Virus record (IMG/VR): IMGVR_UViG_3300017917_002466 | Span: 62,001-126,000 of that record | Direction: 5' to 3' (one strand) | DNA length: 64,000 bases | In this document: piece by piece, positions 1 through 64,000 of the stretch | Position numbering within the stretch: position 1 is the first letter of the stretch | Layout of the letters: each line of letters begins with the position of its first letter | Translations under genes and position numbers: made by a program | Notes under the pieces: model-generated | What the model was told of the DNA's origin: nothing | The model's input: the letters and a program-made list of their open reading frames with translations, nothing else | Database searches by the model: none

Positions 1-81
1 ATTCAAAGATTTTTTAATGTACTTGGATGGGGAAATATTGAAATTGAAGAAAATACTTTGTCAGACTTTATTCAGTTTTAG
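1..81 (+). CDS. 3' end of a gene, probably family B DNA polymerase (gp43-like) C-terminus (partial)
   Basis: Frame 1 reads IQRFFNVLGWGNIEIEENTLSDFIQF*, resembling gp43 C-termini; lies upstream of uvsX as in T4-like genomes. Confidence 0.4.
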   Translation: MQRFFNVLGWGNIEIEENTLSDFIQF

Positions 82-92
82 CTGAAAACCCC

Positions 93-121
93 TTGACAAA
101 ATCTAATGAAAATGTTATCTT
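93..121 (+). promoter_or_regulatory. sigma70-type promoter
   Basis: TTGACA-N17-TATCTT with extended TG. Confidence 0.7.
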
Positions 122-152
122 TAAAGAAATACATTACCATCAAGGAGGTATT

Positions 153-1301
153 ATGCGATCATTATATGATATAATAATTAAAGATAAGGAAACCAAAGAC
201 AGTCCACCACTTTCTTCTTATTTGTTTACAGAAGATGAAAAGATTGAGTTTCTTTCAACTAACGTAATTTCGCTTAATCTTCTTTTTAGTGGAAGAGTTG
301 ACGGTGGAATCCCTAAGGGAAGGATTTCAATGATTTCAGCCCCGTCAATGCTTGGTAAGTCTTTCATTGCATATGGACTTGTTAAGAACGCACAAAAGAA
401 GGGGATGCAGGTTTGTATCATTGATACTGAGAGAGCCTTTAGCTTCCAGTTCGCACAAGCTATCGGAATTGATATTAGTCCAGATAAACTTGTTGTTCTT
501 CAAGAAAATGGAATCGAAGAAGTGTCTGGTATGATTATGACAATCTGTAACGAAATTCCAAAGAATGAAAGAAAAGATGTTCTTTTCATTATTGATAGCT
601 GGGGTTCTTTGGTCACTTCCAAAACACTTAATAATGCACTTGTCGGAAACGATGCCGCAGACTTTACAATTCCAAAGAAGAAAAACAATCTTGCCAATAT
701 CATTCTTAATACCAAAGCAACCTATTTCATTGCCAACCATGTTTATGATAACGTCGGTGGAATGGGAGATACTTTGAGTGTGCCTGGTGGAAGAAAAATC
801 GTATTTAATAGCGAATGTGTTATCTTAGGAAGAAGCCGAGCAAAGGAAAAGAAGTCTGCATCAGACCCAACAATTGTCGGTCATATTATTACAGCTGAAA
901 CATACAAGTCAAGATGGTCTAAGGAAAAGTCTAAGCTTCAGTTTAGAATTAAGGTAGATGGTGGTTTAGATATTTTCTATGGTATACTTGATGATGCACT
1001 TGAAGCAGGAGTTGTAGATTCCCCAGCCGCTGGTTCGTTCCGTAGACCAATTATTAATAAGAACGAAAAGATTAAAGAAGCAAATATTTACAATTCAGAA
1101 TTTTGGCTTCCAATTTTTAAGGAAACCGATTTCAAGAAGTGGCTTGAAGCAAAGTATACATTTAGCAGTCCTTTGGATATTTCCAAAGAATCGGATATTT
1201 TGAACATGCTAAATGGAGAACCAATAGTAGAAAATCTATTAGAAGAAAAGAAGGAAGAAAATACAGAAGAAAAGAAAACTTCATCCAAAAAGAAAAAATA
1301 A
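153..1301 (+). CDS. uvsX: UvsX RecA-like recombinase
   Basis: GGIPKGRI, Walker A APSMLGKS, IIDTERA, IIDSWG; ATG at 153 follows GGAGG SD. Confidence 0.9.
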   Translation: MRSLYDIIIKDKETKDSPPLSSYLFTEDEKIEFLSTNVISLNLLFSGRVDGGIPKGRISMISAPSMLGKSFIAYGLVKNAQKKGMQVCIIDTERAFSFQFAQAIGIDISPDKLVVLQENGIEEVSGMIMTICNEIPKNERKDVLFIIDSWGSLVTSKTLNNALVGNDAADFTIPKKKNNLANIILNTKATYFIANHVYDNVGGMGDTLSVPGGRKIVFNSECVILGRSRAKEKKSASDPTIVGHIITAETYKSRWSKEKSKLQFRIKVDGGLDIFYGILDDALEAGVVDSPAAGSFRRPIINKNEKIKEANIYNSEFWLPIFKETDFKKWLEAKYTFSSPLDISKESDILNMLNGEPIVENLLEEKKEENTEEKKTSSKKKK

Positions 1302-2720
1302 ATGGATATTATATTTTTTGAAAAAGTTCTAATTAAGTTCTTGTTTATTGATGAAAAGATTAGGGACAAGGTAATTCCATTCCTTGTCCCTGAAATCTTT
1401 GAAGATCACAAGAACATCCAATTGATTAAGTCAATACTTTCTATTCTTGAAAGGTTTGAGCATTTTCCTTCTATTTCAGAAATGAAGCTTGAACTCAATA
1501 ATGAGGAAGTATTCAATCGTCTTATTGAAATAAAGGAAATGGATATTAATGAGTACAAAAAGGAATTCCTTTTAGAACAGATTGAAGAATTTATCAGAAA
1601 TAAGATGGTTCACAATGTCAATGTTGAGATTGTTATGAGTCTTAATAGTGAAGATAATGAATCTCTTAAACAGGCACCAGATAAACTAAGAGAAGCAATT
1701 GCTTTTAGTTTTGACACAAAAGTTGGACTTGACCTTTTTGATGAAGAAGAAAGATTGTATAATCATCTTCATAATAAAGATAGAGTAATTCCAACAAGTA
1801 TCACACAGTTCAATAGACTTATTGAAGGTGGTTTCCACGAGAAATCTTTGACTTTGTTTATGGCAGAAACCAACCTTGGTAAGTCTCTCATTATGACTTC
1901 TCTTGGAGTAGACTGTATTTTAAGGAACAAAAATGTTCTTTATGTCTCTTGTGAAATGTCAGAAGAAAAGATTTCTGAGCGTGTAATGTCAAATATGTTT
2001 GATATTGCAACAGAAGACTTGAAACTTTTGACAAGAAGTAAGTTCCACGAAAAGTTTGAATCAATTAAAAAGCAGGTCAAAAATAAGTTTGTTATCAAGG
2101 AATATCCAACTAAGTCTATCAGTGTAAATCATATTCGTAACTTGGTCAAGGAACTTAAGGTAAGAAAGAAGTTTGTACCAGACATCATCTTCGTTGACTA
2201 TCTTGGTATTATGAACCCTATCTACCGAAACAAGGGAGATAACACATACCTTGAAGTTAAGAGGATTTCAGAAGAACTTCGTGCCGTTGCTGTAGAACTT
2301 GGTCTTCCAATTGTATCCGCAGTTCAAACTAACCGAGGCGGATTTGGAGACGCTGAAATTGAGCTTACAGACATTTCTGACTCTATTGGAACAGCTGCAA
2401 CAGCTGATATAATTATCGGAGTGACTCAATCAGAAGAGTTCAGAAAAATGGGTAAGTTTAATTGGATTATCTTAAAAAACAGATACGGACTGAATAAACA
2501 TACATTCCCTGTTAATGTGGATTATTACAAAATGCGAATATTTGAAGATGCTAATGCACCAACTACTGAAACAGCGGCATCGATTTCTAAGATTCCACCA
2601 AGCGAAAAAGATAAGCAAAAACAAGTTGATAGTACTGTTCAAGACGTGAAGGATATTTTGAATAAAGACTTAAAAGATAAATTTGATAAAATGATTGGTA
2701 AATTTGACGATATTGAATAA
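1302..2720 (+). CDS. gp41: DnaB-like replicative helicase (gp41)
   Basis: AETNLGKS Walker A, IFVDYLGIM, SAVQTNR, IILKNRYG. Confidence 0.93.
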   Translation: MDIIFFEKVLIKFLFIDEKIRDKVIPFLVPEIFEDHKNIQLIKSILSILERFEHFPSISEMKLELNNEEVFNRLIEIKEMDINEYKKEFLLEQIEEFIRNKMVHNVNVEIVMSLNSEDNESLKQAPDKLREAIAFSFDTKVGLDLFDEEERLYNHLHNKDRVIPTSITQFNRLIEGGFHEKSLTLFMAETNLGKSLIMTSLGVDCILRNKNVLYVSCEMSEEKISERVMSNMFDIATEDLKLLTRSKFHEKFESIKKQVKNKFVIKEYPTKSISVNHIRNLVKELKVRKKFVPDIIFVDYLGIMNPIYRNKGDNTYLEVKRISEELRAVAVELGLPIVSAVQTNRGGFGDAEIELTDISDSIGTAATADIIIGVTQSEEFRKMGKFNWIILKNRYGLNKHTFPVNVDYYKMRIFEDANAPTTETAASISKIPPSEKDKQKQVDSTVQDVKDILNKDLKDKFDKMIGKFDDIE

Positions 2721-2732
2721 GGAGTTTAAAAA

Positions 2733-3113
2733 ATGTCAAAACACAAAATAGTTTTTGAAAAAGACGAAGAAAAAACCAATGAACAAGAATTTATTAATGA
2801 TATTCAAAAGACCGAGTTCTTTGATTGGTTAAATAAAAATGGTTATTCATTTGAAGATATTAAAGAAATTCTTGATGGCAAAAGAATAAGCGCAGAAGAG
2901 CAAAGTCATTTTAATATTACTCTAAGAAGAGCCAAGAAAGAAATTAATATTAGCTTAACTGAAATAATTGTATATCTTGAAGAATTTTTTGTTAAGTTTA
3001 AGAAAATTCTTACTATTTTAGACGGAGAAACCAAATTTGAGTTGAAGAAAGAACTTTCATCTAACTACAAAATAAAGTTGGATAAAAACAGTTTAAGTCA
3101 AATATTAGGATAG
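2733..3113 (+). CDS. Hypothetical, possibly gp33-like late transcription coactivator
   Basis: Size and position in gp33-gp59-gp32 synteny; sequence similarity weak. Confidence 0.4.
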   Translation: MSKHKIVFEKDEEKTNEQEFINDIQKTEFFDWLNKNGYSFEDIKEILDGKRISAEEQSHFNITLRRAKKEINISLTEIIVYLEEFFVKFKKILTILDGETKFELKKELSSNYKIKLDKNSLSQILG

Positions 3114-3115
3114 TT

Positions 3116-3715
3116 ATGGAAAAGTCAACGTTGATGGTATATTCTGTTATTCAGAATGTTTATACTTTTGTTCAAAGAGATAAAGATATTGATTTATTCA
3201 AAAAAGTATATTATATAAAATTTCAAAAAGCTCCAAAGTTGTTTTTTGAAAATTCTAAACGAATTTATAGTGAAATAGAAAACGGATATTACACATATCA
3301 CGAGCTTGCTATATTTGTGTTATATCGTTGTATGATGGGAGAAAAGAAAATTAATTGGTATGGAATTAGACAGAAGACAGTTAGAGAGGCAATGAAACTT
3401 TTTACAGTTCAAAGACTAAATGAAGACTTAAAAATTATCAAACAAATACATAAAGAACTTAACTTTAAAAGAGGACTTAAAGAATACTTTGAGATCAAAG
3501 AAGATGGTACAAATATTGCTTATATCTTGACAAAAAAAGAAAGGATTTCCCCGATATTTTTTATCAGAAATTTTGATAAAGCCTTGACAAACCAAAATGA
3601 AAATGTTATAATTAATACAAGTAGAGAGTACAAGCAATTCCAAAGAATTGCCAAAAAAATAAAAGAAACCTTAAAAGGAGATTCGTTAGATGAACAAGCA
3701 GAAATTCAAGATTGA
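3116..3715 (+). CDS. Probable gp59-like helicase loader
   Basis: Basic ~200 aa protein immediately before gp32 (T4 synteny). Confidence 0.55.
   Translation: MEKSTLMVYSVIQNVYTFVQRDKDIDLFKKVYYIKFQKAPKLFFENSKRIYSEIENGYYTYHELAIFVLYRCMMGEKKINWYGIRQKTVREAMKLFTVQRLNEDLKIIKQIHKELNFKRGLKEYFEIKEDGTNIAYILTKKERISPIFFIRNFDKALTNQNENVIINTSREYKQFQRIAKKIKETLKGDSLDEQAEIQD
3584..3612 (+). promoter_or_regulatory. sigma70-type promoter for gp32
   Basis: TTGACA-N17-TATAAT with extended TG. Confidence 0.8.
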
Positions 3716-4595
3716 TTGGTCAAAAGCAATGGACAAAATTCGTGAACAGAGTGACAAGAAGGGAGGAAATGGCTTCAAGGACGAAAGAATTTATTATCCT
3801 CAGTTCAATGAAAACGGAACCGCTCAGGCTATCATTCGTTTTCTTCCTTCTCCTGACACTGATATTCCTTATGTTAGTGTTTACACACACTCTATCAAAG
3901 GACCAGGAGGATGGTATATTGAAAATTGTCCAACAACTTTGAAAAAGGAATGCCCGGTTTGTAAGGCCAACTCTGCAATTTGGGACTCTGACCCAGATAC
4001 AGCAAGGTCAAGAAAGAGAAAGCAGAATTATTTTTCCAATATTCTTGTTATCAAAGACCCGCTTAATCCAGAGAATGAAGGCAAAGTCTTCATTTACAAG
4101 TATGGAAAAAAAGTTCACGACAAGATTATGGAAAGACTTCAGCCAGGTACAGACTCTATTGAAGAGCCCGTAATGATCTTTGACTATTACGATGGAGCAG
4201 ACTTCAAGCTCATTATTAAGAGGGTCAAGGTTGGAAGCGTATCAATGCCAAACTATGACAGTTGTGGATTTGATAAGCCTTCACCAGTCGGAACAGACGA
4301 AGAAATTGAGAAGATCAGTAAGTCTCTTTATGGACTTTCTGAGTTTGCCGCCGAAAGTACTTTCAAGAGCTATGATGAGCTTGAGAGTAAGTTTGACAGA
4401 GTTATGGGAAGTAGTGGTTCTGCTCCAAGAGAATCAGCACCAAGACAGTCAAGCGCACCGGCACAGGCATCAAGTAAGCCGGCCCAAGCAAAGGCTGAGC
4501 CAACTACAAAGACTGCCGATGCGACAGTGTTTGCAGGAAATGACGATGAGTTCTTCAATGATCTTCAAAATGAAGATGAAGGCGAAGATAAGTAA
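3690..4595 (+). CDS. gp32: Single-stranded DNA-binding protein (gp32)
   Basis: AIIRFLP, GGWYIENCPTT, CPVC, GKVFIYKYGKK, NYDSC, acidic tail. Confidence 0.95.
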   Translation: MNKQKFKIDWSKAMDKIREQSDKKGGNGFKDERIYYPQFNENGTAQAIIRFLPSPDTDIPYVSVYTHSIKGPGGWYIENCPTTLKKECPVCKANSAIWDSDPDTARSRKRKQNYFSNILVIKDPLNPENEGKVFIYKYGKKVHDKIMERLQPGTDSIEEPVMIFDYYDGADFKLIIKRVKVGSVSMPNYDSCGFDKPSPVGTDEEIEKISKSLYGLSEFAAESTFKSYDELESKFDRVMGSSGSAPRESAPRQSSAPAQASSKPAQAKAEPTTKTADATVFAGNDDEFFNDLQNEDEGEDK

Positions 4596-4625
4596 TTGTT
4601 AGTAGACGAGTGTTCATGTTTGGAC

Positions 4626-4660
4626 AATAGGGGAGTGGAGAAACCTTACTCCCCTATTTT
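4626..4660 (+). terminator. Rho-independent terminator
   Basis: AATAGGGGAGT/ACTCCCCTATT hairpin plus T tract after gp32. Confidence 0.8.
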
Positions 4661-4683
4661 ATTCAGGACTTAAGCATAAAAAA

Positions 4684-4789
4684 CATAAATACTCATAGGA
4701 TGTGTTGGGACAGAGGCCGTACACCTTTTTTCGCCCTAACGAAATTACCAACCATCTCTTACCGTCAACCTTTAGGGAGGTATCTTATG
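4684..4789 (+). promoter_or_regulatory. Late promoter variant plus conserved HEG leader RNA, copy 1
   Basis: CATAAATA; P1-GACAG-P2-TT-P3-TTA-P1'; P3 loop CCCTAA complementary to TTAGGG in the SD hairpin. Confidence 0.85.
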
Positions 4790-5506
4790 AGTATTATTTA
4801 CAAAATAACTAATTTAATTAACGGAAAGATTTACATTGGTCAACATTATACATCAGCAGATGATGGTTATTTGGGTTCTGGTAAATGGATTAAAAGAGCC
4901 ATTAAAAAGTACGGTAAAGAAAACTTCATACGTGAAACAATTGAGTTTTGTACTTCTGCTAATGTAGACGAAAAAGAAGTTTACTGGGTTAATAAGTTGG
5001 GTGCTACTAATCCTAAAGTTGGATATAATATTGATAAAGGCGGAACTGGTCGTTCACCAGGCTATAAACATTCAAAAGAAACCAAAGAAAAACTCAGACA
5101 AATTAATCTCCAAAGAGAAATAAAACCAGAATGGATAGAAAAATTTAAAAAAGTTAGAAAAGGATATAAACACAAAGAAAAAACTAAAAATAAAATATCT
5201 ATTAAACACAAAGGAATTAAACATTCAGAAGAAACTAAGAAATTATTGAGTTTAGTTTTTAAAGGTTTAACTAAAAAGAAATGGACTAAAAAACGAAAAG
5301 AACAAAGAATTAAAGAAACTATAGAAAACAATAAGTCAAAATCAAAATTTTCATACATTTTATCAAATAATGAAGACTTTTGGCAGTTAAATAAAAAACA
5401 AAGATTTATTATCAAAAGACAATTTCAACGTAAAAATACTGACATAATTGTTTATAAAGGTATAACTATTGAAAGGCATCTTAAAAATGAAAACTTTTCA
5501 AATTGA
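4787..5506 (+). CDS. Free-standing GIY-YIG homing endonuclease
   Basis: IIYKITNLINGKIYIGQH, YLGSG, NUMOD3-like KHSEETK repeats. Confidence 0.92.
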   Translation: MSIIYKITNLINGKIYIGQHYTSADDGYLGSGKWIKRAIKKYGKENFIRETIEFCTSANVDEKEVYWVNKLGATNPKVGYNIDKGGTGRSPGYKHSKETKEKLRQINLQREIKPEWIEKFKKVRKGYKHKEKTKNKISIKHKGIKHSEETKKLLSLVFKGLTKKKWTKKRKEQRIKETIENNKSKSKFSYILSNNEDFWQLNKKQRFIIKRQFQRKNTDIIVYKGITIERHLKNENFSN

Positions 5507-6476
5507 AAATAATATTGCTCTTGAAAGACAAATAAGACTAATATTAAGTAGTTTTAATAACGTTACTTATGAAGATAATTATTATCAATTTAGATGTAAT
5601 GTATGTGGCGATAGTAAAAAATCTAAATCTAAAAAAAGAGCTTATATATTAAAAAATAAGCAACCATATATGATGTATTGCCACAACTGTTTTTATAATA
5701 AGCCCGTTTTTATATGGATGAAAGAATTTTTTCCATCTTATTATAAAAGTTATATTAGCGAAATTTTAACAAATAAACAAAAGGCAAAACCTTTGCCAAA
5801 GATAGAGAATCCAAAGGTAAGAAAGAAGTACGAAGAAAAAGAACAGACTAAGTTTTTTATTCCAATACAGAAGGGAATTACACCACTTTTTGCGAAGGCA
5901 ATTAGAACTTGTATTGACAGAAAAATACCAGAAGAAGTTTGGAGTAAGTGGTTTGTTGCAATAGGTGGTAATTATAATAATCGACTGATAATACCATTCT
6001 TTGACAAATTCGGAAAAATATATTATTATCAAGGAAGAGCACTTTTTGACTATATACAACCAAAGTATCTCTCCCGCAAAGGAGATTTCAATAGCATCTA
6101 CAACTACTTCTTGGTTGACAAAGACAAGCCAGTTGTCATACTTGAAGGGCCAATTGATAGTATCTTCGTAGAGAATTCAATTGCACTAACAGGAGTCAAG
6201 ACCGAGGATAAGAAGCTATCGGAATTTCCACACAAGAGATACCTGATTGACTTTGATGCGACGACCGAGGAAACTAAAAAGAAGACTGTAGAGCTTCTTG
6301 GAAAAGGTGAGTATGTATTCTGTTGGAAGAAGTTTATGAAAGCATTCAATCTTCCAATGAAAGATAAGTGGGATATTAATGACGTTTGTATTCATTTGAA
6401 TAGAGGAAAGTTTGCTTATAGTGAGTTAGAACCTTTCTTTACCAATTCACTTTTTGATAAGGTATTTTTTATATGA
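5487..6476 (+). CDS. gp61: DNA primase (gp61)
   Basis: Zn finger RCNVCGDS..CHNC, RLIIPF, QGR, TOPRIM EGPIDS, DIND. Confidence 0.93.
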   Translation: MKTFQIENNIALERQIRLILSSFNNVTYEDNYYQFRCNVCGDSKKSKSKKRAYILKNKQPYMMYCHNCFYNKPVFIWMKEFFPSYYKSYISEILTNKQKAKPLPKIENPKVRKKYEEKEQTKFFIPIQKGITPLFAKAIRTCIDRKIPEEVWSKWFVAIGGNYNNRLIIPFFDKFGKIYYYQGRALFDYIQPKYLSRKGDFNSIYNYFLVDKDKPVVILEGPIDSIFVENSIALTGVKTEDKKLSEFPHKRYLIDFDATTEETKKKTVELLGKGEYVFCWKKFMKAFNLPMKDKWDINDVCIHLNRGKFAYSELEPFFTNSLFDKVFFI

Positions 6477-6664
6477 CCAAAGAACAAAAAGATTTTATTC
6501 AAGCCCTTTTATCTGAAGTGTATGTAAGAAATAAAGAAGGATTAAATACGTTACGAAAAAATGACGATAATCCTTTAGCAGAAGCCGAATATCTTACGAG
6601 AATGAAATTCATTGAGGAAACGTATAAAGAGGTTGAAAGGTATGGTAAGATGGAAAGTCAATAA
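6473..6664 (+). CDS. Hypothetical protein
   Basis: Coupled ORF in operon. Confidence 0.55.
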   Translation: MTKEQKDFIQALLSEVYVRNKEGLNTLRKNDDNPLAEAEYLTRMKFIEETYKEVERYGKMESQ

Positions 6665-6998
6665 GAACGAAAAGGATAATTATGCAAAGCTCAAAAATAT
6701 GACCGATATTTTGAGCCATAAAGAAAGTATCCTTAGAGAGTTCAAAGAAGATGCTCGTCAACGTCTTGATGAGTGGTTTGAAAAACTTGAAAGTGAAAAA
6801 ATCTTTAACTGGTCAGGTTGGTTTGGTTTTTTTGGTTTAATCGCTCTTCCATTAGTAAGAAGAACTTTTCCAACTTTATTTGCAAACCAGATAGTTGGTG
6901 TTCAGGCTATGTCATCACCAGTTGGCCTTGCATATGCTCTGAGAGTATGTTATAATACCAATGACGAGGATGGTTTAAGTGCCAAAAATAACGTATAA
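6642..6998 (+). CDS. Small protein carrying a gp23 major-capsid N-terminal motif
   Basis: LPLVRRTFPTLFANQIVGVQAMSSPVGLAYALR matches the gp23-type LVRR..P.L.A..I.GVQPM..P.GL segment. Confidence 0.7.
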   Translation: MVRWKVNKNEKDNYAKLKNMTDILSHKESILREFKEDARQRLDEWFEKLESEKIFNWSGWFGFFGLIALPLVRRTFPTLFANQIVGVQAMSSPVGLAYALRVCYNTNDEDGLSAKNNV

Positions 6999-7572
6999 CG
7001 GAATTGACTTTGATTCAGAGGAAGAAAGACTTTTCTATCTTTACCTTGAAGAACTCAAGGCAAATGGATTTGTAAAAGACTATGATTTTCACGTAAAAAG
7101 TTTTGTTTTATCAGAACCAGTAAAATATAACTGGATAAAGAAAATCAAAACTAAACAAAAACAAATGGAAAGTACTTTGTTACAGGGTCATATCTATACA
7201 CCCGATTATTGGATTGAATGGACTCCAAAGGCTCTTGGAATCTTCTACTTTGGTGCTTTTGATGAAGAAAATAAGATGGATGAAATACCATTTATCAACA
7301 ATATTGGTAGTGATGGGAATTATGCAGGAACATATGTTGAAGTTAAACCTTCTTTTGATATGAATAATATGCAGAGGCTATTCGCAATCAATCAAAAGTG
7401 GATGTATCAAGAGTATGGGATATATGTTCAAAAGATAATACCGATAGGTAAACCAAACTGTCTGTTTGCTAAAACATTCGTACCGCAAGAAGCAATGCTA
7501 ACAGCTAAAACAAAACAACCTAAAAAATATAAATTTGAAACTAAATCTCTTGAGGAATTTTTGAAAACATGA
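6979..7572 (+). CDS. PD-(D/E)XK nuclease-like protein (DUF1064-like)
   Basis: GIDFDSEEE, YTPDY, YVEVK. Confidence 0.6.
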   Translation: MPKITYNGIDFDSEEERLFYLYLEELKANGFVKDYDFHVKSFVLSEPVKYNWIKKIKTKQKQMESTLLQGHIYTPDYWIEWTPKALGIFYFGAFDEENKMDEIPFINNIGSDGNYAGTYVEVKPSFDMNNMQRLFAINQKWMYQEYGIYVQKIIPIGKPNCLFAKTFVPQEAMLTAKTKQPKKYKFETKSLEEFLKT

Positions 7573-7582
7573 TGATAATTTA

Positions 7583-7690
7583 TATAAATAATCATAAGAT
7601 AGATTGGGACAGCTTCGACGGAAGTTTTCTATCCACATTAGAATTACCAATCAATCTCTTACTAATAACCTTATGTGGAGGTATCTTATG
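7583..7690 (+). promoter_or_regulatory. Late promoter plus HEG leader RNA, copy 2
   Basis: TATAAATA; same fold; loop TCCACAT pairs ATGTGGA overlapping the SD. Confidence 0.87.
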
Positions 7691-8542
7691 AGTATTATTT
7701 ACAAAACTACTAATCTAATCAACGGTAAAATTTATGTTGGACAACATAATACATCAGCAGATGATGGTTATTTGGGTTCTGGATTAAAGATTATAAAAGC
7801 TATAAAGAAATATGGCAAAGAAAATTTTAAAAGAGAAATTCTTGAATATTGTACTTCTGCTAATATTGATGAAAAAGAAATTTTTTGGGTTAATAAATTA
7901 GATTCTACAAATCCAGAAGTTGGTTATAATTTAGATTCTGGTGGTACAGGTTCTTTTAGAACAAGAACACAAGATTTTAAAAATAAAATAAGACAAATTA
8001 ATAAAAATATAGGAAAATGGAAAGGTGAAAATAATCCCATGTTTGGAATTAAAAGATGTGGAAAAGAAAATCCAAATTTTGGTAACAAATGGAACGCAGA
8101 TCAAAAACAAAAAATGAGTGTAATTCATAAAGGTAAAAAAATTTCAGAAGAACAAAAAGAAAAACAAAGACAAAGTATGTTAGGTAAAGTTAAAAGCGAA
8201 GAATCCAAAAGAAAACAAAGTCGGTCAATGATTGGAAAAAACATTGGAAAAAACATTGGAAAAATACGAAGTAAAGAATTCAAAGAAAATTTAAGTAAAA
8301 AATTAAAAGGAAAAAAATACTCAGAAGAACATAAACAAAAAATAAGTTTAGCTAAACAAGGTTATAATAATCCTTCGGCTAAATGGATATATGTATTATC
8401 TAATGGAATGAATTTTTATGAATATTTTTCTAAAAAAGAAAGACATAATATTAAAGAAACATTTAGAAGAAAAAAAGTTTTGGAGATTGAATATAAAAAT
8501 GTTATAATACATAAAACAATCAAGGAGGTTGTAAATGATTAA
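7688..8542 (+). CDS. Free-standing GIY-YIG homing endonuclease
   Basis: IIYKTTNLINGKIYVGQH, YLGSG, GENNPMFG NUMOD3-like repeats. Confidence 0.92.
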   Translation: MSIIYKTTNLINGKIYVGQHNTSADDGYLGSGLKIIKAIKKYGKENFKREILEYCTSANIDEKEIFWVNKLDSTNPEVGYNLDSGGTGSFRTRTQDFKNKIRQINKNIGKWKGENNPMFGIKRCGKENPNFGNKWNADQKQKMSVIHKGKKISEEQKEKQRQSMLGKVKSEESKRKQSRSMIGKNIGKNIGKIRSKEFKENLSKKLKGKKYSEEHKQKISLAKQGYNNPSAKWIYVLSNGMNFYEYFSKKERHNIKETFRRKKVLEIEYKNVIIHKTIKEVVND

Positions 8543-9460
8543 AAGTTCATTATCAGAATTATTTTCGGTTGAAGACCAACAAAAAATTGAAACGAGTCAA
8601 AATAAAATATTAATTTTCGATGGACATAATTTAGCATATAGAACGCTCTTTTCGGCTATCTTTATGAATCCTCAAGATAACGAAAAGTTTTTTTTTTTTG
8701 GAGGCACTTATTTCTAAATAGCTTCTTCAACACCATTGTTAAGTTCAATCCTTCTAAAGTTATCTTGGCGTTTGATACAAAAGGAAGTTGGCGATATAGG
8801 ATTTTCCCAGAGTATAAATCAAATAGAAAAGATGCAAGAGATAAGGCTGTAGTTAACTTTGAGAAGTTCTTTCCAATCTTTGAGGAATTCCGTAGAGACA
8901 TCAAAGAAACTTTTTCATCAATTTATGTTATGGATTATCCACACGCCGAAGCTGATGATATTATTGCTGTACTCTGTCGTGGACAGTTCAAAGAAAATCA
9001 GAATGTCATTGTTTCTACCGATAAAGATTTGCACCAACTTCTGACCGAGAAGAACAACCAACAGTTTGACCCAATCAATAATAAAATCGTTTCTTGTATA
9101 AATCCTCGGAGGGAGCTTGATCTTAAAATCATCACCGGAGATAAGAGTGATGCTATTCCTTCAATCAAGCCAAGAATAGGTCTTGCAACTGCCGAAGGAA
9201 TACTTAAGCAAGGAATTGAAGATTTCTTGGAAGAAGAAGGCAACGAACAATATAAAGATAACTACACGCGAAACTGTGTGCTTATTGATTTCAATTTTAT
9301 TCCAAAGGATTTGGCGGATGGTATAATAAATACCTATTGTACATATCAGATCGGAGCAATAGAAAGTTCCAAGATAATGAACTTTTTCTCTAAAAACCGT
9401 TTAAGTAAGATGATGGATGAGTGGCAAAACTTTGGACCACTTATTAAGTCATTAAAATAG
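8535..9460 (+). CDS. rnh: RNase H / 5'-3' flap exonuclease, split by a frameshift in a T12 run
   Basis: ILIFDGHNLAYR (8535-8717) continues as WRHLFLNSFF..LAFD..WR..YK.NR..EADDII..STDKD..GDKSD after a -1 shift at 8688-8699. Confidence 0.85.
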
Positions 9461-9472
9461 GATGTTAAAATA

Positions 9473-9578
9473 TATAAATACTCATAGATACTTTGAGACA
9501 GCGGATCATTACCGTTTCCTATCCAAGTTAGGATTATCAAAGCATCTCTTACAATAACCTTACTTGGAGGTATCTATG
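9473..9578 (+). promoter_or_regulatory. Late promoter plus HEG leader RNA, copy 3
   Basis: TATAAATA; same fold; loop TCCAAGT pairs ACTTGGA. Confidence 0.87.
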
Positions 9579-10274
9579 AGTATTATAATTTACAAATCAA
9601 CAAATATTGGTGAAAATCCAGAAAACGGTAAAAGTTATATTGGGTTTACTAAACAAAATTTGAATAAACGTAAAAGACAGCATTTAAATGCCGTTAAAAA
9701 TCATAGCAAATATATTTTTCATCAAGCTATTGACCGTTGGGGATTTGAAAGTTTTTCTTGGAAAATTATAGCAATTGTTGAAAATTCTTTAAAAGAAACA
9801 ACAGAAGTTAAAGCAATAAAAGTTTATAATACTCTAACACCAAATGGTTATAATAGTACAACTGGCGGTGAAGGTGGATTTGAAATGATCGATAAAATAA
9901 AAACAAAAATAAGTAATTCTATACGTGGTGAAAAACATCCCATGTTTGGTAAACATTTTTCACAAAAATCTAAAGAGAAAATGTTTAATGCACAAATTGG
10001 TAAAAAAAATCATTTTTATGGTAAAAAACATTCAATTGAAACAAAAAAGAAAATGAGTGAATCTCAAAGGAAACTTAATAAAGACATATATGGTGAAAAA
10101 AATCCTTTTAATAAATATCATTATTATTGTTCTAATAATAAAAATTATTGGAAAGATTTTACTATAAATGAAAGAACAAGTATTTGTGCAAAATTTAGAA
10201 AAGAAAATAAAGATATAATTATTTACAAAAGTATAATAATTATAAGAAAATTAAAAAATGAAAGAATTTTATAA
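9576..10274 (+). CDS. Free-standing GIY-YIG homing endonuclease
   Basis: IIYKSTN..GKSYIGFT..RKRQH, GYNSTTGG, GEKHPMFGK repeats. Confidence 0.9.
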   Translation: MSIIIYKSTNIGENPENGKSYIGFTKQNLNKRKRQHLNAVKNHSKYIFHQAIDRWGFESFSWKIIAIVENSLKETTEVKAIKVYNTLTPNGYNSTTGGEGGFEMIDKIKTKISNSIRGEKHPMFGKHFSQKSKEKMFNAQIGKKNHFYGKKHSIETKKKMSESQRKLNKDIYGEKNPFNKYHYYCSNNKNYWKDFTINERTSICAKFRKENKDIIIYKSIIIIRKLKNERIL

Positions 10275-10710
10275 TGGAGAATATCAGGTTGTCAATAAAC
10301 AAAAATATATTGGTGAAAAAAATCCAAGATATAGAAGTTCATGGGAATGTAGATTTTGTTACTTTTTGGATTTTCAACCAAAAGTTATTCTTTGGGGATA
10401 TGAATGTTTAGTTATCGAATATTTTAATGTTATAGATAAAAAAATACATCGGTATTATCCAGATTTTTATTTTGAAAAACTAGAACAAGATAACTCAATA
10501 AGTAAGTTTGTGGTAGAAGTTAAACCAGCGAATCAGACTGTTCCACCAAAACCACCAAAAAACGGAAATAAAAAAGCACAAAAAAGATATATTTATGAAG
10601 CTCACGAATATGTAAAAAATAAATGTAAATGGGAATCTTCTGAAGAATTTTGTAAAAAACGAGGATTAAAATTTAAAGTCATAACCGAAAATGAACTTTT
10701 TAATAGATAA
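10258..10710 (+). CDS. gp4-like head completion nuclease (TnsA-type)
   Basis: YRSSWE, HRYYPDF, VVEVKP, NKCKW..FKVITE. Confidence 0.8.
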   Translation: MKEFYNGEYQVVNKQKYIGEKNPRYRSSWECRFCYFLDFQPKVILWGYECLVIEYFNVIDKKIHRYYPDFYFEKLEQDNSISKFVVEVKPANQTVPPKPPKNGNKKAQKRYIYEAHEYVKNKCKWESSEEFCKKRGLKFKVITENELFNR

Positions 10711-10725
10711 TTAGGAGAATGACAA

Positions 10726-13700
10726 ATGAATCAATACACTTATAAAGAAGCCTACGATCAAACCTTGAGTTATTTTAACGGAGACGAACTTGCAACCGGA
10801 GTGTTTATTGAAAAATATGCACTTAGAGACAAAGAAGGAAATTTACTTGAAAGCAATCCTTCAATGATGTTTAGAAGAATAGCCAAAGAATTTGCGAGAA
10901 TAGAAAAAGGCAAATTTAAGAACCCACTCACCGAAGACCAAATCTTTGAACTTTTTGACCATTTTAAGTACATAGTTCCAGCAGGAAGCCCTCTTTTTGG
11001 TATTGGAAATGAATTCCAAATTATCAGTCTCTCCAATTGCTTCTTCTGTGAAATCCCAGAAGATAGCTACTCGGCTATTCTAAAGGTTGACGAACAGTTC
11101 GTCAATATCTGCAAACGTAGAGGTGGAGTAGGTGTTTGTTTGGACAAATTAAGACCAGAAGGGGTTCAGACCAACAACGCTGCTAGAACCTCCACTGGCA
11201 TAATACCTTTCTTAGAAAGATACTCCAATACAATCAGAGAAGTAGGTCAAGAAGGAAGAAGGGGAGCAGGAATCGCCATTCTTTCAGTTCATCACCCACA
11301 GATTTTAGATTTCGCTACTGTAAAGAACGATGATAAAAAAGTTACTGGACTTAACATTTCTGTTAAGCTTTCAAATGAATTTATGGAAGCTGTTGATAAA
11401 GATACTGAGTATGAAATTCGTTTCCCAGTTGATTACAAAGAAAGGAATGTAAAGCCAATAATCTCCAAAATGGTTAAAGCCAGAGAAGTTTGGAATACCA
11501 TCATTAAGTCGGCTCACAATAGAGGAGAACCGGGTTTGCTTATGTGGGATAATATCACAAGAGAAACTCCAGCCGATGCATACGAAGAATTTGCGAGCAA
11601 GGGGTGTAACCCTTCATTAAGAAAGGGAACCTTAGTTTTAACTAAAGAAGGCCCACGAGAAATTCAAGACTTAGAAAATAAATTTTTTGAAGTATATAAT
11701 TTAGAAGGTAAATATTCTAAAGCAAAATGCAAACTTTCTGGTAAAAATCAAATACTATATGAAGTTTGTTTGAATACTGGAATGATTTATCATTGTACGG
11801 CCGAACATAGATGGGCTACTCGCCGAGGAGAATTAACAACTTTACAAATTCGACCGGGTGATAAATTACCAACTCTTCGAAAAAAAGATATTTTCAATGG
11901 AAATTTGGGCGATTTTGATGATGGATTTTTAATTGGTTGGTTTATTGGGGATGGCTGGAAAGTTATTAGAAAAGATACTAATAGAAATCAATATGGTTTA
12001 ATTTGTTCAGAAAAAGATTTTAATTCCGGTATTGGAAAAGAATTAATAAGAATTCTTCAAGAAAAAACTGGATATAAAGGAGAATTTCATAAAAGGGAAA
12101 GAAAAAATTCAACGTGGTATGAATTAAATACTTGTAATTTAAAAATAGATAATTATTTCAACAAATTTTATAATCCTGATAAAATTAATGGAATTAATAA
12201 AAAGTTAATTTGTGAATCTTCTGAAATTTTTATTAAAGGCTTAATTAATGGTTATTTGTCTTCTGATGGAAACATTTATAAAAATAAAAGAATTTCTTTT
12301 TCATCTTCAATTAAATATAAAAAACTTTTATTAGATATTTCTGAAATTTTGGGATTTTTTGGAATTAAAACAACATTAAAATATATTCCACCAAGAAAAA
12401 TAATTTTTCCAAACGGTAAAGATTATAACAAAAAATATGAAAGATATGATTTGGTTATTAATGACTTATATTCTAAAAAACATTTTGCTACTTTATTTCA
12501 AAGCAAAATTGATTATAAAAATCAAAAATTAGAGGACATTAAAAAATTAAACTATAAACAAAACGTAAAACCAATAGACTATATTTTGGTTAAAAAAGTA
12601 ACTAAAACATCTGTACAAGAAAATGTTTGGGATATAGAAGTATTTGATAAAGATAATTGTTTTTCATTAAGCCATTGTATAACTCATAATTGTAGCGAGT
12701 TGAATCTTAGCGTACTTGATAGTTGTAGGTTAATATCTTTGAACCTTTTCTCATTCGTGGATAATCCTTTTACAACCAAAGCAAAGTTCAATTATGAAAA
12801 GCTTTCAGAAGTTACAATGATAGCACAGAGACTTATGGACGATTTGGTTGATCTTGAGTCTGAAAAGGTTCAGAAAATAATTGATAAAGTTAAGAAAGAC
12901 CCAGAGCCAATGAAAATCAAGAAAGATGAGATTGAACTTTGGGAAACTATAAAAAAGAATAACGATGAAGGTCGCAGAACAGGATTAGGATTTATGGGGT
13001 TGGCAGACGTGTTTGCCGCTTTAGGAATGAAGTATGGAGAAGAAGATTCTATTAGAAAAGTTGAAAAAATCTCCAAAACTATCAAACTTGCAGCATATCG
13101 TTCTTCAGTTGAAATGGCTAAGGAACTTGGTCATTTTAAGTGTTATGATGCAAAGAAAGAAGAAAATCATCCCTTTATCAAGAGAATTGCAAAAGAAGAC
13201 GAACATCTTTACAAAGATATGAGAAAGTATGGAAGAAGAAATGTTGCTCTATTAACAGTTCCTCCTACGGGTAGTATTTCAATAGAAGCCGGAGTTTCTT
13301 CTGGTATTGAGCCTTTGTTTGAAATTTCTTATACTCGCAGAAAGAAAATAAATGACTCTACTAATGAAAGATCAGATTTTACAGATGTAAGTGGAGATAA
13401 GTGGCAAGAGTTTAAAGTATTCCATAATAGAGTAAAGGAATGGATGGAAGTTACTGGAGAAAAGAATGCTGAGAAGTCTCCTTGGTTTGGTTCTTGTGCC
13501 AATGACATAAACTGGGTAAACAGAGTAAAGCTTCAAGGAACTATTCAAAAGCATATCTGTCACTCCATTTCATCAACTATCAATCTTCCGAAAGATGTTT
13601 CAGTTGAATCAGTCGCAAAGATTTATGAAACTGCTTGGAAAGAAGGTTTGAAAGGAATTACTGTCTATCGTGATGGTTGTAGGTCTGGTGTGCTTGTTAA

Positions 13701-14229
13701 GAAAGACGATTGTAATAGGGAAGCTCCTAAGCGTCCAAAAGAACTTCCTTGTGAAATATATCATACCAATATCACAAAGAAGCTTGACAAAGTTAGAACT
13801 TTCAAATATATGGTTATGATTGGCATTATGGAAGACGCGCCATACGAAATCTTTGCTATTGAAAACGGCCAGTACAAACATACCAAAGGAAAGGTTATCA
13901 AGATTAAGAGAGGTCATTATGACTTGGAGTTTGAAAATGGTGAGAAAGTAGAAAATTTTACCAAGGATACAACTGATAATGAAGACTCATTAACAAGAAT
14001 GGTTTCTACATCTTTGAGACATAAAGTTCCAATTCACTTTATTTGTGAGCAGCTAAACAAAGTTGAAGGAGAAATGTTCTGTTTTTCCAAGTCTATCGCA
14101 AGAGCCTTAAAGAAGTACATTAAAGATGGAACTAAGTCAGGAGAAGATTGTCAGAATTGTGGAGCAAGATTAGTTTATGAAAACGGATGCTTCACCTGTA
14201 AATCTTGTGGATTTTCAAAATGTGGTTGA
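10726..14229 (+). CDS. nrdJ: Class II (adenosylcobalamin) ribonucleotide reductase with intein
   Basis: LSNCF, GGVG, GEPG, NP/CSE split by intein, RRTGLG, VPPTGSIS, GITVYRDG, C-terminal Cys pairs. Confidence 0.9.
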   Translation: MNQYTYKEAYDQTLSYFNGDELATGVFIEKYALRDKEGNLLESNPSMMFRRIAKEFARIEKGKFKNPLTEDQIFELFDHFKYIVPAGSPLFGIGNEFQIISLSNCFFCEIPEDSYSAILKVDEQFVNICKRRGGVGVCLDKLRPEGVQTNNAARTSTGIIPFLERYSNTIREVGQEGRRGAGIAILSVHHPQILDFATVKNDDKKVTGLNISVKLSNEFMEAVDKDTEYEIRFPVDYKERNVKPIISKMVKAREVWNTIIKSAHNRGEPGLLMWDNITRETPADAYEEFASKGCNPSLRKGTLVLTKEGPREIQDLENKFFEVYNLEGKYSKAKCKLSGKNQILYEVCLNTGMIYHCTAEHRWATRRGELTTLQIRPGDKLPTLRKKDIFNGNLGDFDDGFLIGWFIGDGWKVIRKDTNRNQYGLICSEKDFNSGIGKELIRILQEKTGYKGEFHKRERKNSTWYELNTCNLKIDNYFNKFYNPDKINGINKKLICESSEIFIKGLINGYLSSDGNIYKNKRISFSSSIKYKKLLLDISEILGFFGIKTTLKYIPPRKIIFPNGKDYNKKYERYDLVINDLYSKKHFATLFQSKIDYKNQKLEDIKKLNYKQNVKPIDYILVKKVTKTSVQENVWDIEVFDKDNCFSLSHCITHNCSELNLSVLDSCRLISLNLFSFVDNPFTTKAKFNYEKLSEVTMIAQRLMDDLVDLESEKVQKIIDKVKKDPEPMKIKKDEIELWETIKKNNDEGRRTGLGFMGLADVFAALGMKYGEEDSIRKVEKISKTIKLAAYRSSVEMAKELGHFKCYDAKKEENHPFIKRIAKEDEHLYKDMRKYGRRNVALLTVPPTGSISIEAGVSSGIEPLFEISYTRRKKINDSTNERSDFTDVSGDKWQEFKVFHNRVKEWMEVTGEKNAEKSPWFGSCANDINWVNRVKLQGTIQKHICHSISSTINLPKDVSVESVAKIYETAWKEGLKGITVYRDGCRSGVLVKKDDCNREAPKRPKELPCEIYHTNITKKLDKVRTFKYMVMIGIMEDAPYEIFAIENGQYKHTKGKVIKIKRGHYDLEFENGEKVENFTKDTTDNEDSLTRMVSTSLRHKVPIHFICEQLNKVEGEMFCFSKSIARALKKYIKDGTKSGEDCQNCGARLVYENGCFTCKSCGFSKCG
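11614..12690 (+). mobile_element. LAGLIDADG intein (359 aa, Ser1) in the RNR active-site NPC motif
   Basis: CNP|SLRKGTLVLT..GFLIGWFIGDG..GYLSSDG..VWDIEV..ITHN|CSE. Confidence 0.9.
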
Positions 14230-14254
14230 CAAGTTGAATTGAAAATGTTATCAT
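14226..14254 (+). promoter_or_regulatory. sigma70-type promoter
   Basis: TTGACA-N17-TATCAT with extended TG. Confidence 0.7.
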
Positions 14255-14284
14255 ATTTGGGTAACCTATTGAAAGGAGTTTATT

Positions 14285-14596
14285 ATGTTTAAAATCCAAT
14301 TGAAAGATGATTCAGTTCAAATGAGTAAAGAATATTTTATTGATTTTTTAAAGCAATTAAATATTGTTTACTCTGTTAAAAAGAATACTGTAATAATTAA
14401 AACCGCCGAAGAAATTGATGATGAAAGATTTTCCGTTCCTCTTGAACTAGAGGAAAAAGAACTCCTTCATCTTATGTCAATGGCTCATGCAAAAAATCTT
14501 TCTTTCAATGATTTCTGCAACAAAGTTCTTTGTGAAGAAATTGAAAAGCTTGAACAAGCTCAAAAGTCTAAGAAGACAAAGAAAACCAAGAAATGA
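14285..14596 (+). CDS. Hypothetical protein
   Basis: ORF with GGAG SD. Confidence 0.65.
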   Translation: MFKIQLKDDSVQMSKEYFIDFLKQLNIVYSVKKNTVIIKTAEEIDDERFSVPLELEEKELLHLMSMAHAKNLSFNDFCNKVLCEEIEKLEQAQKSKKTKKTKK

Positions 14597-15081
14597 ATTT
14601 TGACGATTATTATATGAACATGGCTTACCTTGTTGCCATGAAAAGCAAGGATGAGTCAACTCATATCGGAGCGGTTGTTGTAGGTTCCGATAACGAGGTG
14701 CGTTCAGTAGGCTACAATAGTTATCCAAGAGGAATTAATGATAACTTACCAGAGAGGCAAGTTCGTCCCGAAAAGTATTTTTGGTTTGAACATGCCGAAA
14801 GAAACGCTGTGTACAATGCTACTCTTTTAGGAACTTCGCTTAAAGGTTGTAGAATGTATACTAATGGAATTCCTTGTATGGATTGTGCAAGAGCAATAGT
14901 TCAAGCAGGTATTAAAGAAGTTATCATTGATAAAAAGTGGGATGATAATAACGATGATATTTGGATTGAAAACGCCAAAAGAACCAAAATCCTATTTCAA
15001 GAAACCGGAGTTAGTCTTCGTTTTTGGGAAGGAGAACTGGTTTGTATCAAAAGGTTCAAAAGGGGAAAGGTGTTTGAATGA
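14593..15081 (+). CDS. dCMP deaminase
   Basis: GYNSYPRG, HAERNA, PCMDCARAI. Confidence 0.9.
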   Translation: MNFDDYYMNMAYLVAMKSKDESTHIGAVVVGSDNEVRSVGYNSYPRGINDNLPERQVRPEKYFWFEHAERNAVYNATLLGTSLKGCRMYTNGIPCMDCARAIVQAGIKEVIIDKKWDDNNDDIWIENAKRTKILFQETGVSLRFWEGELVCIKRFKRGKVFE

Positions 15082-15617
15082 TAATTGAAACTAATGAAAT
15101 CTTTGGTTTTGTTTCGGCTTTTAGAGCTTTAAGACTTCCATTCAAGGGGAAAAGCAAAAGCGATTCTGAAACAAATTCCTTTTGTGATGCAGAAGGATTT
15201 AGTATTATTTTACATTCTGAAATTTCAATTGGACCTAAAGATTTAGCGATTCTCAGAAGTCTTATCAAAAACGGTGACGAACACGCTAAAGTAGTCCGTG
15301 GAATAATCGTATCATGTTCAATAGTTGCTCCTCGCTACTGGTGGCAAGAAATGGATACCTATAGAATAGGACATGAGAGATTGGCTTCGGAGTCAACAAT
15401 GCATGTTGAAGCAAAAGGATTGACAGGAGAAGAACTTCAAAGAGCAAAATCAGAAATTAAAGAAGGTTTAGAACAAGAACGTATTGACGAGTTTTCATAT
15501 CAAACACTAAGAAGAATATACTTTCAGCGCAAATCTCATAGACTTCCTGAATGGAAGATTTTCATTGAATGGATAAAGACTCTTCCATTGGCAAAAGAAC
15601 TTATTTTTATAGAGTAA
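15078..15617 (+). CDS. Phage ThyX-like protein (remote flavin-dependent thymidylate synthase fold)
   Basis: IGPKDL..HAK..APRYWWQEMDTYRIG..SESTMH family signature; sits beside dCMP deaminase. Confidence 0.45.
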   Translation: MIIETNEIFGFVSAFRALRLPFKGKSKSDSETNSFCDAEGFSIILHSEISIGPKDLAILRSLIKNGDEHAKVVRGIIVSCSIVAPRYWWQEMDTYRIGHERLASESTMHVEAKGLTGEELQRAKSEIKEGLEQERIDEFSYQTLRRIYFQRKSHRLPEWKIFIEWIKTLPLAKELIFIE

Positions 15618-15632
15618 TAAGGAGATATTAAA

Positions 15633-16001
15633 ATGGAATTCAAAGATTATCAGAAGCTAGCCTCACAGACAGCTATTTACCTTGATAAGTTCAAAATGAT
15701 TTATGAGAGACTTCCAGAACCAGTTATGAAGTATCTTGGACTTTCATATACTGCAAACGGACTTGGAGAAGTTGGAGAGATTCAAGGTAAAGTCAAAAAG
15801 ATTCTTCGTGACCAAGCCGGTAATATCACTGATGCAAACCGAGAAGACTTGAAGAAGGAACTTGGTGATGTAATGTGGTATGTCGCGGCTATGTGTACTG
15901 AACTTGGTCTTTCAATGGATGATGTAGCTCAGGCCAATATTGATAAACTGTTTGACAGAAAGCTAAGAAATAAGATCACAGGATCAGGAGACAACCGATA
16001 A
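15633..16001 (+). CDS. MazG-like NTP pyrophosphohydrolase
   Basis: GEVGE..KELGDVMWY..NIDKL. Confidence 0.88.
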   Translation: MEFKDYQKLASQTAIYLDKFKMIYERLPEPVMKYLGLSYTANGLGEVGEIQGKVKKILRDQAGNITDANREDLKKELGDVMWYVAAMCTELGLSMDDVAQANIDKLFDRKLRNKITGSGDNR

Positions 16002-16040
16002 AGACTCTTAAATACAAAGTCAAAATTTCAATCTAAAAAT

Positions 16041-16069
16041 TTGACAAAATAGAAAGAAAATGATATAAT
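16041..16069 (+). promoter_or_regulatory. sigma70-type promoter
   Basis: TTGACA-N17-TATAAT with extended TG. Confidence 0.8.
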
Positions 16070-16100
16070 AATAGAAACAACTTTAACAAGGAGTATTTGT

Positions 16101-16802
16101 ATGGCAAAAGTACAGTATAATGCCGAACTGTTTGACCTTCTAAAAGACCTCACTTCAATCAACATTAATGTTGTTTTTGAAAAGGACGACAAAAGCAATA
16201 TCATTATCAGAAGGGCTGATAGTGAATCAACAATTGCGTATCAGTTGAAGGCTCCAAAGAGCTTCTTTGATTTTGAAGAAGAACAGATTGCCTTTTATAA
16301 CTATCCTGAATTCTATCAGTACTTTAAGGCATTTTCACAACCTGAAATGTCAATTGATGAAAAGAAGATTTTGCTCGTTGAGGGAAGTTCTAAAACTGAA
16401 TATCTTCTTTCAAATCCAGAAAGTATCCCAGCCGGTCCGAAGTCAATTAACTTTAAAGACCCAGATGTGAAAATAAATCTTTCATCTTCAGAGTTAGATG
16501 ATCTATTAAAAATGATCGGACTCATCAACTCCAAGAAAGCACAAGTCTATGGAAATGGCCAGAGCATTACTTTCAAGGTATTCAACAGTCTTCACGATAA
16601 TACTTTTGAAAAGACTTTCAAAGTTGAGAATCTTTCAAAGACAAAGGAAGAAATTGACTTTGTAATGTTCTCTGATACTTTCAAGAATCTCCCCCCAAAG
16701 AGAGATTACGTCATTGAAATTAAAGCTCAAGGATTTATCAAGATTTCCCTTGTTGACGAAAAAGTAAGTCTTGATATTTTCACCGGCCGGGTTAAAAACT
16801 AA
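16101..16802 (+). CDS. gp45: Sliding clamp (gp45)
   Basis: LKDLTSININVVF..FYNYPEF, ~230 aa, next to clamp loader. Confidence 0.75.
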   Translation: MAKVQYNAELFDLLKDLTSININVVFEKDDKSNIIIRRADSESTIAYQLKAPKSFFDFEEEQIAFYNYPEFYQYFKAFSQPEMSIDEKKILLVEGSSKTEYLLSNPESIPAGPKSINFKDPDVKINLSSSELDDLLKMIGLINSKKAQVYGNGQSITFKVFNSLHDNTFEKTFKVENLSKTKEEIDFVMFSDTFKNLPPKRDYVIEIKAQGFIKISLVDEKVSLDIFTGRVKN

Positions 16803-16820
16803 TAAGGAGAGGATTAACAA

Positions 16821-17555
16821 ATGGAAGAAGTAAAGAAGGAAATTGAACAGACTGCTGAAGTCAAGGAAGTTATTACAGTTGATGAAAATGTTAATGCCAC
16901 CCCAGAGGAAAATCACGTCATAGAGACCGAATCCTCAGATGATGAGTTTGAGTCACAAGAAGGTTTGTGGACTGGGAATACTAAGTATGACGTTCCTGAC
17001 AATGCAGATAAGTTTGTTGATACCAAGGATGGTACAGTTGTTGATAAGGAAGACCTTACTCCTTTTCAGATGATTAAGGCTGTAGCCAAACAGAATAACC
17101 ATAATATTAAAGACCCTGATAAGGGTTGTAGAAAATGTTATGGTAGGGGATATGAAGGAATGGATTCTGAAACAAAGATGCCAATTCCTTGTAGATGCCT
17201 ATTCAGAGGAAAGACCGAAAAAGAAAAAGAAGCTGATATGATGTATGATATGAAAAACAATCCTGGTAAATTAACTGGCTTACAGAAGCGAAGAGTTGCC
17301 AAAGCATTATTTAAACAATTTAAGATTCAGAGAAAAATCATTAATAGACAAAAAATGAATCCTAAATCAGAAAAAACTGAAATAACCGAAGAACAGAAGA
17401 AGTCATACATTGCCAACATTTTGAAGGTCTACGAAGAAACAATGTCTTTAAAGAAGACTGCTCAGAAGGTTAACATTACTTTAACGGAACTCAAGAAAAT
17501 TGTAAAGGAAAGCCGTTCAAAGGTTGAAAAATTGAAAACAAAGGAAAATGAATAA
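16821..17555 (+). CDS. Hypothetical protein with CxxCxGxG..PCxC zinc finger
   Basis: GCRKCYGRG..IPCRC. Confidence 0.7.
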   Translation: MEEVKKEIEQTAEVKEVITVDENVNATPEENHVIETESSDDEFESQEGLWTGNTKYDVPDNADKFVDTKDGTVVDKEDLTPFQMIKAVAKQNNHNIKDPDKGCRKCYGRGYEGMDSETKMPIPCRCLFRGKTEKEKEADMMYDMKNNPGKLTGLQKRRVAKALFKQFKIQRKIINRQKMNPKSEKTEITEEQKKSYIANILKVYEETMSLKKTAQKVNITLTELKKIVKESRSKVEKLKTKENE

Positions 17556-17574
17556 CTATAAAGGTTGGACTTTC

Positions 17575-17680
17575 AAAAATGTCCAACCTTTATGACTCTT
17601 TCTTTTACCTTTTATAACTTGGTATATTTTAGATGAGTTTATACCAAGATTGGAGTTTAGAAATGCTTGAAAAAACAAAC
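17575..17680 (-). pseudogene. Relic of a HEG C-terminal HTH domain
   Basis: Minus strand reads NSNLGINSSKIYQVIKGKRKSHKGWTF. Confidence 0.6.
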
Positions 17681-18637
17681 GAGAATAAAGCAAAAAAACA
17701 GAAAAGATTTTCTCTTTGGGTCGAGCGCTACCGCCCAATTACAGTAAGTCAGATTATTCTTCCCAAAGAAGTCAAAGCTTTTTTCCTGAAGCTTGTTGAA
17801 GAAAAGGAGGTTCCGAATCTCCTTCTTTATTCTTCAAGCCCCGGTGTCGGTAAGACGACAATGGCAAAGGCTTTGGTTAATGATATTAAGTCTGATTATA
17901 TCTATATCAATATGTCGTTGGAGAGCGGTATTGATACTTTGAGGAATCGTATTTCTAAATTCGCAACTTCATACTCAATGTTTGGAGAAAACGAAGGCGG
18001 AAAGAAAATTTGTATATTGGACGAGTTTGACGGTTCAACCCCGGCTCTCCAAGCAGCTATGAGAGGATTTATGGAAGAGTTTCAGGATAGCTGCCGATTC
18101 GTTCTCACCTGTAACTATATCACCAAAATCATAGAACCCTTGAAGTCAAGATGTCAACAGATTGATTTCAATATGATGGACATAAAGTCTCAAGAACAAT
18201 GTAAACCACTTATTATAAGTAGACTTTTGGGAATATTGAAGAATGAAAAGGTTGATTTTAAAAACGAAACCATTCAGAAGATTGTTGATACTTTCTATCC
18301 AGATGTTCGTAGAATGATTAATCTTCTTCAGCAATATTCCAAAAATAATGGTATAATTGATGGTGGTATTTTTGATGTTGAAAAGGTGGATACTGAATTC
18401 TATCAGATGATTTTGAATAAGAAACTCACCGACGCAAGAAGGTATGTCATTGAACGTAATTACAACTTTGATGAAATGTACAGAAACCTTTTTGATAATA
18501 TGGTTCCTATGCTTGATAAGCCAAAACAAGCACAGGCTATTTTAGTTATAGCCGAATATGCTTTTCGTTCAGTTCACGTTTTGGACAAAGAAATAAACTT
18601 CACAGCCTGTTTAATAGAATTAATGTCAATTTTATAG
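17663..18637 (+). CDS. gp44: Clamp loader ATPase subunit (gp44)
   Basis: LWVERYRP, PGVGKTT, ILDEFD, SRC. Confidence 0.93.
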   Translation: MLEKTNENKAKKQKRFSLWVERYRPITVSQIILPKEVKAFFLKLVEEKEVPNLLLYSSSPGVGKTTMAKALVNDIKSDYIYINMSLESGIDTLRNRISKFATSYSMFGENEGGKKICILDEFDGSTPALQAAMRGFMEEFQDSCRFVLTCNYITKIIEPLKSRCQQIDFNMMDIKSQEQCKPLIISRLLGILKNEKVDFKNETIQKIVDTFYPDVRRMINLLQQYSKNNGIIDGGIFDVEKVDTEFYQMILNKKLTDARRYVIERNYNFDEMYRNLFDNMVPMLDKPKQAQAILVIAEYAFRSVHVLDKEINFTACLIELMSIL

Positions 18638-18641
18638 AAAA

Positions 18642-18851
18642 TTGTTTAACAAAGGAGATTTTATGATGACAGATCAAGAAAAAATTGATTTAAAAAATGA
18701 AATTGAAAAAGCAGAAAAGACTTTAAAATTAATGGAACAAAATGCTGAAAAAATTAAAATAGAAGATCGAGATGGTTCTTATTGGAGAATTTTAAAAGCA
18801 AACGAAAGTTTTGAAAAACATATTGAATATATGAAGAATTTGTTAAAATAG
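18642..18851 (+). CDS. Hypothetical protein
   Basis: Small ORF; GGAG SD before internal ATG. Confidence 0.55.
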   Translation: MFNKGDFMMTDQEKIDLKNEIEKAEKTLKLMEQNAEKIKIEDRDGSYWRILKANESFEKHIEYMKNLLK

Positions 18852-18862
18852 GAGAAAAGTAA

Positions 18863-19639
18863 ATGGCTAATATCAAATGCATTGTACCAAGACTTAATAA
18901 TCAAAAGTTTCAAATATTTACAGAACCATCTATGAAAAAGATAAGTTCACAAGTACTTCAAATTTTTGATAAAGACCCTACTAAACCTGAAAATATATTT
19001 AAAAAGTATAATGCTGGTATTGAAGCAGTTATACAAAATGGTCTTGAAGATGGGGATATTGTAATTTTCTTACACGAGGACGTTGGTATTATAGACAACC
19101 TTTTTCGAGAAAAAATTGAACTTCTTTTTCAAGAAAAAAATGATGTTGCTATTGTCGGAATAGCTGGTGCTGTTGAAATTACTGAACGTCTAGGCTGGTG
19201 GATGACAACTCCAGATAAAATGAGAGGCCATTTAATACAGGGGAAAGCTGATGGTGGTCAAGGAGAAGGATTTCATTTACAAAAAGGCCCTATAGGATAT
19301 TTTGATGACTTAGTAGCTATAGATGGTTGTATGATGATAACTCAAGGAAGATTTATTAAAGAAGGCTTAAGATTTGACGATCAGACTTTTACTTCTGGTA
19401 ACGATTTTTATGATATAGATTTTGGACTGAAGGCTTTAGAAATGGGATATAAAATTTCTGTAGCTGATATTCTTATTTTTCATCAATCTTCTGGTATGGG
19501 AGTCTTTAATGAAGCTTGGAAAAATAATGGAAAAATATTAATTGAAAAATGGACGAGTAAAGGTTATAAATTACCATTTACGAGAGATCAGTTTAAAATG
19601 AAAGAAGTTAATAACGAAATCGTGGAGATTAACATATGA
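18863..19639 (+). CDS. GT-A fold glycosyltransferase (family 2-like)
   Basis: IFLHEDV, VGIAG, AIDG, FYDIDF, IFHQS. Confidence 0.75.
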   Translation: MANIKCIVPRLNNQKFQIFTEPSMKKISSQVLQIFDKDPTKPENIFKKYNAGIEAVIQNGLEDGDIVIFLHEDVGIIDNLFREKIELLFQEKNDVAIVGIAGAVEITERLGWWMTTPDKMRGHLIQGKADGGQGEGFHLQKGPIGYFDDLVAIDGCMMITQGRFIKEGLRFDDQTFTSGNDFYDIDFGLKALEMGYKISVADILIFHQSSGMGVFNEAWKNNGKILIEKWTSKGYKLPFTRDQFKMKEVNNEIVEINI

Positions 19640-19854
19640 AAAGTATATCAGGTATCTTCAATAAGAAATATGCTTGGGAAATCAATGGGCTTTACAAAAT
19701 AAGAAAGTTTAAAGAGGGGATTGATTTCTTTGAATTCTATTGTAAGCTAGATTTATACAAAGAAGATCATAAACCATCTTTTCAGTTATGGTTTGAGATT
19801 TTCAATTTTTTGGTATTGGATATTCACATTTATAATATGTTTCACTTAGAATAA
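19636..19854 (+). CDS. Hypothetical protein
   Basis: Coupled ORF. Confidence 0.5.
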   Translation: MKSISGIFNKKYAWEINGLYKIRKFKEGIDFFEFYCKLDLYKEDHKPSFQLWFEIFNFLVLDIHIYNMFHLE

Positions 19855-19912
19855 TAAGTTTATTTATATAAATACTCATAAGATGTGTACAGAATATTAA
19901 AGGAAAAAAATA

Positions 19913-20458
19913 ATGGATAAAATATTTGAGATTGCACTTAAAATGACTTTACAATTTGAAGGCGGATATTCAAATAATCCTAAAGACCCTGGTGGAGAAA
20001 CAAATAAAGGAATTATTAAAGCTATTTATGACTCTTATAGAAAATCTAAAAAACTTCCTTTTCAATCTGTTAAAAATATAACTGATGATGAAGTAAAAGA
20101 AATCTATTATAATAACTATTGGTTAAAAGCTTCTTGTGATAAAATCCCCGATAAAGTAGCAGTTATTCATTTTGATACTGCTGTAAATTGTGGAGTCGGT
20201 CAAGCTAATAAATTTCTTCAAAGATGTTTGAGAGTTGTTAGTGATGGGGTAATAGGAAATAAAACTATTGAAGAAATGAAAAAAGTTAAAGATAAAATTG
20301 GGCTTACTGAATTCGTCAAAAATTATTTAACAATGAGAAAAAACTATTATACTTTAATTTCAGAAAAAAATACTAATCTTAAAGTCTTTCTAAAAGGTTG
20401 GAATAATAGAATTGCTTTATTAGAAACATCAGTCAATCAAGACACTTTTTATTGTTAA
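19913..20458 (+). CDS. Glycoside hydrolase family 108 lysozyme (endolysin)
   Basis: EGGYSNNPKDPGGETNKGI, FDTAVNCG, FLKGWNNRI; late promoter at 19867. Confidence 0.9.
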   Translation: MDKIFEIALKMTLQFEGGYSNNPKDPGGETNKGIIKAIYDSYRKSKKLPFQSVKNITDDEVKEIYYNNYWLKASCDKIPDKVAVIHFDTAVNCGVGQANKFLQRCLRVVSDGVIGNKTIEEMKKVKDKIGLTEFVKNYLTMRKNYYTLISEKNTNLKVFLKGWNNRIALLETSVNQDTFYC

Positions 20459-20468
20459 GGAGGAAATC

Positions 20469-20711
20469 ATGAATTGGATACAGAAAACAGCAGTTAAGGT
20501 TGTATGGCCAATGGTAAAGAAGTTTCTTCTTGAACATATCAAGAGCGAAGAGTCACAGAAGAAGTATGTAGATATTATTAATAGGAAACTTGATATTCCT
20601 AATCTTTCAGAGGAAGCCGAGACAAAGCTTCTTAATCAAGTTTATGACGCAGGTCAAGAAGCCTTAGTTGAAATCATCAATAATTTTGATGTTGAAAAGT
20701 TGGATAAATAA
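20469..20711 (+). CDS. Hypothetical protein
   Basis: Strong GGAGG SD. Confidence 0.65.
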   Translation: MNWIQKTAVKVVWPMVKKFLLEHIKSEESQKKYVDIINRKLDIPNLSEEAETKLLNQVYDAGQEALVEIINNFDVEKLDK

Positions 20712-21209
20712 ATGTTAAAGTTAATTGGATATTGGTCTGAAACCAATAATCATATTGATAAATTGAGAAAAGAATTATCAAAACGTCTCCCCGAAGGATA
20801 CGGGGAGATGTATTTGAATAGCTTTAAAAATGACCCACCAAGACCTCCTTCACCATATATTCATCCTTCTATAATAGTTGACAAGCAATTCTGGAAATGT
20901 TATAATAAAGATAAGGTTATAAAGTATTTACAAGAAGGTAAAATAGTAAATCAATATAGAGGATATTCTGGTTGTCGTTTATGTAAACAGACTCTTGGTA
21001 CTTGTGAAAAAACTGATGGCATTTGGTGTTGGCCTGATAAAATGGAACATTATATTGAAAAACACGATGTAAAGCTTCCATCGGTATTTTTAGAATATTT
21101 GGAAGAAAAAGAATTTGAAATAGGCGAAATAGAAGTTGAAAGAATTGAAGAAATTGACGAAACCTTTTGGAAGGAATGGTGTAAATGCCAGAACTATTTG
21201 ACTATTTGA
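20712..21209 (+). CDS. Hypothetical protein
   Basis: YRGYSGCRLC..WCWP..HYIEKH conserved-looking motif. Confidence 0.65.
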   Translation: MLKLIGYWSETNNHIDKLRKELSKRLPEGYGEMYLNSFKNDPPRPPSPYIHPSIIVDKQFWKCYNKDKVIKYLQEGKIVNQYRGYSGCRLCKQTLGTCEKTDGIWCWPDKMEHYIEKHDVKLPSVFLEYLEEKEFEIGEIEVERIEEIDETFWKEWCKCQNYLTI

Positions 21210-21589
21210 AAGCATTAACCGAAAGAAACGAATTTCTTGATTTTGATAATGAAGAAGTCAGTAAAGACTATCAGCCATTTATGATTAATAGGTTTGTATC
21301 AATGGCTGAAGTCTTTACGCAAGTCGTTAATGAAATCAACCGATATTCTGATATTCCAAAAGAAACTCATTTTCGTTATTTATTTTCAGTTCTGCCAAAG
21401 AGAAGGCAGTTCTTTAAGTACATCAAAAAGAAGAAAGATTTGACTCAAGATGAAAAGTTAATCATCGCCCATTATTTTGAAGTTGGTCTTACAGATGCAG
21501 AAAGATACATTCAAATGCTTGACGAAAACCAAATAAAAGAGATTTTAGACATTCATCGTTACGGAAAAAATAGTTTAGCAGGTATATAA
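21185..21589 (+). CDS. gp62: Clamp loader small subunit (gp62)
   Basis: LFDYLKAL..YQPFMINRFVS. Confidence 0.8.
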   Translation: MPELFDYLKALTERNEFLDFDNEEVSKDYQPFMINRFVSMAEVFTQVVNEINRYSDIPKETHFRYLFSVLPKRRQFFKYIKKKKDLTQDEKLIIAHYFEVGLTDAERYIQMLDENQIKEILDIHRYGKNSLAGI

Positions 21590-21613
21590 ATACTTCCAAC
21601 AAAGGAGGTATTC

Positions 21614-22174
21614 ATGTACTATAAACCACCAAAAACGGATAATAAAGATCAATGGGTTCCAATCGTAGTGAAAAGTAAAGATTGGTTGGTTGGATATATA
21701 AGCGGAATACAAATGATTGAATCAATCATTTCAAACTCCCTTGAAGAAAATGGAATGGAAATTGACTTTCGTGGATTAGAATTATGCTTAGACAGTTCCC
21801 GATTTAATGATATAATGGAAGATGGAAAAAGAGAGTCTGAATGTACCACTAAAGAAATTAAAAAGTATTATGAAAGGATAATTGACCAAAAAATAGATAT
21901 GATTAAAGAACAACACCCCGACAATGAGCAAGTTTTTGAAAATTATTTTTTAGAAGTAGAGTGTTCTTGTGGGTTAGGAATTTTCTTGTTTAAAACATCA
22001 AAAGAAGTTCCAGAAAAACAATTTAGATGTTCAATATGTGGAAGAGTGGTTATAGATTATACTGAAAAAAATGATGAAGAATTTCAATACGAAGGTAATG
22101 CTTCAAATAGAGTCCAACTAATCGCAGAAGAATTATCTAAAAAAATGGAAAAAGAAGATGACGACGAAGATTAA
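21614..22174 (+). CDS. Hypothetical protein with CxC..CxxC
   Basis: SD and late promoter upstream. Confidence 0.65.
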   Translation: MYYKPPKTDNKDQWVPIVVKSKDWLVGYISGIQMIESIISNSLEENGMEIDFRGLELCLDSSRFNDIMEDGKRESECTTKEIKKYYERIIDQKIDMIKEQHPDNEQVFENYFLEVECSCGLGIFLFKTSKEVPEKQFRCSICGRVVIDYTEKNDEEFQYEGNASNRVQLIAEELSKKMEKEDDDED

Positions 22175-22197
22175 ATTTAAAACATAAGGAGAGTTTT

Positions 22198-22368
22198 ATG
22201 GTTATTCCAAAGAAAGTGAAATGTGTACATTGTAGTTCAGTAGTTGAACAAAACGGTTCTTGTTCGTGTGGAAAAGTTAAGGTCACTAATGGAACCATCA
22301 CCGAAGGAAGTTTAGGAAAAGACTACGTTGATGTTTCTGCCCAGATTCTTAATGAATCAGTTGCCTAA
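22198..22368 (+). CDS. Small Cys-rich protein (56 aa, not in ORF track)
   Basis: MVIPKKVKCVHC..CSCG; AAGGAG SD. Confidence 0.6.
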   Translation: MVIPKKVKCVHCSSVVEQNGSCSCGKVKVTNGTITEGSLGKDYVDVSAQILNESVA

Positions 22369-22393
22369 TTAACAAGTTCATTCGGAGGTTGAT

Positions 22394-23098
22394 ATGAAAA
22401 AAGTCGTGTTGATGAGCGGAAAAATCCACTGTGGAAAAAATCAATTCGCCCAGTTTCTCAAAGAAGAATTCAGGAATAAAGGTCTAAAGGTTTCCGAAGA
22501 CCTTTTTGCACGTTCTCTTAAAGACGGATGCAAAGAAGACTTTCGTAAGTTGACTAATGTCTTAGAAAGCATCTGTGAAGAAGTTAAATCCAAGATTGGA
22601 CTTTTTGTTGACCAAAGAGCCCATATGTTGAGCCCAAATATTGTCAAGGATATTGACAATTCTCTAGATAAGCTCAAGATTAAAGACGAGAACTGGTACG
22701 AAGACAAGACCGATATTACTCGTAATATTCTTCAGCTTTATGGTACTGAAATTTTCCGTAAAAGAGTAGACGAGAATTGGTGGGTCAAGCAGGTAAGGAA
22801 CCGATGTATCGCCTCAAACGACGATGTTATCATTGTCACAGACTGTAGGTTCCCAAATGAAATTACCGAAATGTTGTGTGATGATTATGAAACTGTAGTC
22901 ATTAGAATTAATAGAGATATAAATACTAATGAACAGATATCATCTCACGATTCTGAAACAGCCCTTAATAATTGGGAAATGTGGAACTATATTATTAACA
23001 ATAATGGTAATTTACAAACTTTAAAAGAATCAGCAAAAACAGTATGTGAAGATATACTACAAGAAAAATATGATTCTAACTACTTATTTAATAATTAA
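22394..23098 (+). CDS. Deoxynucleoside monophosphate kinase (gp1-like)
   Basis: SGKIHCGKN, RNILQLYGTE, TDCRFPNE, HDSE. Confidence 0.85.
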   Translation: MKKVVLMSGKIHCGKNQFAQFLKEEFRNKGLKVSEDLFARSLKDGCKEDFRKLTNVLESICEEVKSKIGLFVDQRAHMLSPNIVKDIDNSLDKLKIKDENWYEDKTDITRNILQLYGTEIFRKRVDENWWVKQVRNRCIASNDDVIIVTDCRFPNEITEMLCDDYETVVIRINRDINTNEQISSHDSETALNNWEMWNYIINNNGNLQTLKESAKTVCEDILQEKYDSNYLFNN

Positions 23099-23771
23099 TA
23101 TTAATGGAAGAACTTTTTCTTATTGGAAAAATAAAGGTTATATTATTCCAACATATAAAGATAAATTTGGACGAATAAGAGTTCAAAGAAATACTAAAAT
23201 AGAAGTCAAAGTTTCTGATTTGCCAAAAGGAAGTCATATTAAAGTTCTTTGTAAGTGTGATAATTGTGGAAAAGAAAGAATATTAAAATTTGCACAATAT
23301 AATCCAATATGTAAAAGTTGTAATTTACATTCTTATCAAAAAGACTTAAATCCAAATTGGAAAAATGGTTTTCCGAAATGTAAAATTTGTGGTTCAATAT
23401 TAAAAGACCGAAGGTCAAGTTTTTGTGTTGATTGTCTTTGGAAACAACAAGTTGGTTCAAAGCATCCAAAATATAACCACAAATTAACTGAAAAAGAAAG
23501 AAAATTATCTCATAATCGTGGTCTTAATTCAAAAAATTATTTTTGGAAAAAAGAAGTTCTACAAAGAGATAACCATACTTGTCAAAAATGTAGTTCAAAA
23601 GAATATCTTCAAGTTCATCATATTGACAATTTTAACGAAAATATTCAAAGACGTTATGATATAAATAATGGTATAACGCTTTGTAAGAAATGTCATAAAT
23701 TAATTCATAAAATTTTTGGAAATAAAACCAATACAAACCACTTAGAAAAATTTCTTTCAAAAATAATATAA
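23070..23771 (+). CDS. HNH homing endonuclease
   Basis: RDNHTCQKC..VHHI..NGITLCKKCHKLIH. Confidence 0.88.
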   Translation: MILTTYLIININGRTFSYWKNKGYIIPTYKDKFGRIRVQRNTKIEVKVSDLPKGSHIKVLCKCDNCGKERILKFAQYNPICKSCNLHSYQKDLNPNWKNGFPKCKICGSILKDRRSSFCVDCLWKQQVGSKHPKYNHKLTEKERKLSHNRGLNSKNYFWKKEVLQRDNHTCQKCSSKEYLQVHHIDNFNENIQRRYDINNGITLCKKCHKLIHKIFGNKTNTNHLEKFLSKII

Positions 23772-23783
23772 GGAGAGGGAAAT

Positions 23784-24182
23784 ATGGGAGCTTTTAAAGA
23801 TTTCGTAAACCAGAAGCTAAATGAAGAAGCCAAAAAGGTTTCAAGCAATCTTCTAAAGAACATCATAGACGTTCTCAAAGAGTACATCGCAACAGAGTAC
23901 GATTTGACAGAAGACGAGAAGATGCAGATTATCAATAATATGCAGATTGGAGTAGAAGAGCATGACAAGGGTATCTTGAAGAAAGGCCCTCGCTTTATTG
24001 CTACTTCAAACTATGATGAAGGTGAAGGAAAGTCAGTTCCAGTCGAAATCGTTATTGAGATTGTAACCGACAAGATTGGCCAGAAGCAAGAAGTTGCTCC
24101 AGCCGAAGAACCATCAGTACCAGATGAAGTTGCTGATGAAGGTGGAGAAGAAAGCACTGAGGGCAGTGGAGAGGAAGAGTAA
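23784..24182 (+). CDS. Hypothetical acidic protein
   Basis: ORF with SD. Confidence 0.65.
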   Translation: MGAFKDFVNQKLNEEAKKVSSNLLKNIIDVLKEYIATEYDLTEDEKMQIINNMQIGVEEHDKGILKKGPRFIATSNYDEGEGKSVPVEIVIEIVTDKIGQKQEVAPAEEPSVPDEVADEGGEESTEGSGEEE

Positions 24183-24185
24183 TTC

Positions 24186-24548
24186 GTGATCAAACTTAAT
24201 TTTTTAAACGAATACTATGGTTCAAAAAAACCTATTGAATCTCTTGAAGTTAATGAACTCTTAGAAATTTTAAAAAATTTTAAAAAAAGAGAAATTCAAA
24301 AACATAAAAATAATGAAAAATTTCAAACAACTAAGATAGATAAAGCTATTGAAACTACAAGTAAGCTTAATTTAAAAGGAATTTCTCTTTTAACTAAATG
24401 GATAGATATATTAAAAGAAAATGGATATTGGGAAGATAGTGACCCAATGATAGAACTTTCTAATAGATATGGCTCACAAGTTTTTGATATATATATTAAA
24501 CATAGCTCGGAAGTCCCTGTATTTATAAGAAAGGGAGTGGATTTCTAA
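24186..24548 (+). CDS. Hypothetical protein
   Basis: ORF in operon. Confidence 0.5.
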   Translation: MIKLNFLNEYYGSKKPIESLEVNELLEILKNFKKREIQKHKNNEKFQTTKIDKAIETTSKLNLKGISLLTKWIDILKENGYWEDSDPMIELSNRYGSQVFDIYIKHSSEVPVFIRKGVDF

Positions 24549-24761
24549 ATGTCAATCTTCAATGATATTGAAAAGGATATAATGTACGAAGTACTTCAAA
24601 AATGTGCTATAGATTATGCAAAGATTCACGGAGAAGATGAAAAAAATGAAGATGTAATCCTTATTAATAAGTTTCTTGAAAATATTACAAGATTTGACCT
24701 TGTAGAAGCCATTGTAGACAAACTAAAAGAAAAAGGTTACCAAATTTCTCAAAAGACTTGA
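24549..24761 (+). CDS. Hypothetical protein
   Basis: ORF in operon. Confidence 0.55.
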   Translation: MSIFNDIEKDIMYEVLQKCAIDYAKIHGEDEKNEDVILINKFLENITRFDLVEAIVDKLKEKGYQISQKT

Positions 24762-24907
24762 CAGACTTAGGAAAATGATATATATTAGATGAATATAGAT
24801 TTAAAAAAAATACCTATTAAGCTTCCAATCTTGAAGATAGATGGAGAAGAAATCAAAATTTTGGGCTTATTTAAAATCAAATATAAGAAAAAATTTTTAA
24901 AAAAACC

Positions 24908-24936
24908 TTGACAAACTCGTGAAAATATGTTATATT
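24908..24936 (+). promoter_or_regulatory. sigma70-type promoter of the tRNA array
   Basis: TTGACA-N17-TATATT; a similar promoter lies at 24758-24786. Confidence 0.75.
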
Positions 24937-24991
24937 AAGAAGGTCGATGAAAAAAGGTCAGAAACTATAAATAGTAATAGAAAGAAATAAT

Positions 24992-25068
24992 AGCGGGAGG
25001 CTAGGCCCAGTGGTCTGGAAAGTCTCATAAGCTTTCAACCTACGTGCAACTCGTAGTCCACGCAACCA
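24992..25068 (+). tRNA. tRNA-Met(CAT), atypical acceptor with 1:72 mismatch and bulge
   Basis: aaagt-ctCATaa-gcttt; T arm; CCA. Confidence 0.7.
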
Positions 25069-25084
25069 AATAAAGGAAAACATT

Positions 25085-25210
25085 ATGAAAAACATTATCT
25101 GTAAACAGCAACTCTCAAAGCATGAAGCAAGTTATATTGCCATGCCTGAATTATGCTCTTGGTTTAATGCCAATAATACAGATAGACCAGGAGCAAAAAG
25201 GGAAACCTGA
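25085..25210 (+). CDS. 41-aa putative leader peptide
   Basis: AAGGA SD; MKNIICKQQLSKHEASYIAMPELCSWFNANNTDRPGAKRET; ends 24 nt before a terminator. Confidence 0.55.
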   Translation: MKNIICKQQLSKHEASYIAMPELCSWFNANNTDRPGAKRET

Positions 25211-25233
25211 CTAATAATTTATCTTTAGGATAA

Positions 25234-25273
25234 AAAGGGAGTTGGGTAAAAACAACCGACTCCCTTTCTTTTT
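25234..25273 (+). terminator. Rho-independent terminator/attenuator before the tRNA array
   Basis: AAAGGGAGTTGG/CCGACTCCCTTT hairpin plus T tract. Confidence 0.8.
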
Positions 25274-25281
25274 GTACTGAT

Positions 25282-25293
25282 GATCTTTGACAA
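25282..25293 (+). promoter_or_regulatory. boxA-like antitermination sequence
   Basis: GATCTTTGACAA resembles rrn boxA GCTCTTTAACAA; no -10 at promoter spacing. Confidence 0.55.
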
Positions 25294-25394
25294 TTCGGGA
25301 ATTGATAAGCACTTTGTTGTGAAAAACACAACTAAAATGTAATTCTAAGCGACACCTGCTTTAAGTGGTGTGACAATATGAGAGAATATATTTT

Positions 25395-25468
25395 GCCCCC
25401 AAAGCATTAAGGTGATGCACTTGGCTCTTAACCAAGAGAAGAAGGTTCAATACCTTTTGGGGGTACCA
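25395..25468 (+). tRNA. tRNA-Lys(CTT)
   Basis: cttgg-ctCTTaa-ccaag; CCA. Confidence 0.9.
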
Positions 25469-25476
25469 AATTTTTT

Positions 25477-25562
25477 GGCGCGGATGGTAAGTGGTTGAAA
25501 TCAAACGGCTGTAACCCGTTCGCCTCACGGCTATGTAGGTTAAAATCCTACCCGCGTCACCA
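25477..25562 (+). tRNA. tRNA-Tyr(GTA)
   Basis: aacgg-ctGTAac-ccgtt; long variable arm; CCA. Confidence 0.9.
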
Positions 25563-25570
25563 AATTATAT

Positions 25571-25644
25571 AGGCTATTGGTGTAATAGAAACACATTTCT
25601 CTCCAAAAGAAAAGACAAGGGAGCATAACCTTTATAGCCTGCCA
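25571..25644 (+). tRNA. tRNA-Trp(CCA)
   Basis: tttct-ctCCAaa-agaaa; CCA. Confidence 0.85.
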
Positions 25645-25651
25645 ATTTTTT

Positions 25652-25726
25652 GCTTCCAAGGTGTTAAGGTTGCATTTCCGTCTTTTAAGCGGTAGGGTCT
25701 TGGTTCAAGTCCAAGTGGAAGCACCA
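25652..25726 (+). tRNA. tRNA-Lys(TTT)
   Basis: ctTTTaa loop; CCA. Confidence 0.88.
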
Positions 25727-25733
25727 AGTTTGT

Positions 25734-25810
25734 GGAACTGTAGCATAATTGGCTAGTGCACCACATTGTCAATGTGGGTTATGCGGGTTCAAATCCCGTC
25801 GGTTCCGCCA
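25734..25810 (+). tRNA. tRNA-Asp(GTC)
   Basis: ccaca-ttGTCaa-tgtgg; CCA. Confidence 0.9.
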
Positions 25811-25818
25811 TAAGTTAC

Positions 25819-25902
25819 ACCCTCGTCGCCTAGTGGTAATGGCACCAGACTTTTAATCTGACGAGCGCAAGCTCTTCACAGGTTCAAATCCTGTCGGGGG
25901 TA
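25819..25902 (+). tRNA. tRNA-Lys(TTT) with long variable arm
   Basis: caga-ctTTTaa-tctg; gagc-gcaa-gctc extra arm; no encoded CCA. Confidence 0.75.
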
Positions 25903-25914
25903 CTAAAAAGTTAT

Positions 25915-26001
25915 TCCAGAGTATGCAAACTGACAGGGCGGCTTGACTGTTAATCAAGTGTGGGAAACCATCTGTAGGTTTAAATCCTACCTCTGGAGCC
26001 A
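25915..26001 (+). tRNA. tRNA-Asn(GTT) with long variable arm
   Basis: cttga-ctGTTaa-tcaag; tgg-gaaa-cca extra arm; G73; CCA. Confidence 0.78.
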
Positions 26002-26036
26002 AATATTAACATTTACGGAATAATAAAAAGATATAA

Positions 26037-26112
26037 GGGTCTGTAGCTACAATGATAGAGCGCGAGCCCGTTAAGCTCGGAGATGTCAGTTTAACTCTGA
26101 CCGGACCCTCCA
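26037..26112 (+). tRNA. tRNA-Asn(GTT)
   Basis: cgagc-ccGTTaa-gctcg; CCA. Confidence 0.8.
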
Positions 26113-26118
26113 AATCAA

Positions 26119-26193
26119 GCAGTGTAGGCAGATCGGCTATGCGTCACTCTTCCAAAGTGAATCTGGTGAGTTCAACTCTCGCACACTGCACCA
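26119..26193 (+). tRNA. tRNA-Gly(TCC)
   Basis: tcact-ctTCCaa-agtga; CCA. Confidence 0.88.
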
Positions 26194-26200
26194 AAATTTC

Positions 26201-26274
26201 GGGGGTTTCTTCTAGTGGAAAGAAAACTGTCTCTGAAGCAGATAACGGTGGTTCAATTCCATCAACCCTCGCCA
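26201..26274 (+). tRNA. tRNA-Gln(CTG)
   Basis: ctCTGaa loop; CCA. Confidence 0.85.
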
Positions 26275-26292
26275 AAAAGTTTTTAGAAGAAA

Positions 26293-26454
26293 GCTGGGAA
26301 ACAGAGGTTCAAATCCTCTACTGAAGTTGATTTATAGAAGTATGCTGAATTTACTGGCAGGTAAATATAAGCAGAAAATATAAATCCTTTACAAATCAAA
26401 GCCTGCCAGCCGAGATAAGTAAAGTTCAGTTCATCTAGTGGGAGAATACCTGGC
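26293..26454 (+). ncRNA. Circularly permuted tRNA-like RNA with long internal hairpin
   Basis: T arm first, D arm last; ACTGAA/TTCAGT and GCTGGG/CCTGGC helices close a cloverleaf. Confidence 0.5.
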
Positions 26455-26461
26455 GTATTAT

Positions 26462-26536
26462 GGTGGTATTGGTGTAGTAGAAGCATCTGATCCTGTGAAG
26501 ATCAAGGGTTCGGAGCATATCCGAAATATCACCCCA
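26462..26536 (+). tRNA. tRNA-His(GTG)
   Basis: tgatc-ctGTGaa-gatca; G-1, C73; CCA. Confidence 0.88.
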
Positions 26537-26544
26537 AAATTTAT

Positions 26545-26633
26545 TAGGAAGTAGGCCCGTAATTGGTAGCGGTCTTGTTCTGGAAACAAGTGGCAATATG
26601 CTCCTGGGAGTTCGAGTCTCCCCTTCCTAACCA
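26545..26633 (+). tRNA. Class II tRNA, Ser(GGA) or Pro(TGG), anticodon register ambiguous
   Basis: cttgt-tctggaa-acaag; long variable arm; CCA. Confidence 0.65.
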
Positions 26634-26641
26634 AGAATTAT

Positions 26642-26716
26642 GCCGCCGTAGCCAAGTAGAAGGTGATGCCTCTGCAAAAGGTAATCTTTGGGGCGCAACT
26701 CCCCACGGTGGCTCCA
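26642..26716 (+). tRNA. tRNA-Cys(GCA)
   Basis: ctGCAaa loop; U73; CCA. Confidence 0.88.
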
Positions 26717-26793
26717 AATTATTTTCACCAATCTGTGATTTTTTATCATCAAAAGATATAAATACCTCTGATGGGTAAACCAAAAGAGGATTT

Positions 26794-27423
26794 ATGGACT
26801 TAGAAAATAAAAGATACCAATATCTAAAAGACTGGAGAAAAAGAACTAAGCAAAGAATGGTTGATGCTTTTGATGGAAAATGTGGAATTTGTGGATATAA
26901 TAAATGTAAAGAAGCATTAGAATTTCATCATATTGATCCAACAAAAAAAGATTTTACTATTTCAAAAAACAAATTTAACAATTGGGAAAAATTAGTTAAA
27001 GAATTAAAAAAATGTATCTGTATTTGTTCAAATTGTCATAAAGAAATTCATAATGAAATAATTAAAATTCCAATTGATGTTAAAAAATTTAATGAAAATT
27101 ATAATGAATATAGAGTAGAAAAAGAAATTAATTATATTGAATGTCCAGTTTGTAAAAAATTAATGGAAGATACACGTAATTATTGTTCGATGGATTGTTT
27201 TAATAAGATTAGAGAAAAAGTAGATTGGAAAATATTTGATTTAAATAAAATGATTTTAACATCATCTATTTTAGAAATTTCTAAAATAGTTGGAGTTTCA
27301 AATACATCTATTCAAAAAAGACTAAAAAAATTAAATCTTCCTTTTAAAAGAAAAGATATTTTAAAATATAAAATGGATGCTGGCGTGGCTGGTAGTGACG
27401 GTTTGTCTGATAAACAAATGTAG
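26794..27423 (+). CDS. HNH endonuclease inside the tRNA array
   Basis: CGICGY..LEFHHIDP..CSNCHKEIH; late promoter and SD hairpin upstream. Confidence 0.87.
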   Translation: MDLENKRYQYLKDWRKRTKQRMVDAFDGKCGICGYNKCKEALEFHHIDPTKKDFTISKNKFNNWEKLVKELKKCICICSNCHKEIHNEIIKIPIDVKKFNENYNEYRVEKEINYIECPVCKKLMEDTRNYCSMDCFNKIREKVDWKIFDLNKMILTSSILEISKIVGVSNTSIQKRLKKLNLPFKRKDILKYKMDAGVAGSDGLSDKQM

Positions 27424-27451
27424 CGAAGTTCGATTCTTCGGGCATCCACCA
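27375..27451 (+). tRNA. tRNA-Ile(GAT)
   Basis: tttgt-ctGATaa-acaaa; CCA; overlaps the HNH 3' end. Confidence 0.82.
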
Positions 27452-27457
27452 AATTGT

Positions 27458-27540
27458 ACCTTGAGCGTAAAGTCGTACATGGCAGAACTCCGGACTCTGC
27501 TGTTATGTAAAACGTGGTGAAAATCCCATCCAAGGTGCCA
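27458..27540 (+). tRNA. Atypical tRNA-Arg(CCG)
   Basis: ctCCGga loop; non-canonical D and T arms; CCA. Confidence 0.55.
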
Positions 27541-27546
27541 AATTAT

Positions 27547-27622
27547 GCCGCTTGAGCAAGTGTGGTCATTGCATCAGTTTGAAGAACTGACTAACACGGT
27601 TCGATTCCGTGGGGCGGCACCA
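27547..27622 (+). tRNA. tRNA-Phe(GAA)
   Basis: tcagt-ttGAAga-actga; CCA. Confidence 0.9.
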
Positions 27623-27729
27623 AGTTTTTATAAATACAAGTAGAAGTTTGGTCCTCAAAAGAAAGATTCAATTTAACCAAAAAGTTACTGAACAAGGAGA
27701 AATCTATTGAAAATACTTAAACCAGGAAC

Positions 27730-27948
27730 ATGAATACAAAAAACCGTTTTGATTTTTTGTTATGTTATTTGGGTAGACACAACTGGAAGAACGAAAGACC
27801 TAAACCTTTATTAACAATGTTCGGTTTAATTATTACATTTGAGAAATATAGATATTGTCAAAGGTGCTTAAAAAGACAAATCTGGGAAGACATTTACGGT
27901 GATTTAAATAAGATTGGAGAATGGATAGACTGTAAAAAGAATTCATAG
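27730..27948 (+). CDS. Hypothetical small protein
   Basis: ORF between tRNAs; C..GRHNW..CQRC. Confidence 0.4.
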   Translation: MNTKNRFDFLLCYLGRHNWKNERPKPLLTMFGLIITFEKYRYCQRCLKRQIWEDIYGDLNKIGEWIDCKKNS

Positions 27949-28020
27949 TGGTGTAGAATAATGTAGTTCCCCTCGTTTTCAGCGAGAAATGTGCGGGTTC
28001 AAGTCTCGTCGCCACTACCA
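27947..28020 (+). tRNA. tRNA-Glu(TTC)
   Basis: ctcg-ttTTCag-cgag; CCA. Confidence 0.8.
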
Positions 28021-28027
28021 AATTTAT

Positions 28028-28103
28028 GCTCCCATCGTCTAACGGTTTAGGATGCCAGATTTTCAATCTGAGAACGTGAGTTCAACTCTCACTGGGAGTA
28101 CCA
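28028..28103 (+). tRNA. tRNA-Glu(TTC)
   Basis: caga-ttTTCaa-tctg; CCA. Confidence 0.88.
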
Positions 28104-28109
28104 AGTTAT

Positions 28110-28185
28110 GCCGTTCAAGCAATTGAAGTCAATGCGCTTGCCTGAAGAGCAAGATAATCCGGGGCAGTACCGGGGGGCGGCACCA
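28110..28185 (+). tRNA. tRNA-Phe(GAA)
   Basis: cttgc-ctGAAga-gcaag; CCA. Confidence 0.82.
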
Positions 28186-28221
28186 CGGAAAATGCGGGGT
28201 CGAATCCCGTCACCACTACCA
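28186..28221 (+). pseudogene. Orphan 3' half of tRNA-Glu
   Basis: gaaaatgcggggtcgaatcccgtcaccactacca resembles the 3' half of 27947-28020. Confidence 0.7.
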
Positions 28222-28255
28222 AATTACCGAAGGACATAATTTTATAAATATAAGT

Positions 28256-28582
28256 ATGAAATGCTTATTTTTACATAAAGGATGTCCATATAATTATAAT
28301 CAACATAACTTACAACATTCTTATGGTTGGATAAGTCCAGATGGTATTTTTTATGGTTGTGAAAAATATGAGCATATAAAAAGATCAGAGTTCTTACTAC
28401 CTAATTATCCAAATTCGGAAGCTAAATTAGAATATGACAGATGGATAAAAGTTTCAGAAGAATTAAATGATAAAATAATATGTTTTGGAAAAGTTACACA
28501 AGCACAAATAGATATATTATCAGATTGGTGTATTGTGCATTGCTTTAAATTTCCACACGAATATATCGATAATTTTCTATAA
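28256..28582 (+). CDS. Hypothetical protein
   Basis: GWISPDG..C..YEH motif; late promoter upstream. Confidence 0.6.
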   Translation: MKCLFLHKGCPYNYNQHNLQHSYGWISPDGIFYGCEKYEHIKRSEFLLPNYPNSEAKLEYDRWIKVSEELNDKIICFGKVTQAQIDILSDWCIVHCFKFPHEYIDNFL

Positions 28583-28635
28583 CATAGTTCATAAATACCA
28601 TTGATGCTATTTACGACATCAACGGGGGAAATAGA

Positions 28636-28815
28636 TTGGAAATTATTTTAGTTTTATCCATAGCAGTATTTTTAGCAAGTGGACTAAGTTTTTATTTTGG
28701 AATGTTGTTTGAAGGATTGAGATGGTCTGAAAAAACAAATATTAACGGAAAAATAATATCTTTTATGGGTAATCAATATAAAGTAACAAAAATACTTTTA
28801 AAACCAAAAGAATAG
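28636..28815 (+). CDS. Small membrane protein (TTG start, not in ORF track)
   Basis: MEIILVLSIAVFLASGLSFYFGMLF; G-rich SD. Confidence 0.45.
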   Translation: MEIILVLSIAVFLASGLSFYFGMLFEGLRWSEKTNINGKIISFMGNQYKVTKILLKPKE

Positions 28816-28836
28816 GACGATTAAAAATTTTAAAAT

Positions 28837-28912
28837 CGGGATGTGGCGCAGCGAGTAGCGCGCTCGCTTTGGGAGCGAGTGGTCGCCGGGGCGGAGCCGG
28901 CCATCCCGACCA
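28837..28912 (+). tRNA. tRNA-Pro(TGG)
   Basis: ctcgc-ttTGGga-gcgag; CCA. Confidence 0.88.
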
Positions 28913-28928
28913 AGTTTCAAAAATTCTA

Positions 28929-28985
28929 AAGGATGAGTTCAGCAATCAAAAATTCTTATTAAAAAAGAAAACAAGTTCATCCTGT
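28929..28985 (+). ncRNA. Y-RNA-like element 1
   Basis: AAGGATGAGTTCAGCAA..TTCATCCTGT; inner ttctt-attaaaa-aagaa hairpin. Confidence 0.75.
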
Positions 28986-28993
28986 GAATCAAT

Positions 28994-29080
28994 GGAAGGT
29001 TAGAGCGTAATTAGTAGCGTGTCGGTCTTGAAAACCGAACCCGAAAGGGCCTGGGGATGCGATTTCCTCACCTTCCGCCA
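28994..29080 (+). tRNA. tRNA-Ser(TGA)
   Basis: tcggt-ctTGAaa-accga; long arm; G73; CCA. Confidence 0.88.
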
Positions 29081-29086
29081 ATTTTT

Positions 29087-29161
29087 GGGGGATTAGTTTA
29101 TTCAGGAAAACATAAGCCTTGCAAGCTTAAAAGCCCGGAGCGTAGCCGGGATTCTCCACCA
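29087..29161 (+). tRNA. tRNA-Ala(TGC)
   Basis: ctTGCaa loop; G3:U70; CCA. Confidence 0.9.
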
Positions 29162-29167
29162 AATTAT

Positions 29168-29242
29168 ACCAAGTGGCAGGTCAGCATCTGAGGACGTCTC
29201 ATAAGCGTTCTGAATAGGGGTCAGCACCCTAACTTGGTACCA
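29168..29242 (+). tRNA. tRNA-Met(CAT)
   Basis: gacgt-ctCATaa-gcgtt; CCA. Confidence 0.8.
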
Positions 29243-29256
29243 AAGGAGTAACTTAT

Positions 29257-29564
29257 ATGCCAAAAGCCACAAAGGAAAATCAACCTTAACAGTTGTAGGT
29301 GAAACTGAAGATGGTAAGAAAGTTGTCAGAGGATTGTTTTTAATAAGCACTTCAATAACTGGATTACCTTTAGAAGATTGCTTAGAAATTTTGAAAAAGA
29401 ATAATCTTGTGGTAGATTGGATAGACTTTATAGAAGATGCTATCAAGTATAAATGGAAGATGGAAAGAACATTGATAAAGATAGAAACATCAGTTGAAGA
29501 AGTTTACGGAAAAGAATATTGTCAAGAAGTAATGAAAAGAATTAAAGGATGGGTTCAGCAATAA
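29257..29564 (+). pseudogene. Hypothetical protein with frameshift near its start
   Basis: SD GGAG plus ATG at 29257 is out of frame with the open KSHKGKSTLTVVGETEDGKKVVRGLFLIS.. frame. Confidence 0.5.
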
Positions 29565-29664
29565 AAATCCATTACAAGGCGCGTGTCGGTGGTTCGATTC
29601 CATCCGCTCCCACATTACTGGAGTGTAGCTCAGTTGGTAGAGCAGCAAAAAAAAGTCCATCCTG
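29545..29664 (+). ncRNA. Y-RNA-like element 2 enclosing a circularly permuted tRNA-Val (YrlA-like)
   Basis: AAGGATGGGTTCAGCAA..TCCATCCTG around T arm, loop-closed acceptor stem and D arm. Confidence 0.85.
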
Positions 29665-29678
29665 AATTTATGTAAAAT

Positions 29679-29757
29679 GCCAAGTTCGCATAGCGGTCGA
29701 TTGCGCCTCTCTTGTAAGGAGGAATTACCGGGGGTTCGACTCCCTCACTTGGCTCCA
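29679..29757 (+). tRNA. tRNA-Thr(TGT)
   Basis: ctTGTaa loop; CCA. Confidence 0.88.
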
Positions 29758-29770
29758 GACTATAAAACAG

Positions 29771-29831
29771 AAGACTGGTTCCAGCAAACCAAAACTATTT
29801 GCTTGTTAAGCAAACAAAGTAATCCAGTCTG
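29771..29831 (+). ncRNA. Y-RNA-like element 3
   Basis: AAGACTGGTTCCAGCAA..CCAGTCTG; inner tttgc-ttGTTaa-gcaaa anticodon-like hairpin. Confidence 0.75.
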
Positions 29832-29860
29832 AGTTTAAATTTTTTAAAAAATAATAAATC

Positions 29861-29950
29861 GGTAAAATGGGCGAGTGGTTTATGCCAGCACACTGCTAAC
29901 GTGCCGGGCCCTAAAAAGCTCCACAGGTTCGAATCCTGTTTTTACCGCCA
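29861..29950 (+). tRNA. tRNA-Ser(GCT)
   Basis: ctGCTaa loop; long arm; G73; CCA. Confidence 0.9.
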
Positions 29951-29957
29951 AATAAAC

Positions 29958-30034
29958 GCACCCATAGTTCAGATAGCAAGAATACGTTCTTGGTAAGAAT
30001 GAGGCGGTTGGTGCAAGTCCAACTGGGTGCTCCA
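29958..30034 (+). tRNA. tRNA-Thr(GGT)
   Basis: cgttc-ttGGTaa-gaatg; CCA. Confidence 0.88.
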
Positions 30035-30037
30035 TAT

Positions 30038-30111
30038 GCCACTATAGCTTAATGTAAAGCCTTCGCCTCGTAAGCGAAAAGATTTCATTTCAAATATGAA
30101 TAGTGGCTCCA
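30038..30111 (+). tRNA. tRNA-Thr(CGT)
   Basis: ttcgc-ctCGTaa-gcgaa; CCA. Confidence 0.85.
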
Positions 30112-30120
30112 AAGATAAAT

Positions 30121-30199
30121 ACCTGTGTATCTCACCAGTCTTCTAAACTGTGTAAGAGTAATTGGATTAATGTGGGTTCAAGTCCCATCACAGGTTCCA
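30121..30199 (+). tRNA. D-armless tRNA-like RNA, anticodon TCT
   Basis: Perfect acceptor ACCTGTG/CACAGGT, T arm and CCA; no D arm; ~20-nt variable region. Confidence 0.65.
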
Positions 30200-30227
30200 C
30201 CTGACAATCAAGGAGAAATATCATATA

Positions 30228-30431
30228 ATGAAACGTAGAGATTTTCTAGGATTTACAATAGCATCCTTACTCTTAGTAGGATGTGCAGCTAGCCCAAATA
30301 TTATATATTATGTTGAGTCAGAGAAAGAAGTTGAATCGATGAGAAAACGATTAGAAGAAAGGGGTGAAAAAGTAGTTGATGTGAAGTTTGATAAAATAAG
30401 TAATTTGTATATCATTAAAATTAAAAAATAA
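30228..30431 (+). CDS. Small putative Tat-signal lipoprotein
   Basis: MKRRDFL..LLLVGC. Confidence 0.6.
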   Translation: MKRRDFLGFTIASLLLVGCAASPNIIYYVESEKEVESMRKRLEERGEKVVDVKFDKISNLYIIKIKK

Positions 30432-30445
30432 TTTAAGAAAGAAAA

Positions 30446-30922
30446 ATGAATAAGCAAAATACTAATAAACTTATAAAAAAACATAGATATATGTTTGATG
30501 AATTATTCAGAAGCCGATTAATCAAAAAAGAACAAGATAGATTGGCAGATGAATTTTCAGAAGCTAAAATTGAAGACGATGAAATAAAAATTGCTCAAAT
30601 AATGGAAGAACAAAGACAAGTTGGTTCTTATTATCCAATAGCCTTTGGTTTTGAATGTGGTGATGGATGGTATAAACTTCTTGATGATTTAATGACAGAA
30701 ATTGAAAAAATAGATACAGAAAAGAAGGTTGAAGTTCATCAAGTAAAAGAAAAATCTGGTGGATTAAGATTTTATGCCGAGAATACTTCAAATGAAATAG
30801 AAGATATTATCAGCCGATATATGGATAGATCATATCAAACTTGTGAAATTTGTGGGCAACCAGGAAAAACAAACAAAAAAGGATGGTTGAGAACGGCTTG
30901 TAAGGAACACGAAAGAAATTAA
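30446..30922 (+). CDS. Conserved phage hypothetical protein
   Basis: FECGDGW..QVKEKSGGLRFY..CEICG. Confidence 0.75.
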   Translation: MNKQNTNKLIKKHRYMFDELFRSRLIKKEQDRLADEFSEAKIEDDEIKIAQIMEEQRQVGSYYPIAFGFECGDGWYKLLDDLMTEIEKIDTEKKVEVHQVKEKSGGLRFYAENTSNEIEDIISRYMDRSYQTCEICGQPGKTNKKGWLRTACKEHERN

Positions 30923-30930
30923 GAGATTAA

Positions 30931-31016
30931 GCGGTCGTGGAGGAATGGCAGACTCACAAGGCTAAGAACCTTGTGGAAGAAATTCCGTGAGGGTTCAACT
31001 CCCTCCGACCGCACCA
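30931..31016 (+). tRNA. tRNA-Leu(AAG)
   Basis: acaagg-ctAAGaa-ccttgt; long arm; A73; CCA. Confidence 0.82.
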
Positions 31017-31105
31017 AATAAAAATATCAAAGAAGCTTTGGAAAAATTAAAACTTACATATAATGGTGGAAATTTCGTAAGAGCAAAGAAAATATTAAAT
31101 GATAT

Positions 31106-31182
31106 GCTGGGGTAGCCCAATTGGTAGAGGCGATTTGTTTAGAGCGAATATGTTGTGGGTTCGAATCCCATCTCCAGTACCA
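31106..31182 (+). tRNA. tRNA-Leu(TAG), short variable loop
   Basis: atttg-ttTAGag-cgaat; CCA. Confidence 0.82.
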
Positions 31183-31190
31183 AGATTTAA

Positions 31191-31265
31191 GCAGTGTTGG
31201 CCTAATAGTTGGGCGCTAGCCTTCCAAGCTGGTTCAAGTGGGAGCGTTACCCACACACTGCTCCA
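31191..31265 (+). tRNA. tRNA-Gly(TCC)
   Basis: ctagc-ctTCCaa-gctgg; CCA. Confidence 0.82.
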
Positions 31266-31272
31266 AGTTTAT

Positions 31273-31366
31273 GCTAAGATGGTGGAATGGAAAGACACGG
31301 TAGCTTCAGAAGCTACTGAGAACCTTGCTAGTTCTCGTGTAGGTTCGAATCCTGCTCTTAGCACCA
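31273..31366 (+). tRNA. tRNA-Leu(CAG)
   Basis: gtagc-ttCAGaa-gctac; long arm; CCA. Confidence 0.9.
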
Positions 31367-31374
31367 GAAATTAA

Positions 31375-31449
31375 GCTCTTGTAGTGTAACGTATAGCACG
31401 AGTCGCGTCGAACGATTTAGTGAGGGTTAGATTCCTTCCAAGAGCGCCA
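31375..31449 (+). tRNA. tRNA-Arg(TCG), G at position 33
   Basis: agtcg-cgTCGaa-cgatt; CCA. Confidence 0.65.
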
Positions 31450-31453
31450 ATAC

Positions 31454-31525
31454 ACTTCCTTAGTGAAAAGGAAATAATATTACCCTACGAAGGTAAAGTT
31501 GATGGTTCAAATCCATCAGGAAGTA
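31454..31525 (+). tRNA. tRNA-Arg(ACG)
   Basis: ttacc-ctACGaa-ggtaa; no encoded CCA. Confidence 0.82.
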
Positions 31526-31529
31526 TATT

Positions 31530-31667
31530 TTTATAATGTAACTCTCTATGACAATTAGCACAAACAAGAATACATTTATCTAGTTCTTTTTGAAAAATAT
31601 CCCAAATTCTATATTTGGCCTTTGAAAGAGAGAATTCTTTTTTATTCTGGTCTAAAAGGTGTACCAA
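31530..31667 (-). pseudogene. HNH endonuclease relic
   Basis: HLLDQNKKEFSLS..ELDKCILVCANCHRELH, paralogous to 26794-27423. Confidence 0.75.
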
Positions 31668-31684
31668 AAAATTATGGAGAAATT

Positions 31685-32074
31685 ATGAATAAATTTAAAA
31701 GTGTAGTTATTAGATCAGCAGAAAATAATATTCACAATAAACAACTAAGAAAAAGAGTTGAATATAGTCTTTCCGCTGACTTTGAATATATACCCAGAGA
31801 AATTGTTGTTTTGATAATTGTCAATGGTAAATATTATTTGAAAAGTAAAAAGGGTGATTATGTAGATGATAAAACTAAAGTTAATGTAGATGCTTTGATT
31901 TATAATAATATTTACTATGCTTATATTTTGGAAAAGCAAAAAAATAAATCAATTACTTTTAAAAAAAAAGAAGACGTTAAAGACAAGAATAAGTATAAAA
32001 ATAAAAATGCCATCGCATTGATTCCTAAAAAATGGATTGAAGATGGAACTATTGTTCTTGATAAAAAAGTATGA
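31685..32074 (+). CDS. Hypothetical protein
   Basis: GGAG SD before ATG 31685. Confidence 0.55.
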   Translation: MNKFKSVVIRSAENNIHNKQLRKRVEYSLSADFEYIPREIVVLIIVNGKYYLKSKKGDYVDDKTKVNVDALIYNNIYYAYILEKQKNKSITFKKKEDVKDKNKYKNKNAIALIPKKWIEDGTIVLDKKV

Positions 32075-32075
32075 T

Positions 32076-32149
32076 GCTCCTATCAGCTAACGGTAGGCTT
32101 CCAAACCTTCAATCTGAGAATTAAGTTTCAACTTCCCATAGGAGTACCA
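32076..32149 (+). pseudogene. Degenerate tRNA-Glu(TTC)
   Basis: Similar to 28028-28103, but the T and anticodon stems are disrupted. Confidence 0.65.
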
Positions 32150-32156
32150 AGTTTAT

Positions 32157-32233
32157 GCGCCTGTAATTCAGTAGAATAGAATAATGGTTTTCTAAACCAT
32201 AAGTCACAGGTTTGAATCCTGTCAGGCGTACCA
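32157..32233 (+). tRNA. tRNA-Arg(TCT)
   Basis: atggt-ttTCTaa-accat; CCA. Confidence 0.88.
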
Positions 32234-32241
32234 AATAACAT

Positions 32242-32316
32242 ACAGCTATAGTACAATGGATAGTGCACTAGTTTCCTAAACCTGAAATTCTGGTTCGATT
32301 CCAGATAGCTGTACCA
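32242..32316 (+). tRNA. tRNA-Arg(CCT)
   Basis: ttCCTaa loop; CCA. Confidence 0.8.
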
Positions 32317-32337
32317 AATTTTATCTCTTTTTATCAT

Positions 32338-32422
32338 AGGAGCCAAGGCAACTGGTTGTGGCCGCCAGTCTTATAAGCTGGGAAACTAAACGAGGTGGGT
32401 TCAATTCCCACGGCTCCTACCA
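32338..32422 (+). tRNA. tRNA-Ile(TAT)
   Basis: ccagt-ctTATaa-gctgg; enlarged variable region; CCA. Confidence 0.8.
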
Positions 32423-32459
32423 AAAATATAAATATTTTCAAATATACAATGGAGGGTGA

Positions 32460-32669
32460 ATGGCACACATCTGCGAATTTTTTCCTTGTCATAAACTAAT
32501 TGATGGGTTTAATTGTAAAAATTGTTATTGCCCACTTTATGACCATACCGATTGTCAACATTTTGGTGGGGAACCTAAATTTCTTTACTCAAAAGGGGAG
32601 AAAATAAAAGACTGTTCAGATTGTATTCTCCCTCATAAGCCAGACTTTAAAATACAAACAAGATATTGA
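32460..32669 (+). CDS. Cysteine-rich small domain protein
   Basis: [24 protein letters not shown]. Confidence 0.7.
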
Positions 32670-32694
32670 CATTTTACAAGGATGATATTATATT
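32666..32694 (+). promoter_or_regulatory. sigma70-type promoter
   Basis: TTGACA-N17-TATATT. Confidence 0.7.
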
Positions 32695-32702
32695 AATAAT
32701 AT

Positions 32703-32778
32703 GCCTGTTTCTTCTAGTGGTATAGGAAGTTTGCCTTACAAGCAGAAAACGATGGTTCGATTCCATCAATAGGCACCA
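32703..32778 (+). tRNA. tRNA-Val(TAC)
   Basis: ctTACaa loop; CCA. Confidence 0.88.
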
Positions 32779-32785
32779 AATATTT

Positions 32786-32856
32786 ACTCGTTTAGTTCAA
32801 CGGAAGAATATCTGTTTGACGTACAGAAGACAATAGTTCAACTCTATTAACGAGTA
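32786..32856 (+). tRNA. tRNA-Val(GAC)
   Basis: tctgt-ttGACgt-acaga; no encoded CCA. Confidence 0.82.
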
Positions 32857-32917
32857 TAAAAACAAATTATGATTCGTTAAATTATGGTAATGGACAAAAA
32901 ACTAAACATAAAAATAA

Positions 32918-32991
32918 GCGGAAGTAGTTCAACGGTAGAATGCGACTTTGCCAAGGTTGAGACAGGAGTTCAACTCTCCTTTTCCGCACCA
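32918..32991 (+). tRNA. tRNA-Gly(GCC)
   Basis: ttGCCaa loop; CCA. Confidence 0.88.
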
Positions 32992-32997
32992 AATTAC

Positions 32998-33074
32998 TGG
33001 GGTGTTGCCTAATGGATCAAGGCGCGGGTCTTTGAAGCCTGTCCGTGAAGGTTCAATTCCTTCCACCCCAACCA
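32998..33074 (+). tRNA. tRNA-Gln(TTG)
   Basis: ctTTGaa loop; U1:A72; CCA. Confidence 0.88.
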
Positions 33075-33130
33075 GATAAACATAAATATTAATATAGGAT
33101 TTGATTTTGAACATTTTAAAGGAGGTTTGT

Positions 33131-33433
33131 ATGAAGATGGTTCCGTTGTACAATAAGTTGATTGTTGAACTTCTTCCCGAAGAGTCCGAAAAGAGATCAG
33201 CAACAGGTTTAATTCTTCCGGGAAAAATTTCTCCGTATTACAGGGGAAAGGTGACTGGTGTTGGTAAAGGTCATTATCAAAATGCTCAAAGAATTCCAAT
33301 GGATGTTAAGGAAGGAGATATTGTAGTCTTCTTAAAGAACTGTGGAATGGGAATTGAGTTTGATAACGGAAATAACCCAACAAAGCTTATTTTGGATGAT
33401 ACAAATATTTACGCAGTAGAGGAAAACGACTAA
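33131..33433 (+). CDS. groES: GroES co-chaperonin
   Basis: PLYNKLIV..SATGLILP..GKVTGVGKG..DVKEGDIV. Confidence 0.9.
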   Translation: MKMVPLYNKLIVELLPEESEKRSATGLILPGKISPYYRGKVTGVGKGHYQNAQRIPMDVKEGDIVVFLKNCGMGIEFDNGNNPTKLILDDTNIYAVEEND

Positions 33434-33489
33434 ATTGTCACAGCCAAACTGGGAATTTTAGATCAAAAATAAAAAAATTGTATATAAAT

Positions 33490-33573
33490 GCTCTGGTGGT
33501 GGAATTGGTATACACATCACGCTTAAGACGTGATGCCCGTAAGGGATTGGGGGTTCAACTCCCCCCCAGAGTA
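33490..33573 (+). tRNA. tRNA-Leu(TAA)
   Basis: tcacg-ctTAAga-cgtga; long arm. Confidence 0.9.
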
Positions 33574-33583
33574 CTAAATTAAT

Positions 33584-33663
33584 GCTCCGGTAGCCCAACT
33601 TTGGTAGAGGCCGTAAGCTCAAACCTTACGTTAGTGTGGGTCCGAATCCCATCCGGAGTACCA
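33584..33663 (+). tRNA. tRNA-Leu(CAA), short variable loop
   Basis: gtaag-ctCAAac-cttac; CCA. Confidence 0.82.
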
Positions 33664-33683
33664 CAAATTTAAGGGGAGACTTT

Positions 33684-33950
33684 ATGCATCCTCACAACCG
33701 CAGAGAAAGAGAACTTATCGGAAGACTAAAAGGAATCAAAAGAGCAAAAGGATACTGGAACGATTTCAAATGGGAGCAAGATAAAAAGAAAGTTGAAGAT
33801 TTGCTTAAAAGTAATGCACAGATAAGACAAGATACAACTAAGCTTTGTTCTTGTGCGATGTGCGGAAATCCAAGAAATAAACTTAACGAAAAAACAAGAC
33901 AAGAAGTAAAAGACGAAGAATTTGTAGAATCGGAAATGGAAAACCTGTAG
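33684..33950 (+). CDS. Hypothetical protein
   Basis: CSCAMCGNPR motif; SD. Confidence 0.7.
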   Translation: MHPHNRRERELIGRLKGIKRAKGYWNDFKWEQDKKKVEDLLKSNAQIRQDTTKLCSCAMCGNPRNKLNEKTRQEVKDEEFVESEMENL

Positions 33951-34008
33951 AGGATATTTTAATTGAAAAATCGTCAGGTAAAATGTACCCTTCCGCCAAA
34001 GGAAACAG

Positions 34009-34341
34009 ATGCAAACGTCGTACTTTGCAATCTCATATAGTTTACCAAACGCAATATCCATTGCGGCCAAGTCACCAGACTTTTATACCGGCCGAGTTTA
34101 TCTTCCCCTCGCACCTACTTGGGATATTTTTTCAGAATACCAAAAGAACCACGATATTCACATTTATACTGAAAGATATATCTGTGAAATTCTCGCACCA
34201 TTAGATGCCCAACAACTCTTTGACGATCTTGGTAGATATTCAATCTTACTTTGTTGGGAAGCACCAGACAAATTTTGTCATAGAAGAATCGTAGCTAAAT
34301 GGCTAGAAGATTCACTAGGAGTTAAAATACCAGAACTCTAA
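34009..34341 (+). CDS. DUF488-like protein
   Basis: TSYF..LAPTW..LLCWE..CHRRIVAKWL. Confidence 0.7.
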   Translation: MQTSYFAISYSLPNAISIAAKSPDFYTGRVYLPLAPTWDIFSEYQKNHDIHIYTERYICEILAPLDAQQLFDDLGRYSILLCWEAPDKFCHRRIVAKWLEDSLGVKIPEL

Positions 34342-34353
34342 CAGGAGGTTTCT

Positions 34354-34515
34354 ATGAACACTTTCGGTAATATCTCAGTCGGTACAAAATTCATTTTCAA
34401 GGGAAGATTTTATACCAAGATAGATTCAACGACTGGAGTTTCAATACAAGCCAACTTAGAGAAAGTACATTTTTTTGCCGGGAGTGAAACAATAGAGGTT
34501 GACAATCAGAGTTGA
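34354..34515 (+). CDS. Small hypothetical protein (53 aa, not in ORF track)
   Basis: GGAGG SD; resembles 57877-58101 (F..I..G..F...G..Y.K). Confidence 0.55.
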   Translation: MNTFGNISVGTKFIFKGRFYTKIDSTTGVSIQANLEKVHFFAGSETIEVDNQS

Positions 34516-34527
34516 AAATATTATATT
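34499..34527 (+). promoter_or_regulatory. sigma70-type promoter
   Basis: TTGACA-N17-TATATT. Confidence 0.7.
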
Positions 34528-34558
34528 AATAGTGATGTTCAATTGATGGAGGTTTATA

Positions 34559-35476
34559 ATGGACGATAAGTTTTTCAAAGCTTGTGTGAATGATATTGTT
34601 CTTGGAAGTAATGTAGAAGTTTTAGCCAAGTTTCCAAATGAATGTTTGGACTTGACGGTGACTTCTCCACCATATGACGGAATCAGAAACTATAACAACA
34701 AGCTTGACACAAATCAACCGCTTATCGGAAGTTATTCATTTCCATTTGAGGAATTAGCCAAACAACTATTCCGAACTACCAAAATAGGTGGAGTAGTTGT
34801 TTGGAATGTGGCTGACCAGACTGTAGAAGGTTTTGATGGTGGAACGACAGAAACTGGTAACTCTTTCAGAATGGCTCTTTACTTTCAGCAGATCGGTTTC
34901 AATATTCACGATACGATGATTTACAAGAAGCCGGGCGTAAGATTCCCTGACAAGACCAGATACCATCAGACATTTGAGTATATGTTTATCTTGTCAAAGG
35001 GAAAACCAAAAGCAATACATTTTATCTGTGACAAAGAAAACAAGAGCTATGACCCTCATAAGTTCTGGGCAAAGGAAAGGAACAAGAGGGAAAAGGAAGA
35101 TGGATATACAGTTTGTGATACCTTCACAAAGACCGTTGAAAAGATGGGAAGAAGGCATAATGTTTGGGAAATTAATCCTGAGCAATCTTGCGGAAGCGAT
35201 GTAACAGAATGGAACTGGCATCCAGCCATTTTTCCATCAAAGCTTGCAAGAGATCATATCACGTCTTGGTCAAACGAAGGAGACATTGTTCTTGATCCTT
35301 TTTCTGGCTCAGGAACAACAGCAATACAAGCAAAGATTCTCAAAAGAAACTATATTGGTATAGAAATCAATCAAGAATATGTTGAGAAGTCTAAGAAAAG
35401 AGTTGAGAGTTATTCAACGGCTGACAATCAGATTGCCGATAAAGATGGAGTCCTCACTGACTTCATTCAATTCTAA
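34559..35476 (+). CDS. Beta-class N4/N6 DNA methyltransferase
   Basis: TSPPY, HPAIFP, VLDPFSGSGTT. Confidence 0.92.
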   Translation: MDDKFFKACVNDIVLGSNVEVLAKFPNECLDLTVTSPPYDGIRNYNNKLDTNQPLIGSYSFPFEELAKQLFRTTKIGGVVVWNVADQTVEGFDGGTTETGNSFRMALYFQQIGFNIHDTMIYKKPGVRFPDKTRYHQTFEYMFILSKGKPKAIHFICDKENKSYDPHKFWAKERNKREKEDGYTVCDTFTKTVEKMGRRHNVWEINPEQSCGSDVTEWNWHPAIFPSKLARDHITSWSNEGDIVLDPFSGSGTTAIQAKILKRNYIGIEINQEYVEKSKKRVESYSTADNQIADKDGVLTDFIQF

Positions 35477-35554
35477 TTGCCGAATTGTGAGTGGGTTAGA
35501 AAGTATAAATAATTACGAGCCATCATCTAATCAACTCATCAAAAGAGGCAAACA

Positions 35555-36952
35555 GTGCTAACAGATTTTGTAAAGAAGAAAGAAGACAACAAGATAAATG
35601 TTGTTACTTTGACGGAAAAGAATCCAGCCGATTCTGATGGTTTATATCCATCAGCCAAGAAACTTAAGTATGCTTGTGAAAGACGAGGTTTTCCTTTCAT
35701 ACCAATTTTGATTCCGGGTGCTTCTTATGTTTCTGAAATTGACTGGCATAATCCAAATATAGTAATCAGAAATGTCAAGACTAAAAAGATAATTGAGCTT
35801 CCACCAGAGAATACAGTAGTAATCATTAGAGGCTCTGTTATCAACGATCATAACATTTCCTCAATGCTTACTTATATGGAAGCGAAAGGTTTATTTGTAA
35901 TAAACAACAAAGAATCAATTCAACTTTGTGCAAACAAGTTTAATACCACAGTTAAACTTATGACAGGTGGAGTTCCGGTTCCAAGAACTTGTTTGATTAA
36001 CAATATTAAGGAACTAGACGAAGCATTAGAAAAGATTGGTGGTCAATTCCCGATTGTCTTAAAGACACTAAGAGGTAGTGCAGGTATCGGCGTAAGCCGA
36101 GTTGACTCCAGAGAAAGCTTGAATGGAGTGTTGCAGGCTCTTTGGAAGCATCGTGCGCAGCTTTTGATACAAGAGTTTCTTGAATGTGATTTTGACGTAA
36201 GAACGATTGTAATGGATGGTAAAGTTGTTTCGTGTATGAGAAGGAATAAGATTGGTGGAGACTTTAGAAGTAACTTCTCACTCGGTGGAACAGTTGAGCC
36301 GTACAAACTTACAAAGGAAGAAGAAAGGGTTGTATTAGATTCTGCTAGACTTTGTGGAACATTCTTCTGTGGTGTAGACCATATGGTTGTTAAAGGAAAG
36401 CCATTGGTCATTGAGGTCAATGCATCACCCGGAAGTAAAGGAATGGAAAAGGCAACAGGAAACAATATAATTGAAATTCTATTAGATTACATAGCAAATA
36501 AGAATAATTGGAAAAAACCAAATACTGAAATTGGATATTTAGAAAAGGTTGAGTTTCCTGAAATTGGAATTAAACTTGATGCAACATCAGATACCGGAAA
36601 CGGAATGTACAATGTTCTTGATGCAACAGAAATTAAGCTTATCGGTGACGTTGTATCATTTAAAACTGGTGGTAAGAAAGTAGTTAAGAAGTTGCAGGGA
36701 GTTGTTGATGTTCAAGTTGGTGGAATGAGAGACTACACAGAAAAAAGGCCAATAGTTAAGTTTGATATTAAGATGAAGAATTTTGAAAAGAAAGAAGTAG
36801 TATTCACACTTGACGAAAGACCAAAGAATTTGTCACCGATTTTATTGTCAAGAGAATTTTTAGCAGATTTAGGAGTAACAGTTAACCCACGTTTGAAGTT
36901 CACCCTTGGAGAAGGCGTTAACTTCAAAGATTTTAGAGAAATGTTTTTATAA
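35555..36952 (+). CDS. rimK: RimK-family ATP-grasp ligase fused to a retropepsin-like putative protease domain
   Basis: CANKF, PIVLKT..GSAGIGV, IQEF, FRSN, EVNASPG; C-terminal DTGNG. Confidence 0.82.
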   Translation: MLTDFVKKKEDNKINVVTLTEKNPADSDGLYPSAKKLKYACERRGFPFIPILIPGASYVSEIDWHNPNIVIRNVKTKKIIELPPENTVVIIRGSVINDHNISSMLTYMEAKGLFVINNKESIQLCANKFNTTVKLMTGGVPVPRTCLINNIKELDEALEKIGGQFPIVLKTLRGSAGIGVSRVDSRESLNGVLQALWKHRAQLLIQEFLECDFDVRTIVMDGKVVSCMRRNKIGGDFRSNFSLGGTVEPYKLTKEEERVVLDSARLCGTFFCGVDHMVVKGKPLVIEVNASPGSKGMEKATGNNIIEILLDYIANKNNWKKPNTEIGYLEKVEFPEIGIKLDATSDTGNGMYNVLDATEIKLIGDVVSFKTGGKKVVKKLQGVVDVQVGGMRDYTEKRPIVKFDIKMKNFEKKEVVFTLDERPKNLSPILLSREFLADLGVTVNPRLKFTLGEGVNFKDFREMFL

Positions 36953-36986
36953 AAGAAAGAAAATGGAAAGAAATGGAGAAAATGTT

Positions 36987-37625
36987 ATGAGTCAAGAATG
37001 TCTTAAATTAAATTCTGCATATATGCCAGTTGACATTATCGACTGGGAAGAAGCCGTAACCCTTTGGACGGCGAAGAAGGCCGAAATTGTTTCCACTTAT
37101 GAAGACAGATTGCTTCACACTGGAAACAGATTCACCAAGCCAGAATTTGGTGCTGCTGAGCGTTTTATGCGAGCAACCTATGACCACAACCTAGAGTCTT
37201 GGAAGACCGTAATTGAAATGCCGGCTGTTATCAGACTCTTTGAGTTCATTGCTCCAAAGAGGCATATTAAGTTCTTTGAATCTTTTACTCGCCAGAATGT
37301 TTATGAAAGAGACGGTGGAAAGTGTATGTACTGCGGTCAAGAAGTTTCTCGCAATAAATTTACATTTGACCACGTAATTCCTAAATCACGCGGAGGACAT
37401 ACTAATTGGAATAATATAGTATGCTGTTGTTTAAAGTGTAACTCAAAAAAGGATAACAGAACTCCAGAAGAAGCTGGTATGAGGCTTATCAAGAAGCCGT
37501 TTGCCCCTGTTATTGCCGATAACTTCAACTCTGGTATGATTAAGAGACTGAAAGGAATATCTAGAATCTTTAATAACCAGAAATGGCTATCGTACGTGTA
37601 TTGGAACGTTGAACTGAAGGATTAG
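36987..37625 (+). CDS. HNH endonuclease (McrA-like)
   Basis: RDGGKCMYCG..TFDHVIPKSRGG..CNSKK. Confidence 0.88.
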   Translation: MSQECLKLNSAYMPVDIIDWEEAVTLWTAKKAEIVSTYEDRLLHTGNRFTKPEFGAAERFMRATYDHNLESWKTVIEMPAVIRLFEFIAPKRHIKFFESFTRQNVYERDGGKCMYCGQEVSRNKFTFDHVIPKSRGGHTNWNNIVCCCLKCNSKKDNRTPEEAGMRLIKKPFAPVIADNFNSGMIKRLKGISRIFNNQKWLSYVYWNVELKD

Positions 37626-37632
37626 GTTACAG

Positions 37633-37680
37633 GGAGCTATAAAAAGCTCCCTTAATCTTATTTTCCTCTTTTTCTTGTTT
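37633..37680 (+). terminator. Probable terminator
   Basis: GGGAGCT/AGCTCCC hairpin followed by T-rich sequence. Confidence 0.55.
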
Positions 37681-37715
37681 ACATATTCGGCAAGTTTTTA
37701 ACATAATATAACTCC

Positions 37716-37792
37716 TATAAATAATGTGAAGAGACAGCCACTCTATAACTCCAGTGGTTGGTTAGGTATCTCACTACCTAACCTTATCTCTT
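37716..37792 (+). ncRNA. Orphan variant of the HEG leader RNA core
   Basis: TATAAATA then AGA-GACAG-P2-TT-P3-TTA-TCTCTT; no SD hairpin or HEG. Confidence 0.6.
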
Positions 37793-37848
37793 ATTAGTAT
37801 TTATATAAATACATATAAAGATTTATATTTATTAAATAAGGATTAAGA

Positions 37849-38835
37849 ATGTACACTTTCGCACAACACTATTATCTTCAAGAAAAGCTTTCATCAGACA
37901 TTAGAAGGGCTCTTACAGCTAATCTTTTCAAAAAAAGAAAAGTTGGAGTTGATCTTGGTCGTGGAAAATATAAAATCGTTATAGAAGCTGAAGCAAGAAT
38001 TTTTGCTGAAGTTTTAGATAGTCTTCAAAGCGGTGCTAAAGCTTTTTTTACAGGTCAAAAAGAGAAAAGAGCCTTATTTGGATTTAAAAAGAAAGGAGGA
38101 TATGGATTATCCGCAACTCTTAAAAAGCTTTCTGGAACTGATATTAAAGGAGTTTACGAAGGTGAAATTGATAGTGGAGAAAATAAAATCCAAGGTAATC
38201 CAATTTCTTCCCTTGTCTTTGAAGTTCAGAATGGTGCAAAGATTGCCTTTATAACCACAGAAGAAGACGAAAATATTAGATATTATATTTCTACAAATAC
38301 AAAAGGAAATGATTTTTTCCGTGAAAATCTTGGAACTACTCTCGAACAAATTCGTGCTGAATCTATTGCAAAAGGAATAAACATAGATTTAAAGAAAAAA
38401 TCTAAAAGTGAAGAAAAACCTTTTAAAAAAGAACCAACAGAAGAATATCCAGAAGATGAAGAAGAACCAGAAGAAAATGAATATGGAATAATGGATATTT
38501 CATTAAAAGATATGAATAATATTGAAAGTGACTGGGGCGACGGTAAAAAAGGTTTAATTAAAGGTGGTTCATATGAATTTAAAAATAAATTCAAAAAAGA
38601 AAGACGAGAAAACTTTGGATTTAATAATAATTATGATGGATATAAATACTTTGACAGTGTAGGAAATGCTGTTTATCTTATTGATATGGGTGATGGTAAA
38701 AATGCGTCCATTGGTTTTAAAGATAAATCTTCTTATAATTGGGCAAAAAGAATCGGATTGTTAAATATTTGGAAACTTGGATCAATTGATTCGAGAATAC
38801 ATTGGGAAAACGGAAATATAGAAAATTTACCATAA
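37849..38835 (+). CDS. Hypothetical late protein
   Basis: Long ORF after TATAAATA. Confidence 0.75.
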   Translation: MYTFAQHYYLQEKLSSDIRRALTANLFKKRKVGVDLGRGKYKIVIEAEARIFAEVLDSLQSGAKAFFTGQKEKRALFGFKKKGGYGLSATLKKLSGTDIKGVYEGEIDSGENKIQGNPISSLVFEVQNGAKIAFITTEEDENIRYYISTNTKGNDFFRENLGTTLEQIRAESIAKGINIDLKKKSKSEEKPFKKEPTEEYPEDEEEPEENEYGIMDISLKDMNNIESDWGDGKKGLIKGGSYEFKNKFKKERRENFGFNNNYDGYKYFDSVGNAVYLIDMGDGKNASIGFKDKSSYNWAKRIGLLNIWKLGSIDSRIHWENGNIENLP

Positions 38836-38850
38836 TTGGAGTAAGTATCT

Positions 38851-40134
38851 ATGAATTTCAGTAATCATTATTTTAGAGAAGAACAAGTTAATGAAAAATT
38901 AAGTGATATTATTAGTAAAGGGCCAACTGGTGCAATTAAAGCAGTTACTCAAAGAGCCGGTCAGGGTGCTCTTAATGTTTTAAGAGGCGCGACTGGTAGA
39001 ATGAAGACTGCTGTTTTTGAACCAGGTTGGTTAAAAGTTCTTAGACCAACTAATCAAGCAAATTATAAGAAATCTATTGATATTTACTCTAATTGGAAAA
39101 ATAAAAAAACTAAGCTAGGTCCTAAGCAAAACTTTTCAGTTGTTGATGTTAAAAATGGTAAACTTGGAACATATAGTAAAGATGATTTTATTGATTTACT
39201 TGGAAGATATGATGCAAAAGTTAAATCAACTGAAATTAATATGGATGCAAATATCCCCCCAAGAATTACTGTCTATATGTTAAGTAATAAAGGAAAAGTT
39301 ATTTTCTTTGATTTACCAGTTGGTGAAGATGGTAAGAAAAGATATTATGCAATGGGATTAGATAATAAAGCAGAACGTGCATTTACATTAATTCACGGAA
39401 TGCGTTTTGAAGATTTTATTATGGACCCAAGCGAAGAAGCCGACACAGGAGACAAAGAAGAACCAAAGACTGCCGCAAAAAGAGGAACTTTAAAATTCAA
39501 ATATGAAGTTCCACCAGATCAATATAAAAAGCTTATTCCAAAAGCCCCGATTAAGTTAGCAGCTTCTTATGAATATCCAAGCCTTCTTGATATTTTTGAA
39601 GAAGACGTTTTACATGAGAAAGCATTAGAAGTTGATGGAAAGAAAGCCGTTATGACAAAGAACGGAGAATGGTATAGACTTACTGCAAAAGGTAAAAAAC
39701 CATATAATACGCCTATTAGTACTTTCAAAGATAATCTTATAGCAGTTAATTCAAAAGGTGAACCAGATGAAGCACTTCAAGGTGAACTTGATAAAGAAAT
39801 AGCAAAGTATAAAGAAGCCGAGGGAGATCGGGGAACAGAAGATAAGAAAGATACTACTGTTGGAAATGAAGAAGGCTCTCTTTATGCAGATTTAAAAGAT
39901 GAAATTGATATAAATAATCCACCTTCCAAAGTTAAACCAAGTCAAATAACTAAAAATGGTTGGAGATTTATGCTTAAAAATGGTGGAATAGTTTTCATTT
40001 ATCAAACCACCGACGATAAGAATATGATAGGTTTTGACGATAAGGCAAAAAAAGTTGTTGATGCAAAAGACCTTATTAATAAATATAAGCTAAAAATTTC
40101 AAAAGAAACCCCAGAAACAGAATCACCGGAGTAA
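38851..40134 (+). CDS. Hypothetical late protein
   Basis: Long ORF; N-terminus similar in style to 37849. Confidence 0.75.
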   Translation: MNFSNHYFREEQVNEKLSDIISKGPTGAIKAVTQRAGQGALNVLRGATGRMKTAVFEPGWLKVLRPTNQANYKKSIDIYSNWKNKKTKLGPKQNFSVVDVKNGKLGTYSKDDFIDLLGRYDAKVKSTEINMDANIPPRITVYMLSNKGKVIFFDLPVGEDGKKRYYAMGLDNKAERAFTLIHGMRFEDFIMDPSEEADTGDKEEPKTAAKRGTLKFKYEVPPDQYKKLIPKAPIKLAASYEYPSLLDIFEEDVLHEKALEVDGKKAVMTKNGEWYRLTAKGKKPYNTPISTFKDNLIAVNSKGEPDEALQGELDKEIAKYKEAEGDRGTEDKKDTTVGNEEGSLYADLKDEIDINNPPSKVKPSQITKNGWRFMLKNGGIVFIYQTTDDKNMIGFDDKAKKVVDAKDLINKYKLKISKETPETESPE

Positions 40135-40137
40135 AAT

Positions 40138-40497
40138 ATGGAAAACAATTGGAGAAATAACTATTACAATAAGGCCAACGATCTTTTTGAAAGATTGATG
40201 GATGAACAACCAGAAGATGCTCCGGCCGAAGTTCCAGAAGCTGGTACTGAAGAAGTTCCTGCCGAGGAAACTACTCCAAAGGAAGAAGAAAAAGGCAAAG
40301 ATAGTAAAATTGAAATATATTACAACAATCTTAATAAAGAGACTCAAGATGTTCTTATGAATGCATTGAGAGAATCTCTTAATGCAACTGAAGATGATAA
40401 AATTACTACTGAAAAAATTGAAGAAACATTATCAAAAACTCCATTAGTAACTTTAATAGCAGATGAACTTGTAAGAAAACTTAAAATAGAGGTTTAA
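40138..40497 (+). CDS. Hypothetical acidic protein
   Basis: ORF in operon. Confidence 0.65.
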   Translation: MENNWRNNYYNKANDLFERLMDEQPEDAPAEVPEAGTEEVPAEETTPKEEEKGKDSKIEIYYNNLNKETQDVLMNALRESLNATEDDKITTEKIEETLSKTPLVTLIADELVRKLKIEV

Positions 40498-40502
40498 GAA
40501 AT

Positions 40503-41006
40503 ATGTCATTAACTAAAGTTCACTCAGATGATAAATACGATTATTATTTAAGTCCAGCTTTTGGAAATAATCAAGCTTTATATAATATTGTTCCAAAAGG
40601 ATCGAAACCCCCAACAGGTGGTTATAGAAATATGCAATACATAGAAAACATTAAACATGCTAAATTTCCAGAAAGATATCAACCAACATCTCATGGAATG
40701 TCTAATTTATATACAAAAAAGGAGAATAAAATGTCAGAAAATAAAATAAAAAATACATATATGGATAAAGCTAATTATATTCTTGCTAAAGAAGATTATG
40801 AAATGGATGATGAAAACGATATTGGCGTCGAAACCGCTAAGTCAATTCTTTCAACATACATTGATAGATGTGTAGAAGAAGGCACTAAAGAACTAGGTGA
40901 CGAGTATGGTTTGGACGATGTAGAAGGAAGTTATGAGATTGTCCAAGGAGAGATTGAGAGAATCGCTGGACAGCTTCAGAATTATTTGAAGAAGGGAGTT
41001 CAATAA
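40503..41006 (+). CDS. Hypothetical protein
   Basis: ORF; possible internal in-frame start with SD. Confidence 0.6.
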   Translation: MSLTKVHSDDKYDYYLSPAFGNNQALYNIVPKGSKPPTGGYRNMQYIENIKHAKFPERYQPTSHGMSNLYTKKENKMSENKIKNTYMDKANYILAKEDYEMDDENDIGVETAKSILSTYIDRCVEEGTKELGDEYGLDDVEGSYEIVQGEIERIAGQLQNYLKKGVQ

Positions 41007-41009
41007 GAC

Positions 41010-41038
41010 TTGACATCTTTCCGGTAAAATGATATAAT
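41010..41038 (+). promoter_or_regulatory. sigma70-type promoter (followed by a TATAAATA late promoter)
   Basis: TTGACA-N17-TATAAT with extended TG. Confidence 0.8.
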
Positions 41039-41135
41039 TTGTATAAATAGATTTTAGAGAAGGTTCACAGGCGGAACCTTAACCGAGGCATCTTAGGAGC
41101 CTCACAAACATAATAACCATTTAAGGAGGTTAAGT

Positions 41136-41570
41136 ATGAACTACCTAACAACTCGCTCGCATGATTTACCATCACTTTTTAACGACCTATTTTTCAGAGA
41201 CTTTTTTGGCGATGATTTTTTTAGCCCGCTTCCTGCATTGAAGAAAATTGATTATCCTGTTGACATTTATGAAACGGAAGAAGGCTTGAATCTTGATATT
41301 GCCGCTGTTGGACTTGATAAGCCAGATGTGAAAATAGACATTAAGGATGATGTTCTTACTATTTCACACGCAAAAGAAGCCTCTACTGAAAAAGAAGGGA
41401 AGTATGCCTATCGTGGCATCACCCAGAAATCTTTCAAGTTGGCTTGGCGTATCAATGAGAAGTTTGATTTAACAAAGACCAAAGCTTCTCTTGAAAAGGG
41501 ACTTTTGAAAATCACTATTCCTGTGGCACCTGAAAAGAAAGCCAAAGAAATAGAAGTTCAGATTCAATAA
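41136..41570 (+). CDS. Hsp20 small heat-shock protein
   Basis: YPVDIYET..AAVG..RGI..F..A.LEKGLLKITIP. Confidence 0.92.
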   Translation: MNYLTTRSHDLPSLFNDLFFRDFFGDDFFSPLPALKKIDYPVDIYETEEGLNLDIAAVGLDKPDVKIDIKDDVLTISHAKEASTEKEGKYAYRGITQKSFKLAWRINEKFDLTKTKASLEKGLLKITIPVAPEKKAKEIEVQIQ

Positions 41571-41678
41571 ATTGTACTGTTCCGCCTGTGAATTTTTTTG
41601 AAAAAAAGACCTTGACAGACTCGTTGAAAGAATATATTAGATGCATAGATGAAAAAGTTCTTTGACAAATGATTCCAG

Positions 41679-41815
41679 AAGAGTAGGTTCTGCAATCAAA
41701 ATAATACTTAAAGGAAGTCCCAATGTCATAGCCGGGGACACAAAATAATCGGTTGTGGTGGACTTTTATTAATTGAGAAAGTTAGTTCTAAAAGAAATAA
41801 TCTGACTACTCTGGG
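41679..41815 (+). ncRNA. Y-RNA-like element 4
   Basis: AAGAGTAGGTTCTGCAA..CTACTCTG. Confidence 0.7.
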
Positions 41816-41835
41816 AATTACTAAATTATGGCTTA

Positions 41836-41969
41836 AAGGATGGGTTCGGCAAACCAAAATAGCCCGAAAGGGCATCAAGGTAGCCGTCAATAAAAGGCGG
41901 CGGAGAGGAAGTTAAACTTGCAAAGGCTTCCCTCTCTAAAATAAAAAAGAAACCTTTCTAACATCCTGT
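41836..41969 (+). ncRNA. Y-RNA-like element 5
   Basis: AAGGATGGGTTCGGCAA..CATCCTGT; GAAA-tetraloop and other inner hairpins. Confidence 0.75.
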
Positions 41970-41995
41970 AGCTTATTCTTTGACAAACGCATCTA

Positions 41996-42134
41996 AAGGA
42001 TGAATTCGGCAACCAAATTTGATGCGAAAGCATCACTATAACAGGTTATAAGCTGCGACACCGAAAGGTGACCAGATACTAACCAAGGTTTTTTGGAGAC
42101 TTTTCCCTAAATAAAAATCTTTCAAGCATCCTGT
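41996..42134 (+). ncRNA. Y-RNA-like element 6
   Basis: AAGGATGAATTCGGCAA..CATCCTGT; two GAAA tetraloop hairpins. Confidence 0.75.
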
Positions 42135-42152
42135 GATGTTTTCAAAAAGACC

Positions 42153-42181
42153 TTGACAAACTTGTGAGAAGATATTATATT
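42153..42181 (+). promoter_or_regulatory. sigma70-type promoter within the ncRNA array
   Basis: TTGACA-N17-TATATT. Confidence 0.7.
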
Positions 42182-42229
42182 AAGAAAGAGGGCAGAAAAT
42201 TTCGGTAAAATGATATATACATATTCGGG

Positions 42230-42321
42230 AAGGATAGATTCAGCAAACTAAAAGGAAAATAGCTCGCAAGAGCTTATTTGGTTCAAATCCAAAAACGTCG
42301 CAAGACGAAAAACTATCCTGT
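42230..42321 (+). ncRNA. Y-RNA-like element 7
   Basis: AAGGATAGATTCAGCAA..CTATCCTGT; two GCAA tetraloops flanking a tttgg-TTCAAAT-ccaaa T-arm mimic. Confidence 0.78.
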
Positions 42322-42341
42322 GACCTACAAGATAATAAATG

Positions 42342-42401
42342 AAGGGTGAGTTCAGCAACTCAAAAACAAACAACTCATAATTGTTAAAAAGTTCACCCTG
42401 T
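42342..42401 (+). ncRNA. Y-RNA-like element 8
   Basis: AAGGGTGAGTTCAGCAA..TTCACCCTGT; aacaa-ctCATaa-ttgtt anticodon mimic. Confidence 0.78.
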
Positions 42402-42434
42402 TTTTTCTACAGTTCGGATTGAAAGAAAGTTTTG

Positions 42435-42486
42435 AAGGTTGGATTCCGCAATTAAAATCCATAATTAGGAAAAAAGACCAACCTGT
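42435..42486 (+). ncRNA. Y-RNA-like element 9
   Basis: AAGGTTGGATTCCGCAA..CCAACCTGT. Confidence 0.75.
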
Positions 42487-42513
42487 AACCTTTAATGTTT
42501 AGGAGGCCCGCAA

Positions 42514-51227: not shown

Positions 51228-51983
51228 AGAACAATTCTGTCTATCAACATAATCTTGTATACGATTAGTTGCGATTTTATGATAATTTTTTGAAATCTCA
51301 AAACCGATAAAATTTCTTTTAAGTTTAGCACAAACAAGTCCAGTTGTTCCAGAACCACTAAAAGGGTCTAAAACAGTGTCACCAATCCAGGTCAAAAGCT
51401 TTATAGCTTTATAAGGAATATCTTCACTAAAGCAAACTTTAGTTAATGGCTGTGTTTCTGCTCGGTAACTCCAAACCCCTGAAGTATACTCAACAAATTC
51501 TTCTTTAGTTAAATCGGTTTTTCCTTTTTCTAATTTTTTAGGAATTTCTTTATAAGATAAAATAACACATTCTTCAGCATTATGGCAGTATGGCATTGAA
51601 GGAGACATCCAGCTTCCCCATGCTGTAAACTTAGCTCTTTGAGTTGCTATTTCATTCAATCTAATTATTCCACTCCAATTAAAACCTATTAAATCCATTA
51701 TTTGCCAATAATGAGAAGCAATAAAAACTCTTTGATGATTTTTTGCTTTCATGTTCACTTCAAAAGGAACATTGATAGCAATACGACCATCGGGCTTCAA
51801 AACACGATAGCATTCGGATAGCCACTTCCGGACCCAAGTAAAGTATTCATTCTTCGGAATATTATCATTCCAAGAGTCATATTCTATTGAAACATTGTAA
51901 GGTGGAGAAGTACAAATCAAGTCAATAGAATTATCTTCAAGAGTTTTGAAGCCATCAAGGATGTCACAGTTTAGTATTTTCAT
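51207..51983 (-). CDS. Beta-class N4/N6 DNA methyltransferase
   Basis: CTSPPY, VLDPFSGSGTT. Confidence 0.9.
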   Translation of the reverse strand: MKILNCDILDGFKTLEDNSIDLICTSPPYNVSIEYDSWNDNIPKNEYFTWVRKWLSECYRVLKPDGRIAINVPFEVNMKAKNHQRVFIASHYWQIMDLIGFNWSGIIRLNEIATQRAKFTAWGSWMSPSMPYCHNAEECVILSYKEIPKKLEKGKTDLTKEEFVEYTSGVWSYRAETQPLTKVCFSEDIPYKAIKLLTWIGDTVLDPFSGSGTTGLVCAKLKRNFIGFEISKNYHKIATNRIQDYVDRQNCSLRDMIF

Positions 51984-52278
51984 TCAAATTTCCTTTTGTC
52001 AAATCTTCAATTTCTTTTTGAATTTTGAAATCATCAATTATGGCATCAACACATTCTTCTTTTGTTTTATGAAACCATATCCAATTTCCAACTTTAAAAT
52101 TTTGTGATTTCATCATTTCAGTATCATTTGCATTACTTATTTTAATTTGATTTTCGTGTCTATAAACGTAATACTTTGTTCCATCAATATCATCGGTTAC
52201 TATTCCTTCATTTTCTTGAAGAATATAACCAAAAGTTCTAGCAAAAATTCTTAAAGATTGTTGTATATCCATCACCAC
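51964..52278 (-). CDS. Hypothetical protein
   Basis: Coupled ORF. Confidence 0.55.
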   Translation of the reverse strand: MVMDIQQSLRIFARTFGYILQENEGIVTDDIDGTKYYVYRHENQIKISNANDTEMMKSQNFKVGNWIWFHKTKEECVDAIIDDFKIQKEIEDLTKGNLNENTKL

Positions 52279-52472
52279 TCCTTATAATCCGAAAGATCAA
52301 TTTCTTCTCCACAGGCACACTTAACTTTTATTATTGTACCAAGTCCTGTTGGAGTAAAACTGAAAGTCAATCTTCCACCAATAGCACCACAGTCCTCTTT
52401 CAGTTTACATTTGTGGTTTTTATCCCAAATAGCAAACTGTTCATCCATATCTTCATCTAAAGCAAATATCAT
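52272..52472 (-). CDS. Conserved small phage protein
   Basis: GAIGGRLTFSFTPTGLGTIIKVKC.CG. Confidence 0.7.
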   Translation of the reverse strand: MIFALDEDMDEQFAIWDKNHKCKLKEDCGAIGGRLTFSFTPTGLGTIIKVKCACGEEIDLSDYKEW

Positions 52473-53506
52473 AGATTTACCCTCGTCTTACTTTCTTCCC
52501 ATCCTTGCTGGGTTATTTCAAGGAACTTTACACTTCTCTTGAATTCTTTCCAGTTACGACAACCCGCATAGTAAGCAACAGCAGATTGAAGATTGCCAAG
52601 GATATTATTTACCACTTCTTCAGTTTCTCCGGTATATGGAATCAGACCAGATACTCCTTCAATTGAAACAACAGACTTCTTACTCTTGAGTTTCTCATTG
52701 GCTTCCTTTGAAGCCATTCCACTATATCTGACAAACTTCTGACCATCAACTTCAACCTTTGCTCCATTGGAAAGACTAGTTGCAGCCAACATCTTTCCAA
52801 GCATGACCAAATCTGCTCCTGCGGCCATGGCTTTACAAATATCTCCTGAACTTTCTATTCCACCATCCGCAACGATACAGGCTTCATCCTTAACACTCGC
52901 ACAATCCATTACCGAAGTTAGTGTCGGAATACCAAACCCCGTATTCAAACGAGTCGAACAGATACTTCCTCCACCAATACCAACCCTTATGAAGTTTGCA
53001 CCAGCTTCTTGAAGCCTACGGAATCCACTCCTAGTAGCAACATTACCGGCCATAATATTCGACCAATTTGCAGCTTTTATATACTTGACAGTATCAACTG
53101 TCGATTTAGTATCACCATTGGCAACATCAACAAGAAAACTAAAGACATTACCAGTCCTGGCACGGTAGTCGATTAGTTTATCAATCCAATCCTTCCACTT
53201 AGCCACATTACCAACCGATACAAAACACCTCAATTCATTTTGAATATCACAGTCCTCAAAGAACTTAATCTGTTCTTCTGGTGAGTTGAACCAACGATGA
53301 ATCGTGGTTGGGCATCTAAGTCTATCCATGAACTTAATCAAATCCACAGAACATACCTTATCCATAGGAGCATTGATTATCGGATAAACACCTGCGAGGC
53401 AACCACAATCTACTTTAATATCCGCATCGCTCAAATGTTCAAGCTCAGAACAACGAGGACAAAGAAGAACATCATTGTAACTAAGGACTCTACGAATATC
53501 GTTCAT
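52469..53506 (-). CDS. IMP dehydrogenase / GMP reductase family enzyme (no CBS domain)
   Basis: INAPMD, GNVAT, RVGIGGGSICSTR, ADGGI, YSGMAS. Confidence 0.9.
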   Translation of the reverse strand: MNDIRRVLSYNDVLLCPRCSELEHLSDADIKVDCGCLAGVYPIINAPMDKVCSVDLIKFMDRLRCPTTIHRWFNSPEEQIKFFEDCDIQNELRCFVSVGNVAKWKDWIDKLIDYRARTGNVFSFLVDVANGDTKSTVDTVKYIKAANWSNIMAGNVATRSGFRRLQEAGANFIRVGIGGGSICSTRLNTGFGIPTLTSVMDCASVKDEACIVADGGIESSGDICKAMAAGADLVMLGKMLAATSLSNGAKVEVDGQKFVRYSGMASKEANEKLKSKKSVVSIEGVSGLIPYTGETEEVVNNILGNLQSAVAYYAGCRNWKEFKRSVKFLEITQQGWEESKTRVNL

Positions 53507-53916
53507 GCTAGCTCCTTCTCGTATGGAAAATGAATCCACCCTGTATTTTCTTCAACAAAAATATCCGGAAACACTCTACATTTTTTATGCTTAAACAAAG
53601 TTGCAACTACTATGTCCATATTCTTTCTAATAGAAATTAAGTCAATAATAGTCTTACCTGTATCAACAAGGTCGTCTACGATAAGAACAGTTCCATCTTT
53701 ACCATCCATAAAGTTGCTTAGAATGGGAACTTCTAAAGAATGAGATATGATAACTGCCGGAATCAAACCTCCCCTTGGAACACCATACACATAATCAATC
53801 TTTTTGCCAGATTCTTTAATTAGAACAATAAGCTTCAAAATCATCAGAATATAATCATTCCAAGTAAGCTTCATTTGTACGTTTGAACTAAAGGTTCTTT
53901 CAGTTGATTCATTCAT
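53503..53916 (-). CDS. Purine phosphoribosyltransferase (Gpt-like)
   Basis: GVPRGGLIPA, LIVDDLVDTGKT, WIHFPYE. Confidence 0.85.
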   Translation of the reverse strand: MNESTERTFSSNVQMKLTWNDYILMILKLIVLIKESGKKIDYVYGVPRGGLIPAVIISHSLEVPILSNFMDGKDGTVLIVDDLVDTGKTIIDLISIRKNMDIVVATLFKHKKCRVFPDIFVEENTGWIHFPYEKELA

Positions 53917-54533
53917 ATGCAAACTTCCTCAGTAGTAAATTTGATATTCTTTATTCGGGTTTGGACTTTACCCATTACGATTGTCTTTTGAATTTTACCA
54001 ATTAAATTATTTGGAGCAAACAACTGAATACCTGTACTAGTTACACAATTATTGCGCCAATTTGCAGACTTCAAAATGCCACAATTGACAGAATAGAAAA
54101 ATCCTTTTATCAACCCACGATTTCTTGAACGATTTGAAATCACTCTATCATTATCAAGCTTATAACCAACTAAAATATAATTGCCACATTTCTTATAAGG
54201 ATTTTTAATCGTTGTTCCAGTTCCACAAAATACAAGACTCTTTTGCTTATTTTCTTTAGTGGTCTTCATTTCAAAACGGGTTCCGTCAATAAGAAAGTCA
54301 GCATCATGCTCTTGAATAATCTGACAAGGAATCTTTCTACTCTTGCAGACTTTAAAGAAAACCATTTCAAAGAAGTTTCCAACTCCAGAATGATTCTTTT
54401 GAAAAGCCTCTCCAACATCATACCCCATACTACTTGACCAGTACAAGGGAATGTGGGATTCTTTTTGAAATGTATTAACCAGTTCTTCTGCAAAACTACG
54501 ACTTGTAATTTGATTGAAATATCTTTTTCTCAC
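53913..54533 (-). CDS. Hypothetical PD-(D/E)XK-like nuclease
   Basis: DADFLIDGTRFEMKTT. Confidence 0.5.
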   Translation of the reverse strand: MRKRYFNQITSRSFAEELVNTFQKESHIPLYWSSSMGYDVGEAFQKNHSGVGNFFEMVFFKVCKSRKIPCQIIQEHDADFLIDGTRFEMKTTKENKQKSLVFCGTGTTIKNPYKKCGNYILVGYKLDNDRVISNRSRNRGLIKGFFYSVNCGILKSANWRNNCVTSTGIQLFAPNNLIGKIQKTIVMGKVQTRIKNIKFTTEEVCI

Positions 54534-55567
54534 TTGAACTCGGTGCCTCCTTTACGAGTAAGATACTGGTCAAAAACATATTTGAGTATAACTCTTCCAA
54601 CTTTAGCATCAAATCTTTCAAGTACTGGTTTGATAACAACACCTTCCATAATGTTGTCTGCACCGGCAATCTGAGATTTACTATTGCTAAATTTCATAAC
54701 TTCAGACATAGAAAAAGGACCACGATAAAGAACTGGTACAACATCAACATTGAAGCGACCACAAGTTCCAATCATTGCAGGATAGTCCATATACTTTGCA
54801 CCAACACGAATATCAAAGCAACGATAACCAAAATCTCCCTGTTTGAATCCATAATGCAAGTCCTGAATCCAACCAAAGATTTCACCAAACATAATGACCG
54901 GCAAGTTCCCATTTTCATTGGAAACAGTTTTGACAAGCTCTTTCATATTATCACTAAAAACACTCCACCAACGGCTCTGAGCATTTTCTTTCTTCCTCAT
55001 AGTATGAGAACCAACCATAAACTCGCCACCAATATAAGCACATCTATGATTCGCTCCGTGGAGCTTCTCAGTCATAACAACATCCTCACCTTCAAGAATG
55101 ATGTTAGGAAAATTCCTCATATTCTGAATGTCGGTGTACTTCTCCAATAGAACGTGAGGTCTTTCGGCATCTTCATTGTTGAAGATAGGCGGTGGTTCCC
55201 ACTTAGTAACTCCAAATCCTTCTGTCAGGTCAGTACCTTCACCAAAGTTCCTCTTGTCAAAAGGAGGCGGGTAGATATAGTCTTCTCCCTTATCCTTATT
55301 CCAAAGTAGCCCATAAGATGGCTCACCACGAAGCTTAGCAGCACAAACCCTTCCATTATGAAGATATTTGGTTACTCCAATAGCTTCAGAAAGCCTTTCG
55401 GGAAGAACCGAATCAAGAGGAAAGTAAACAACAAGTTCGCCGGCTTTGAATTCGCCTTTACGAACTACAGTCTGCCATCCTTTGACAATAGCAAGTTCAA
55501 GAGCATCAGCATTTGGATGCACTTTGATTTCATCAATCTTTACAACTTCAACCTTTAGTTCAGACAT
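54530..55567 (-). CDS. ATP-dependent RNA ligase (DRB0094/Rnl5 family)
   Basis: N-terminal HPNAD.LE OB-like domain; EKLHGAN, FGEIFG, EGVVIKP, LKYV. Confidence 0.88.
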   Translation of the reverse strand: MSELKVEVVKIDEIKVHPNADALELAIVKGWQTVVRKGEFKAGELVVYFPLDSVLPERLSEAIGVTKYLHNGRVCAAKLRGEPSYGLLWNKDKGEDYIYPPPFDKRNFGEGTDLTEGFGVTKWEPPPIFNNEDAERPHVLLEKYTDIQNMRNFPNIILEGEDVVMTEKLHGANHRCAYIGGEFMVGSHTMRKKENAQSRWWSVFSDNMKELVKTVSNENGNLPVIMFGEIFGWIQDLHYGFKQGDFGYRCFDIRVGAKYMDYPAMIGTCGRFNVDVVPVLYRGPFSMSEVMKFSNSKSQIAGADNIMEGVVIKPVLERFDAKVGRVILKYVFDQYLTRKGGTEFK

Positions 55568-56747
55568 TTACCTTCTCCATTTTACAGTTTTTGATTACAG
55601 TATTTTTTACACCACGAAATTCCCCGTGGTCTTTAACAGTTCCAGTTATCTTAACAGTGTCTCCCTTTTCTTCTTCAAAATCTTTAGAAGTCCACCAGTT
55701 AAGAACATTGCCATTCTTATCAATCATTTCAACAAGCCGAGTAAATCCCCAGCTTGTTTCCATTGCACGAATATTGTTTATCTTAACTTCAGTGACTATC
55801 CTTTCTCCAATTTCTCCAACGTGATTACTGTTGATAGGAACTTCAGCAGCCTTTCCAAATCCCTCAACATTCTTCATATAGTCAAAGACAGCCCAAGCAA
55901 GATAACCATGTTGTGGCCGATACATTTCAAAAGCCACACAAACATTATTCGTGAATGTATCTTGATTCTTCTTGCCTTTCCAGTAATCAACCATCTTCTG
56001 GTAATCAAACTTCTCAGCAAGCTTAATAACATTACCAAATTCACTTCTAATATTGTCAACATAACTAACTGAATTCAGATTCAAAGAAAGGTCCATGTAA
56101 TGGTCAGCTTCAGAAGTTGTTCCACCACCACGTATATAATGGCCATCCCGTGTGATGATGCCATAACAGAGCTTACAGAAAGTTTCCTTATTGAAAGGAT
56201 GAGACTTCTTCCAATACAAGTCAGTCAAACCTCTAAGGAAACCATCAACATCACCATTTGAGAAAAACGAAAAAAGATTGCAAATCTTATTAGTTACATC
56301 AATCCCAAAATATTCTTTGGAACAAGTGCTGGCGATCATCAACTCTTCACCAGTTGACTTCCTGAATAGATGTACTGTCTTCCTAAAACGGTGAGTTTCA
56401 CAGTGGTCGCATCTGAAAGCAGCTTTGAAATAAGGAGAGAAGTCTTCTTCAATCATTGAGAAGACTTGGTTTTCTTTTTCGTCACCAATCTCTTTCTTCA
56501 ATGTTGCAACGTACTCGTAACCCTTCCACTTGATAACCGGCACCTTAACAGTAATATCATAAACGCAAACAGTCACCGGATACGTCAGACCGATTGTAGA
56601 AGTTTTCATAACTTCTTTTTCGGTCTTAGTCCAAGTGACTAGAGTGGAATATTTCTTATTGAATTTCTGAGCTAACTTTTCAAGTTCCTTAATGATGGAT
56701 GCATCCATATCATAAGGACTCTCAATCGTAAACTTTGAAGAATTCAT
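55560..56747 (-). CDS. Hypothetical protein with C-terminal OB-like fold
   Basis: CDHC..R; HVGEIGER..ITGTVKDH.EFRG. Confidence 0.75.
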   Translation of the reverse strand: MNSSKFTIESPYDMDASIIKELEKLAQKFNKKYSTLVTWTKTEKEVMKTSTIGLTYPVTVCVYDITVKVPVIKWKGYEYVATLKKEIGDEKENQVFSMIEEDFSPYFKAAFRCDHCETHRFRKTVHLFRKSTGEELMIASTCSKEYFGIDVTNKICNLFSFFSNGDVDGFLRGLTDLYWKKSHPFNKETFCKLCYGIITRDGHYIRGGGTTSEADHYMDLSLNLNSVSYVDNIRSEFGNVIKLAEKFDYQKMVDYWKGKKNQDTFTNNVCVAFEMYRPQHGYLAWAVFDYMKNVEGFGKAAEVPINSNHVGEIGERIVTEVKINNIRAMETSWGFTRLVEMIDKNGNVLNWWTSKDFEEEKGDTVKITGTVKDHGEFRGVKNTVIKNCKMEKVNV

Positions 56748-56764
56748 TCTTACCTCCTGTTTAT

Positions 56765-56793
56765 AATATAATACAAAGGAGACAAAAAGTCAA
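56765..56793 (-). promoter_or_regulatory. sigma70-type promoter
   Basis: TTGACT-N17-TATATT on minus strand. Confidence 0.65.
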
Positions 56794-56795
56794 GA

Positions 56796-56996
56796 TCATT
56801 CTTTTTCAGAACAGGGGACTTGTTTACCAAGAGAGTCTAAAATTGGAGTTATAGTATCTTCACCAACAACGGGCTGAACAAAATCACTTTTTTCCCCAGA
56901 AAAAGCATTATATTTAATAAGAGGGATTGTAAATAAACCGAATACTAAAATCAAAATTAATCCCACAAGTAAAGAAGTAATTGTTTCGCCTTTCAT
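56796..56996 (-). CDS. Small membrane protein
   Basis: Hydrophobic N-terminus. Confidence 0.55.
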   Translation of the reverse strand: MKGETITSLLVGLILILVFGLFTIPLIKYNAFSGEKSDFVQPVVGEDTITPILDSLGKQVPCSEKE

Positions 56997-57265
56997 TCAT
57001 CAACTCTTTCAATGATATTTTTAACACTTTCAAAAAATTCATGAGCTAACTCTTCAAATGGTCTTTCTGAAAGATTGATTTCATCCACGGCTTTAGTAAT
57101 TGCATTTTTAAGTTCATCATATTTTTCTTTCCAATGAATCATTCTAGACTTAGCCGCGTTTAAATCGTCCTTCAAATCCTTACACTCATCACAAGGCATT
57201 TCTTCAGCTATCTTTCTAATTGATGATATAATATTACCCATTTCTGGATGTTTAGATATTTCCAT
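56993..57265 (-). CDS. Hypothetical protein
   Basis: Coupled ORF. Confidence 0.55.
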   Translation of the reverse strand: MEISKHPEMGNIISSIRKIAEEMPCDECKDLKDDLNAAKSRMIHWKEKYDELKNAITKAVDEINLSERPFEELAHEFFESVKNIIERVDE

Positions 57266-57371
57266 TTATTGCCTCATTTAATTTTTAAAATATTCTTTTA
57301 AATTATCAATAGTTAATTCAATAAGTAATTGATTTAGTAAAAATAATAAAAACAAAATTTTTAAAATCTTT

Positions 57372-57920
57372 TTAATTAATATCATACTGTTCAATATTTT
57401 TTCTTATTTTTGCAATAAGTTTAAACTGCTGAGGAGTTAAAGGTCTTTCATATTCCTCTAACCCGTCCATAATAAATTTAGTTTCAGAAGCATATTTCTG
57501 AACGAATGAAGGGTTGGCCATTACAAAATCTGAGACATTGGTAAGTCTGTCGGCAAGCTTTATTGTTAATGCATCGGAAGACATAGTATTCATCTTATTA
57601 AGAAGAAATTGCCCTTTCTTAGATTTATCCAAATCAGTTGGGTTAGTAAGTTCCTTGACAAGAGAAGCTACGGATTGTCCAAATATTTCTTGAAGTTCTT
57701 CTAATGAAACACCACTATCCTCAACAACATCGTGAAGCCAAGCAGCAGCAACCATTTCCGAACTACCACCAACTTGGTCAACGATTCCAGCAACCATTGC
57801 TGGATGTGTAATATAAGGAATTTTACCAAACTTCCTAAACTGACCTTCGTGTTTGAAAGTGGCGAATTCCTTAGCCTTATTTACTAGTTCTTTCCCTGAC
57901 AAAAAATTCTTTAGACTCAT
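57372..57920 (-). CDS. HD-domain small alarmone hydrolase-like protein (Mesh1/SpoT-HD)
   Basis: HEGQFRK..PYITHP..AAWLHDVVED..ELT..IKLADRLTN. Confidence 0.85.
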   Translation of the reverse strand: MSLKNFLSGKELVNKAKEFATFKHEGQFRKFGKIPYITHPAMVAGIVDQVGGSSEMVAAAWLHDVVEDSGVSLEELQEIFGQSVASLVKELTNPTDLDKSKKGQFLLNKMNTMSSDALTIKLADRLTNVSDFVMANPSFVQKYASETKFIMDGLEEYERPLTPQQFKLIAKIRKNIEQYDIN

Positions 57921-58101
57921 TTATTATTTCTACCTCTGCGTTGTTTCCAAAAAATGTAAAAACACCAAATTGACTCAAACCAATACAATAACTTTTATTT
58001 TGTATACTTTGACTAGACCATTTGTCATTAACCTTCTTATACCAAACACCTTTCTTAATAAAAGAAGTTCCTTTTTCCAATTCGCCAATTTTGGTCTTCA
58101 T
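57877..58101 (-). CDS. Hypothetical protein
   Basis: Small ORF. Confidence 0.5.
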   Translation of the reverse strand: MKTKIGELEKGTSFIKKGVWYKKVNDKWSSQSIQNKSYCIGLSQFGVFTFFGNNAEVEIINESKEFFVRERTSK

Positions 58102-58115
58102 AAATTAACCCACTT

Positions 58116-58778
58116 TTATTTATAAGTTAAACTGTACTCTTTAAAAAACTTCTTTATCTCTTGTGGAATTTGAATTCGTGGATACTTTCTCCATCCAAGC
58201 ACATCGAGAATCTTTTTACGACTGGTCGTTGCAAGATAAGCCTGTATTTCATCTTCAACAACAATTTGGTCATATCCTAATGAAGTCAAAGAATAAAAAG
58301 CATCATCATACAAGTTTTTTGACAGTTTATGAATTAGCTGACGCATCCTTACTTGATAACCCGCATCAAAGTACCAGAAGGCATGTGCAGTTTCGTGTTC
58401 AATAGTTTCCTTATTAGTCTTTCCTTTACAGGCCCCAATAATATAGAACCTTCCTTCAAAATTCGGAATCAGATTGCGAATAGAAGAAACAAGAAGATTT
58501 TCCTTGGCACTCATACTATACTTAAAATGTTCTATGAATGATTTGAATACTGAAGAAGGAATATTGAATCCACTCCAATCCGTAAAATAAGTAAAATTGC
58601 CTTTATCTTCTGCATAAGTGTCCATATATTCTTCAAGAGAAAAGTATTTACCACAAATATTCTCATAAGAAGACTCATAGAACTCTTGTGGGCGTAAGAA
58701 CATTGAGCAAAGAGAATACTGAGAATCAGCTTCTACAAGAATGATACCTTTACGAATTTGTGTAAATGAGTAGTTCAT
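58116..58778 (-). CDS. Hypothetical protein with HExxH motif
   Basis: IEHETAHA..DEIQAY. Confidence 0.7.
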   Translation of the reverse strand: MNYSFTQIRKGIILVEADSQYSLCSMFLRPQEFYESSYENICGKYFSLEEYMDTYAEDKGNFTYFTDWSGFNIPSSVFKSFIEHFKYSMSAKENLLVSSIRNLIPNFEGRFYIIGACKGKTNKETIEHETAHAFWYFDAGYQVRMRQLIHKLSKNLYDDAFYSLTSLGYDQIVVEDEIQAYLATTSRKKILDVLGWRKYPRIQIPQEIKKFFKEYSLTYK

Positions 58779-58816
58779 TTTGGATTATGCTTTTTTAGAG
58801 AATATAGTTCTCTCAT

Positions 58817-59287
58817 CTACCAAGACCTTTCAACGGTTTCATCGGGCAGAGGAACCCAGTCAGGATCATAATTCGGGTCAATAACATACAGTGGTGGATT
58901 TGTAACAGGCATTCCCCACTGATTCGGGGAGAACCGTATCGCAATTTTATTCGAGTCTTTCATCAATTCAATCTGAACTTCTTCGGACTTATCACGAATG
59001 AAGATTGGTCCTTCTGAGCTTCGGACTCTGGATATCTTTTGATTCAGACGATGGGTTGCTTGTATGACAGCAGGCGTAACCTTCTTTTCTTTGGTTACCT
59101 TTGGAGTAGGATTATTGGTATTACCAAGATACTTTACAAGGGTAGCATGTACCGTTTGTACAGACATACCCAATTCATCAGCTACCCTTTTCTTATCCTG
59201 AGCGGTAAGAGTGACCTTTCCTTGGTCATAAAGAGTACGAACAACTTCAGCCTTAGAACCGTATTCTTTGTTCCAATATGTAAACAT
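58817..59287 (-). CDS. Hypothetical, possible HTH protein
   Basis: RVADELGMSVQTVH. Confidence 0.65.
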   Translation of the reverse strand: MFTYWNKEYGSKAEVVRTLYDQGKVTLTAQDKKRVADELGMSVQTVHATLVKYLGNTNNPTPKVTKEKKVTPAVIQATHRLNQKISRVRSSEGPIFIRDKSEEVQIELMKDSNKIAIRFSPNQWGMPVTNPPLYVIDPNYDPDWVPLPDETVERSW

Positions 59288-59307
59288 ATTAACTCCTTTC
59301 TTCTTAT

Positions 59308-59336
59308 AATATAATACAAGAAAAAAGGTTTGTCAA
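59308..59336 (-). promoter_or_regulatory. sigma70-type promoter
   Basis: TTGACA-N17-TATATT on minus strand. Confidence 0.7.
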
Positions 59337-59355
59337 GGAAAATGATTTGTAGCTG

Positions 59356-59643
59356 TTATACTATTTTTTTGGATACGTCTTCTGCCTTCTGCATCAACTT
59401 TCTTGTGGCAACATGACCAACAATCAATTCAAGGCTAAGCTTGCCAGATTCAATGGCATCAACCAACATCTTATAAAATGGCGTTGTTCCCATTGACCTC
59501 TCTATATTGACATACTTTGATGCTTCATCAGACCTCATACAAGCATAGCCTTGTTTCTCAAGCCATGCTCTGACCTCGTCTTCACCAATTTGTTTAAGTA
59601 AAGACTCGCTGTCAAAAGAAACATTCATTGAAACTAATGACAT
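59356..59643 (-). CDS. Hypothetical protein
   Basis: ORF with SD. Confidence 0.6.
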   Translation of the reverse strand: MSLVSMNVSFDSESLLKQIGEDEVRAWLEKQGYACMRSDEASKYVNIERSMGTTPFYKMLVDAIESGKLSLELIVGHVATRKLMQKAEDVSKKIV

Positions 59644-59654
59644 AAGTATTCTCC

Positions 59655-60296
59655 TTACTGTGGAATGTTCACGATTTGTTTGCTAATATCAATAGTCTCC
59701 AGTTCGTCCAAACACACAAAAGTACAACCATCAATGTTCTTTCTCCACGACATATGGTGGTGAGCAAAGAACCAGTACGACGGCTTTCTCGACAGAAACA
59801 TTTCATCCAAAGCCTGCGAAGTCCTTGTAGGAATTATTCGACCCGGATGAAGGTAGTTGAGAATGAAGGTTGGACAGTCGTGCGAACAAACGATTTCTGG
59901 CTCAACTTCCTTATATTTATTAATAGCATCACAAAGTTCTTTCTGTGAAAGTTGTTCATTCCTCCACCACGAAACATTCTCAGTTCTCCAATTTTGGTCA
60001 ATCGACCAAGCTCCACCGACGAAGAAAAGCTTATTAAAGATTCTACCGATAAAGCTTCCTTCTAGAATACCATAGTCACCCGCATAGTTTTTATGTTTAC
60101 AAGAAACATTCGGATTATCGTGATTGCCTCTTAACCAATAATGTTTTCCTGAAATATCGTTTAAAATAAGTTCCTGACTTTCCGGAAATCCTACTCCCAT
60201 ATCACCAAGTTGCAGTGAAAAATTGGGATTTAATTTTTTTAAAATATTTCTATAATTTTCAAATAATCCATGCACATCACCAATTAAAAGAAACAT
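59655..60296 (-). CDS. Calcineurin-like metallophosphoesterase
   Basis: GDVHG, LGDMG, GNHD, SHDCP, AHHH. Confidence 0.88.
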   Translation of the reverse strand: MFLLIGDVHGLFENYRNILKKLNPNFSLQLGDMGVGFPESQELILNDISGKHYWLRGNHDNPNVSCKHKNYAGDYGILEGSFIGRIFNKLFFVGGAWSIDQNWRTENVSWWRNEQLSQKELCDAINKYKEVEPEIVCSHDCPTFILNYLHPGRIIPTRTSQALDEMFLSRKPSYWFFAHHHMSWRKNIDGCTFVCLDELETIDISKQIVNIPQ

Positions 60297-60303
60297 AATT
60301 ACC

Positions 60304-60570
60304 TCACATATTTTTGATAAAGTCGTCCACAGACTGAATCTGACCCAACATAATTTGCAAGTTCAAAATGTCGTCCTTTTGAATCACTTTTTCCCGATTC
60401 GTCTTAGGAAGATCGAAGTGCTTTATTTGATTACTTTCACCACGTATAATTTTTTCGTTGCGATTGACCGTTCTTTCAAACATTCGCTTCGCTTCGTCAA
60501 TGTTCTGTTGACACCACTCGTTTAAGTCATCCGGCAATCTATTTGCACCAAAATTTTTCATATCTTCCAT
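60304..60570 (-). CDS. Hypothetical protein
   Basis: ORF after promoter. Confidence 0.6.
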   Translation of the reverse strand: MEDMKNFGANRLPDDLNEWCQQNIDEAKRMFERTVNRNEKIIRGESNQIKHFDLPKTNREKVIQKDDILNLQIMLGQIQSVDDFIKNM

Positions 60571-60593
60571 CCTTTTCGTTACTGTCTAACAAT

Positions 60594-60622
60594 AATATAA
60601 TACATTGTGGGCAAAATGTCAA
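60594..60622 (-). promoter_or_regulatory. sigma70-type promoter
   Basis: TTGACA-N17-TATATT on minus strand. Confidence 0.7.
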
Positions 60623-60671
60623 GGAGTAATATCATAAATATTTATGTAACGAGAGAACAATTAAATGAGTT

Positions 60672-64000: not shown

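What the first reader, a model, noticed from the sequence alone, without database searches (positions are those of the whole stretch)
4684..4789. Riboswitch-like leader RNA (three-way junction plus kissing loop onto the Shine-Dalgarno hairpin) on five different homing endonuclease genes
Seen: five HEGs each have a T4-type late promoter followed by the same ~90-nt fold. They are GIY-YIG at 4787, 7688, 9576 and 48115(-), and HNH at 50622. The fold is P1, invariant GACAG, hairpin P2, UU, hairpin P3, invariant UUA, P1', an A/C-rich linker, then hairpin P4 whose loop and 3' strand carry the SD GGAGG. Primary sequence differs but pairing is kept by compensation. P1: GAUGUGUUGG/CCAACCAUC, GAUAGAUUGG/CCAAUCAAUC, GAUACUUUGA/UCAAAGCAUC, GAUGAGUUGG/CCAGCCCAUC, GUGUAGAGA/UCUCUAUAC. 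In every copy the P3 loop is the exact complement of the P4 loop/SD edge: CCCUAA/UUAGGG (4734-39/4772-77), UCCACAU/AUGUGGA (7632-38/7673-79), UCCAAGU/ACUUGGA (9522-28/9562-68), CCCAUAA/UUAUGGG (48170-64/48130-24), CCUUAAC/GUUAAGG (50567-73/50607-13). Established: T4 HEGs (I-TevI and others) use simple SD-sequestering hairpins, and cobalamin riboswitches use an L5-L13 kissing loop onto an RBS hairpin. Inference: this is a translational switch that senses a ligand or protein and travels with unrelated nuclease families. The phage's B12-dependent NrdJ makes cobalamin one ligand worth testing, although the B12-box nucleotides are absent.
Basis: partly seen in the sequence, partly recalled or inferred. 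Interest (0 to 1): 0.95.

Follow-up and report, generated by a model that had tools for sequence, protein, structure and literature searches.

The report
Kissing-loop leader RNA of phage homing endonucleases
A folded RNA leader of about 95 nt follows the late promoter of many homing-endonuclease genes in uncultured T4-like phages and buries the ribosome-binding site in a loop-loop contact; it most likely keeps these selfish nucleases translated little and late, is absent from Rfam, and shows no evidence of sensing a ligand.

Summary
All five leaders exist at the stated coordinates. They fold as P1 / GAC / P2 / P3 / UUA / P1' / linker / P4, and the P3 loop is complementary to the P4 loop that carries the 5' half of the Shine-Dalgarno sequence (SD).

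Covariance models found about 90 further matches (some redundant) in viral and metagenome contigs. 92-94% of pair cells are paired, 22-23 of 26 pairs show compensatory changes, and there are more than 40 different loop-loop sequence pairs. Nothing in Rfam 15 matches.

Full leaders precede only homing endonucleases: GIY-YIG, HNH, LAGLIDADG, a Vsr-like zinc-finger family and DUF7487. Some of these ORFs are decayed.

It pairs the late promoter and start-site region with the spacer, AUG and codons 2-3. This is the known T4 I-TevI / Aeh1 mobE device, which blocks translation of read-through transcripts.

Best reading: a mobile promoter-plus-leader cassette that throttles endonuclease translation by SD occlusion, with P0 adding late-only gating. 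Ligand sensing is untested and the cobalamin idea is not supported. Verdict: new variant of a known kind.

The parts
4684..4691 (+). Copy 1: late-promoter-like CATAAATA
4687..4701 (+). Copy 1: P0 5' strand (promoter 3' half plus predicted start-site region); overlaps the base of P1 by 4 nt
   Evidence: duplex -16.8 kcal/mol, z -5.8; coordinates
4698..4757 (+). Copy 1: three-way junction. P1 4698-4708/4748-4757, GAC 4709-4711, P2 4712-4728, P3 4729-4744 (loop L3 4734-4739), UUA 4745-4747
4768..4781 (+). Copy 1: P4 hairpin ACCU/AGGU. Loop L4 4772-4777 is complementary to L3; SD GGGAGGU 4775-4781
4782..4795 (+). Copy 1: P0 3' strand (spacer, AUG 4787-4789, codons 2-3)
4787..5506 (+). GIY-YIG/NUMOD3 homing endonuclease, 239 aa
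7583..7700 (+). Copy 2: TATAAATA 7583-7590; P0 7586-7600/7683-7700; leader 7595-7691; L3 7632-7638; L4 7673-7679; SD 7677-7682
7688..8542 (+). GIY-YIG/NUMOD3 homing endonuclease, 284 aa
9473..9584 (+). Copy 3: TATAAATA 9473-9480; P0 9477-9489/9572-9584 (each strand one nt shorter than in copies 1 and 2); leader 9484-9579; L3 9522-9528; L4 9562-9568
9576..10274 (+). GIY-YIG/NUMOD3 homing endonuclease, 232 aa
48102..48221 (-). Copy 4: TATAAATA 48220-48213; P0 48221-48204/48119-48102; leader 48208-48112; L3 48170-48164; L4 48130-48124
47408..48115 (-). GIY-YIG-type homing endonuclease, 235 aa (phrog_314, phrog_5123)
50519..50625 (+). Copy 5: TATAAATA 50519-50526; leader 50530-50625; P1 50531-50540/50583-50592; L3 50567-50573; P4 50603-50617; L4 50607-50613; no P0
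50622..51227 (+). HNH homing endonuclease, 201 aa, GTG start
   Evidence: PHROG HNH families; paralog L197:2544-3221 hits Pfam HNH PF01844
37716..37792 (+). Possible degenerate sixth copy: TATAAATA plus a three-stem junction. There is no L3 partner and no SD hairpin, and J12 is reduced. A second TATAAATA follows at 37804
   Evidence: (23.6 bits, E 0.13)

Best explanation
The element is the 5' part of a self-contained, mobile expression cassette for free-standing homing endonucleases: a T4-type late promoter plus a structured leader of about 95 nt.

Shown from sequence. P1, P2 and P3 form a three-way junction with an invariant core, and P2 and P3 abut with no nucleotide between them. The 6-8 nt P3 loop is complementary to the P4 loop, which holds the 5' half of a strong SD (GGAGG). 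The P4 stem (ACCU/AGGU) pairs the 3' half, so in the folded leader the whole SD is base-paired.

Inferred. The junction acts as a rigid scaffold that aims L3 at the SD hairpin. The resulting tertiary domain blocks 30S binding, so endonuclease translation stays low whatever the genomic context of the cassette.

In the seg-like GIY-YIG subgroup (four of the five window copies) a second layer is present. Helix P0 pairs the 3' half of the promoter and the start-site region with the spacer, AUG and codons 2-3. Read-through transcripts from the upstream gene contain both strands, so the start codon is locked. Transcripts that start at the late promoter lack most of the 5' strand, so the start codon is freed while the SD stays under kissing-loop control. 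This is the I-TevI/mobE logic. Whether the kissing loop is opened only by ribosome competition or by some factor is unknown.
For: - Fold and covariation.
- Loop-loop complementarity, with more than 40 different sequence pairs and a fixed distance to the start codon.
- SD fully inside the L4 and P4 3' strand.
- P0: duplex -11 to -19.5 kcal/mol, z -3.6 to -8.2, in seg-like copies only. It carries compensatory changes: a one-nt deletion on both strands in copy 3, GGA/UCC in copy 4, and a U/A swap in L122.
- Computed cost of opening the spacer plus AUG falls from 10.0, 4.8, 16.7 and 7.4 to 1.4, 1.9, 5.2 and 2.5 kcal/mol between read-through and late transcripts. In the HNH copy it is unchanged. 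The SD stays at 5-8.7 kcal/mol.
- P1 begins close to the predicted start site: 39 of 50 copies have 0-6 nt between TATAAATA and the first P1 pair.
- Full leaders precede only homing endonucleases, of five families.
- The T4 precedent of RBS-sequestering structures with embedded late promoters: PMC2988022 section 12; PMC3014915 section 29.
Against: - There is no RNA or expression data. The source is a pond metagenome, the one search run (kind 'any') listed only DNA runs, and a search restricted to RNA runs was not made. The start site, the fold in vivo and the repression are therefore all inferred.
- A simple hairpin or a weak SD would suffice for mere attenuation. An invariant junction core (GAC, A-U, G.U, U-A, UUA) combined with a strong SD hints at something more specific, such as a defined tertiary fold or an effector.
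- Copies without P0 would be repressed equally in early and late transcripts, so the timing logic does not explain them.
- Other endonuclease genes in the same genome do without the leader (L207; window 49874-50470(-)).
Confidence: 0.6

Rival explanations
1. It is a true riboswitch-like or protein-responsive switch. The three-way junction is an aptamer or binding site whose occupancy stabilises or releases the kissing loop, so endonuclease translation responds to a metabolite, an ion, or a phage or host protein.
For: About a dozen invariant junction nucleotides persist while all the stems vary freely. A G.U pair is conserved next to the junction. The SD is strong but sequestered. Kissing-loop length is held at 6-8 bp even in 16-nt loops, which suggests tuned, reversible stability. 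SD-occluding tertiary pairings without any alternative helix occur in known riboswitches (own knowledge: SAM-II, preQ1-II, class-II cobalamin).
Against: There is no candidate ligand and no gene-function logic, since the downstream genes are nucleases of five families. No conserved alternative structure was seen. There is no Rfam match. The conserved core is small enough to be a purely architectural junction.
Confidence: 0.2
2. It is mainly a stability or protection element. A stem at the very 5' end of the late mRNA, plus burial of GGAG, shields the message from 5'-end-dependent decay and from RegB-type cleavage at GGAG. Effects on translation are secondary.
For: P1 starts at or next to the predicted +1. 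T4 RegB cuts GGAG in SD regions, and RNA structure protects such sites (PMC3014915 sections 5 and 8). Junction-only copies exist without any SD partner (window 37716, L098, L292, L117, L118, L303).
Against: This does not explain why L3 must pair with the SD loop in nearly every full copy, nor why the element is limited to endonuclease genes. At least one junction-only copy is an evident deletion relic (L178, with only an HNH C-terminal remnant behind it). No RegB gene was looked for.
Confidence: 0.12
3. It is not a functional RNA. The copies are similar only because the cassettes are recent duplicates, or because the DNA serves as a recombination substrate, as PeSL cassettes do.
For: Leader subtypes are shared between different endonuclease families in one genome (identical P2 in window 50530 and L116), so recombination between leaders does occur.
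Against: Stems differ in sequence but stay paired, with 22-23 of 26 pairs showing double changes. Loop pairs covary in more than 40 versions. In cellular genomes the same sequence pattern almost never has the fold: 3 of 80, against about 54 of 67 in viral contigs.
Confidence: 0.03
4. It is a cobalamin (or other catalogued) riboswitch, or a self-cleaving ribozyme.
For: Only the general idea of a loop-loop contact onto an RBS hairpin, plus a class II-like RNR gene in the window (TSCPD domain).
Against: Nothing in Rfam 15 matches at the gathering threshold or at E<=10 on four copies. There are only six unpaired conserved nucleotides, too few for known ribozyme cores.
Confidence: 0.02

Closest known systems
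RBS-sequestering hairpins with an embedded late promoter on T4-family homing endonuclease genes (I-TevI, I-TevII, I-TevIII, segB, Aeh1 mobE; PMC2988022 section 12, PMC3014915 section 29)
   Same: A late promoter sits immediately upstream of the nuclease gene. An RNA helix whose 5' strand lies at or before the late start site sequesters the translation initiation region, so only late-promoter transcripts should be translatable. P0 in four window copies does exactly this.
   Different: Here the two strands are about 95 nt apart and enclose a conserved three-way junction, and the SD itself is held by a separate hairpin and a loop-loop contact. Copies on HNH, Vsr-like and LAGLIDADG genes have the junction and kissing loop but no P0.
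'RNA hairpins' with TATAAATA and two mutually complementary motifs upstream of free-standing endonucleases in marine metagenome 'fractured genes' (Dassa et al. 2009, PMC2677866 section 14)
   Same: The setting matches: environmental T4-like sequences, GIY-YIG and Vsr-like endonucleases, a late promoter inside or next to the structure, and endonuclease 3' ends overlapping the next gene. It may be the same element seen in part.
   Different: They were described only as hairpins predicted by RNAfold. No three-way junction, loop-loop pairing or covariation analysis was reported. I could not compare sequences, because neither the figure nor the supplement is held.
Class-II cobalamin riboswitch L5-L13 kissing loop, and SAM-II/preQ1-II-type SD-occluding pseudoknots (own knowledge)
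   Same: A tertiary loop-loop or pseudoknot pairing that directly includes the RBS serves as the expression platform.
   Different: There is no sequence or core similarity (no Rfam hit), no known ligand, and a different junction. The kissing-loop sequence varies freely here.
PeSL mobile promoter/stem-loop cassettes of T4-type phages (PMC2839356, PMC4122927)
   Same: A short, conserved regulatory module (promoter plus structure) is repeated many times in a T4-type genome and is associated with modular gene exchange.
   Different: PeSLs combine an early promoter with a terminator-like stem-loop and act as DNA recombination substrates. This element uses a late promoter, is restricted to endonuclease genes and is shaped by RNA-level covariation.

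Membership tests
Any Rfam 15 family | Covariance-model score at or above the curated gathering threshold | tested here: not met
   Whole window: only 34 tRNAs. Permissive scans of four copies gave only chance-level hits, E 0.3-9, far below threshold.
Cobalamin riboswitch | Conserved four-way-junction core with a B12 box | tested here: not met
   No RF00174 or related hit even at E<=10. The junction here is three-way, with a GAC/UUA core.
Cobalamin riboswitch | Kissing loop between the aptamer loop and the RBS hairpin loop (class II) | tested here: met
   An analogous L3-L4 pairing is present. This is an analogy of mechanism only, not evidence of membership.
T4-type late-promoter / RBS-sequestering hairpin on endonuclease genes (I-TevI, mobE) | A stable helix sequesters the RBS or start codon of the endonuclease | tested here: met
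   P0 of -11 to -19.5 kcal/mol over the spacer plus AUG in four copies; P4 plus the kissing loop over the SD in all five.
T4-type late-promoter / RBS-sequestering hairpin on endonuclease genes (I-TevI, mobE) | The late promoter is placed so that late transcripts lack the 5' strand of the inhibitory helix | tested here: inconclusive
   TATAAATA overlaps the P0 5' strand, and the start site predicted about 6 nt downstream (own knowledge of T4 late promoters) removes most of that strand. No transcript ends are available. This is not met for copy 5, which has no P0.
Riboswitch (general) | Direct, specific ligand binding that changes the expression platform | not testable with these tools
   Sequence shows only a conserved junction. 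No ligand can be inferred from the gene context.
Small self-cleaving ribozymes (hammerhead, twister, pistol, hatchet) | The family's conserved catalytic core | tested here: not met
   No Rfam hit. The junction strands GAC and UUA do not match the hammerhead core (own knowledge).
PeSL cassettes | Early promoter plus terminator-like stem-loop flanking variable genes | tested here: not met
   The promoter is the late type (TATAAATA) and the structure is a leader ending at the start codon.

The most novel reading that the evidence does not exclude
The invariant three-way junction is a sensor for a small molecule, an ion, or a conserved phage or host protein. It gates the kissing loop, so one portable RNA switch controls selfish nucleases of at least five unrelated families. 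This would be the first riboswitch-like regulator dedicated to mobile endonuclease genes.
Probability: 0.18. Interest if true: 0.85.

Novelty: new variant of a known kind. Interest (0 to 1): 0.64.

Why it matters
Phage homing endonucleases were known to be held in check by simple RBS hairpins. This element shows that a large group of environmental T4-like phages uses a much more elaborate and portable solution, which moves between nuclease families as a unit.

It is an uncatalogued RNA family with unusually clean covariation, including a tertiary loop-loop contact. That makes it a good model for how tertiary RNA contacts tune translation, and a ready-made context-independent 'low and late' expression module.

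If the junction proves to bind an effector, it would link the activity of selfish DNA to a physiological signal.

Tried and rejected
- **Rfam**, at gathering and permissive thresholds: nothing.
- **blastn/megablast** of the region and of the leader against GenBank phages: no match.
- **Cultured phages.** The closest GIY-YIG, Vsr-like and LAGLIDADG relatives are only 30-48% identical. Four of the five GIY-YIG loci I fetched abut or nearly abut the upstream gene, and the model with filters off finds no leader in any of the five. No experimental host system was identified.
- **RNA-seq support.** The one search run (kind 'any') listed only DNA runs from the pond study. A search restricted to RNA runs was not made, and read laying was not used.
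- **Protein-based expansion.** Only 7 of 80 GIY-YIG relatives carry the leader. Among 66 Vsr-like relatives scanned, only two loci identical to the query itself do. The HNH query found only itself.
- **First loose DNA pattern:** swamped by chance hits. A refined pattern worked.
- **Leader as coding sequence:** rejected. In-frame upstream ORFs exist in copies 1-3, but copy 4 has a stop and the indels do not keep the frame.
- **P0 in non-GIY copies:** absent.
- **A conserved alternative pairing for the linker or L3:** none seen by eye.
- **Literature:** searches for a described junction or kissing-loop leader on endonuclease genes found none.
- **Dassa et al. 2009:** the figure and supplement could not be read, so identity with their hairpins is unresolved.

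Full report
**1. What is there**

Reading the five sites directly confirms the description. Each has TATAAATA (CATAAATA at 4684), a leader of about 95 nt and the start codon of a nuclease gene. MAFFT plus RNAalifold on the five copies alone returns P1, P2, P3 and P4, with 14 of 26 pairs showing double compensatory changes. The combination TATAAATA..GACAG occurs five times in the window against 0.09 expected.

The proteins are as stated:
- GIY-YIG/NUMOD3 at 4787, 7688 and 9576.
- A GIY-YIG-type endonuclease at 48115(-).
- An HNH endonuclease at 50622. Its paralog elsewhere in the same genome hits Pfam HNH.

The phage is T4-like, with UvsX, gp41, gp32, primase, RNase H and 34 tRNAs. It has no close relative among GenBank phages. 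The window is part of IMG/VR contig 3300017917_002466, which is 253,664 bp long and comes from a pond metagenome.

**2. Refined anatomy**

The order is:
- P1, of 9-10 bp;
- GAC;
- P2, which always opens with A-U and then G.U;
- no nucleotide between P2 and P3;
- P3, which nearly always opens with U-A;
- UUA;
- P1';
- a linker of 10-20 nt;
- P4, usually ACCU/AGGU.

The 6-7 nt P4 loop plus the 3' strand of P4 contain the whole SD. With the kissing loop formed, every SD nucleotide is paired.

**3. It is a family, not five paralogs**

A covariance model built from the five copies finds only those five strongly in the window. It recovers further copies near GIY-YIG relatives in IMG/VR.

A sequence pattern taken from the invariant positions gives 64 loci in IMG/VR. 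About 54 of the 67 matches have the full fold by the model. The same pattern in 596 Gb of bacterial and archaeal genomes gives the number of matches expected by chance (96). Only 3 of the 80 scanned have the fold, and all three lie on MAG contigs. This serves as a control against bias from selecting by pattern. A capped metagenome scan added 31 more.

Pair statistics:
- First set of 22 sequences: 94.4% of pair cells paired, 22 of 26 pairs with double changes, about 50% paired when the 3' partner is slid.
- Later set of 31 metagenome sequences, a few of them re-finds of IMG/VR copies: 92.0% and 23 of 26.

Both alignments were fitted to the model, which favours its structure. The slid controls and the RNAalifold result on unfitted data argue that the signal is real.

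**4. The kissing loop**

In 22 of 24 copies, L3 has an exact Watson-Crick partner of 6 nt or more ending 7-10 nt before the start codon. Only 43 of 552 cross-pairings between different copies reach that length. In a set of 62 the automatic count is at least 53 of 62, against 12% for cross-pairings. In six of the nine misses my script chose the wrong UUA, and by eye these have 6-7 bp. More than 40 different sequence pairs occur. This is the strongest single piece of evidence in the case.

**5.

In the seg-like GIY-YIG copies, the 3' half of the promoter and the start-site region (AAAUACUCAUAGGAU) is complementary to the spacer, AUG and codons 2-3 (AUCUUAUGAGUAUU). This applies to four of the five window copies and to L001, L002, L004, L020, L122 and others.

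- Duplex energies are -11 to -19.5 kcal/mol, with z-scores of -3.6 to -8.2 against shuffles.
- Copies on HNH, Vsr-like, LAGLIDADG and other genes score like shuffles.
- P0 covaries. Copy 3 lacks one nucleotide on both strands, copy 4 has GGA/UCC where the others have GAUA/UAUC, and L122 has a U/A swap.

The computed cost of opening the spacer plus AUG, in kcal/mol:

| Copy | Read-through transcript | Late transcript |
|---|---|---|
| 1 (4787) | 10.0 | 1.4 |
| 2 (7688) | 4.8 | 1.9 |
| 3 (9576) | 16.7 | 5.2 |
| 4 (48115) | 7.4 | 2.5 |
| 5 (50622, HNH) | 5.2 | 4.4 |

The late transcript here starts at the sixth base after TATAAATA. The SD stays costly to open in late transcripts, at 5-8.7 kcal/mol.

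This is the arrangement established for T4 I-TevI and Aeh1 mobE, and proposed for I-TevII, I-TevIII and segB (PMC2988022 section 12; PMC3014915 section 29). Dassa et al. 2009 reported hairpins containing TATAAATA and two mutually complementary motifs upstream of GIY-YIG and Vsr-like endonucleases in marine metagenomes (PMC2677866 section 14). That may be part of this element, but I could not check it.

**6. Gene association**

Every full leader (junction plus kissing loop) that I examined precedes a homing endonuclease or the wreck of one:
- two GIY-YIG subfamilies;
- HNH;
- LAGLIDADG;
- a zinc-finger 'KYDYS' family (DUF4379/DUF723/DUF5889), probably the Vsr-like family of Dassa et al.;
- DUF7487.

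Several intact leaders sit before ORFs cut to 9-43 codons: L116, L161, L194, L274 and L302.

The source genome has at least nine copies. Its HNH leader and the leader of a Vsr-like remnant share an identical P2, so leaders are exchanged between nuclease families.

The leader is not universal. Only 7 of 80 GIY-YIG relatives carry it. Among the Vsr-like relatives only loci identical to the query do. Other endonuclease genes of the same genome have plain leaders.

Junction-only copies without an SD partner also exist: window 37716, L178, L183, L303, L292, L098, L117 and L118. L178 is clearly a deletion relic, with only the C-terminal HNH motif behind it. I read these copies as decay products, but an independent role for the junction is not excluded.

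**7. Mechanism**

Shown: the fold, the covariation, the complete pairing of the SD in the folded state, and P0 with its position relative to the promoter.

Inferred: the transcription start site (from the T4 rule), that the structure blocks 30S binding, and that P0 confines translation to late-promoter transcripts.

My best reading is a portable cassette that makes endonuclease expression low and, where P0 is present, late, independent of where the cassette lands.

Two observations argue for something more than passive attenuation: the invariance of the junction core, and the use of a strong SD rather than a weak one. A ligand- or protein-responsive switch therefore remains a live minority possibility. 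Nothing supports cobalamin. Protection of the 5' end and of GGAG from nucleases (PMC3014915 sections 5 and 8) may be an additional benefit.

**8. Novelty**

The kind of regulation is known: RNA structures that sequester the translation start of phage homing endonucleases, with an embedded late promoter. The architecture appears undescribed and is absent from Rfam 15. It comprises the conserved three-way junction, the covarying kissing loop onto the SD hairpin, and portability across five nuclease families. I therefore class it as a new variant of a known kind.

Noticed in passing
window 37716-37811: An orphan: TATAAATA plus a three-stem junction with no SD partner, lying directly after an HNH gene (36906-37625, Pfam HNH_5). 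It is followed by a palindromic TATTTATATAAATA that carries a late-promoter motif on both strands. The same palindrome occurs at 19861-19874.
   Followed up: partly
window 5469-5506, 8535-8542, 10258-10274: Three leader-bearing endonuclease genes overlap the start of the next ORF by 38, 8 and 17 nt. Dassa et al. 2009 reported overlaps of 6-69 bp for free-standing endonucleases.
   Followed up: no
window 10258-10710: An ORF with a TnsA-like endonuclease N-terminal domain lies immediately after the GIY-YIG gene at 9576 and before the RNR gene.
   Followed up: no
   Followed up: partly
window 49874-50593 (-): A second HNH endonuclease, divergent from the one at 50622. Its likely start is ATG 50470, after GAGGG. 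It has no structured leader, and the ORF listing start at 50593 would be antisense to the 50622 leader.
   Followed up: partly
window 25395-33660 and 46207-46280: 34 tRNA genes, interspersed with several TATAAATA motifs and short ORFs. RtcB (48222-49541), an RNA ligase (54530-55567) and IMPDH/GMP reductase (52469-53539) lie nearby.
   Followed up: no
window 4630-4665: A G+C-rich hairpin followed by a T-run (terminator-like) between gp32 and the promoter of copy 1. The other copies follow the upstream stop codon within about 10-15 nt.
   Followed up: no
L116:842-973; L178:1708-1792(-); L197:704-800 and 2453-2547: Further copies in the same 253-kb genome, outside the window. One precedes a 43-codon remnant of a Vsr-like endonuclease. 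One has lost P4 and the N-terminus of its HNH gene. Two lie on intact Vsr-like and HNH genes.
   Followed up: yes
L131, L092, L302, L285, L276, L299, L180, L419 (P3 region): A subclass in which P3 carries a 16-nt loop with conserved flanks (GAAAC..GAGUA) around the 7-8 nt kissing sequence. It occurs mostly on the 'FYVYVYLDPRK' type of GIY-YIG genes and on DUF7487 genes.
   Followed up: no
window 4700-4786, 7604-7687: In-frame upstream ORFs run through the leaders of copies 1 and 2. They are not conserved in the other copies and are regarded as chance.
   Followed up: partly

What the first reader, a model, noticed from the sequence alone, without database searches (positions are those of the whole stretch)
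25070..25293. Leader peptide, terminator and boxA gate between the first tRNA and the rest of the array
Seen: after the promoter and tRNA-Met come an SD and a 41-codon ORF, then a strong intrinsic terminator (25234-25273), then a boxA-like GATCTTTGACAA, then the bulk of the tRNAs. The last codons of the ORF contain AAAAAGGGA (25195-25203), identical to the terminator 5' arm region (25232-25240), so they can compete for the same 3' arm. Inference: ribosome-coupled attenuation, in which tRNA-array transcription reads through depending on translation of a peptide that samples many amino acids, i.e. a sensor of host tRNA depletion.
Basis: partly seen in the sequence, partly recalled or inferred. 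Interest (0 to 1): 0.7.

Follow-up and report, generated by a model that had tools for sequence, protein, structure and literature searches.

The report
All-amino-acid leader peptide gating phage tRNAs
A large T4-like phage and 13 uncultured relatives place, ahead of their tRNA gene array, a translated mini-gene containing nearly all 20 amino acids, joined to a terminator/anti-terminator switch and a boxA-like site. This looks like a sensor that turns on phage tRNA production when any tRNA runs short.

Summary
One exception: two tRNA finders do not call the "tRNA-Met" in this window, though its counterparts in relatives are called tRNA-Met.

I found 13 homologous leaders in uncultured phages. 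All share the same layout: SD plus a 39-45 codon ORF, an intrinsic terminator 23-34 nt after the stop, an invariant boxA-like block, a small hairpin, then tRNA-Lys/Tyr/Trp and the rest.

Three results change the picture:
- **Antiterminator.** It is the stretch at the stop codon (ACCUGACU), which pairs with the terminator's 5' arm in every relative and co-varies in L011 and L007.
- **Peptide.** Peptide sequences diverge to 16-30% identity, yet every leader has 19 or 20 different amino acids. Chance is about 3-6% for 19 or more and 0.3-0.8% for 20. Three members found after I made this prediction all had 20.
- **boxA.** The site matches the NusB-binding B. subtilis rrn boxA at 12 of 13 positions.

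Best reading: a trp/his-type ribosome-mediated attenuator with a generalist leader, followed by a processivity site. It probably gates only the first 13-tRNA block. There are no RNA data, so the mechanism is inferred.

The parts
24758..24786 (+). Upstream sigma-70-type promoter-like site (TTGACA-17-TATATT)
   Evidence: it lies at the 3' end of the preceding gene
24908..24936 (+). Sigma-70-type promoter-like site with extended -10, heading the unit
   Evidence: An equivalent promoter stands upstream of the leader in the relatives where that stretch was read (window, L003, L004, L006, L007, L008, L011, L013, L020). An 88%-identical copy lies at window 42145-42186.
24966..24973 (+). TATAAATA, a T4-late-promoter-like motif between the early promoter and the tRNA-like element
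   Evidence: (C)TATAAATA(G) is kept at the same place in relatives. Promoter function is inferred.
24993..25068 (+). Degenerate tRNA-Met-like cloverleaf (CAU anticodon loop, ...ACCA end)
   Evidence: MFE cloverleaf. Not called by ARAGORN or Rfam. Homologs are called tRNA-Met in L003, L004, L007, L012 and L035. The T-arm co-varies between window and L020.
25073..25077 (+). Shine-Dalgarno AAGGA, 7 nt before the ATG
   Evidence: A purine-rich AGG/GAGG/AAGGA core sits 7-9 nt upstream of the ATG in 12 of 14 leaders.
25085..25210 (+). Leader ORF: 41 codons, 19 distinct amino acids (Val missing), 31 distinct codons, stop UGA
   Evidence: The ORF is kept open at 39-45 codons in all 14 relatives despite 16-92% identity.
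25160..25189 (+). Candidate hairpin inside the ORF (UGGUUU 25160-25165 with AGACCA 25184-25189); possible pause element
   Evidence: RNAalifold. 90% of cells paired, one compensatory change in L006, but not above shuffles: inconclusive.
25195..25203 (+).
   Evidence: Not conserved as such in relatives.
25205..25212 (+). Antiterminator 5' strand ACCUGACU, spanning the UGA stop; pairs with 25240-25247
   Evidence: Invariant CUGA core. It is conserved even where it lies after a UAA stop (L003, L004, L017).
25234..25273 (+). Intrinsic terminator: 5' arm 25234-25245, loop, 3' arm 25256-25267, U-tract to 25273
   Evidence: 91% of cells paired and 5 pairs with compensatory changes across 14 sequences.
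25280..25292 (+). boxA-like AUGAUCUUUGACA
   Evidence: 12 of 13 match to the B. subtilis rrn boxA consensus that binds NusB (PMC13753749). TCTTTGACA is invariant in 14 sequences. Predicted unpaired.
25293..25315 (+). Conserved spacer block (WTTYGGGAA..TGAC.TAAGCAC)
   Evidence: The TTGACA-to-TAAGCA spacing varies from 13 to 17 nt, so it does not behave as a -35/-10 pair.
25316..25332 (+). Small hairpin after boxA (GUUGUG-AAAAA-CACAAC; GUUGC-GAAA-GCAAC in most relatives)
   Evidence: 94% paired, with a compensatory G-C to A-U change in two sequences.
25395..26716 (+). First tRNA block with no promoter-like site of its own: Lys, Tyr, Trp, Lys, Asp, Lys, Asn, Asn, Gly, Gln, His, Pro, Cys
   Evidence: No + strand promoter-like or TATAAATA site between 24974 and 26722.

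Best explanation
This is a ribosome-mediated transcription attenuator of the trp/his type, placed in front of the first block of a phage tRNA array and followed by an rrn-like boxA processivity site.

**Proposed sequence of events**
1. Transcripts start at the early promoters, and possibly at a TATAAATA late-type promoter. They carry a tRNA-Met-like element and then a translated leader of about 41 codons.
2. The RNA at the stop codon (ACCUGACU) can pair with the 5' arm of the terminator that lies 23 nt further on.
3. If a ribosome runs through the leader to the stop codon, it covers that stretch. The terminator then forms and transcription ends before the tRNAs.
4. If the ribosome is held up anywhere earlier, or is absent, the stop-codon stretch pairs with the 5' arm, the terminator cannot form, and RNA polymerase reads on.
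5. Polymerases that pass transcribe boxA and the small hairpin. These would load Nus factors for efficient, Rho-resistant synthesis of the long untranslated tRNA block.

Because the leader holds nearly every amino acid and many synonymous codons, shortage of almost any charged tRNA would raise read-through. That would make phage tRNA supply self-adjusting.

**Shown here:** the anatomy, its conservation, the alternative pairing and the amino-acid completeness.
**Inferred:** that translation sets the choice, the direction of the response, Nus binding, and any link to host tRNA depletion.
For: 1. **Conserved module.** Fourteen contigs share the module: promoter (not read in every contig) and tRNA-Met-like element (seen in 12; absent in L008), SD plus ORF of 39-45 codons, terminator, boxA-like block, hairpin (absent in L028, L035 and L007), then tRNAs.
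2. **Fixed geometry.** The stop codon lies within or 0-8 nt before the ACCUGAC stretch, and the terminator 5' arm starts 23-34 nt after the stop. This matches my recollection of the E. coli trp leader layout.
3. **Alternative pairing.** The stop region pairs with the 5' arm in 86% of cells, against <= 39% when partners are slid. L011 changed all three strands together (CUGAAUC / GAUUCAG / CUGAAUC). L007 has a different sequence that still forms a 12-bp duplex of -17.2 kcal/mol, matched by 4 of 3957 random 22-mers. In 8 of the 9 leaders where the terminator arms were correctly located, the MFE of the nascent RNA before the 3' arm exists contains this helix; the exception is the window, where it is the local optimum once only the stop-proximal RNA is folded.
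4. **Not a coding constraint.** The stretch is kept where it is non-coding, after UAA stops in L003, L004 and L017.
5. **Translation is selected.** The frame stays open in all lineages, though about 7% of random codons would be stops. Most codon differences are non-synonymous: 1084 against 122. So the act of translation is conserved, not a folded product.
6. **Amino-acid completeness.** Distinct amino acids number 19 in 5 leaders and 20 in 9. Three independent nulls give P(>=19) = 3-6% and P(20) = 0.3-0.8%. Three members found afterwards by criteria blind to the peptide all have 20. The count stays 19-20 without the last five codons. Codon diversity is also high: 31 of 41 here, P about 0.01.
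7. **Matching array.** The array encodes tRNAs for all 20 amino acids.
8. **No alternative promoter.** No promoter-like site lies between the terminator and the first 13 tRNAs.
9. **boxA.** 12 of 13 match to the B. subtilis rrn boxA shown to bind NusB, invariant in all 14 sequences.
10. **Context.** The phage also carries RtcB tRNA ligase at 48222-49541, so tRNA damage is a pressure on it.
Against: - There are no transcript or ribosome data. The sample is a pond metagenome and the only 'RNA' run holds just fragments from relatives.
- Covariation for the antiterminator is thin, because the element is so conserved: two double changes, and 10-11 of 500 shuffles reach the observed values.
- In this window the helix is the weakest of the family, at -9.2 kcal/mol; 12% of random 22-mers do as well.
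- The window's 5' arm can also pair with CAACUCUC early in the ORF, at -12.1 kcal/mol.
- No convincing pause hairpin or trp-like '1:2' pairing was found. An untranslated leader would therefore read through by default, unlike trp.
- The host is unknown. If it is a Firmicute, as the boxA type hints, transcription and translation may not be coupled there (PMC13753749 text).
- The terminator is thermodynamically favoured over the alternative fold, -30.9 against -22.5 kcal/mol here. The switch would have to be kinetic.
Confidence: 0.6

Rival explanations
1. This is an ordinary small gene with its own terminator. The ORF encodes a functional micro-protein, the hairpin simply ends that early transcript, and the tRNAs are made by constitutive leak-through. 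The stop-region complementarity has no regulatory role.
For: The C-terminal half of the peptide has a recurring W-F/L-N ... T-D-R-P-E/G pattern. Intrinsic terminators are rarely 100% efficient. The antiterminator helix in this window is no better than 12% of random 22-mers.
Against: Peptide identity falls to 16-30% between lineages and changes are mostly non-synonymous. No Pfam or PHROG family matches. Amino-acid completeness in all 14 is not expected of a 40-residue protein. The ACCUGAC stretch is conserved where it is non-coding and co-varies with the terminator. The conserved codons W-F and R-P may reflect an RNA hairpin, given the L006 compensatory change.
Confidence: 0.12
2. The terminator/antiterminator choice is set by a trans-acting factor, with translation only incidental. 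The factor could be a phage or host protein, or an RNA such as uncharged tRNA.
For: The alternative pairing exists whatever the trigger. A tRNA-like element is co-transcribed just upstream. If the host resembles B. subtilis, factor-dependent attenuation is the more common style there (my own knowledge).
Against: This does not explain the conserved SD, ATG, open frame and stop position, nor the amino-acid completeness. No T-box or other Rfam family matches 24930-25400 even at E <= 10. The spacer between the two strands is not conserved.
Confidence: 0.1
3. One reading: the AAAAAGGGA copy in the last codons competes with the identical 5'-arm sequence for the terminator's 3' arm, and this competition is the switch.
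For: The 9-mer occurs only twice in 64 kb, and both copies are here, 37 nt apart. A constrained fold of this window uses it as an outer helix with the 3' arm/U-tract, at -22.5 kcal/mol. Relatives have a purine-rich GAAGGAG at the same place that can pair with their pyrimidine-rich 3' arm.
Against: The repeat is not conserved. L011 and L013 have no such copy and L020 only a partial one. A distant mimic of the 5' arm must compete with an adjacent 5' arm for a 3' arm that emerges last, which is kinetically unfavourable (inference). The conserved, co-varying element is the stop-codon stretch.
Confidence: 0.06
4. There is no gate. The conserved TTGACA at 25287-25292 is the -35 box of a separate promoter for the tRNA block, and the terminator only insulates it from upstream transcription.
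For: TTGACA is this phage's -35 consensus, and CTTGACAA occurs in dozens of its promoters. TCTTTGACA occurs 7 times on the + strand against 1.8 expected. The block is invariant in relatives.
Against: No TATAAT-like -10 follows. The only conserved candidate, TAAGCA, lacks the key final T, and its distance from TTGACA varies from 13 to 17 nt among relatives: 13 in this window against 16-18 in every strict-motif promoter of this phage (17 in nearly all). This would not explain the leader ORF or its properties.
Confidence: 0.1

Closest known systems
Leader-peptide transcription attenuators of amino-acid operons (trp, his, leu, thr, ilv, pheA in enterobacteria)
   Same: A short SD-led ORF precedes an intrinsic terminator. 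An upstream strand at or just after the leader stop codon can pair with the terminator's 5' arm. A terminating ribosome would mask that strand. The leader's codons mirror what the operon supplies.
   Different: The regulated genes are tRNAs, not biosynthetic enzymes, and the system is in a phage. The leader is not enriched in one amino acid but contains 19-20 of them. No supported 1:2/pause hairpin was found, so the untranslated state would read through rather than terminate.
rrn / lambda nut antitermination sites (boxA with NusB-S10; boxB hairpin)
   Same: The 13-mer matches the B. subtilis rrn boxA at 12 of 13 positions and the gamma-proteobacterial GYTCTTTAANA at 9 of 11 here, 10 of 11 in relatives with Y at position 2. 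It lies in the leader of a stable-RNA operon and is followed by a small GNRA-type hairpin.
   Different: It sits after a regulated terminator. The hairpin follows boxA by about 23 nt, unlike the hairpin-then-boxA order of rrn leaders and the tight boxA-boxB spacing of nut (my own knowledge). Nus binding is untested and the host is unknown.
TnaC and other arrest-peptide leaders
   Same: A short leader with W-F-N and D-R-P motifs recalls TnaC (W-F-N-I-D ... D-H-R-P, from my own knowledge). L008 even reads W-F-N-I-D. The stop codon is UGA.
   Different: The W-to-P spacing is 8-9 residues, not 12. Pro is followed by 4-7 more codons rather than the stop. W and P are not invariant (S in L017, G in L007). 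The terminator is intrinsic, not Rho-dependent. The conserved codons can instead be explained by RNA pairing.
tRNA gene clusters of T4-like and other large phages
   Same: Long arrays of tRNAs are interspersed with small ORFs and homing endonucleases in a phage with T4-type replication genes.
   Different: I know of no described leader-peptide attenuator or boxA in front of a phage tRNA cluster. Full-text searches found none, and GenBank phages have no homolog of this leader.

Membership tests
Ribosome-mediated (leader-peptide) transcription attenuator | Short ORF with ribosome-binding site in the leader transcript | tested here: met
   SD AAGGA plus ATG, 41 codons. Kept open at 39-45 codons in 14 relatives.
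Ribosome-mediated (leader-peptide) transcription attenuator | Intrinsic terminator between the leader ORF and the regulated genes | tested here: met
   Hairpin plus U-tract at 25234-25273. 91% paired with 5 compensatory pairs.
Ribosome-mediated (leader-peptide) transcription attenuator | Mutually exclusive antiterminator pairing that uses one terminator arm | tested here: met
   The stop-codon stretch pairs with the 5' arm: 86% paired against <= 39% slid, with co-variation in L011 and L007. Weak in the window itself.
Ribosome-mediated (leader-peptide) transcription attenuator | Stop codon placed so that a terminating ribosome masks the antiterminator strand | tested here: met
   The stop lies inside the strand or 0-8 nt upstream of it in all 14.
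Ribosome-mediated (leader-peptide) transcription attenuator | Regulatory codons that correspond to the product of the operon | tested here: met
   The leader has 19-20 of the 20 amino acids and the array has tRNAs for all 20. This is a generalised form, not enrichment of one codon.
Ribosome-mediated (leader-peptide) transcription attenuator | Pause hairpin / region 1:2 that synchronises ribosome and polymerase | tested here: inconclusive
   The candidate UGGUUU:AGACCA is 90% paired but not above shuffles.
Ribosome-mediated (leader-peptide) transcription attenuator | Read-through depends on leader translation and tRNA charging | not testable with these tools
   No RNA runs hold this phage.
boxA (Nus-factor loading site) | Match to the boxA consensus | tested here: met
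   AUGAUCUUUGACA against the B. subtilis AUGAUCUUUGAAA is 12 of 13. Against GYTCTTTAANA it is 9-10 of 11. Not significant in one genome.
boxA (Nus-factor loading site) | Conserved in the transcribed leader of a stable-RNA operon | tested here: met
   TCTTTGACA is invariant in 14 leaders while the flanks vary. Predicted single-stranded.
boxA (Nus-factor loading site) | Binds NusB-S10 and confers termination resistance; same motif in the host's rrn leaders | not testable with these tools
   The host is unknown. The nearest cultured phages are only about 34% identical in the replicative helicase.
tRNA gene (the 'first tRNA', 24993-25068) | Recognised by tRNA covariance or heuristic models | tested here: not met
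   No ARAGORN call, default or relaxed, and no Rfam tRNA hit at E <= 10. Homologs in relatives are called.
TnaC-type arrest peptide | Invariant W and P at fixed spacing, with P as the last sense codon | tested here: not met
   The spacing is 8-9 residues, P is followed by 4-7 codons, and W or P is replaced in L017 and L007.
T-box or other curated cis-regulatory RNA | Match to an Rfam model | tested here: not met
   No relevant hit in 24930-25400 at E <= 10.

The most novel reading that the evidence does not exclude
The leader is a 'pangram' sensor, a roughly 41-codon test message holding every amino acid and many isoacceptor codons. It lets the phage read the state of the whole aminoacyl-tRNA pool. 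It switches on the first tRNA block (Lys, Tyr, Trp, Asp, Asn, Gln, His and others, the classic targets of anticodon nucleases) when the host or its defences deplete any tRNA. boxA then makes the read-through polymerases processive. This would be the first attenuator known to control tRNA genes and the first generalist leader peptide.
Probability: 0.4. Interest if true: 0.9.

Novelty: new variant of a known kind. Interest (0 to 1): 0.8.

Why it matters
Phage tRNA arrays are widely discussed as a way to sustain translation when host tRNAs are degraded or cleaved by defence nucleases. How their expression is controlled is essentially unknown.

A leader peptide that contains all amino acids, coupled to a terminator switch, would be a simple feedback device: tRNAs are made when translation falters at any codon. 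It would extend classical attenuation from one amino acid to the whole decoding system and to stable-RNA genes.

It would also give a compact natural reporter of global tRNA charging. The module is only about 250 nt and can be tested directly with reporters. The amino-acid-completeness criterion gives a new search key for similar sensors elsewhere.

Tried and rejected
**Searches that found nothing useful**
- Relatives via the upstream 120-aa protein: none.
- The 41-aa peptide and the peptide alignment could not seed locus scans.
- GenBank phages hold no homolog of the peptide or of the terminator-boxA DNA.
- The first boxA pattern scan gave one false hit in a coding region, L015.
- The attenuator pattern scan gave five unrelated hits (L024-L027, L029) and one true new member, L028.
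- Sequencing runs: only DNA runs of a pond metagenome hold the window. One 'metatranscriptomic' run holds fragments of relatives' tRNA-like elements and nothing across the leader.
- Rfam search of the second promoter copy's leader (42150-42520) found nothing.
- Literature searches found no precedent.

**Ideas rejected**
- TnaC-like arrest peptide: the spacing and invariance tests failed.
- A promoter at TTGACA 25287: the spacing is variable and there is no -10.
- T-box: no Rfam hit.
- pyrBI-type coupling: the ORF ends 23-34 nt before the hairpin instead of running into it.
- Enrichment of K, Q, H, N, Y in the first 20 residues (6-10 against about 5 expected) is seen in most leaders but not in L007, which has 1. 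I do not rely on it.
- Leader codon usage is ordinary, at the 36th percentile, so rare codons are not the sensing principle.

**Not run**
- Structure and complex predictions, because they would not bear on the claim.
Full report
**Setting.** The window is bases 62001-126000 of a complete 253,664-bp IMG/VR phage genome with terminal repeats, 33% G+C. It has T4-type replication genes: UvsX, a gp41-like helicase, gp44 clamp loader, RNR with an intein, and dNMP kinase. It also has an RtcB tRNA ligase. Its nearest cultured relatives are only about 34% identical in the helicase. The sample is a pond metagenome and the host is unknown. The phage uses many strong TTGACA-17-TATAWT promoters and T4-late-like TATAAATA motifs.

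**Checking the observation.** All listed elements are present:
- promoter at 24908-24936;
- SD AAGGA at 25073-25077;
- 41-codon ORF at 25085-25210;
- hairpin plus U-tract at 25234-25273, about -18.7 kcal/mol, with segment z = -3.9;
- GATCTTTGACAA at 25282-25293;
- AAAAAGGGA at 25195-25203 and 25232-25240, the only two copies in 64 kb.

The 'tRNA-Met' at 24993-25068 is the weak point. Neither ARAGORN (default or relaxed) nor the Rfam tRNA model (E <= 10) calls it. It does fold as a cloverleaf with a CUCAUAA loop. Its homologs in relatives are called tRNA-Met. It is best described as a degenerate tRNA-Met-like element.

**Relatives.**
- The dNMP kinase gene about 2 kb upstream led to L003, L004, L006, L007 and L008, and later to L033 and L035 through an alignment.
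- The peptide itself matched small proteins that led to L011, L012 and L013.
- A pattern from the post-boxA hairpin found L017, L020, L021 and L023 in metagenomes.
- A pattern for the switch found L028.

After removing duplicates there are 14 leaders. All show the same order: promoter (seen wherever the upstream stretch was read); a tRNA-Met-like element (seen in 12; absent in L008); SD plus ORF of 39-45 codons; terminator; an invariant TCTTTGACA block; a small hairpin (absent in L028, L035 and L007); then tRNA-Lys/Tyr/Trp.

**The switch.** In every relative a terminator hairpin of about -19 to -22 kcal/mol (where scored) with a U-tract starts 23-34 nt after the stop. Across 14 sequences it is 91% paired, with five pairs showing compensatory changes.

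What is conserved is ACCUGAC(UC) at the stop codon. UGA lies inside it in 10 leaders. In L003, L004/L012 and L017 a UAA stop lies 0-8 nt before it, so there it is non-coding yet unchanged.

This stretch is complementary to the terminator's 5' arm (GAGUCAGGU) and therefore identical to the 3' arm. The pairing holds in 86% of cells, against <= 39% when the partner columns are slid. Three lineages are informative:
- L011 changed all three strands together.
- L007 has a different sequence in both strands yet forms a 12-bp duplex of -17.2 kcal/mol, equalled by 4 of 3957 random 22-mers from its locus.
- The window's own 5' arm changed C to U and A to G. These are exactly the changes that keep pairing with an unchanged stop region through G-U pairs.

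When the RNA is folded up to the loop, before the 3' arm exists, the MFE contains this helix in 8 of the 9 leaders where the arms were correctly located. In the window it is the local optimum at -13.1 kcal/mol.

The support has limits. Covariation events are few (10-11 of 500 shuffles reach the observed scores). The window's helix is weak on its own: -9.2 kcal/mol, with 12% of random 22-mers as good.

**The leader peptide.** Identity between lineages falls to 16-30%. Codon differences are mostly non-synonymous, 1084 against 122, with only a mild third-position excess. So no folded protein is being conserved, yet the frame, its length and its end point are.

Every leader contains 19 (5 leaders) or 20 (9 leaders) different amino acids in 39-45 residues. 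Three nulls were used: 41-residue windows of this phage's proteins, all six-frame ORFs of 39-45 codons in the genome, and random ORFs of genomic composition. They give P(>=19) = 3-6% and P(20) = 0.3-0.8%.

I made this observation on 11 leaders. The three members found afterwards by criteria blind to the peptide (L028, L033, L035) all have 20. Dropping the last five codons, where a stalled ribosome would still mask the switch, leaves 19-20.

Codon diversity is also high: 31 of 41 in the window, P about 0.01. Both synonymous codons are used for Lys, Gln, Asn, Ile, Cys, Arg, Thr, Pro, Ala and Leu, and three codons for Ser. Codon rarity is ordinary. With relaxed detection the array encodes tRNAs for all 20 amino acids.

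The recurrent W-F-N ... D-R-P pattern resembles TnaC but fails its spacing and invariance tests. It may instead reflect an RNA hairpin, UGGUUU:AGACCA, which has one compensatory change in L006. That hairpin is not statistically supported.

**boxA and what follows.** AUGAUCUUUGACA at 25280-25292 matches at 12 of 13 positions the B. subtilis rrn boxA consensus AUGAUCUUUGAAA, which binds NusB (PMC13753749). It matches at 9-10 of 11 the gamma-proteobacterial consensus GYTCTTTAANA (PMC5725501).

One such match per genome is expected by chance. The evidence is therefore its invariance in 14 leaders amid variable flanks, its unpaired state and its position at the head of a stable-RNA operon.

Reading it as a -35 box is less likely. 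The only conserved downstream candidate (TAAGCA) lacks the key T, and its spacing varies from 13 to 17 nt. A hairpin follows: GUUGC-GAAA-GCAAC in most, GUUGUG-AAAAA-CACAAC here. It is 94% paired with one compensatory pair type.

**Scope of the gate.** No promoter-like or TATAAATA site lies between 24974 and 26722 on the + strand. The first block of 13 tRNAs (25395-26716) therefore depends on read-through. Later blocks have candidate promoters of their own: 30201 and 32666, with TATAAATA at 26757, 27629, 28243 and 32427.

**Mechanism proposed.** A ribosome that reaches the stop codon covers 25195-25212. The 5' arm then pairs with the 3' arm and transcription stops at about 25273. A ribosome delayed at any earlier codon, or no ribosome, leaves ACCUGACU free to take the 5' arm, and polymerase continues. 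The polymerase then transcribes boxA and is made processive.

The geometry is the same as in the trp leader (my own knowledge). UGA followed by C is a slow termination context in E. coli (my own knowledge), which would prolong masking.

- Shown: the anatomy, its conservation, the alternative pairing and the amino-acid completeness.
- Inferred: dependence on translation, the direction of the response, Nus-factor binding, and the biological trigger.

**Novelty.** Attenuation by leader peptides and boxA sites are both known kinds. Three things appear undescribed: their use in front of a phage tRNA array, a leader that is complete in amino acids rather than enriched in one, and the order gate-then-boxA.

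I file it as a new variant of a known kind. My confidence in the attenuator reading is about 0.6.

Noticed in passing
window 48222-49541 (-) and 46207-46280 (-): There is an RtcB tRNA-splicing/repair ligase gene (Pfam E = 7e-59). Close by is a tRNA with a CUA anticodon, which would read UAG; ARAGORN labels it 'Pyl'. I did not examine whether UAG is recoded in this phage.
   Followed up: no
window 25571-25644, 26037-26112, 26548-26633, 26642-26716, 29168-29242: Default ARAGORN misses five tRNAs (Trp, Asn, Pro, Cys, Met). The relaxed run or Rfam finds them. With them the array covers all 20 amino acids.
   Followed up: partly
window 42145-42513: A second copy of the leader's promoter (88% identical over 42 nt) heads a roughly 330-nt untranslated, structured stretch. 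That stretch has two GAKUCAGCAAMCU-AAAA repeats and a terminator-like hairpin. It lies in front of a DUF2828/DUF7788 protein at 42514-43986. A similar GAGUUCAGCAAACUAAAA motif lies upstream of the tRNA-Met in L007. There is no Rfam hit.
   Followed up: partly
window 29581-29646: A weak match to the Y-RNA-like family YrlA (33.8 bits, E = 2.5e-4, below the gathering score of 69) lies inside the tRNA array.
   Followed up: no
window 25340-25394; L006 2600-2700, L013 2200-2330, L020, L023: A conserved long-range stem (GACACC ... GGUGU) followed by GAGAG sits directly 5' of the first array tRNA. Relatives carry insertions of up to about 100 nt inside it. It may be a processing element or a small RNA.
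   Followed up: no
window 24789-24911: A small ORF of 40 codons ends inside the 24908 promoter. Its C-terminal part (..KILGLFKIK.KKK..) is recognisable in L003, L006, L013 and L020.
   Followed up: no
window 26794-27423 and 23046-23771: There are HNH homing-endonuclease genes. One sits inside the tRNA array, and its 3' end overlaps tRNA-Ile at 27375-27451. Its DNA is about 80% identical to HNH genes of Yersinia, Klebsiella and Lak phages.
   Followed up: no
window 10726-14229: The ribonucleotide reductase large subunit is interrupted by an intein with a LAGLIDADG domain.
   Followed up: no
genome 127-143 kb (- strand), including window 63171 and 63762: There is a dense run of more than 30 near-identical GGGCTTGACAAA-N-TGTATATT promoters, a few hundred bases apart. 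This looks like an early region of many small genes, each with its own promoter.
   Followed up: no
window 32338-32422: A tRNA-Ile carries a UAU anticodon, alongside the CAU-anticodon elements. This is an unusual way of reading AUA.
   Followed up: no

What the first reader, a model, noticed from the sequence alone, without database searches (positions are those of the whole stretch)
26293..26454. Second circularly permuted tRNA mimic with a ~100-nt hairpin insert
Seen, in order: GCTGGG (26293-98), AAAC, T arm AGAGG-TTCAAAT-CCTCT, ACTGAA (26320-25), a long imperfect hairpin (TGGCAGGT/GCCTGCCA), TTCAGT (26425-30), D arm with AGTGGG, then CCTGGC (26449-54). The pairings ACTGAA/TTCAGT and CCTGGC/GCTGGG close a cloverleaf opened at the anticodon loop. 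There is no CCA end or anticodon. An alternative pairing of TTCAGT with 26344-26354 is also possible. Inference: an elbow-mimicking decoy or scaffold RNA of the same topology as YrlA but without the Y-like stem.
Basis: partly seen in the sequence, partly recalled or inferred. Interest (0 to 1): 0.6.

Follow-up and report, generated by a model that had tools for sequence, protein, structure and literature searches.

The report
Anticodon-less tRNA mimic in phage
A jumbo phage carries, inside its tRNA gene array, a conserved RNA that folds like a tRNA body but has no anticodon loop and a capped, extended acceptor stem; it resembles the tRNA-like part of bacterial Y RNAs (YrlA), and the phage also encodes a hidden Ro60-like protein, other Y-like RNAs and RNA-repair enzymes.

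Summary
At 26293-26454 (+), between tRNA-Gln(CUG) and tRNA-His, lies a cloverleaf opened at the anticodon: closing stem, 4-nt variable region, T arm, 6-bp acceptor stem capped by a 99-nt insert, U8, D arm, closing stem. Three related phages carry it at the same site. All four helices are kept through compensatory changes, and the tRNA tertiary signature is intact (U8, A14, GG, G53:C61, TTCRA; Levitt pair G15:C48 in three, A15:U48 in one). After in-silico de-permutation ARAGORN calls all four cognate pairs as tRNA and none of 12 cross-phage chimeras. The core diverges like neighbouring tRNAs; the insert diverges like random sequence. It is therefore a selected tRNA-body mimic with YrlA topology, not two remnants. 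It fails the YrlA membership tests: no Rfam hit, no Ro-binding motif, and 16 kb from the Ro gene. Context found here: a DUF2828 protein (42514-43986) folds as Ro60, eight Y-stem RNAs (one enclosing the first mimic), RtcB and a CCA-adding enzyme. The candidate lacks that Y stem. Function as a decoy or scaffold in tRNA damage and repair is inferred. No RNA data exist. The element was lost or decayed in two related lineages.

The parts
26201..26274 (+). tRNA-Gln(CUG) with encoded CCA. Its 3' maturation would set the 5' end of the element's transcript.
   Evidence: ARAGORN; Rfam 52.2 bits
26275..26292 (+). 18-nt A/U-rich 5' spacer or tail. It is not conserved in sequence among homologues.
26293..26298 (+). 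Closing stem, 5' strand (equivalent to the anticodon-stem 3' strand).
   Evidence: Pairs with 26449-54 (G-C, C-G, U-G, G-U, G-C, G-C); recovered blind by RNAalifold; covaries
26299..26302 (+). Variable region AAAC (ARAY in all four). C26302 is position 48, the Levitt partner of G15.
26303..26319 (+). T arm AGAGG-TTCAAAT-CCTCT with G53:C61 and T54 T55 C56 R57 A58.
26320..26325 (+). Acceptor stem, 3' strand ACTGAA. It abuts the T stem and no CCA follows.
26326..26424 (+). 99-nt insert capping the acceptor stem (78-98 nt in homologues). Contains the stem CTGGCAGG 26354-61 / CCTGCCAG 26402-09. The conserved motif RAGTAAAR is at 26417-24.
26425..26430 (+). Acceptor stem, 5' strand TTCAGT.
26431..26448 (+). 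U8-C9, then the D arm ATCT-AGTGGG-AGAA-TA (A14 at 26437, G15 at 26438, GG at 26440-42).
26449..26454 (+). Closing stem, 3' strand CCTGGC.
26455..26462 (+). 8-nt 3' tail GTATTATG ending at G-1 of tRNA-His. RNase P cleavage there would set the 3' end.
   Evidence: TATG is conserved before tRNA-His
26463..26536 (+). tRNA-His(GUG) with G-1:C73 and a non-canonical T loop.
29545..29665 (+). Context: the 'first' mimic. Its YrlA-like tRNA core (29581-29646, 7-bp acceptor stem, 8-nt cap) is enclosed by the Y-like stem AAGGATGG...CCATCCTG.
41680..42500 (+). Context: six tandem Y-stem RNA units directly upstream of the Ro60-like gene.
42514..43986 (+). Context: Ro60-fold protein (Pfam DUF2828 + DUF7788).
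48222..49541 (-). Context: RtcB RNA ligase.

Best explanation
It is a free-standing tRNA-body mimic with the same circularly permuted topology as the tRNA-like domain of the bacterial Y RNA YrlA, encoded as one unit of the phage's tRNA operon. Shown: the sequence folds as a closing stem (anticodon-stem equivalent), variable region, T arm, acceptor stem closed by a long variable insert, U8 and a D arm. All nucleotides needed for the tRNA elbow are kept. The architecture is maintained by compensatory substitutions in four phages. Inferred: it is co-transcribed with the tRNAs and released by maturation of its neighbours, namely 3' processing of tRNA-Gln and RNase P cleavage at tRNA-His. It then folds into an L shape that cannot decode (no anticodon loop) and, as encoded, cannot be charged (acceptor end capped, no CCA). 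It acts as a tRNA-shaped ligand: a competitor or docking platform for proteins that read the tRNA elbow and body. The likeliest setting is the tRNA damage-and-repair conflict for which this phage is otherwise equipped (about 36 tRNAs, a Ro60-fold protein with Y-like RNAs, RtcB, an Rnl2-type ligase in relatives, and a CCA-adding enzyme). Unlike the neighbouring first mimic, it is not tethered to the Ro60-like protein through the phage's Y stem.
For: Anatomy. RNAalifold, given no structure, recovers the closing stem, T arm and D arm, with double-sided changes in 7 of 14 pairs. In the acceptor stem 19 of 20 cells pair, every position changes pair type, and the register is fixed by tRNA geometry. 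The closing stem pairs 5/5, 5/5, 5/5 and 4/5. The fractions of local 5-mers that pair equally well multiply to about 4e-8 (acceptor) and 6e-8 (closing). U8, A14, GG, G53:C61 and TTCRA are present in all four, and the Levitt pair covaries: G15:C48 in three, A15:U48 in L006. De-permuted constructs were called tRNA by ARAGORN in 4 of 4 cognate combinations and 0 of 12 chimeras. Core identity is 47-79% against 60-86% for flanking tRNAs; the insert is at shuffle level. There is no consistent parental isoacceptor. There is one copy per genome; the CM scores the four members at 126-162 bits and the next best hit at 25 bits. Strong promoter-like sites lie upstream of the array, and there is no promoter or terminator in the element. 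Context: a Ro60 fold, RtcB, a CCA-adding enzyme, and Y-stem units absent from the candidate. Precedent: YrlA has the T/AS/D order and is recognised by tRNA enzymes (PMC4201824), and its tRNA-like domain has been proposed as a competitive inhibitor of an anticodon nuclease (PMC7790460).
Against: There is no transcript or end-mapping evidence; the only public run holding the phage is DNA. Only four members are known, so the covariation statistics are descriptive. The element is dispensable: it is absent in the L191-194 clade and in L151, and decayed in G001. A decoy that lacks the anticodon loop would bind anticodon-specific nucleases poorly. No partner has been identified. Folding energy alone is unremarkable (z = -1.28).
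Confidence: 0.5

Rival explanations
1. It is a processing cassette. The tRNA-like fold is a handle for RNase P (cutting 5' of the acceptor 5' strand) and RNase Z or exonucleases (cutting 3' of the acceptor 3' strand). The about 95-nt insert is excised as a small RNA, leaving a nicked two-piece tRNA-like molecule that may receive CCA. This is what happens to M. smegmatis YrlA and to permuted two-piece tmRNA.
For: M. smegmatis YrlA is cut by RNase P in its acceptor stem and gains CCA in vivo (PMC4201824). The phage encodes a CCA-adding enzyme. The candidate lacks CCA, an RNase Z anti-determinant, whereas 31 of 35 array tRNAs encode it. A conserved RAGTAAAR motif lies 6-18 nt before the acceptor 5' strand, and insert length is kept at 78-99 nt.
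Against: The acceptor stems are only 5-6 bp, with mismatches beyond that. Chen et al. attribute RNase P cleavage to a 7-bp stem and saw none for the shorter Salmonella YrlA. The insert sequence is at random-level identity, which is unexpected for a functional sRNA.
Confidence: 0.2
2. It is a Y RNA of the phage's Ro60-like protein that uses a different, unrecognised binding module, for example within the insert or the closing stem and tails.
For: The phage has a Ro60-fold protein and a YrlA-like RNA in the same tRNA array. Both complete genomes that hold the element also hold the Ro60-like gene (G000; G002 through P0012).
Against: It has neither the phage's own Y-stem motif (AAGGnTGnnTTCnGCAA...CAnCCTG) nor GNCGAAN0-1G. 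It lies 16 kb from the gene. The L191 clade keeps the Ro60-like gene and Y-stem RNAs but lacks the element.
Confidence: 0.12
3. It is a cis-acting element of the tRNA operon, such as a folding insulator or RNase P entry site, that aids maturation of the adjacent tRNA-His.
For: It always lies just upstream of tRNA-His: 8-10 nt in three phages. The tRNA-His of the window has a non-canonical T loop.
Against: In L006 it lies 69 nt from tRNA-His. L005 and L006 have canonical tRNA-His T loops and still have the element. L191 and G001 have non-canonical tRNA-His genes without an intact element.
Confidence: 0.08
4. It is a non-functional relic: the 3' half of one decayed tRNA gene next to the 5' half of another, or a dimeric-tRNA artefact.
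For: Tandem isoacceptors in these arrays do give the same descriptor pattern by accident. The element has been lost or has decayed in some lineages.
Against: No complete tRNA overlaps either half; only 18 and 8 nt separate it from its neighbours. The two halves co-evolve: 4 of 4 cognate pairs against 0 of 12 chimeras, with compensatory pairs and a covarying Levitt pair. The core is as conserved as real tRNAs. There is no parental isoacceptor.
Confidence: 0.06
5. It is a true circularly permuted tRNA gene. Its ends are joined to make an anticodon loop and its acceptor stem is opened to give a working tRNA.
For: The 3' half lies upstream of the 5' half, RNA ligases are encoded by the phage, and a CCA-adding enzyme is present.
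Against: The flanks hold no conserved anticodon-loop sequence; they are A/U-rich and differ in length and sequence. The acceptor stem is 5-6 bp. There is no bulge-helix-bulge motif, and bacteria have no known splicing endonuclease for one. The array already covers the codon families.
Confidence: 0.03

Closest known systems
YrlA (Rfam RF02553), the tRNA-like Y RNA of bacteria and some phages (Chen et al. 2014, PMC4201824)
   Same: The order of parts is identical: closing stem, variable region, T arm, acceptor stem closed by a loop, two nucleotides, D arm, closing stem. Elbow-forming nucleotides are conserved and the 15:48 Levitt pair covaries. Some YrlA RNAs also have longer acceptor stems.
   Different: There is no Rfam match even at E = 10, no GNCGAAN0-1G motif, and no Y-type stem formed by the two ends. 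It lies 16 kb from the Ro60-like gene rather than within 4 kb. It sits inside a tRNA array, and its acceptor stem carries a 78-99-nt insert.
The window's own first mimic (29545-29665) and its counterparts L003:15999-16071 and L191:6016-6087
   Same: It has the same permuted tRNA-like core and lies in the same tRNA array on the same strand.
   Different: The first mimic has a 7-bp acceptor stem with a 7-8-nt cap, matches the YrlA core (33.8 bits), is enclosed by the phage's Y-stem motif, and is present in all relatives examined. The two are not alike in sequence.
Circularly permuted tRNA genes (Cyanidioschyzon merolae type) and two-piece permuted tmRNA
   Same: The T arm and acceptor 3' strand are encoded upstream of the acceptor 5' strand and D region, with an intervening segment at the acceptor end.
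   Different: There is no anticodon loop, no tag reading frame or pseudoknots, no CCA and no bulge-helix-bulge motif. Neither ARAGORN nor Rfam calls a tmRNA.
Other tRNA-like processing or mimicry elements (mascRNA, viral 3' tRNA-like structures)
   Same: A tRNA-shaped fold is used outside decoding and is recognised by tRNA enzymes.
   Different: Those keep the normal 5'-to-3' tRNA order and a free acceptor end; this one is permuted and capped.

Membership tests
YrlA (RF02553) | tRNA-like domain with V, T, acceptor stem-loop and D in that order, closed by a stem | tested here: met
YrlA (RF02553) | Match to the Rfam covariance model at or above the gathering score (69 bits) | tested here: not met
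   No YrlA hit on 26270-26465 even at E = 10. The first mimic reaches only 33.8 bits.
YrlA (RF02553) | Ro60-binding motif GNCGAAN0-1G near the 5' end (or this phage's own Y-stem motif) | tested here: not met
   Neither motif is in the element, its flanks or its three homologues.
YrlA (RF02553) | Encoded within 4 kb of a Ro60 orthologue on the same strand | tested here: not met
   Same strand, but 16,060 nt upstream of the Ro60-fold gene at 42514-43986.
YrlA (RF02553) | Bound by Ro60/Rsr; modified by TruB and DusA | not testable with these tools
   Needs immunoprecipitation and modification mapping.
Canonical tRNA gene | Contiguous cloverleaf with a 7-nt anticodon loop and a free 7-bp acceptor end | tested here: not met
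   No tRNA call by ARAGORN or Rfam on the locus. ARAGORN calls it only after artificial de-permutation with a supplied loop and CCA.
Circularly permuted tRNA gene | 3' half encoded upstream of the 5' half | tested here: met
Circularly permuted tRNA gene | Termini that rebuild an anticodon loop, and a 7-bp acceptor stem with a discriminator (and CCA) | tested here: not met
   The flanks are not conserved, the acceptor stem is 5-6 bp and there is no CCA.
Two-piece (permuted) tmRNA | Tag reading frame and pseudoknots downstream of the acceptor 5' strand | tested here: not met
   Only 24 nt of D arm and closing stem, then 8 nt, precede tRNA-His. No ARAGORN tmRNA, and no Rfam tmRNA hit on the locus.
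Dimeric-tRNA artefact | Each half belongs to a complete neighbouring tRNA | tested here: not met
   The neighbours are complete tRNA-Gln and tRNA-His, 18 and 8 nt away; no further halves are present.

The most novel reading that the evidence does not exclude
A previously undescribed class of phage small RNA: an anticodon-less, acceptor-capped tRNA body made from the tRNA operon. It would imitate a tRNA whose anticodon loop has been cut out and so engage the host's or the phage's broken-tRNA machinery (anticodon nucleases, RtcB or RtcR-type sensors, CCA or repair enzymes) independently of Ro60. Alternatively, after excision of the insert, it would become a two-piece chargeable tRNA-like molecule.
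Probability: 0.2. Interest if true: 0.8.

Novelty: new variant of a known kind. Interest (0 to 1): 0.55.

Why it matters
Phage tRNA arrays are usually read simply as codon supply or as replacements for tRNAs destroyed by host defences. This array also holds non-decoding tRNA-shaped RNAs under selection, in a phage that carries a Ro60-fold protein which Pfam's TROVE model does not recognise, a battery of Y-like RNAs, RtcB and a CCA-adding enzyme. That connects the bacterial Ro60/Y RNA/RtcB repair module to jumbo-phage tRNA arrays. It also offers a natural comparison for asking what the tRNA-like module of Y RNAs does, still an open question: one mimic is enclosed by a Y stem and the other is not.

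Tried and rejected
(1) Megablast of 24000-30000 against GenBank phages found no match.

(2) Four viral-contig pattern scans added no homologues. One was non-specific, and one built only from unpaired motifs returned only chance hits.

(3) The metagenome scan with a dNMP-kinase profile gave mostly short contigs or duplicates.

(4) A BLAST hit in G001 was an ordinary tRNA-Val(UAC).

(5) The Pfam TROVE search of the genome was blank. This turned out to be a false negative, as the fold search showed.

(6) The single-sequence fold of the DUF2828 protein was unusable (pLDDT 41). A phmmer search against the PDB found nothing.

(7) The search for RNA sequencing runs found only a DNA run from a pond metagenome.

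(8) The record behind L188 could not be reached through the genome search. I walked upstream with the look-up of encoding contigs instead.

(9) I considered and rejected tmRNA, a group I intron, a promoter or terminator inside the insert, a coding insert, and a helper role for non-canonical tRNA-His (no correlation).

(10) The G001 gap (L003:13700-13943) keeps a T arm and a GTAAAGTA motif, but I could find no D arm or closing stem, so I treat it as decayed. 

(11) Only genetic code 11 was used.

Full report
**Setting.** The window is bases 62001-126000 of a complete 253,664-bp IMG/VR jumbo-phage record with direct terminal repeats, assembled from a pond metagenome. Bases 25395-33663 hold about 36 tRNA genes on the + strand, interspersed with HNH endonuclease genes. 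The finding lies in a 188-nt gap between tRNA-Gln(CUG) (26201-26274) and tRNA-His (26463-26536).

**Observation.** The unconstrained MFE fold of 26275-26462 reproduces the closed cloverleaf, but its energy is not unusual (z = -1.28). Neither Rfam nor ARAGORN recognises anything at the locus. A hand-written descriptor for the permuted topology finds the locus. It also finds an artefact made by two tRNA-Lys isoacceptors, and it gives 0-3 hits in shuffled genomes. The single occurrence is therefore suggestive, not decisive.

**Relatives.** I used the dNMP kinase 3 kb upstream as a synteny anchor. Three phages carry the same architecture directly upstream of tRNA-His: L005:3867-4018, L007:5546-5705 and L006:13255-13394.
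- RNAalifold, given no structure, recovers the closing stem, T arm and D arm, with double-sided changes in 7 of 14 pairs.
- The acceptor helix has a register fixed by tRNA geometry: it abuts the T stem on one side and U8 on the other. It pairs in 19 of 20 cells, and every position changes pair type.
- The closing stem pairs 5/5, 5/5, 5/5 and 4/5. Only 0.4-8% of local 5-mers pair as well in each phage.
- U8, A14, the D-loop GG, G53:C61 and T54-T55-C56-R57-A58 are invariant. The Levitt pair covaries: G15:C48 in three phages, A15:U48 in L006.
- I re-opened each element at the acceptor and closed it with an arbitrary anticodon loop. ARAGORN then called all four cognate 5'/3' combinations as tRNA and none of the 12 cross-phage chimeras.
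- The core diverges at the rate of the neighbouring real tRNAs, while the insert is at shuffled-sequence identity. The insert keeps only its length (78-99 nt), a RAGTAAAR motif 6-18 nt before the acceptor 5' strand, and a CG-rich patch.
- Neither half has a consistent parental isoacceptor.
- A covariance model built from the four sequences scores them at 126-162 bits and nothing else above 25 bits, in five phage records and 21 loci.

The element is therefore real, single-copy and under selection for a tRNA-like fold.

**Distribution.** The element is absent from the L191-194 clade, where tRNA-His follows tRNA-Gln after 42 nt, and from L151. In G001 only the T arm and a motif survive. On a single-gene kinase tree with moderate support, the L191 clade groups with L007, which has the element, and G001 groups with the window. 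This suggests an ancestral element that was later lost or decayed twice. It is accessory, not essential.

**Context that changes the reading.** A Pfam TROVE search of the genome was blank. However, the 490-aa ORF at 42514-43986 (Pfam DUF2828 + DUF7788) gives a confident model when folded with 38 homologues (pLDDT 88.6). Its 13 best PDB matches are all Ro60/TROVE proteins over the full length, including a Thermus phage Ro60 and D. radiodurans Rsr (probability 1.00, TM about 0.6).
- Directly upstream of that gene lie six tandem units with a 5' AAGGnTGnnTTCnGCAA and a 3' AAGnnCAnCCTG whose 7-bp stems covary.
- Two more such units lie in the tRNA array. One of them encloses the first mimic (29545-29665), whose core matches YrlA at 33.8 bits.
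- The same motif sits next to the DUF2828 gene in relatives.
- The phage also encodes RtcB (48222-49541, minus strand) and a CCA-adding enzyme. Relatives show an Rnl2-type ligase beside RtcB.

This is a phage version of the Ro60/Y RNA/RtcB repair module (PMC4201824, PMC7790460, PMC7824862).

**Mechanism.** The fold and its conservation are shown. The following steps are inferred.
- Co-transcription with the array: promoter-like TTGACA-17-TATATT sites lie at 24758 and 24908, and there is no terminator.
- Release by maturation of the flanking tRNAs.
- An L-shaped RNA that cannot decode and, as encoded, cannot be charged.

I consider a tRNA-body ligand (decoy or scaffold) in the tRNA damage-and-repair conflict the most likely function (0.5). 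The main rival is a processing cassette in which RNase P and RNase Z excise the insert, as in M. smegmatis YrlA (0.2). It is weakened by the 5-6-bp acceptor stems and the unconstrained insert. The remaining rivals are a Ro60-like partner bound through an unrecognised module (0.12), a cis helper for tRNA-His (0.08), a relic (0.06) and a true permuted tRNA (0.03).

[quoted passage not shown] I file it as a new variant of a known kind. No paper found here describes such elements in phage tRNA arrays.

**Limits.** There are four members and no RNA data, and the phage is uncultured.

Noticed in passing
window 42514-43986 (+): A DUF2828/DUF7788 protein folds as a full-length Ro60 (TROVE ring plus vWA), although Pfam TROVE does not detect it. 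The family has more than 2,800 close homologues, many on large phage contigs, so Ro60-like proteins may be far more common in phages than annotation suggests.
   Followed up: partly
window 41680-42500 (+); also about 28925-28990 and 29545-29665: Eight Y-RNA-like units share a 5' AAGGnTGnnTTCnGCAA and a 3' AAGnnCAnCCTG with covarying 7-bp stems. Six are tandem and lie directly upstream of the Ro60-like gene, several behind TTGACA-N17-TATATT promoters. One (about 42230-42325) contains a T-arm-like TTTGG-TTCAAAT-CCAAA. The motif is conserved next to the DUF2828 gene in L188 and L191.
   Followed up: partly
window 29581-29646 (+); L003:15999-16071; L191:6016-6087: The compact YrlA-like mimic has a 7-bp acceptor stem and a 7-8-nt cap, like M. 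smegmatis YrlA, which RNase P cleaves. It is conserved in all relatives examined, unlike the long-insert element.
   Followed up: partly
window 46207-46280 (-); L188:13541-13614: A tRNA with anticodon CUA (an amber suppressor, labelled Pyl by ARAGORN) is conserved near RtcB. I did not test whether phage genes carry in-frame TAG codons.
   Followed up: no
window 26463-26536; L003:13944-14018; L191:4875-4950 approx.: The tRNA-His genes of several of these phages have non-canonical T loops (AGCATAT, GTCGGGT). ARAGORN misses the L191 copy altogether.
   Followed up: no
L191:4325-4575; L192:3825-4085; L147:3880-4180 approx.: A tRNA gene in relatives is interrupted in the anticodon region by an insertion of about 200 nt, probably a group I intron. 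In L191 it lies next to an HNH gene remnant. I did not see it in the window.
   Followed up: no
window 25819-25903, 31454-31525, 32785-32857, 33490-33574: Four of the 35 + strand tRNAs lack an encoded CCA, which gives the phage-encoded CCA-adding enzyme (G000:197575-197937) a substrate.
   Followed up: no
window 23046-23771, 26794-27423 and others: HNH homing-endonuclease genes are scattered through the tRNA array, and their positions differ between relatives.
   Followed up: no
L192:19249-20162; L193:19249-20162: In two relatives a Cas12f1-like TnpB (PF07282) gene occupies the position of the HSP20 and DUF2828 genes.
   Followed up: no

What the first reader, a model, noticed from the sequence alone, without database searches (positions are those of the whole stretch)
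28929..29831. Mini Y-like RNAs presenting isolated anticodon-arm mimics
Seen: the shortest motif copies enclose one 5-bp stem with a 7-nt loop shaped like an anticodon arm. These are tttgc-UUGUUAA-gcaaa (Asn-like, 29798-29814), aacaa-CUCAUAA-uuguu (Met-like, 42369-42385) and uucuu-AUUAAAA-aagaa (element at 28929). Copy 7 carries a UUCAAAU T-arm mimic instead. Inference: decoy substrates for host anticodon nucleases, or baits held on the Ro60-like ring.
Basis: partly seen in the sequence, partly recalled or inferred. Interest (0 to 1): 0.7.

Follow-up and report, generated by a model that had tools for sequence, protein, structure and literature searches.

The report
Phage Ro-linked RNAs displaying tRNA arms
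A jumbo phage carries nine small RNA genes, next to a Ro60-like ring protein gene and inside its tRNA array, that share one closing stem and one conserved motif and display pieces of tRNA, often a lone anticodon arm. The same RNA class accompanies this protein family across phages, bacteria and archaea, and closely resembles the Class I RNAs thought unique to Dictyostelium.

Summary
Three hairpins with a 5-bp stem and 7-nt loop sit at the stated coordinates, inside short RNAs (54-59 nt) closed by a 6-7-bp stem. All nine copies in the window share the frame 5' AAG-stem-UNCAGCAA ... stem-CUG(U/A) 3'.

The adjacent DUF2828/DUF7788 protein folds like Ro60 (Z 26). In 164 loci with homologues, 278 such elements lie on the gene's strand and 7 on the other. 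A covariance model found 32 more, all on the gene's strand, in 59 bacterial and archaeal loci not used to build it.

Among 238 unique elements, 45 carry a 5-bp/7-nt hairpin with an anticodon-type loop (YU-NNN-RA). Shuffles give 1.3. T-arm hairpins number 19, against 0.2 in shuffles. Relatives show anticodon arm plus T arm, YrlA-like domains, and one complete circularly permuted tRNA-Asp.

So anticodon-arm mimicry on a Ro-like partner RNA is supported. The proposed decoy role against anticodon nucleases is untested. Individual loops drift between orthologues, and only about a quarter of the short copies carry the anticodon-type arm.

Unexpectedly, the frame matches Dictyostelium Class I RNAs (Rfam RF01414) feature for feature, although scores stay below Rfam's threshold.

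The parts
28931..28984 (+). Element A. Short RNA (54 nt) between tRNA-Pro and tRNA-Ser. Closing stem GGAUGA/UCAUCC, motif GUUCAGCAA, hairpin uucuu-AUUAAAA-aagaa at 28953-28969, 3' CUG.
   Evidence: Model R1 scores 54.2 bits. Rfam RF01414 matches end to end at 24.7 bits.
29547..29664 (+). Element B. Same closing stem and motif around a YrlA-type tRNA-like domain: T arm GGUGG-UUCGAUU-CCAUC, an acceptor stem closed by a loop, and a D arm. It ends 15 nt before tRNA-Thr (29679).
   Evidence: Rfam YrlA RF02553 scores 33.8 bits over model positions 24-84. R1 scores 40.3 bits. Also.
29773..29831 (+). Element C. Short RNA (59 nt) between tRNA-Thr and tRNA-Ser. Closing stem GACUGG/CCAGUC, motif UUCCAGCAA, hairpin uuugc-UUGUUAA-gcaaa at 29798-29814.
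   Evidence: R1 scores 59.0 bits although C was not in the training set. The orthologue in a 72%-identity relative keeps the stem but has loop UUUCUUA.
41681..41813 (+). Element D. Long copy (133 nt) with the same 5' motif (GUAGGUUCUGCAA) and a complementary 3' end (CUACUCUGG). The module is complex.
   Evidence: R1 scores 15.6 bits with filters off. Counterparts exist in L008 and L010.
41838..41968 (+). Element E. Long copy (131 nt), GGAUG...CAUCC-UG. A GNRA hairpin (GCCC-GAAA-GGGC) follows the motif, then two longer hairpins.
   Evidence: R1 is weak at 12.7 bits with filters off.
41998..42133 (+). Element F. Long copy (136 nt), GGAUG...CAUCC-UG, with GNRA hairpins GAUGC-GAAA-GCAUC and CACC-GAAA-GGUG.
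   Evidence: R1 is weak at 11.2 bits with filters off.
42232..42320 (+). T-arm mimic uuugg-UUCAAAU-ccaaa at 42277-42293, flanked by two GCAA-tetraloop hairpins.
   Evidence: R1 scores 39.1 bits.
42344..42400 (+). Element H. Short RNA (57 nt). Closing stem GGGUGA/UCACCC, motif GUUCAGCAA, hairpin aacaa-CUCAUAA-uuguu at 42369-42385.
   Evidence: R1 scores 59.5 bits. Orthologues keep a 7-nt loop on different stems: L010 CUCAAAA, L012 AUCAAAA, L090 CCAUUAA.
42437..42485 (+). Element I. Shortest copy (49 nt), directly before the Ro-like gene. Only a 3-bp hairpin, ucc-AUAAUUA-gga.
   Evidence: R1 scores 40.1 bits. RF01414 scores 14.1 bits.
42514..43986 (+). Gene for the Ro60-like ring protein (490 aa). 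Pfam DUF2828 plus DUF7788; PHROG 850 'RNA-binding protein'.
   Evidence: AlphaFold2 pLDDT 89.7. Foldseek's top 13 PDB hits are all Ro60. VIA-align Z 26.0 to 1yvp_A. AFDB Swiss-Prot hits are Ro60 of bacteria and animals.
42153..42181 (+). Promoter-like site TTGACA-17-TATATT upstream of G, H, I and the Ro-like gene.
   Evidence: 11 of 12 consensus matches. This is a consensus match only.
25395..33663 (+). tRNA array (35 of the genome's 36 tRNA genes) in which elements A, B and C are embedded, co-oriented.
48222..49541 (-). RtcB RNA ligase gene. The RNA-repair context is conserved in relatives.
   Evidence: Pfam RtcB E 7e-59. Same neighbourhood in L008 and L010.
54530..55567 (-). ATP-dependent RNA ligase gene (Pfam RNA_ligase plus PHA02142 OB-fold domain).
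   Evidence: Also present in L008.

Best explanation
**What they are.** These are genes for small non-coding RNAs of an undescribed family that travels with Ro60-like (DUF2828/DUF7788) genes. Each RNA has a constant frame and a variable module.

**The frame.** The 5' and 3' ends pair into a 6-7-bp stem. An invariant 5' G pairs with the C of a 3' CUG(U/A). The single-stranded motif UNCAGCAA follows the 5' strand directly. By analogy with Ro60, which grips the 5'-strand motif of the Y RNA stem, this frame is inferred to be the handle held by the phage's Ro-like ring.

**The module.** It is assembled from tRNA parts:
- a lone anticodon arm (A, C, H);
- a T arm (G);
- T arm plus closed acceptor stem plus D arm (B, YrlA-like);
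- in relatives, anticodon arm plus T arm, or a whole circularly permuted tRNA.

**Proposed mechanism.** As with Y RNAs, the module is an adaptor that engages a protein recognising that part of a tRNA and so couples it to the ring. Candidates are tRNA-modifying or tRNA-processing enzymes, RNA-repair enzymes, or host anticodon nucleases. The setting is a phage that invests heavily in tRNA supply and repair: 36 tRNAs, RtcB and an RNA ligase.

**Shown and inferred.**
- Shown: the RNA family, its linkage to the gene, the Ro60 fold, and the tRNA-arm geometry and loop signature.
- Inferred: transcription and processing, binding to the ring, and the identity of the module's partner.
For: **Family and linkage to the gene.**
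- 278 elements lie on the gene's strand against 7 on the other, across 164 loci.
- Model R1 finds C, which it was not trained on, at 59 bits.
- R1 gives 32 hits, none on the opposite strand, in 59 independent bacterial and archaeal loci, down to about 28% protein identity.
- Relatives carry 3-8 copies each, near the gene and in tRNA arrays.

**Ro60 fold.** (Z 26.0).

**tRNA-arm modules.**
- Perfect 5-bp/7-nt hairpins occur in 116 of 238 elements (shuffles: mean 36.8, maximum 54).
- YU-NNN-RA loops occur in 45 (shuffles: mean 1.3, maximum 5).
- T-loop hairpins occur in 19 (shuffles: mean 0.2, maximum 2).
- Loop positions 32, 33, 37 and 38 are conserved while 34-36 vary. The phage's real tRNAs show the same pattern.
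- Within-loop permutations give 5.3 signature matches (maximum 15) against 37 observed.
- Stems covary around similar loops.
- B matches Rfam YrlA.
- Once its frame is removed, an element in L171 is called tRNA-Asp(GUC) by ARAGORN.

**RNA-repair context.** RtcB and an RNA ligase lie nearby here and in relatives.

**Precedent.** Y RNAs tether Ro60 to PNPase and carry tRNA-like domains (PMC4201824). A Thermus phage Ro60 binds phage-encoded Y-like RNAs (PMC12135203).
Against: - There is no expression or binding evidence. No RNA sequencing run was listed, and the complex prediction was not folded.
- The canonical Ro-binding motifs (GGUCCGA, GNCGAAN0-1G) are absent, and the protein is not a Pfam TROVE member.
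- Only 42 of 189 short copies carry a strict anticodon-type arm (53 by the loose rule). Many have other loops or no hairpin.
- Orthologous loops drift: U37 in C's orthologue, a 6-nt loop in A's, C33 in H's nearest orthologue.
- The hairpins of A and H are barely stable alone.
- The elements were collected with a pattern that required AAG, CNGCA, a complementary 3' end and UG. Conservation of those features, and covariation in the closing stem, is therefore partly built in.
Confidence: 0.55

Rival explanations
1. Pure decoy. The anticodon-arm modules are competitive substrates or inhibitors that absorb host anticodon nucleases (PrrC, RloC, VapC or colicin types) and so protect host and phage tRNAs. 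The Ro-like ring only stabilises the decoys.
For: - The loops have anticodon-loop geometry and signature.
- The phage has 36 tRNAs, RtcB and an RNA ligase, the usual signs of conflict over tRNA cleavage (PMC7824862).
- One genome carries several different triplets (UAA, GUU, CAU here).
Against: - No nuclease assay or other test of cleavage was possible.
- The triplets are diverse and are not concentrated on known nuclease targets.
- Many family members show T arms, GNRA hairpins or no hairpin, which a nuclease decoy does not explain.
- A stoichiometric decoy needs high abundance, which is unknown.
Confidence: 0.2
2. Sentinel or regulatory substrate. The displayed arms are cleaved or modified by the same enzymes that act on tRNAs. 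The resulting change in the RNA opens the Ro-like ring or signals the repair enzymes.
For: - The RNA-repair genes are linked here and in relatives.
- Y RNAs are thought to gate Ro60's cavity, and tRNA fragments regulate the Rtc repair operon in Salmonella (PMC7790460).
Against: This is inference only. No regulator of the RtcR type was seen in the window.
Confidence: 0.1
3. The hairpins are only spacers or stabilisers of a protein-binding frame, and their likeness to anticodon arms has no tRNA-related function.
For: - Most short copies lack the strict signature.
- Loops drift between orthologues.
- The sequences are A/U-rich.
Against: - Strict anticodon-type loops are enriched 35-fold and T-loops about 90-fold over shuffles.
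- Position-specific conservation far exceeds within-loop permutations.
- Composite modules exist, up to a complete permuted tRNA.
Confidence: 0.1
4. Cis-acting leader structures, for example autoregulatory binding sites in the 5' untranslated region of the Ro-like mRNA, rather than free RNAs.
For: G, H and I lie between a promoter-like site and the gene, on the same strand. Most elements lie within 1 kb upstream of the gene.
Against: - A, B and C lie 13 kb away between tRNA genes.
- Relatives have copies downstream of the gene and in tRNA arrays.
- Multiple tandem copies with different modules are not expected of a leader.
Confidence: 0.04
5. Decayed tRNA gene fragments or a small mobile repeat with no function.
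For: Some copies sit in tRNA arrays, and the ends form inverted repeats.
Against: - The frame is kept across hosts and down to about 28% protein identity, always on the gene's strand.
- The stems covary.
- The arms are not copies of the phage's own tRNA arms, differing at 4-7 of 17 positions in the best matches.
Confidence: 0.01

Closest known systems
Bacterial Y RNAs (YrlA, YrlB, Yrn1; Rfam RF02553) bound by Ro60/Rsr
   Same: - Encoded next to a Ro60-fold gene on the same strand, in several copies.
- The 5' and 3' ends pair into a stem with a conserved motif on the 5' strand.
- The variable module mimics tRNA.
- Element B matches the YrlA tRNA-like domain.
- RtcB lies nearby, as in the Salmonella rsr-yrlBA-rtcBA operon (PMC4201824, PMC7790460).
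   Different: - The protein is DUF2828/DUF7788, not Pfam TROVE.
- The motif is UNCAGCAA, not GNCGAAN0-1G or GGUCCGA.
- Most members are much shorter (median 56 nt).
- The commonest module is an isolated anticodon arm, which the Y RNA papers read here do not describe. Yrn1 has only a possible arm with a 6-nt loop.
- Rfam YrlA matches only B, and below threshold (33.8 bits against 69).
Dictyostelium Class I RNAs (Rfam RF01414; PMC7919456)
   Same: - Length: 42-65 nt in Dictyostelium; here median 56, 5th-95th percentile 43-67.
- GC content: 32-41% against 38% here.
- A 6-bp stem joins the ends, with an invariant 5' G paired to the C of a 3' CUGU.
- A conserved motif directly follows the 5' strand. 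The commonest 9-mer here, UUACAGCAA (47 of 238), equals the last 9 nt of the Class I motif CCUUACAGCAA.
- The middle is variable.
- RF01414 is the only Rfam family that repeatedly matches these elements end to end.
   Different: - Scores are 14-32 bits, below the gathering score of 41.5.
- The motif sits one nucleotide closer to the stem.
- These are phage and prokaryote sequences, whereas Class I RNAs are reported as unique to Dictyostelia.
- Their known direct binder is the RRM protein Rnp1A.
- No link of Class I RNAs to a Ro-like protein is published in the papers searched.
- Whether dictyostelids encode a DUF2828 protein could not be checked here.
Thermus phage phiLo Ro60 with Yrl1 and Yrl2 (PMC12135203)
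   Same: A phage-encoded Ro60-fold protein with small RNAs encoded just upstream that it binds. It is a structural match to the model (9l5y/9kop, Z 14.5-15.4).
   Different: - phiLo's protein is a canonical Ro60 and its RNAs carry the CGAA motif.
- Its RNAs form a complex with host PNPase.
- The passages read do not mention anticodon-arm modules.
tRNA anticodon arms and T arms
   Same: - A 5-bp stem and 7-nt loop with C/U32, U33, A/G37 and A38, and variable positions 34-36.
- T-loop UUCRANN closed by a G-C pair.
- The phage's own tRNAs show the same signature.
   Different: - The arms stand alone or in partial sets on a foreign frame.
- The acceptor end is absent, or closed by a loop, so they cannot be charged.
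- C36 is almost absent (1 of 67).
- The stems are A/U-rich and weak.

Membership tests
Y RNA / YrlA (Ro60 partner RNAs) | Encoded near a Ro60 orthologue on the same strand | tested here: met
   278 elements against 7 and 32 against 0. The partner has a Ro60 fold (Z 26) but belongs to Pfam DUF2828/DUF7788, not TROVE.
Y RNA / YrlA (Ro60 partner RNAs) | Conserved Ro-binding motif near the 5' end (GGUCCGA bulged helix, or GNCGAAN0-1G) | tested here: not met
   The motif here is UNCAGCAA. Rfam YrlA aligns only to positions 24-84 of B, not to the stem.
Y RNA / YrlA (Ro60 partner RNAs) | tRNA-like domain (T arm, acceptor stem, D arm) | tested here: met
   Present in element B (33.8 bits) and in 8-10 of 249 unique elements. 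It is absent from the short copies.
Y RNA / YrlA (Ro60 partner RNAs) | Reaches the Rfam gathering score (69 bits) | tested here: not met
   The best scores are 33.8 bits (window) and 38.8 bits (L137).
Y RNA / YrlA (Ro60 partner RNAs) | Physically bound and stabilised by the Ro protein | not testable with these tools
   The complex prediction was not folded and no RNA run was listed.
Dictyostelium Class I RNA (RF01414) | 42-65 nt, with a 6-bp stem joining the ends and an invariant 5' G paired to C | tested here: met
   Median 56 nt. The G3-C91 pair holds in 56 of 56 rows, but the collecting pattern required that pairing, so the count is not independent.
Dictyostelium Class I RNA (RF01414) | 11-nt motif CCUUACAGCAA next to the 5' strand (U3, C6, C9, A10 and A11 nearly invariant) | tested here: inconclusive
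   C6, C9, A10 and A11 are kept, and UUACAGCAA is the commonest variant (47 of 238). The spacing is one nucleotide shorter, the first positions differ, and C6, G8, C9 and A10 were required by the collecting pattern.
Dictyostelium Class I RNA (RF01414) | 3' CUGU | tested here: met
   CUG was required by the scan. The next base, which was not constrained, is U in 110 and A in 88 of 238.
Dictyostelium Class I RNA (RF01414) | Reaches the Rfam gathering score (41.5 bits) | tested here: not met
   Scores are 24.7, 31.6, 19.8-20.8 and 14.1 bits. No hit at gathering threshold in 15 loci.
Dictyostelium Class I RNA (RF01414) | DUSE promoter element about 60 nt upstream, and dictyostelid origin | tested here: not met
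   These are phage and prokaryote sequences. A bacterial-type promoter-like site lies upstream instead.
tRNA anticodon arm (mimicry, not membership) | 5-bp stem, 7-nt loop, U33, purine 37, pyrimidine 32 | tested here: met
   C and H meet all features. A has A32. Family-wide, 45 of 238 are strict against 1.3 in shuffles, with the loop profile. One member is part of a full tRNA-Asp cloverleaf after re-permutation.
Ro60 / TROVE protein | HEAT-repeat ring plus vWA domain | tested here: met
   VIA-align Z 26.0, 390-417 residues aligned at 3.3-3.7 A to Xenopus and human Ro60. Hits to vWA domains alone reach Z 9.6 or less.
Ro60 / TROVE protein | Matches the Pfam TROVE profile or PDB Ro60 sequences | tested here: not met
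   Pfam gives only DUF2828 and DUF7788. phmmer against PDB finds no Ro60.

The most novel reading that the evidence does not exclude
Dictyostelium Class I RNAs, held to be unique to social amoebae and of unknown mechanism, are the eukaryotic branch of this RNA family. On this reading they are Y-like partner RNAs of DUF2828 Ro60-fold proteins. One RNA-protein pair would then span phages, bacteria, archaea and eukaryotes, with a frame of a 5' G stem, the motif UUACAGCAA and a 3' CUGU. The variable middle would be a display site, used in phages for tRNA arms.
Probability: 0.45. Interest if true: 0.85.

Novelty: new variant of a known kind. Interest (0 to 1): 0.8.

Why it matters
- **A partner RNA for an uncharacterised protein family.** DUF2828/DUF7788 is large: at least 2,893 relatives among the 8,000 candidates scored in one search. 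This work gives it a Ro60 fold and a specific partner RNA class.
- **A wider view of tRNA mimicry by Ro partner RNAs.** Mimicry extends from one fixed tRNA-like domain to a modular kit: anticodon arm, T arm, half tRNA and whole permuted tRNA. That suggests the ring can be coupled to different tRNA-recognising proteins.
- **A testable candidate in phage-host conflict.** In phages this sits within the contest over tRNA cleavage and repair. It offers a concrete candidate for a new counter-defence or tRNA-handling device.
- **A possible answer for Dictyostelium.** The match to Class I RNAs turns a long-open question, what those abundant RNAs bind and do, into a direct experiment.

Tried and rejected
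- **Complex prediction.** The Ro-like protein with element H was not folded by the tool. No verdict; this is not evidence either way.
- **Expression.** Two searches of sequencing runs listed only DNA metagenomes (a pond sample, the likely source) and no RNA run.
- **blastn against the phage collection.** One 62-nt match to the 'RNA-binding protein' gene of a Vibrio phage, with no useful annotated relative.
- **phmmer against PDB sequences.** No Ro60 hit. The fold search was needed.
- **Rfam at gathering thresholds.** Only tRNAs and tmRNA were found.
- **Reverse-complement control for the loop signature.** Uninformative, because the complement of CU-NNN-AA is UU-NNN-AG, which also fits YU-NNN-RN. 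Within-loop permutations and shuffles were used instead.
- **Model R1 on the long copies D, E and F.** R1 finds them only weakly and misplaces their 3' ends. They are assigned by the motif and the complementary ends read directly from the sequence.
- **Mimic arms as copies of the phage's own tRNA arms.** Rejected: the best matches differ at 4-7 of 17 positions.
- **Identity of DDB_G0281243, and whether dictyostelids encode DUF2828.** This unnamed protein was pulled down with a Class I RNA. Neither point could be checked. The literature search found only the one preprint, and AlphaFold DB hits carry no organism names.
- **First re-permutation of the L171 element.** It kept linker bases and gave a distorted cloverleaf. 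The clean cut gave tRNA-Asp.
Full report
**The observation**

The window is part of a 253,664-bp phage genome with terminal repeats, assembled from a pond metagenome. It carries 36 tRNA genes, all in the window and 35 of them in one + strand array at 25.4-33.7 kb.

| Element | Hairpin | Coordinates |
|---|---|---|
| A | uucuu-AUUAAAA-aagaa | 28953-28969 |
| C | uuugc-UUGUUAA-gcaaa | 29798-29814 |
| H | aacaa-CUCAUAA-uuguu | 42369-42385 |
| G ('copy 7') | uuugg-UUCAAAU-ccaaa | 42277-42293 |

Each sits inside a short element with the frame 5' AAG-[6-7-nt stem strand]-UNCAGCAA ... [complementary strand]-CUG(U/A) 3'.

I count nine copies, all on the + strand:

| Element | Coordinates | Location |
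|---|---|---|
| A | 28931-28984 | between tRNA genes |
| B | 29547-29664 | between tRNA genes |
| C | 29773-29831 | between tRNA genes |
| D | 41681-41813 | between the Hsp20 gene and the ORF at 42514-43986 |
| E | 41838-41968 | same interval |
| F | 41998-42133 | same interval |
| G | 42232-42320 | same interval |
| H | 42344-42400 | same interval |
| I | 42437-42485 | same interval |

These assignments rest. No other copy exists in the genome.

**The neighbouring protein**

- The 490-aa product of 42514-43986 matches Pfam DUF2828 plus DUF7788 and PHROG 850 'RNA-binding protein'. It does not match Pfam TROVE, and it has no sequence match in the PDB.
- An AlphaFold2 model built on 34 homologues has pLDDT 89.7.
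- Foldseek's 13 best PDB hits are all Ro60, including the Thermus phage phiLo Ro60 (E 3.5e-8 to 5e-4).
- The Swiss-Prot AlphaFold hits are Ro60 of Deinococcus, mouse, worm, human and frog, then telomerase p80.
- VIA-align gives Z 26.0 to Xenopus Ro60 bound to Y RNA (1yvp_A, 390 residues at 3.3 A). Hits to vWA domains alone reach Z 9.6 or less.
- 'Ro60-like ring' is therefore right at the level of fold. It is a separate sequence family.

**The RNA family and its tie to the gene**

- I fetched 79 viral, 80 metagenomic and 59 bacterial or archaeal loci encoding homologues, plus contigs of close relatives.
It found 278 elements on the gene's strand and 7 on the other in 164 loci. There are 238 unique sequences, and 102 loci have at least one.
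- Most elements are short: 189 are 75 nt or less. Median 56 nt, GC 38%.
- A covariance model (R1) built from 56 short copies recovers A, B, C, G, H and I at 39-59 bits. C was not in the training set.
- In the 59 bacterial and archaeal genome loci, none used for training, R1 gives 32 hits at E of 0.01 or less. All are on the gene's strand, down to about 28% protein identity (Acholeplasmataceae, Johnsonella, Treponema, Nodosilinea, Fervidobacterium and archaeal bins).
- Whole records of five related phages have 3-8 hits each, both next to the gene and, as here, tens of kilobases away in tRNA arrays.
- The linkage is therefore old and specific.
- One caveat applies. AAG, CNGCA, the 3' complement and UG were required by my pattern, so their invariance and the closing-stem covariation are partly built in.
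- Features the pattern did not constrain are also conserved: U two bases before the C, A between C and G, A after GCA, and U or A after CUG.

**Are the hairpins anticodon-like beyond chance?**

- Among 189 short copies, the minimum-free-energy hairpin has a 7-nt loop in 72. Mononucleotide shuffles give 9.4.
- The 67 distinct 7-nt-loop hairpins have a modal stem of 5 bp (35 of 67). Their loop profile is C32 in 41, U33 in 56, A37 in 56 and A38 in 57, with positions 34-36 variable.
- The signature YU-NNN-RN occurs 37 times. Within-loop permutations give 5.3 (maximum 15 in 2,000).

Counts without folding, for perfect 5-bp/7-nt hairpins in all 238 elements:

| Feature | Observed | Shuffle mean | Shuffle maximum |
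|---|---|---|---|
| Any perfect 5-bp/7-nt hairpin | 116 | 36.8 | 54 |
| NU-NNN-RN loop | 64 | 7.2 | 15 |
| YU-NNN-RA loop | 45 | 1.3 | 5 |
| T-loop U[UC]CRANN | 19 | 0.2 | 2 |

- The phage's own 36 tRNAs have C32 in 24 and U32 in 12, U33 in 35, A37 in 32 and A38 in 31. That is the same CU-NNN-AA signature.
- The same loops recur on different stems:
  - CUCAUAA in H, L019 and L039.
  - CUGUUAA in L038 and L040, against UUGUUAA in C.
  - CUUGAAA in seven distinct hairpins.

**A graded series of tRNA parts**

- Element B contains a T arm, an acceptor stem closed by a loop, and a D arm. It matches Rfam YrlA over model positions 24-84 (33.8 bits).
- G has a T arm.
- Relatives have an anticodon arm followed by a T arm:
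  - L187: AUUGC-CUUUUAA-GCAAU plus UGUGG-UUCAAAU-CCACA.
  - L178: loop CUUCUAA.
  - L184: loop CUUACAC.
- A 124-nt element in L171 has, in order, an anticodon arm (UUCGC-CUGUCAA-GCGAA), a T arm, a closed acceptor stem and a D arm.
- I removed the frame of that element and opened the acceptor loop. ARAGORN then draws a canonical tRNA-Asp(GUC) cloverleaf.
- In at least one member, then, the 5-bp/7-nt hairpin next to the motif is literally a tRNA anticodon arm.
- Module classes among 249 unique elements:

| Module | Count |
|---|---|
| Anticodon-type arm only | 62 |
| T arm only | 12 |
| T plus D (YrlA-like) | 8 |
| Anticodon plus T | 2 |
| Anticodon plus T plus D | 2 |
| D-like match only | 3 |
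| Anticodon plus D-like match | 2 |
| Other or none | 158 |

**Limits**

- Only 42 (strict rule) to 53 (loose rule) of 189 short copies have the anticodon-type arm.
- Loops are not stable between orthologues:
  - C's counterpart in a 72%-identity phage keeps the stem UUUGC/GCAAA but has loop UUUCUUA (U37).
  - A's counterpart in a 75%-identity phage has CUUU-AUGGUA-AAAG.
  - H's counterparts keep 7 nt but read CCAUUAA (C33), AUCAAAA and CUCAAAA.
- The A and H hairpins are marginal alone (-1.1 and -0.7 kcal/mol), and RNAfold closes C's loop to 3 nt.
- The mimic arms are not copies of the phage's tRNA arms.
- The triplets are diverse: UGA 7, GUU 5, UCU 3, then ones and twos.
- The genome has no tRNA with a CAU anticodon, although H displays CAU.

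**Mechanism**

Shown:
- a conserved RNA frame linked to a Ro60-fold gene;
- modules with tRNA-arm geometry;
- co-orientation with tRNA genes (A, B and C) or with the gene itself, behind a promoter-like site at 42153-42181;
- a conserved neighbourhood with RtcB (48222-49541) and an RNA ligase (54530-55567).

Inferred:
- From Ro60 biology (PMC4201824, PMC12135203), the ring binds the frame.
- The module then engages a second protein, as the Y RNA module engages PNPase.
- For anticodon-type modules the partner would be a protein that reads anticodon arms: a modification enzyme, a repair factor or a host anticodon nuclease.
- A pure decoy role is one version of this and is not excluded, but nothing here tests it.
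- Aravind and colleagues note that some jumbo phages carry a TROVE protein as part of RNA repair, with a tRNA-like partner RNA in cellular systems (PMC7824862). In the papers searched I found no description of this RNA family or of anticodon-arm modules.

**An unexpected relative**

- The only Rfam family that repeatedly matches these elements end to end is RF01414, the Dictyostelium Class I RNA:

| Element | Score (bits) |
|---|---|
| Window A | 24.7 |
| L038:3257-3311 | 31.6 |
| Three of four elements in L040:3470-3990 | 19.8-20.8 |
| Window I | 14.1 |

- In the L040 stretch no other family matched.
- All scores are below the gathering score of 41.5, and none of 15 loci gave a hit at that threshold.
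- The defining features given by Kjellin et al. (PMC7919456) line up closely:
  - 42-65 nt and GC 32-41%;
  - a 6-bp stem joining the ends;
  - an invariant 5' G paired to the C of a 3' CUGU;
  - an 11-nt motif CCUUACAGCAA next to the 5' strand, with a variable remainder.
- Here the commonest motif 9-mer is UUACAGCAA (47 of 238). The median length is 56 nt, GC is 38%, and U follows CUG in 110 of 238.
- The motif lies one base nearer the stem.
- That paper reports Class I RNAs as absent outside Dictyostelia.
- Its preprint names four proteins pulled down with one Class I RNA: Rnp1A/CIBP, GuaB, NdkC and the uncharacterised DDB_G0281243.
- DUF2828/DUF7788 proteins exist in eukaryotes, on two grounds:
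  - a fold-cluster hit named 'Plant/T31B5-30 protein';
  - plant papers that mention the domain.
- I could not check whether dictyostelids have one, or what DDB_G0281243 is.
- I therefore report this as a strong resemblance with an untested homology claim.

**Verdict**

- The frame is best described as a new family of Ro-like-associated RNAs. It is Y-like in logic, is not a member of Rfam Y RNA or YrlA, and may be related to Class I RNAs.
- Function remains inferred.

Noticed in passing
window 46207-46280 (-): A tRNA gene with anticodon CUA (an amber-suppressor type; ARAGORN labels it Pyl) stands alone on the minus strand, far from the array. ORFs in the window read open under code 11, so I named no other code.
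   Followed up: no
window 52469-53539 (-): An IMP dehydrogenase/GMP reductase family gene lies in the same neighbourhood as RtcB and the RNA ligase. GuaB (IMP dehydrogenase) was one of four proteins pulled down with a Dictyostelium Class I RNA. This may be coincidence.
   Followed up: no
window 29334-29564 (+): A 76-aa ORF ends inside the 5' strand and motif of element B. Its last codons read ...KGWVQQ across GGAUGGGUUCAGCAA. I did not test whether it is a real gene.
   Followed up: no
window 41862-41875, 42022-42035, 42261-42274, 42297-42308: The long copies E, F and G carry GNRA-tetraloop hairpins (GAAA or GCAA), in E, F and G directly after the motif. This is a recurring module that is not tRNA-like.
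   Followed up: partly
window 25571-25641, 26037-26109, 28110-28182, 30121-30196, 32076-32146, 26547-26627: These tRNA-like sequences are seen by Rfam but not called by ARAGORN. One has a CCA (Trp) loop and one has C at position 33. The last is a weak tRNA-Sec-like match.
   Followed up: partly
window 41136-41570 (+), and L008, L010: An Hsp20 gene directly precedes the RNA array and the Ro-like gene. This order is conserved in relatives at 72-74% identity. Further upstream lie a RimK-type ATP-grasp gene, an HNH endonuclease gene and DNA methylase genes.
   Followed up: partly
L061:1398-1765, L020:2415-2495: In some relatives the Ro-like gene and its RNAs sit beside a phage tmRNA gene and dense tRNA arrays.
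   Followed up: no
L102:1785-1853, L103:458-523, L113:1045-1111, L122:2865-2932, L135:1299-1366: A subgroup has an extra short helix (ACC ... GGU, followed by GAAA) clamping an anticodon-type arm of the form UUAGA-CUNNNAA-UCUAA.
   Followed up: no
family-wide: Position 36 of the anticodon-type loops is A or U in 57 of 67 and C in only 1. In the phage's real tRNAs it is C in 9 of 36. A36-A37-A38 and U36-A37 are the contexts of i6A and t6A modification in tRNAs (own knowledge). A/U richness may explain part of the bias.
   Followed up: partly
window 41611-41640 and 41660-41680, 41982-41999: TTGACA boxes recur just upstream of D and F and at the start of the array. The spacing to any -10 box is unclear except at 42153-42181.
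   Followed up: partly
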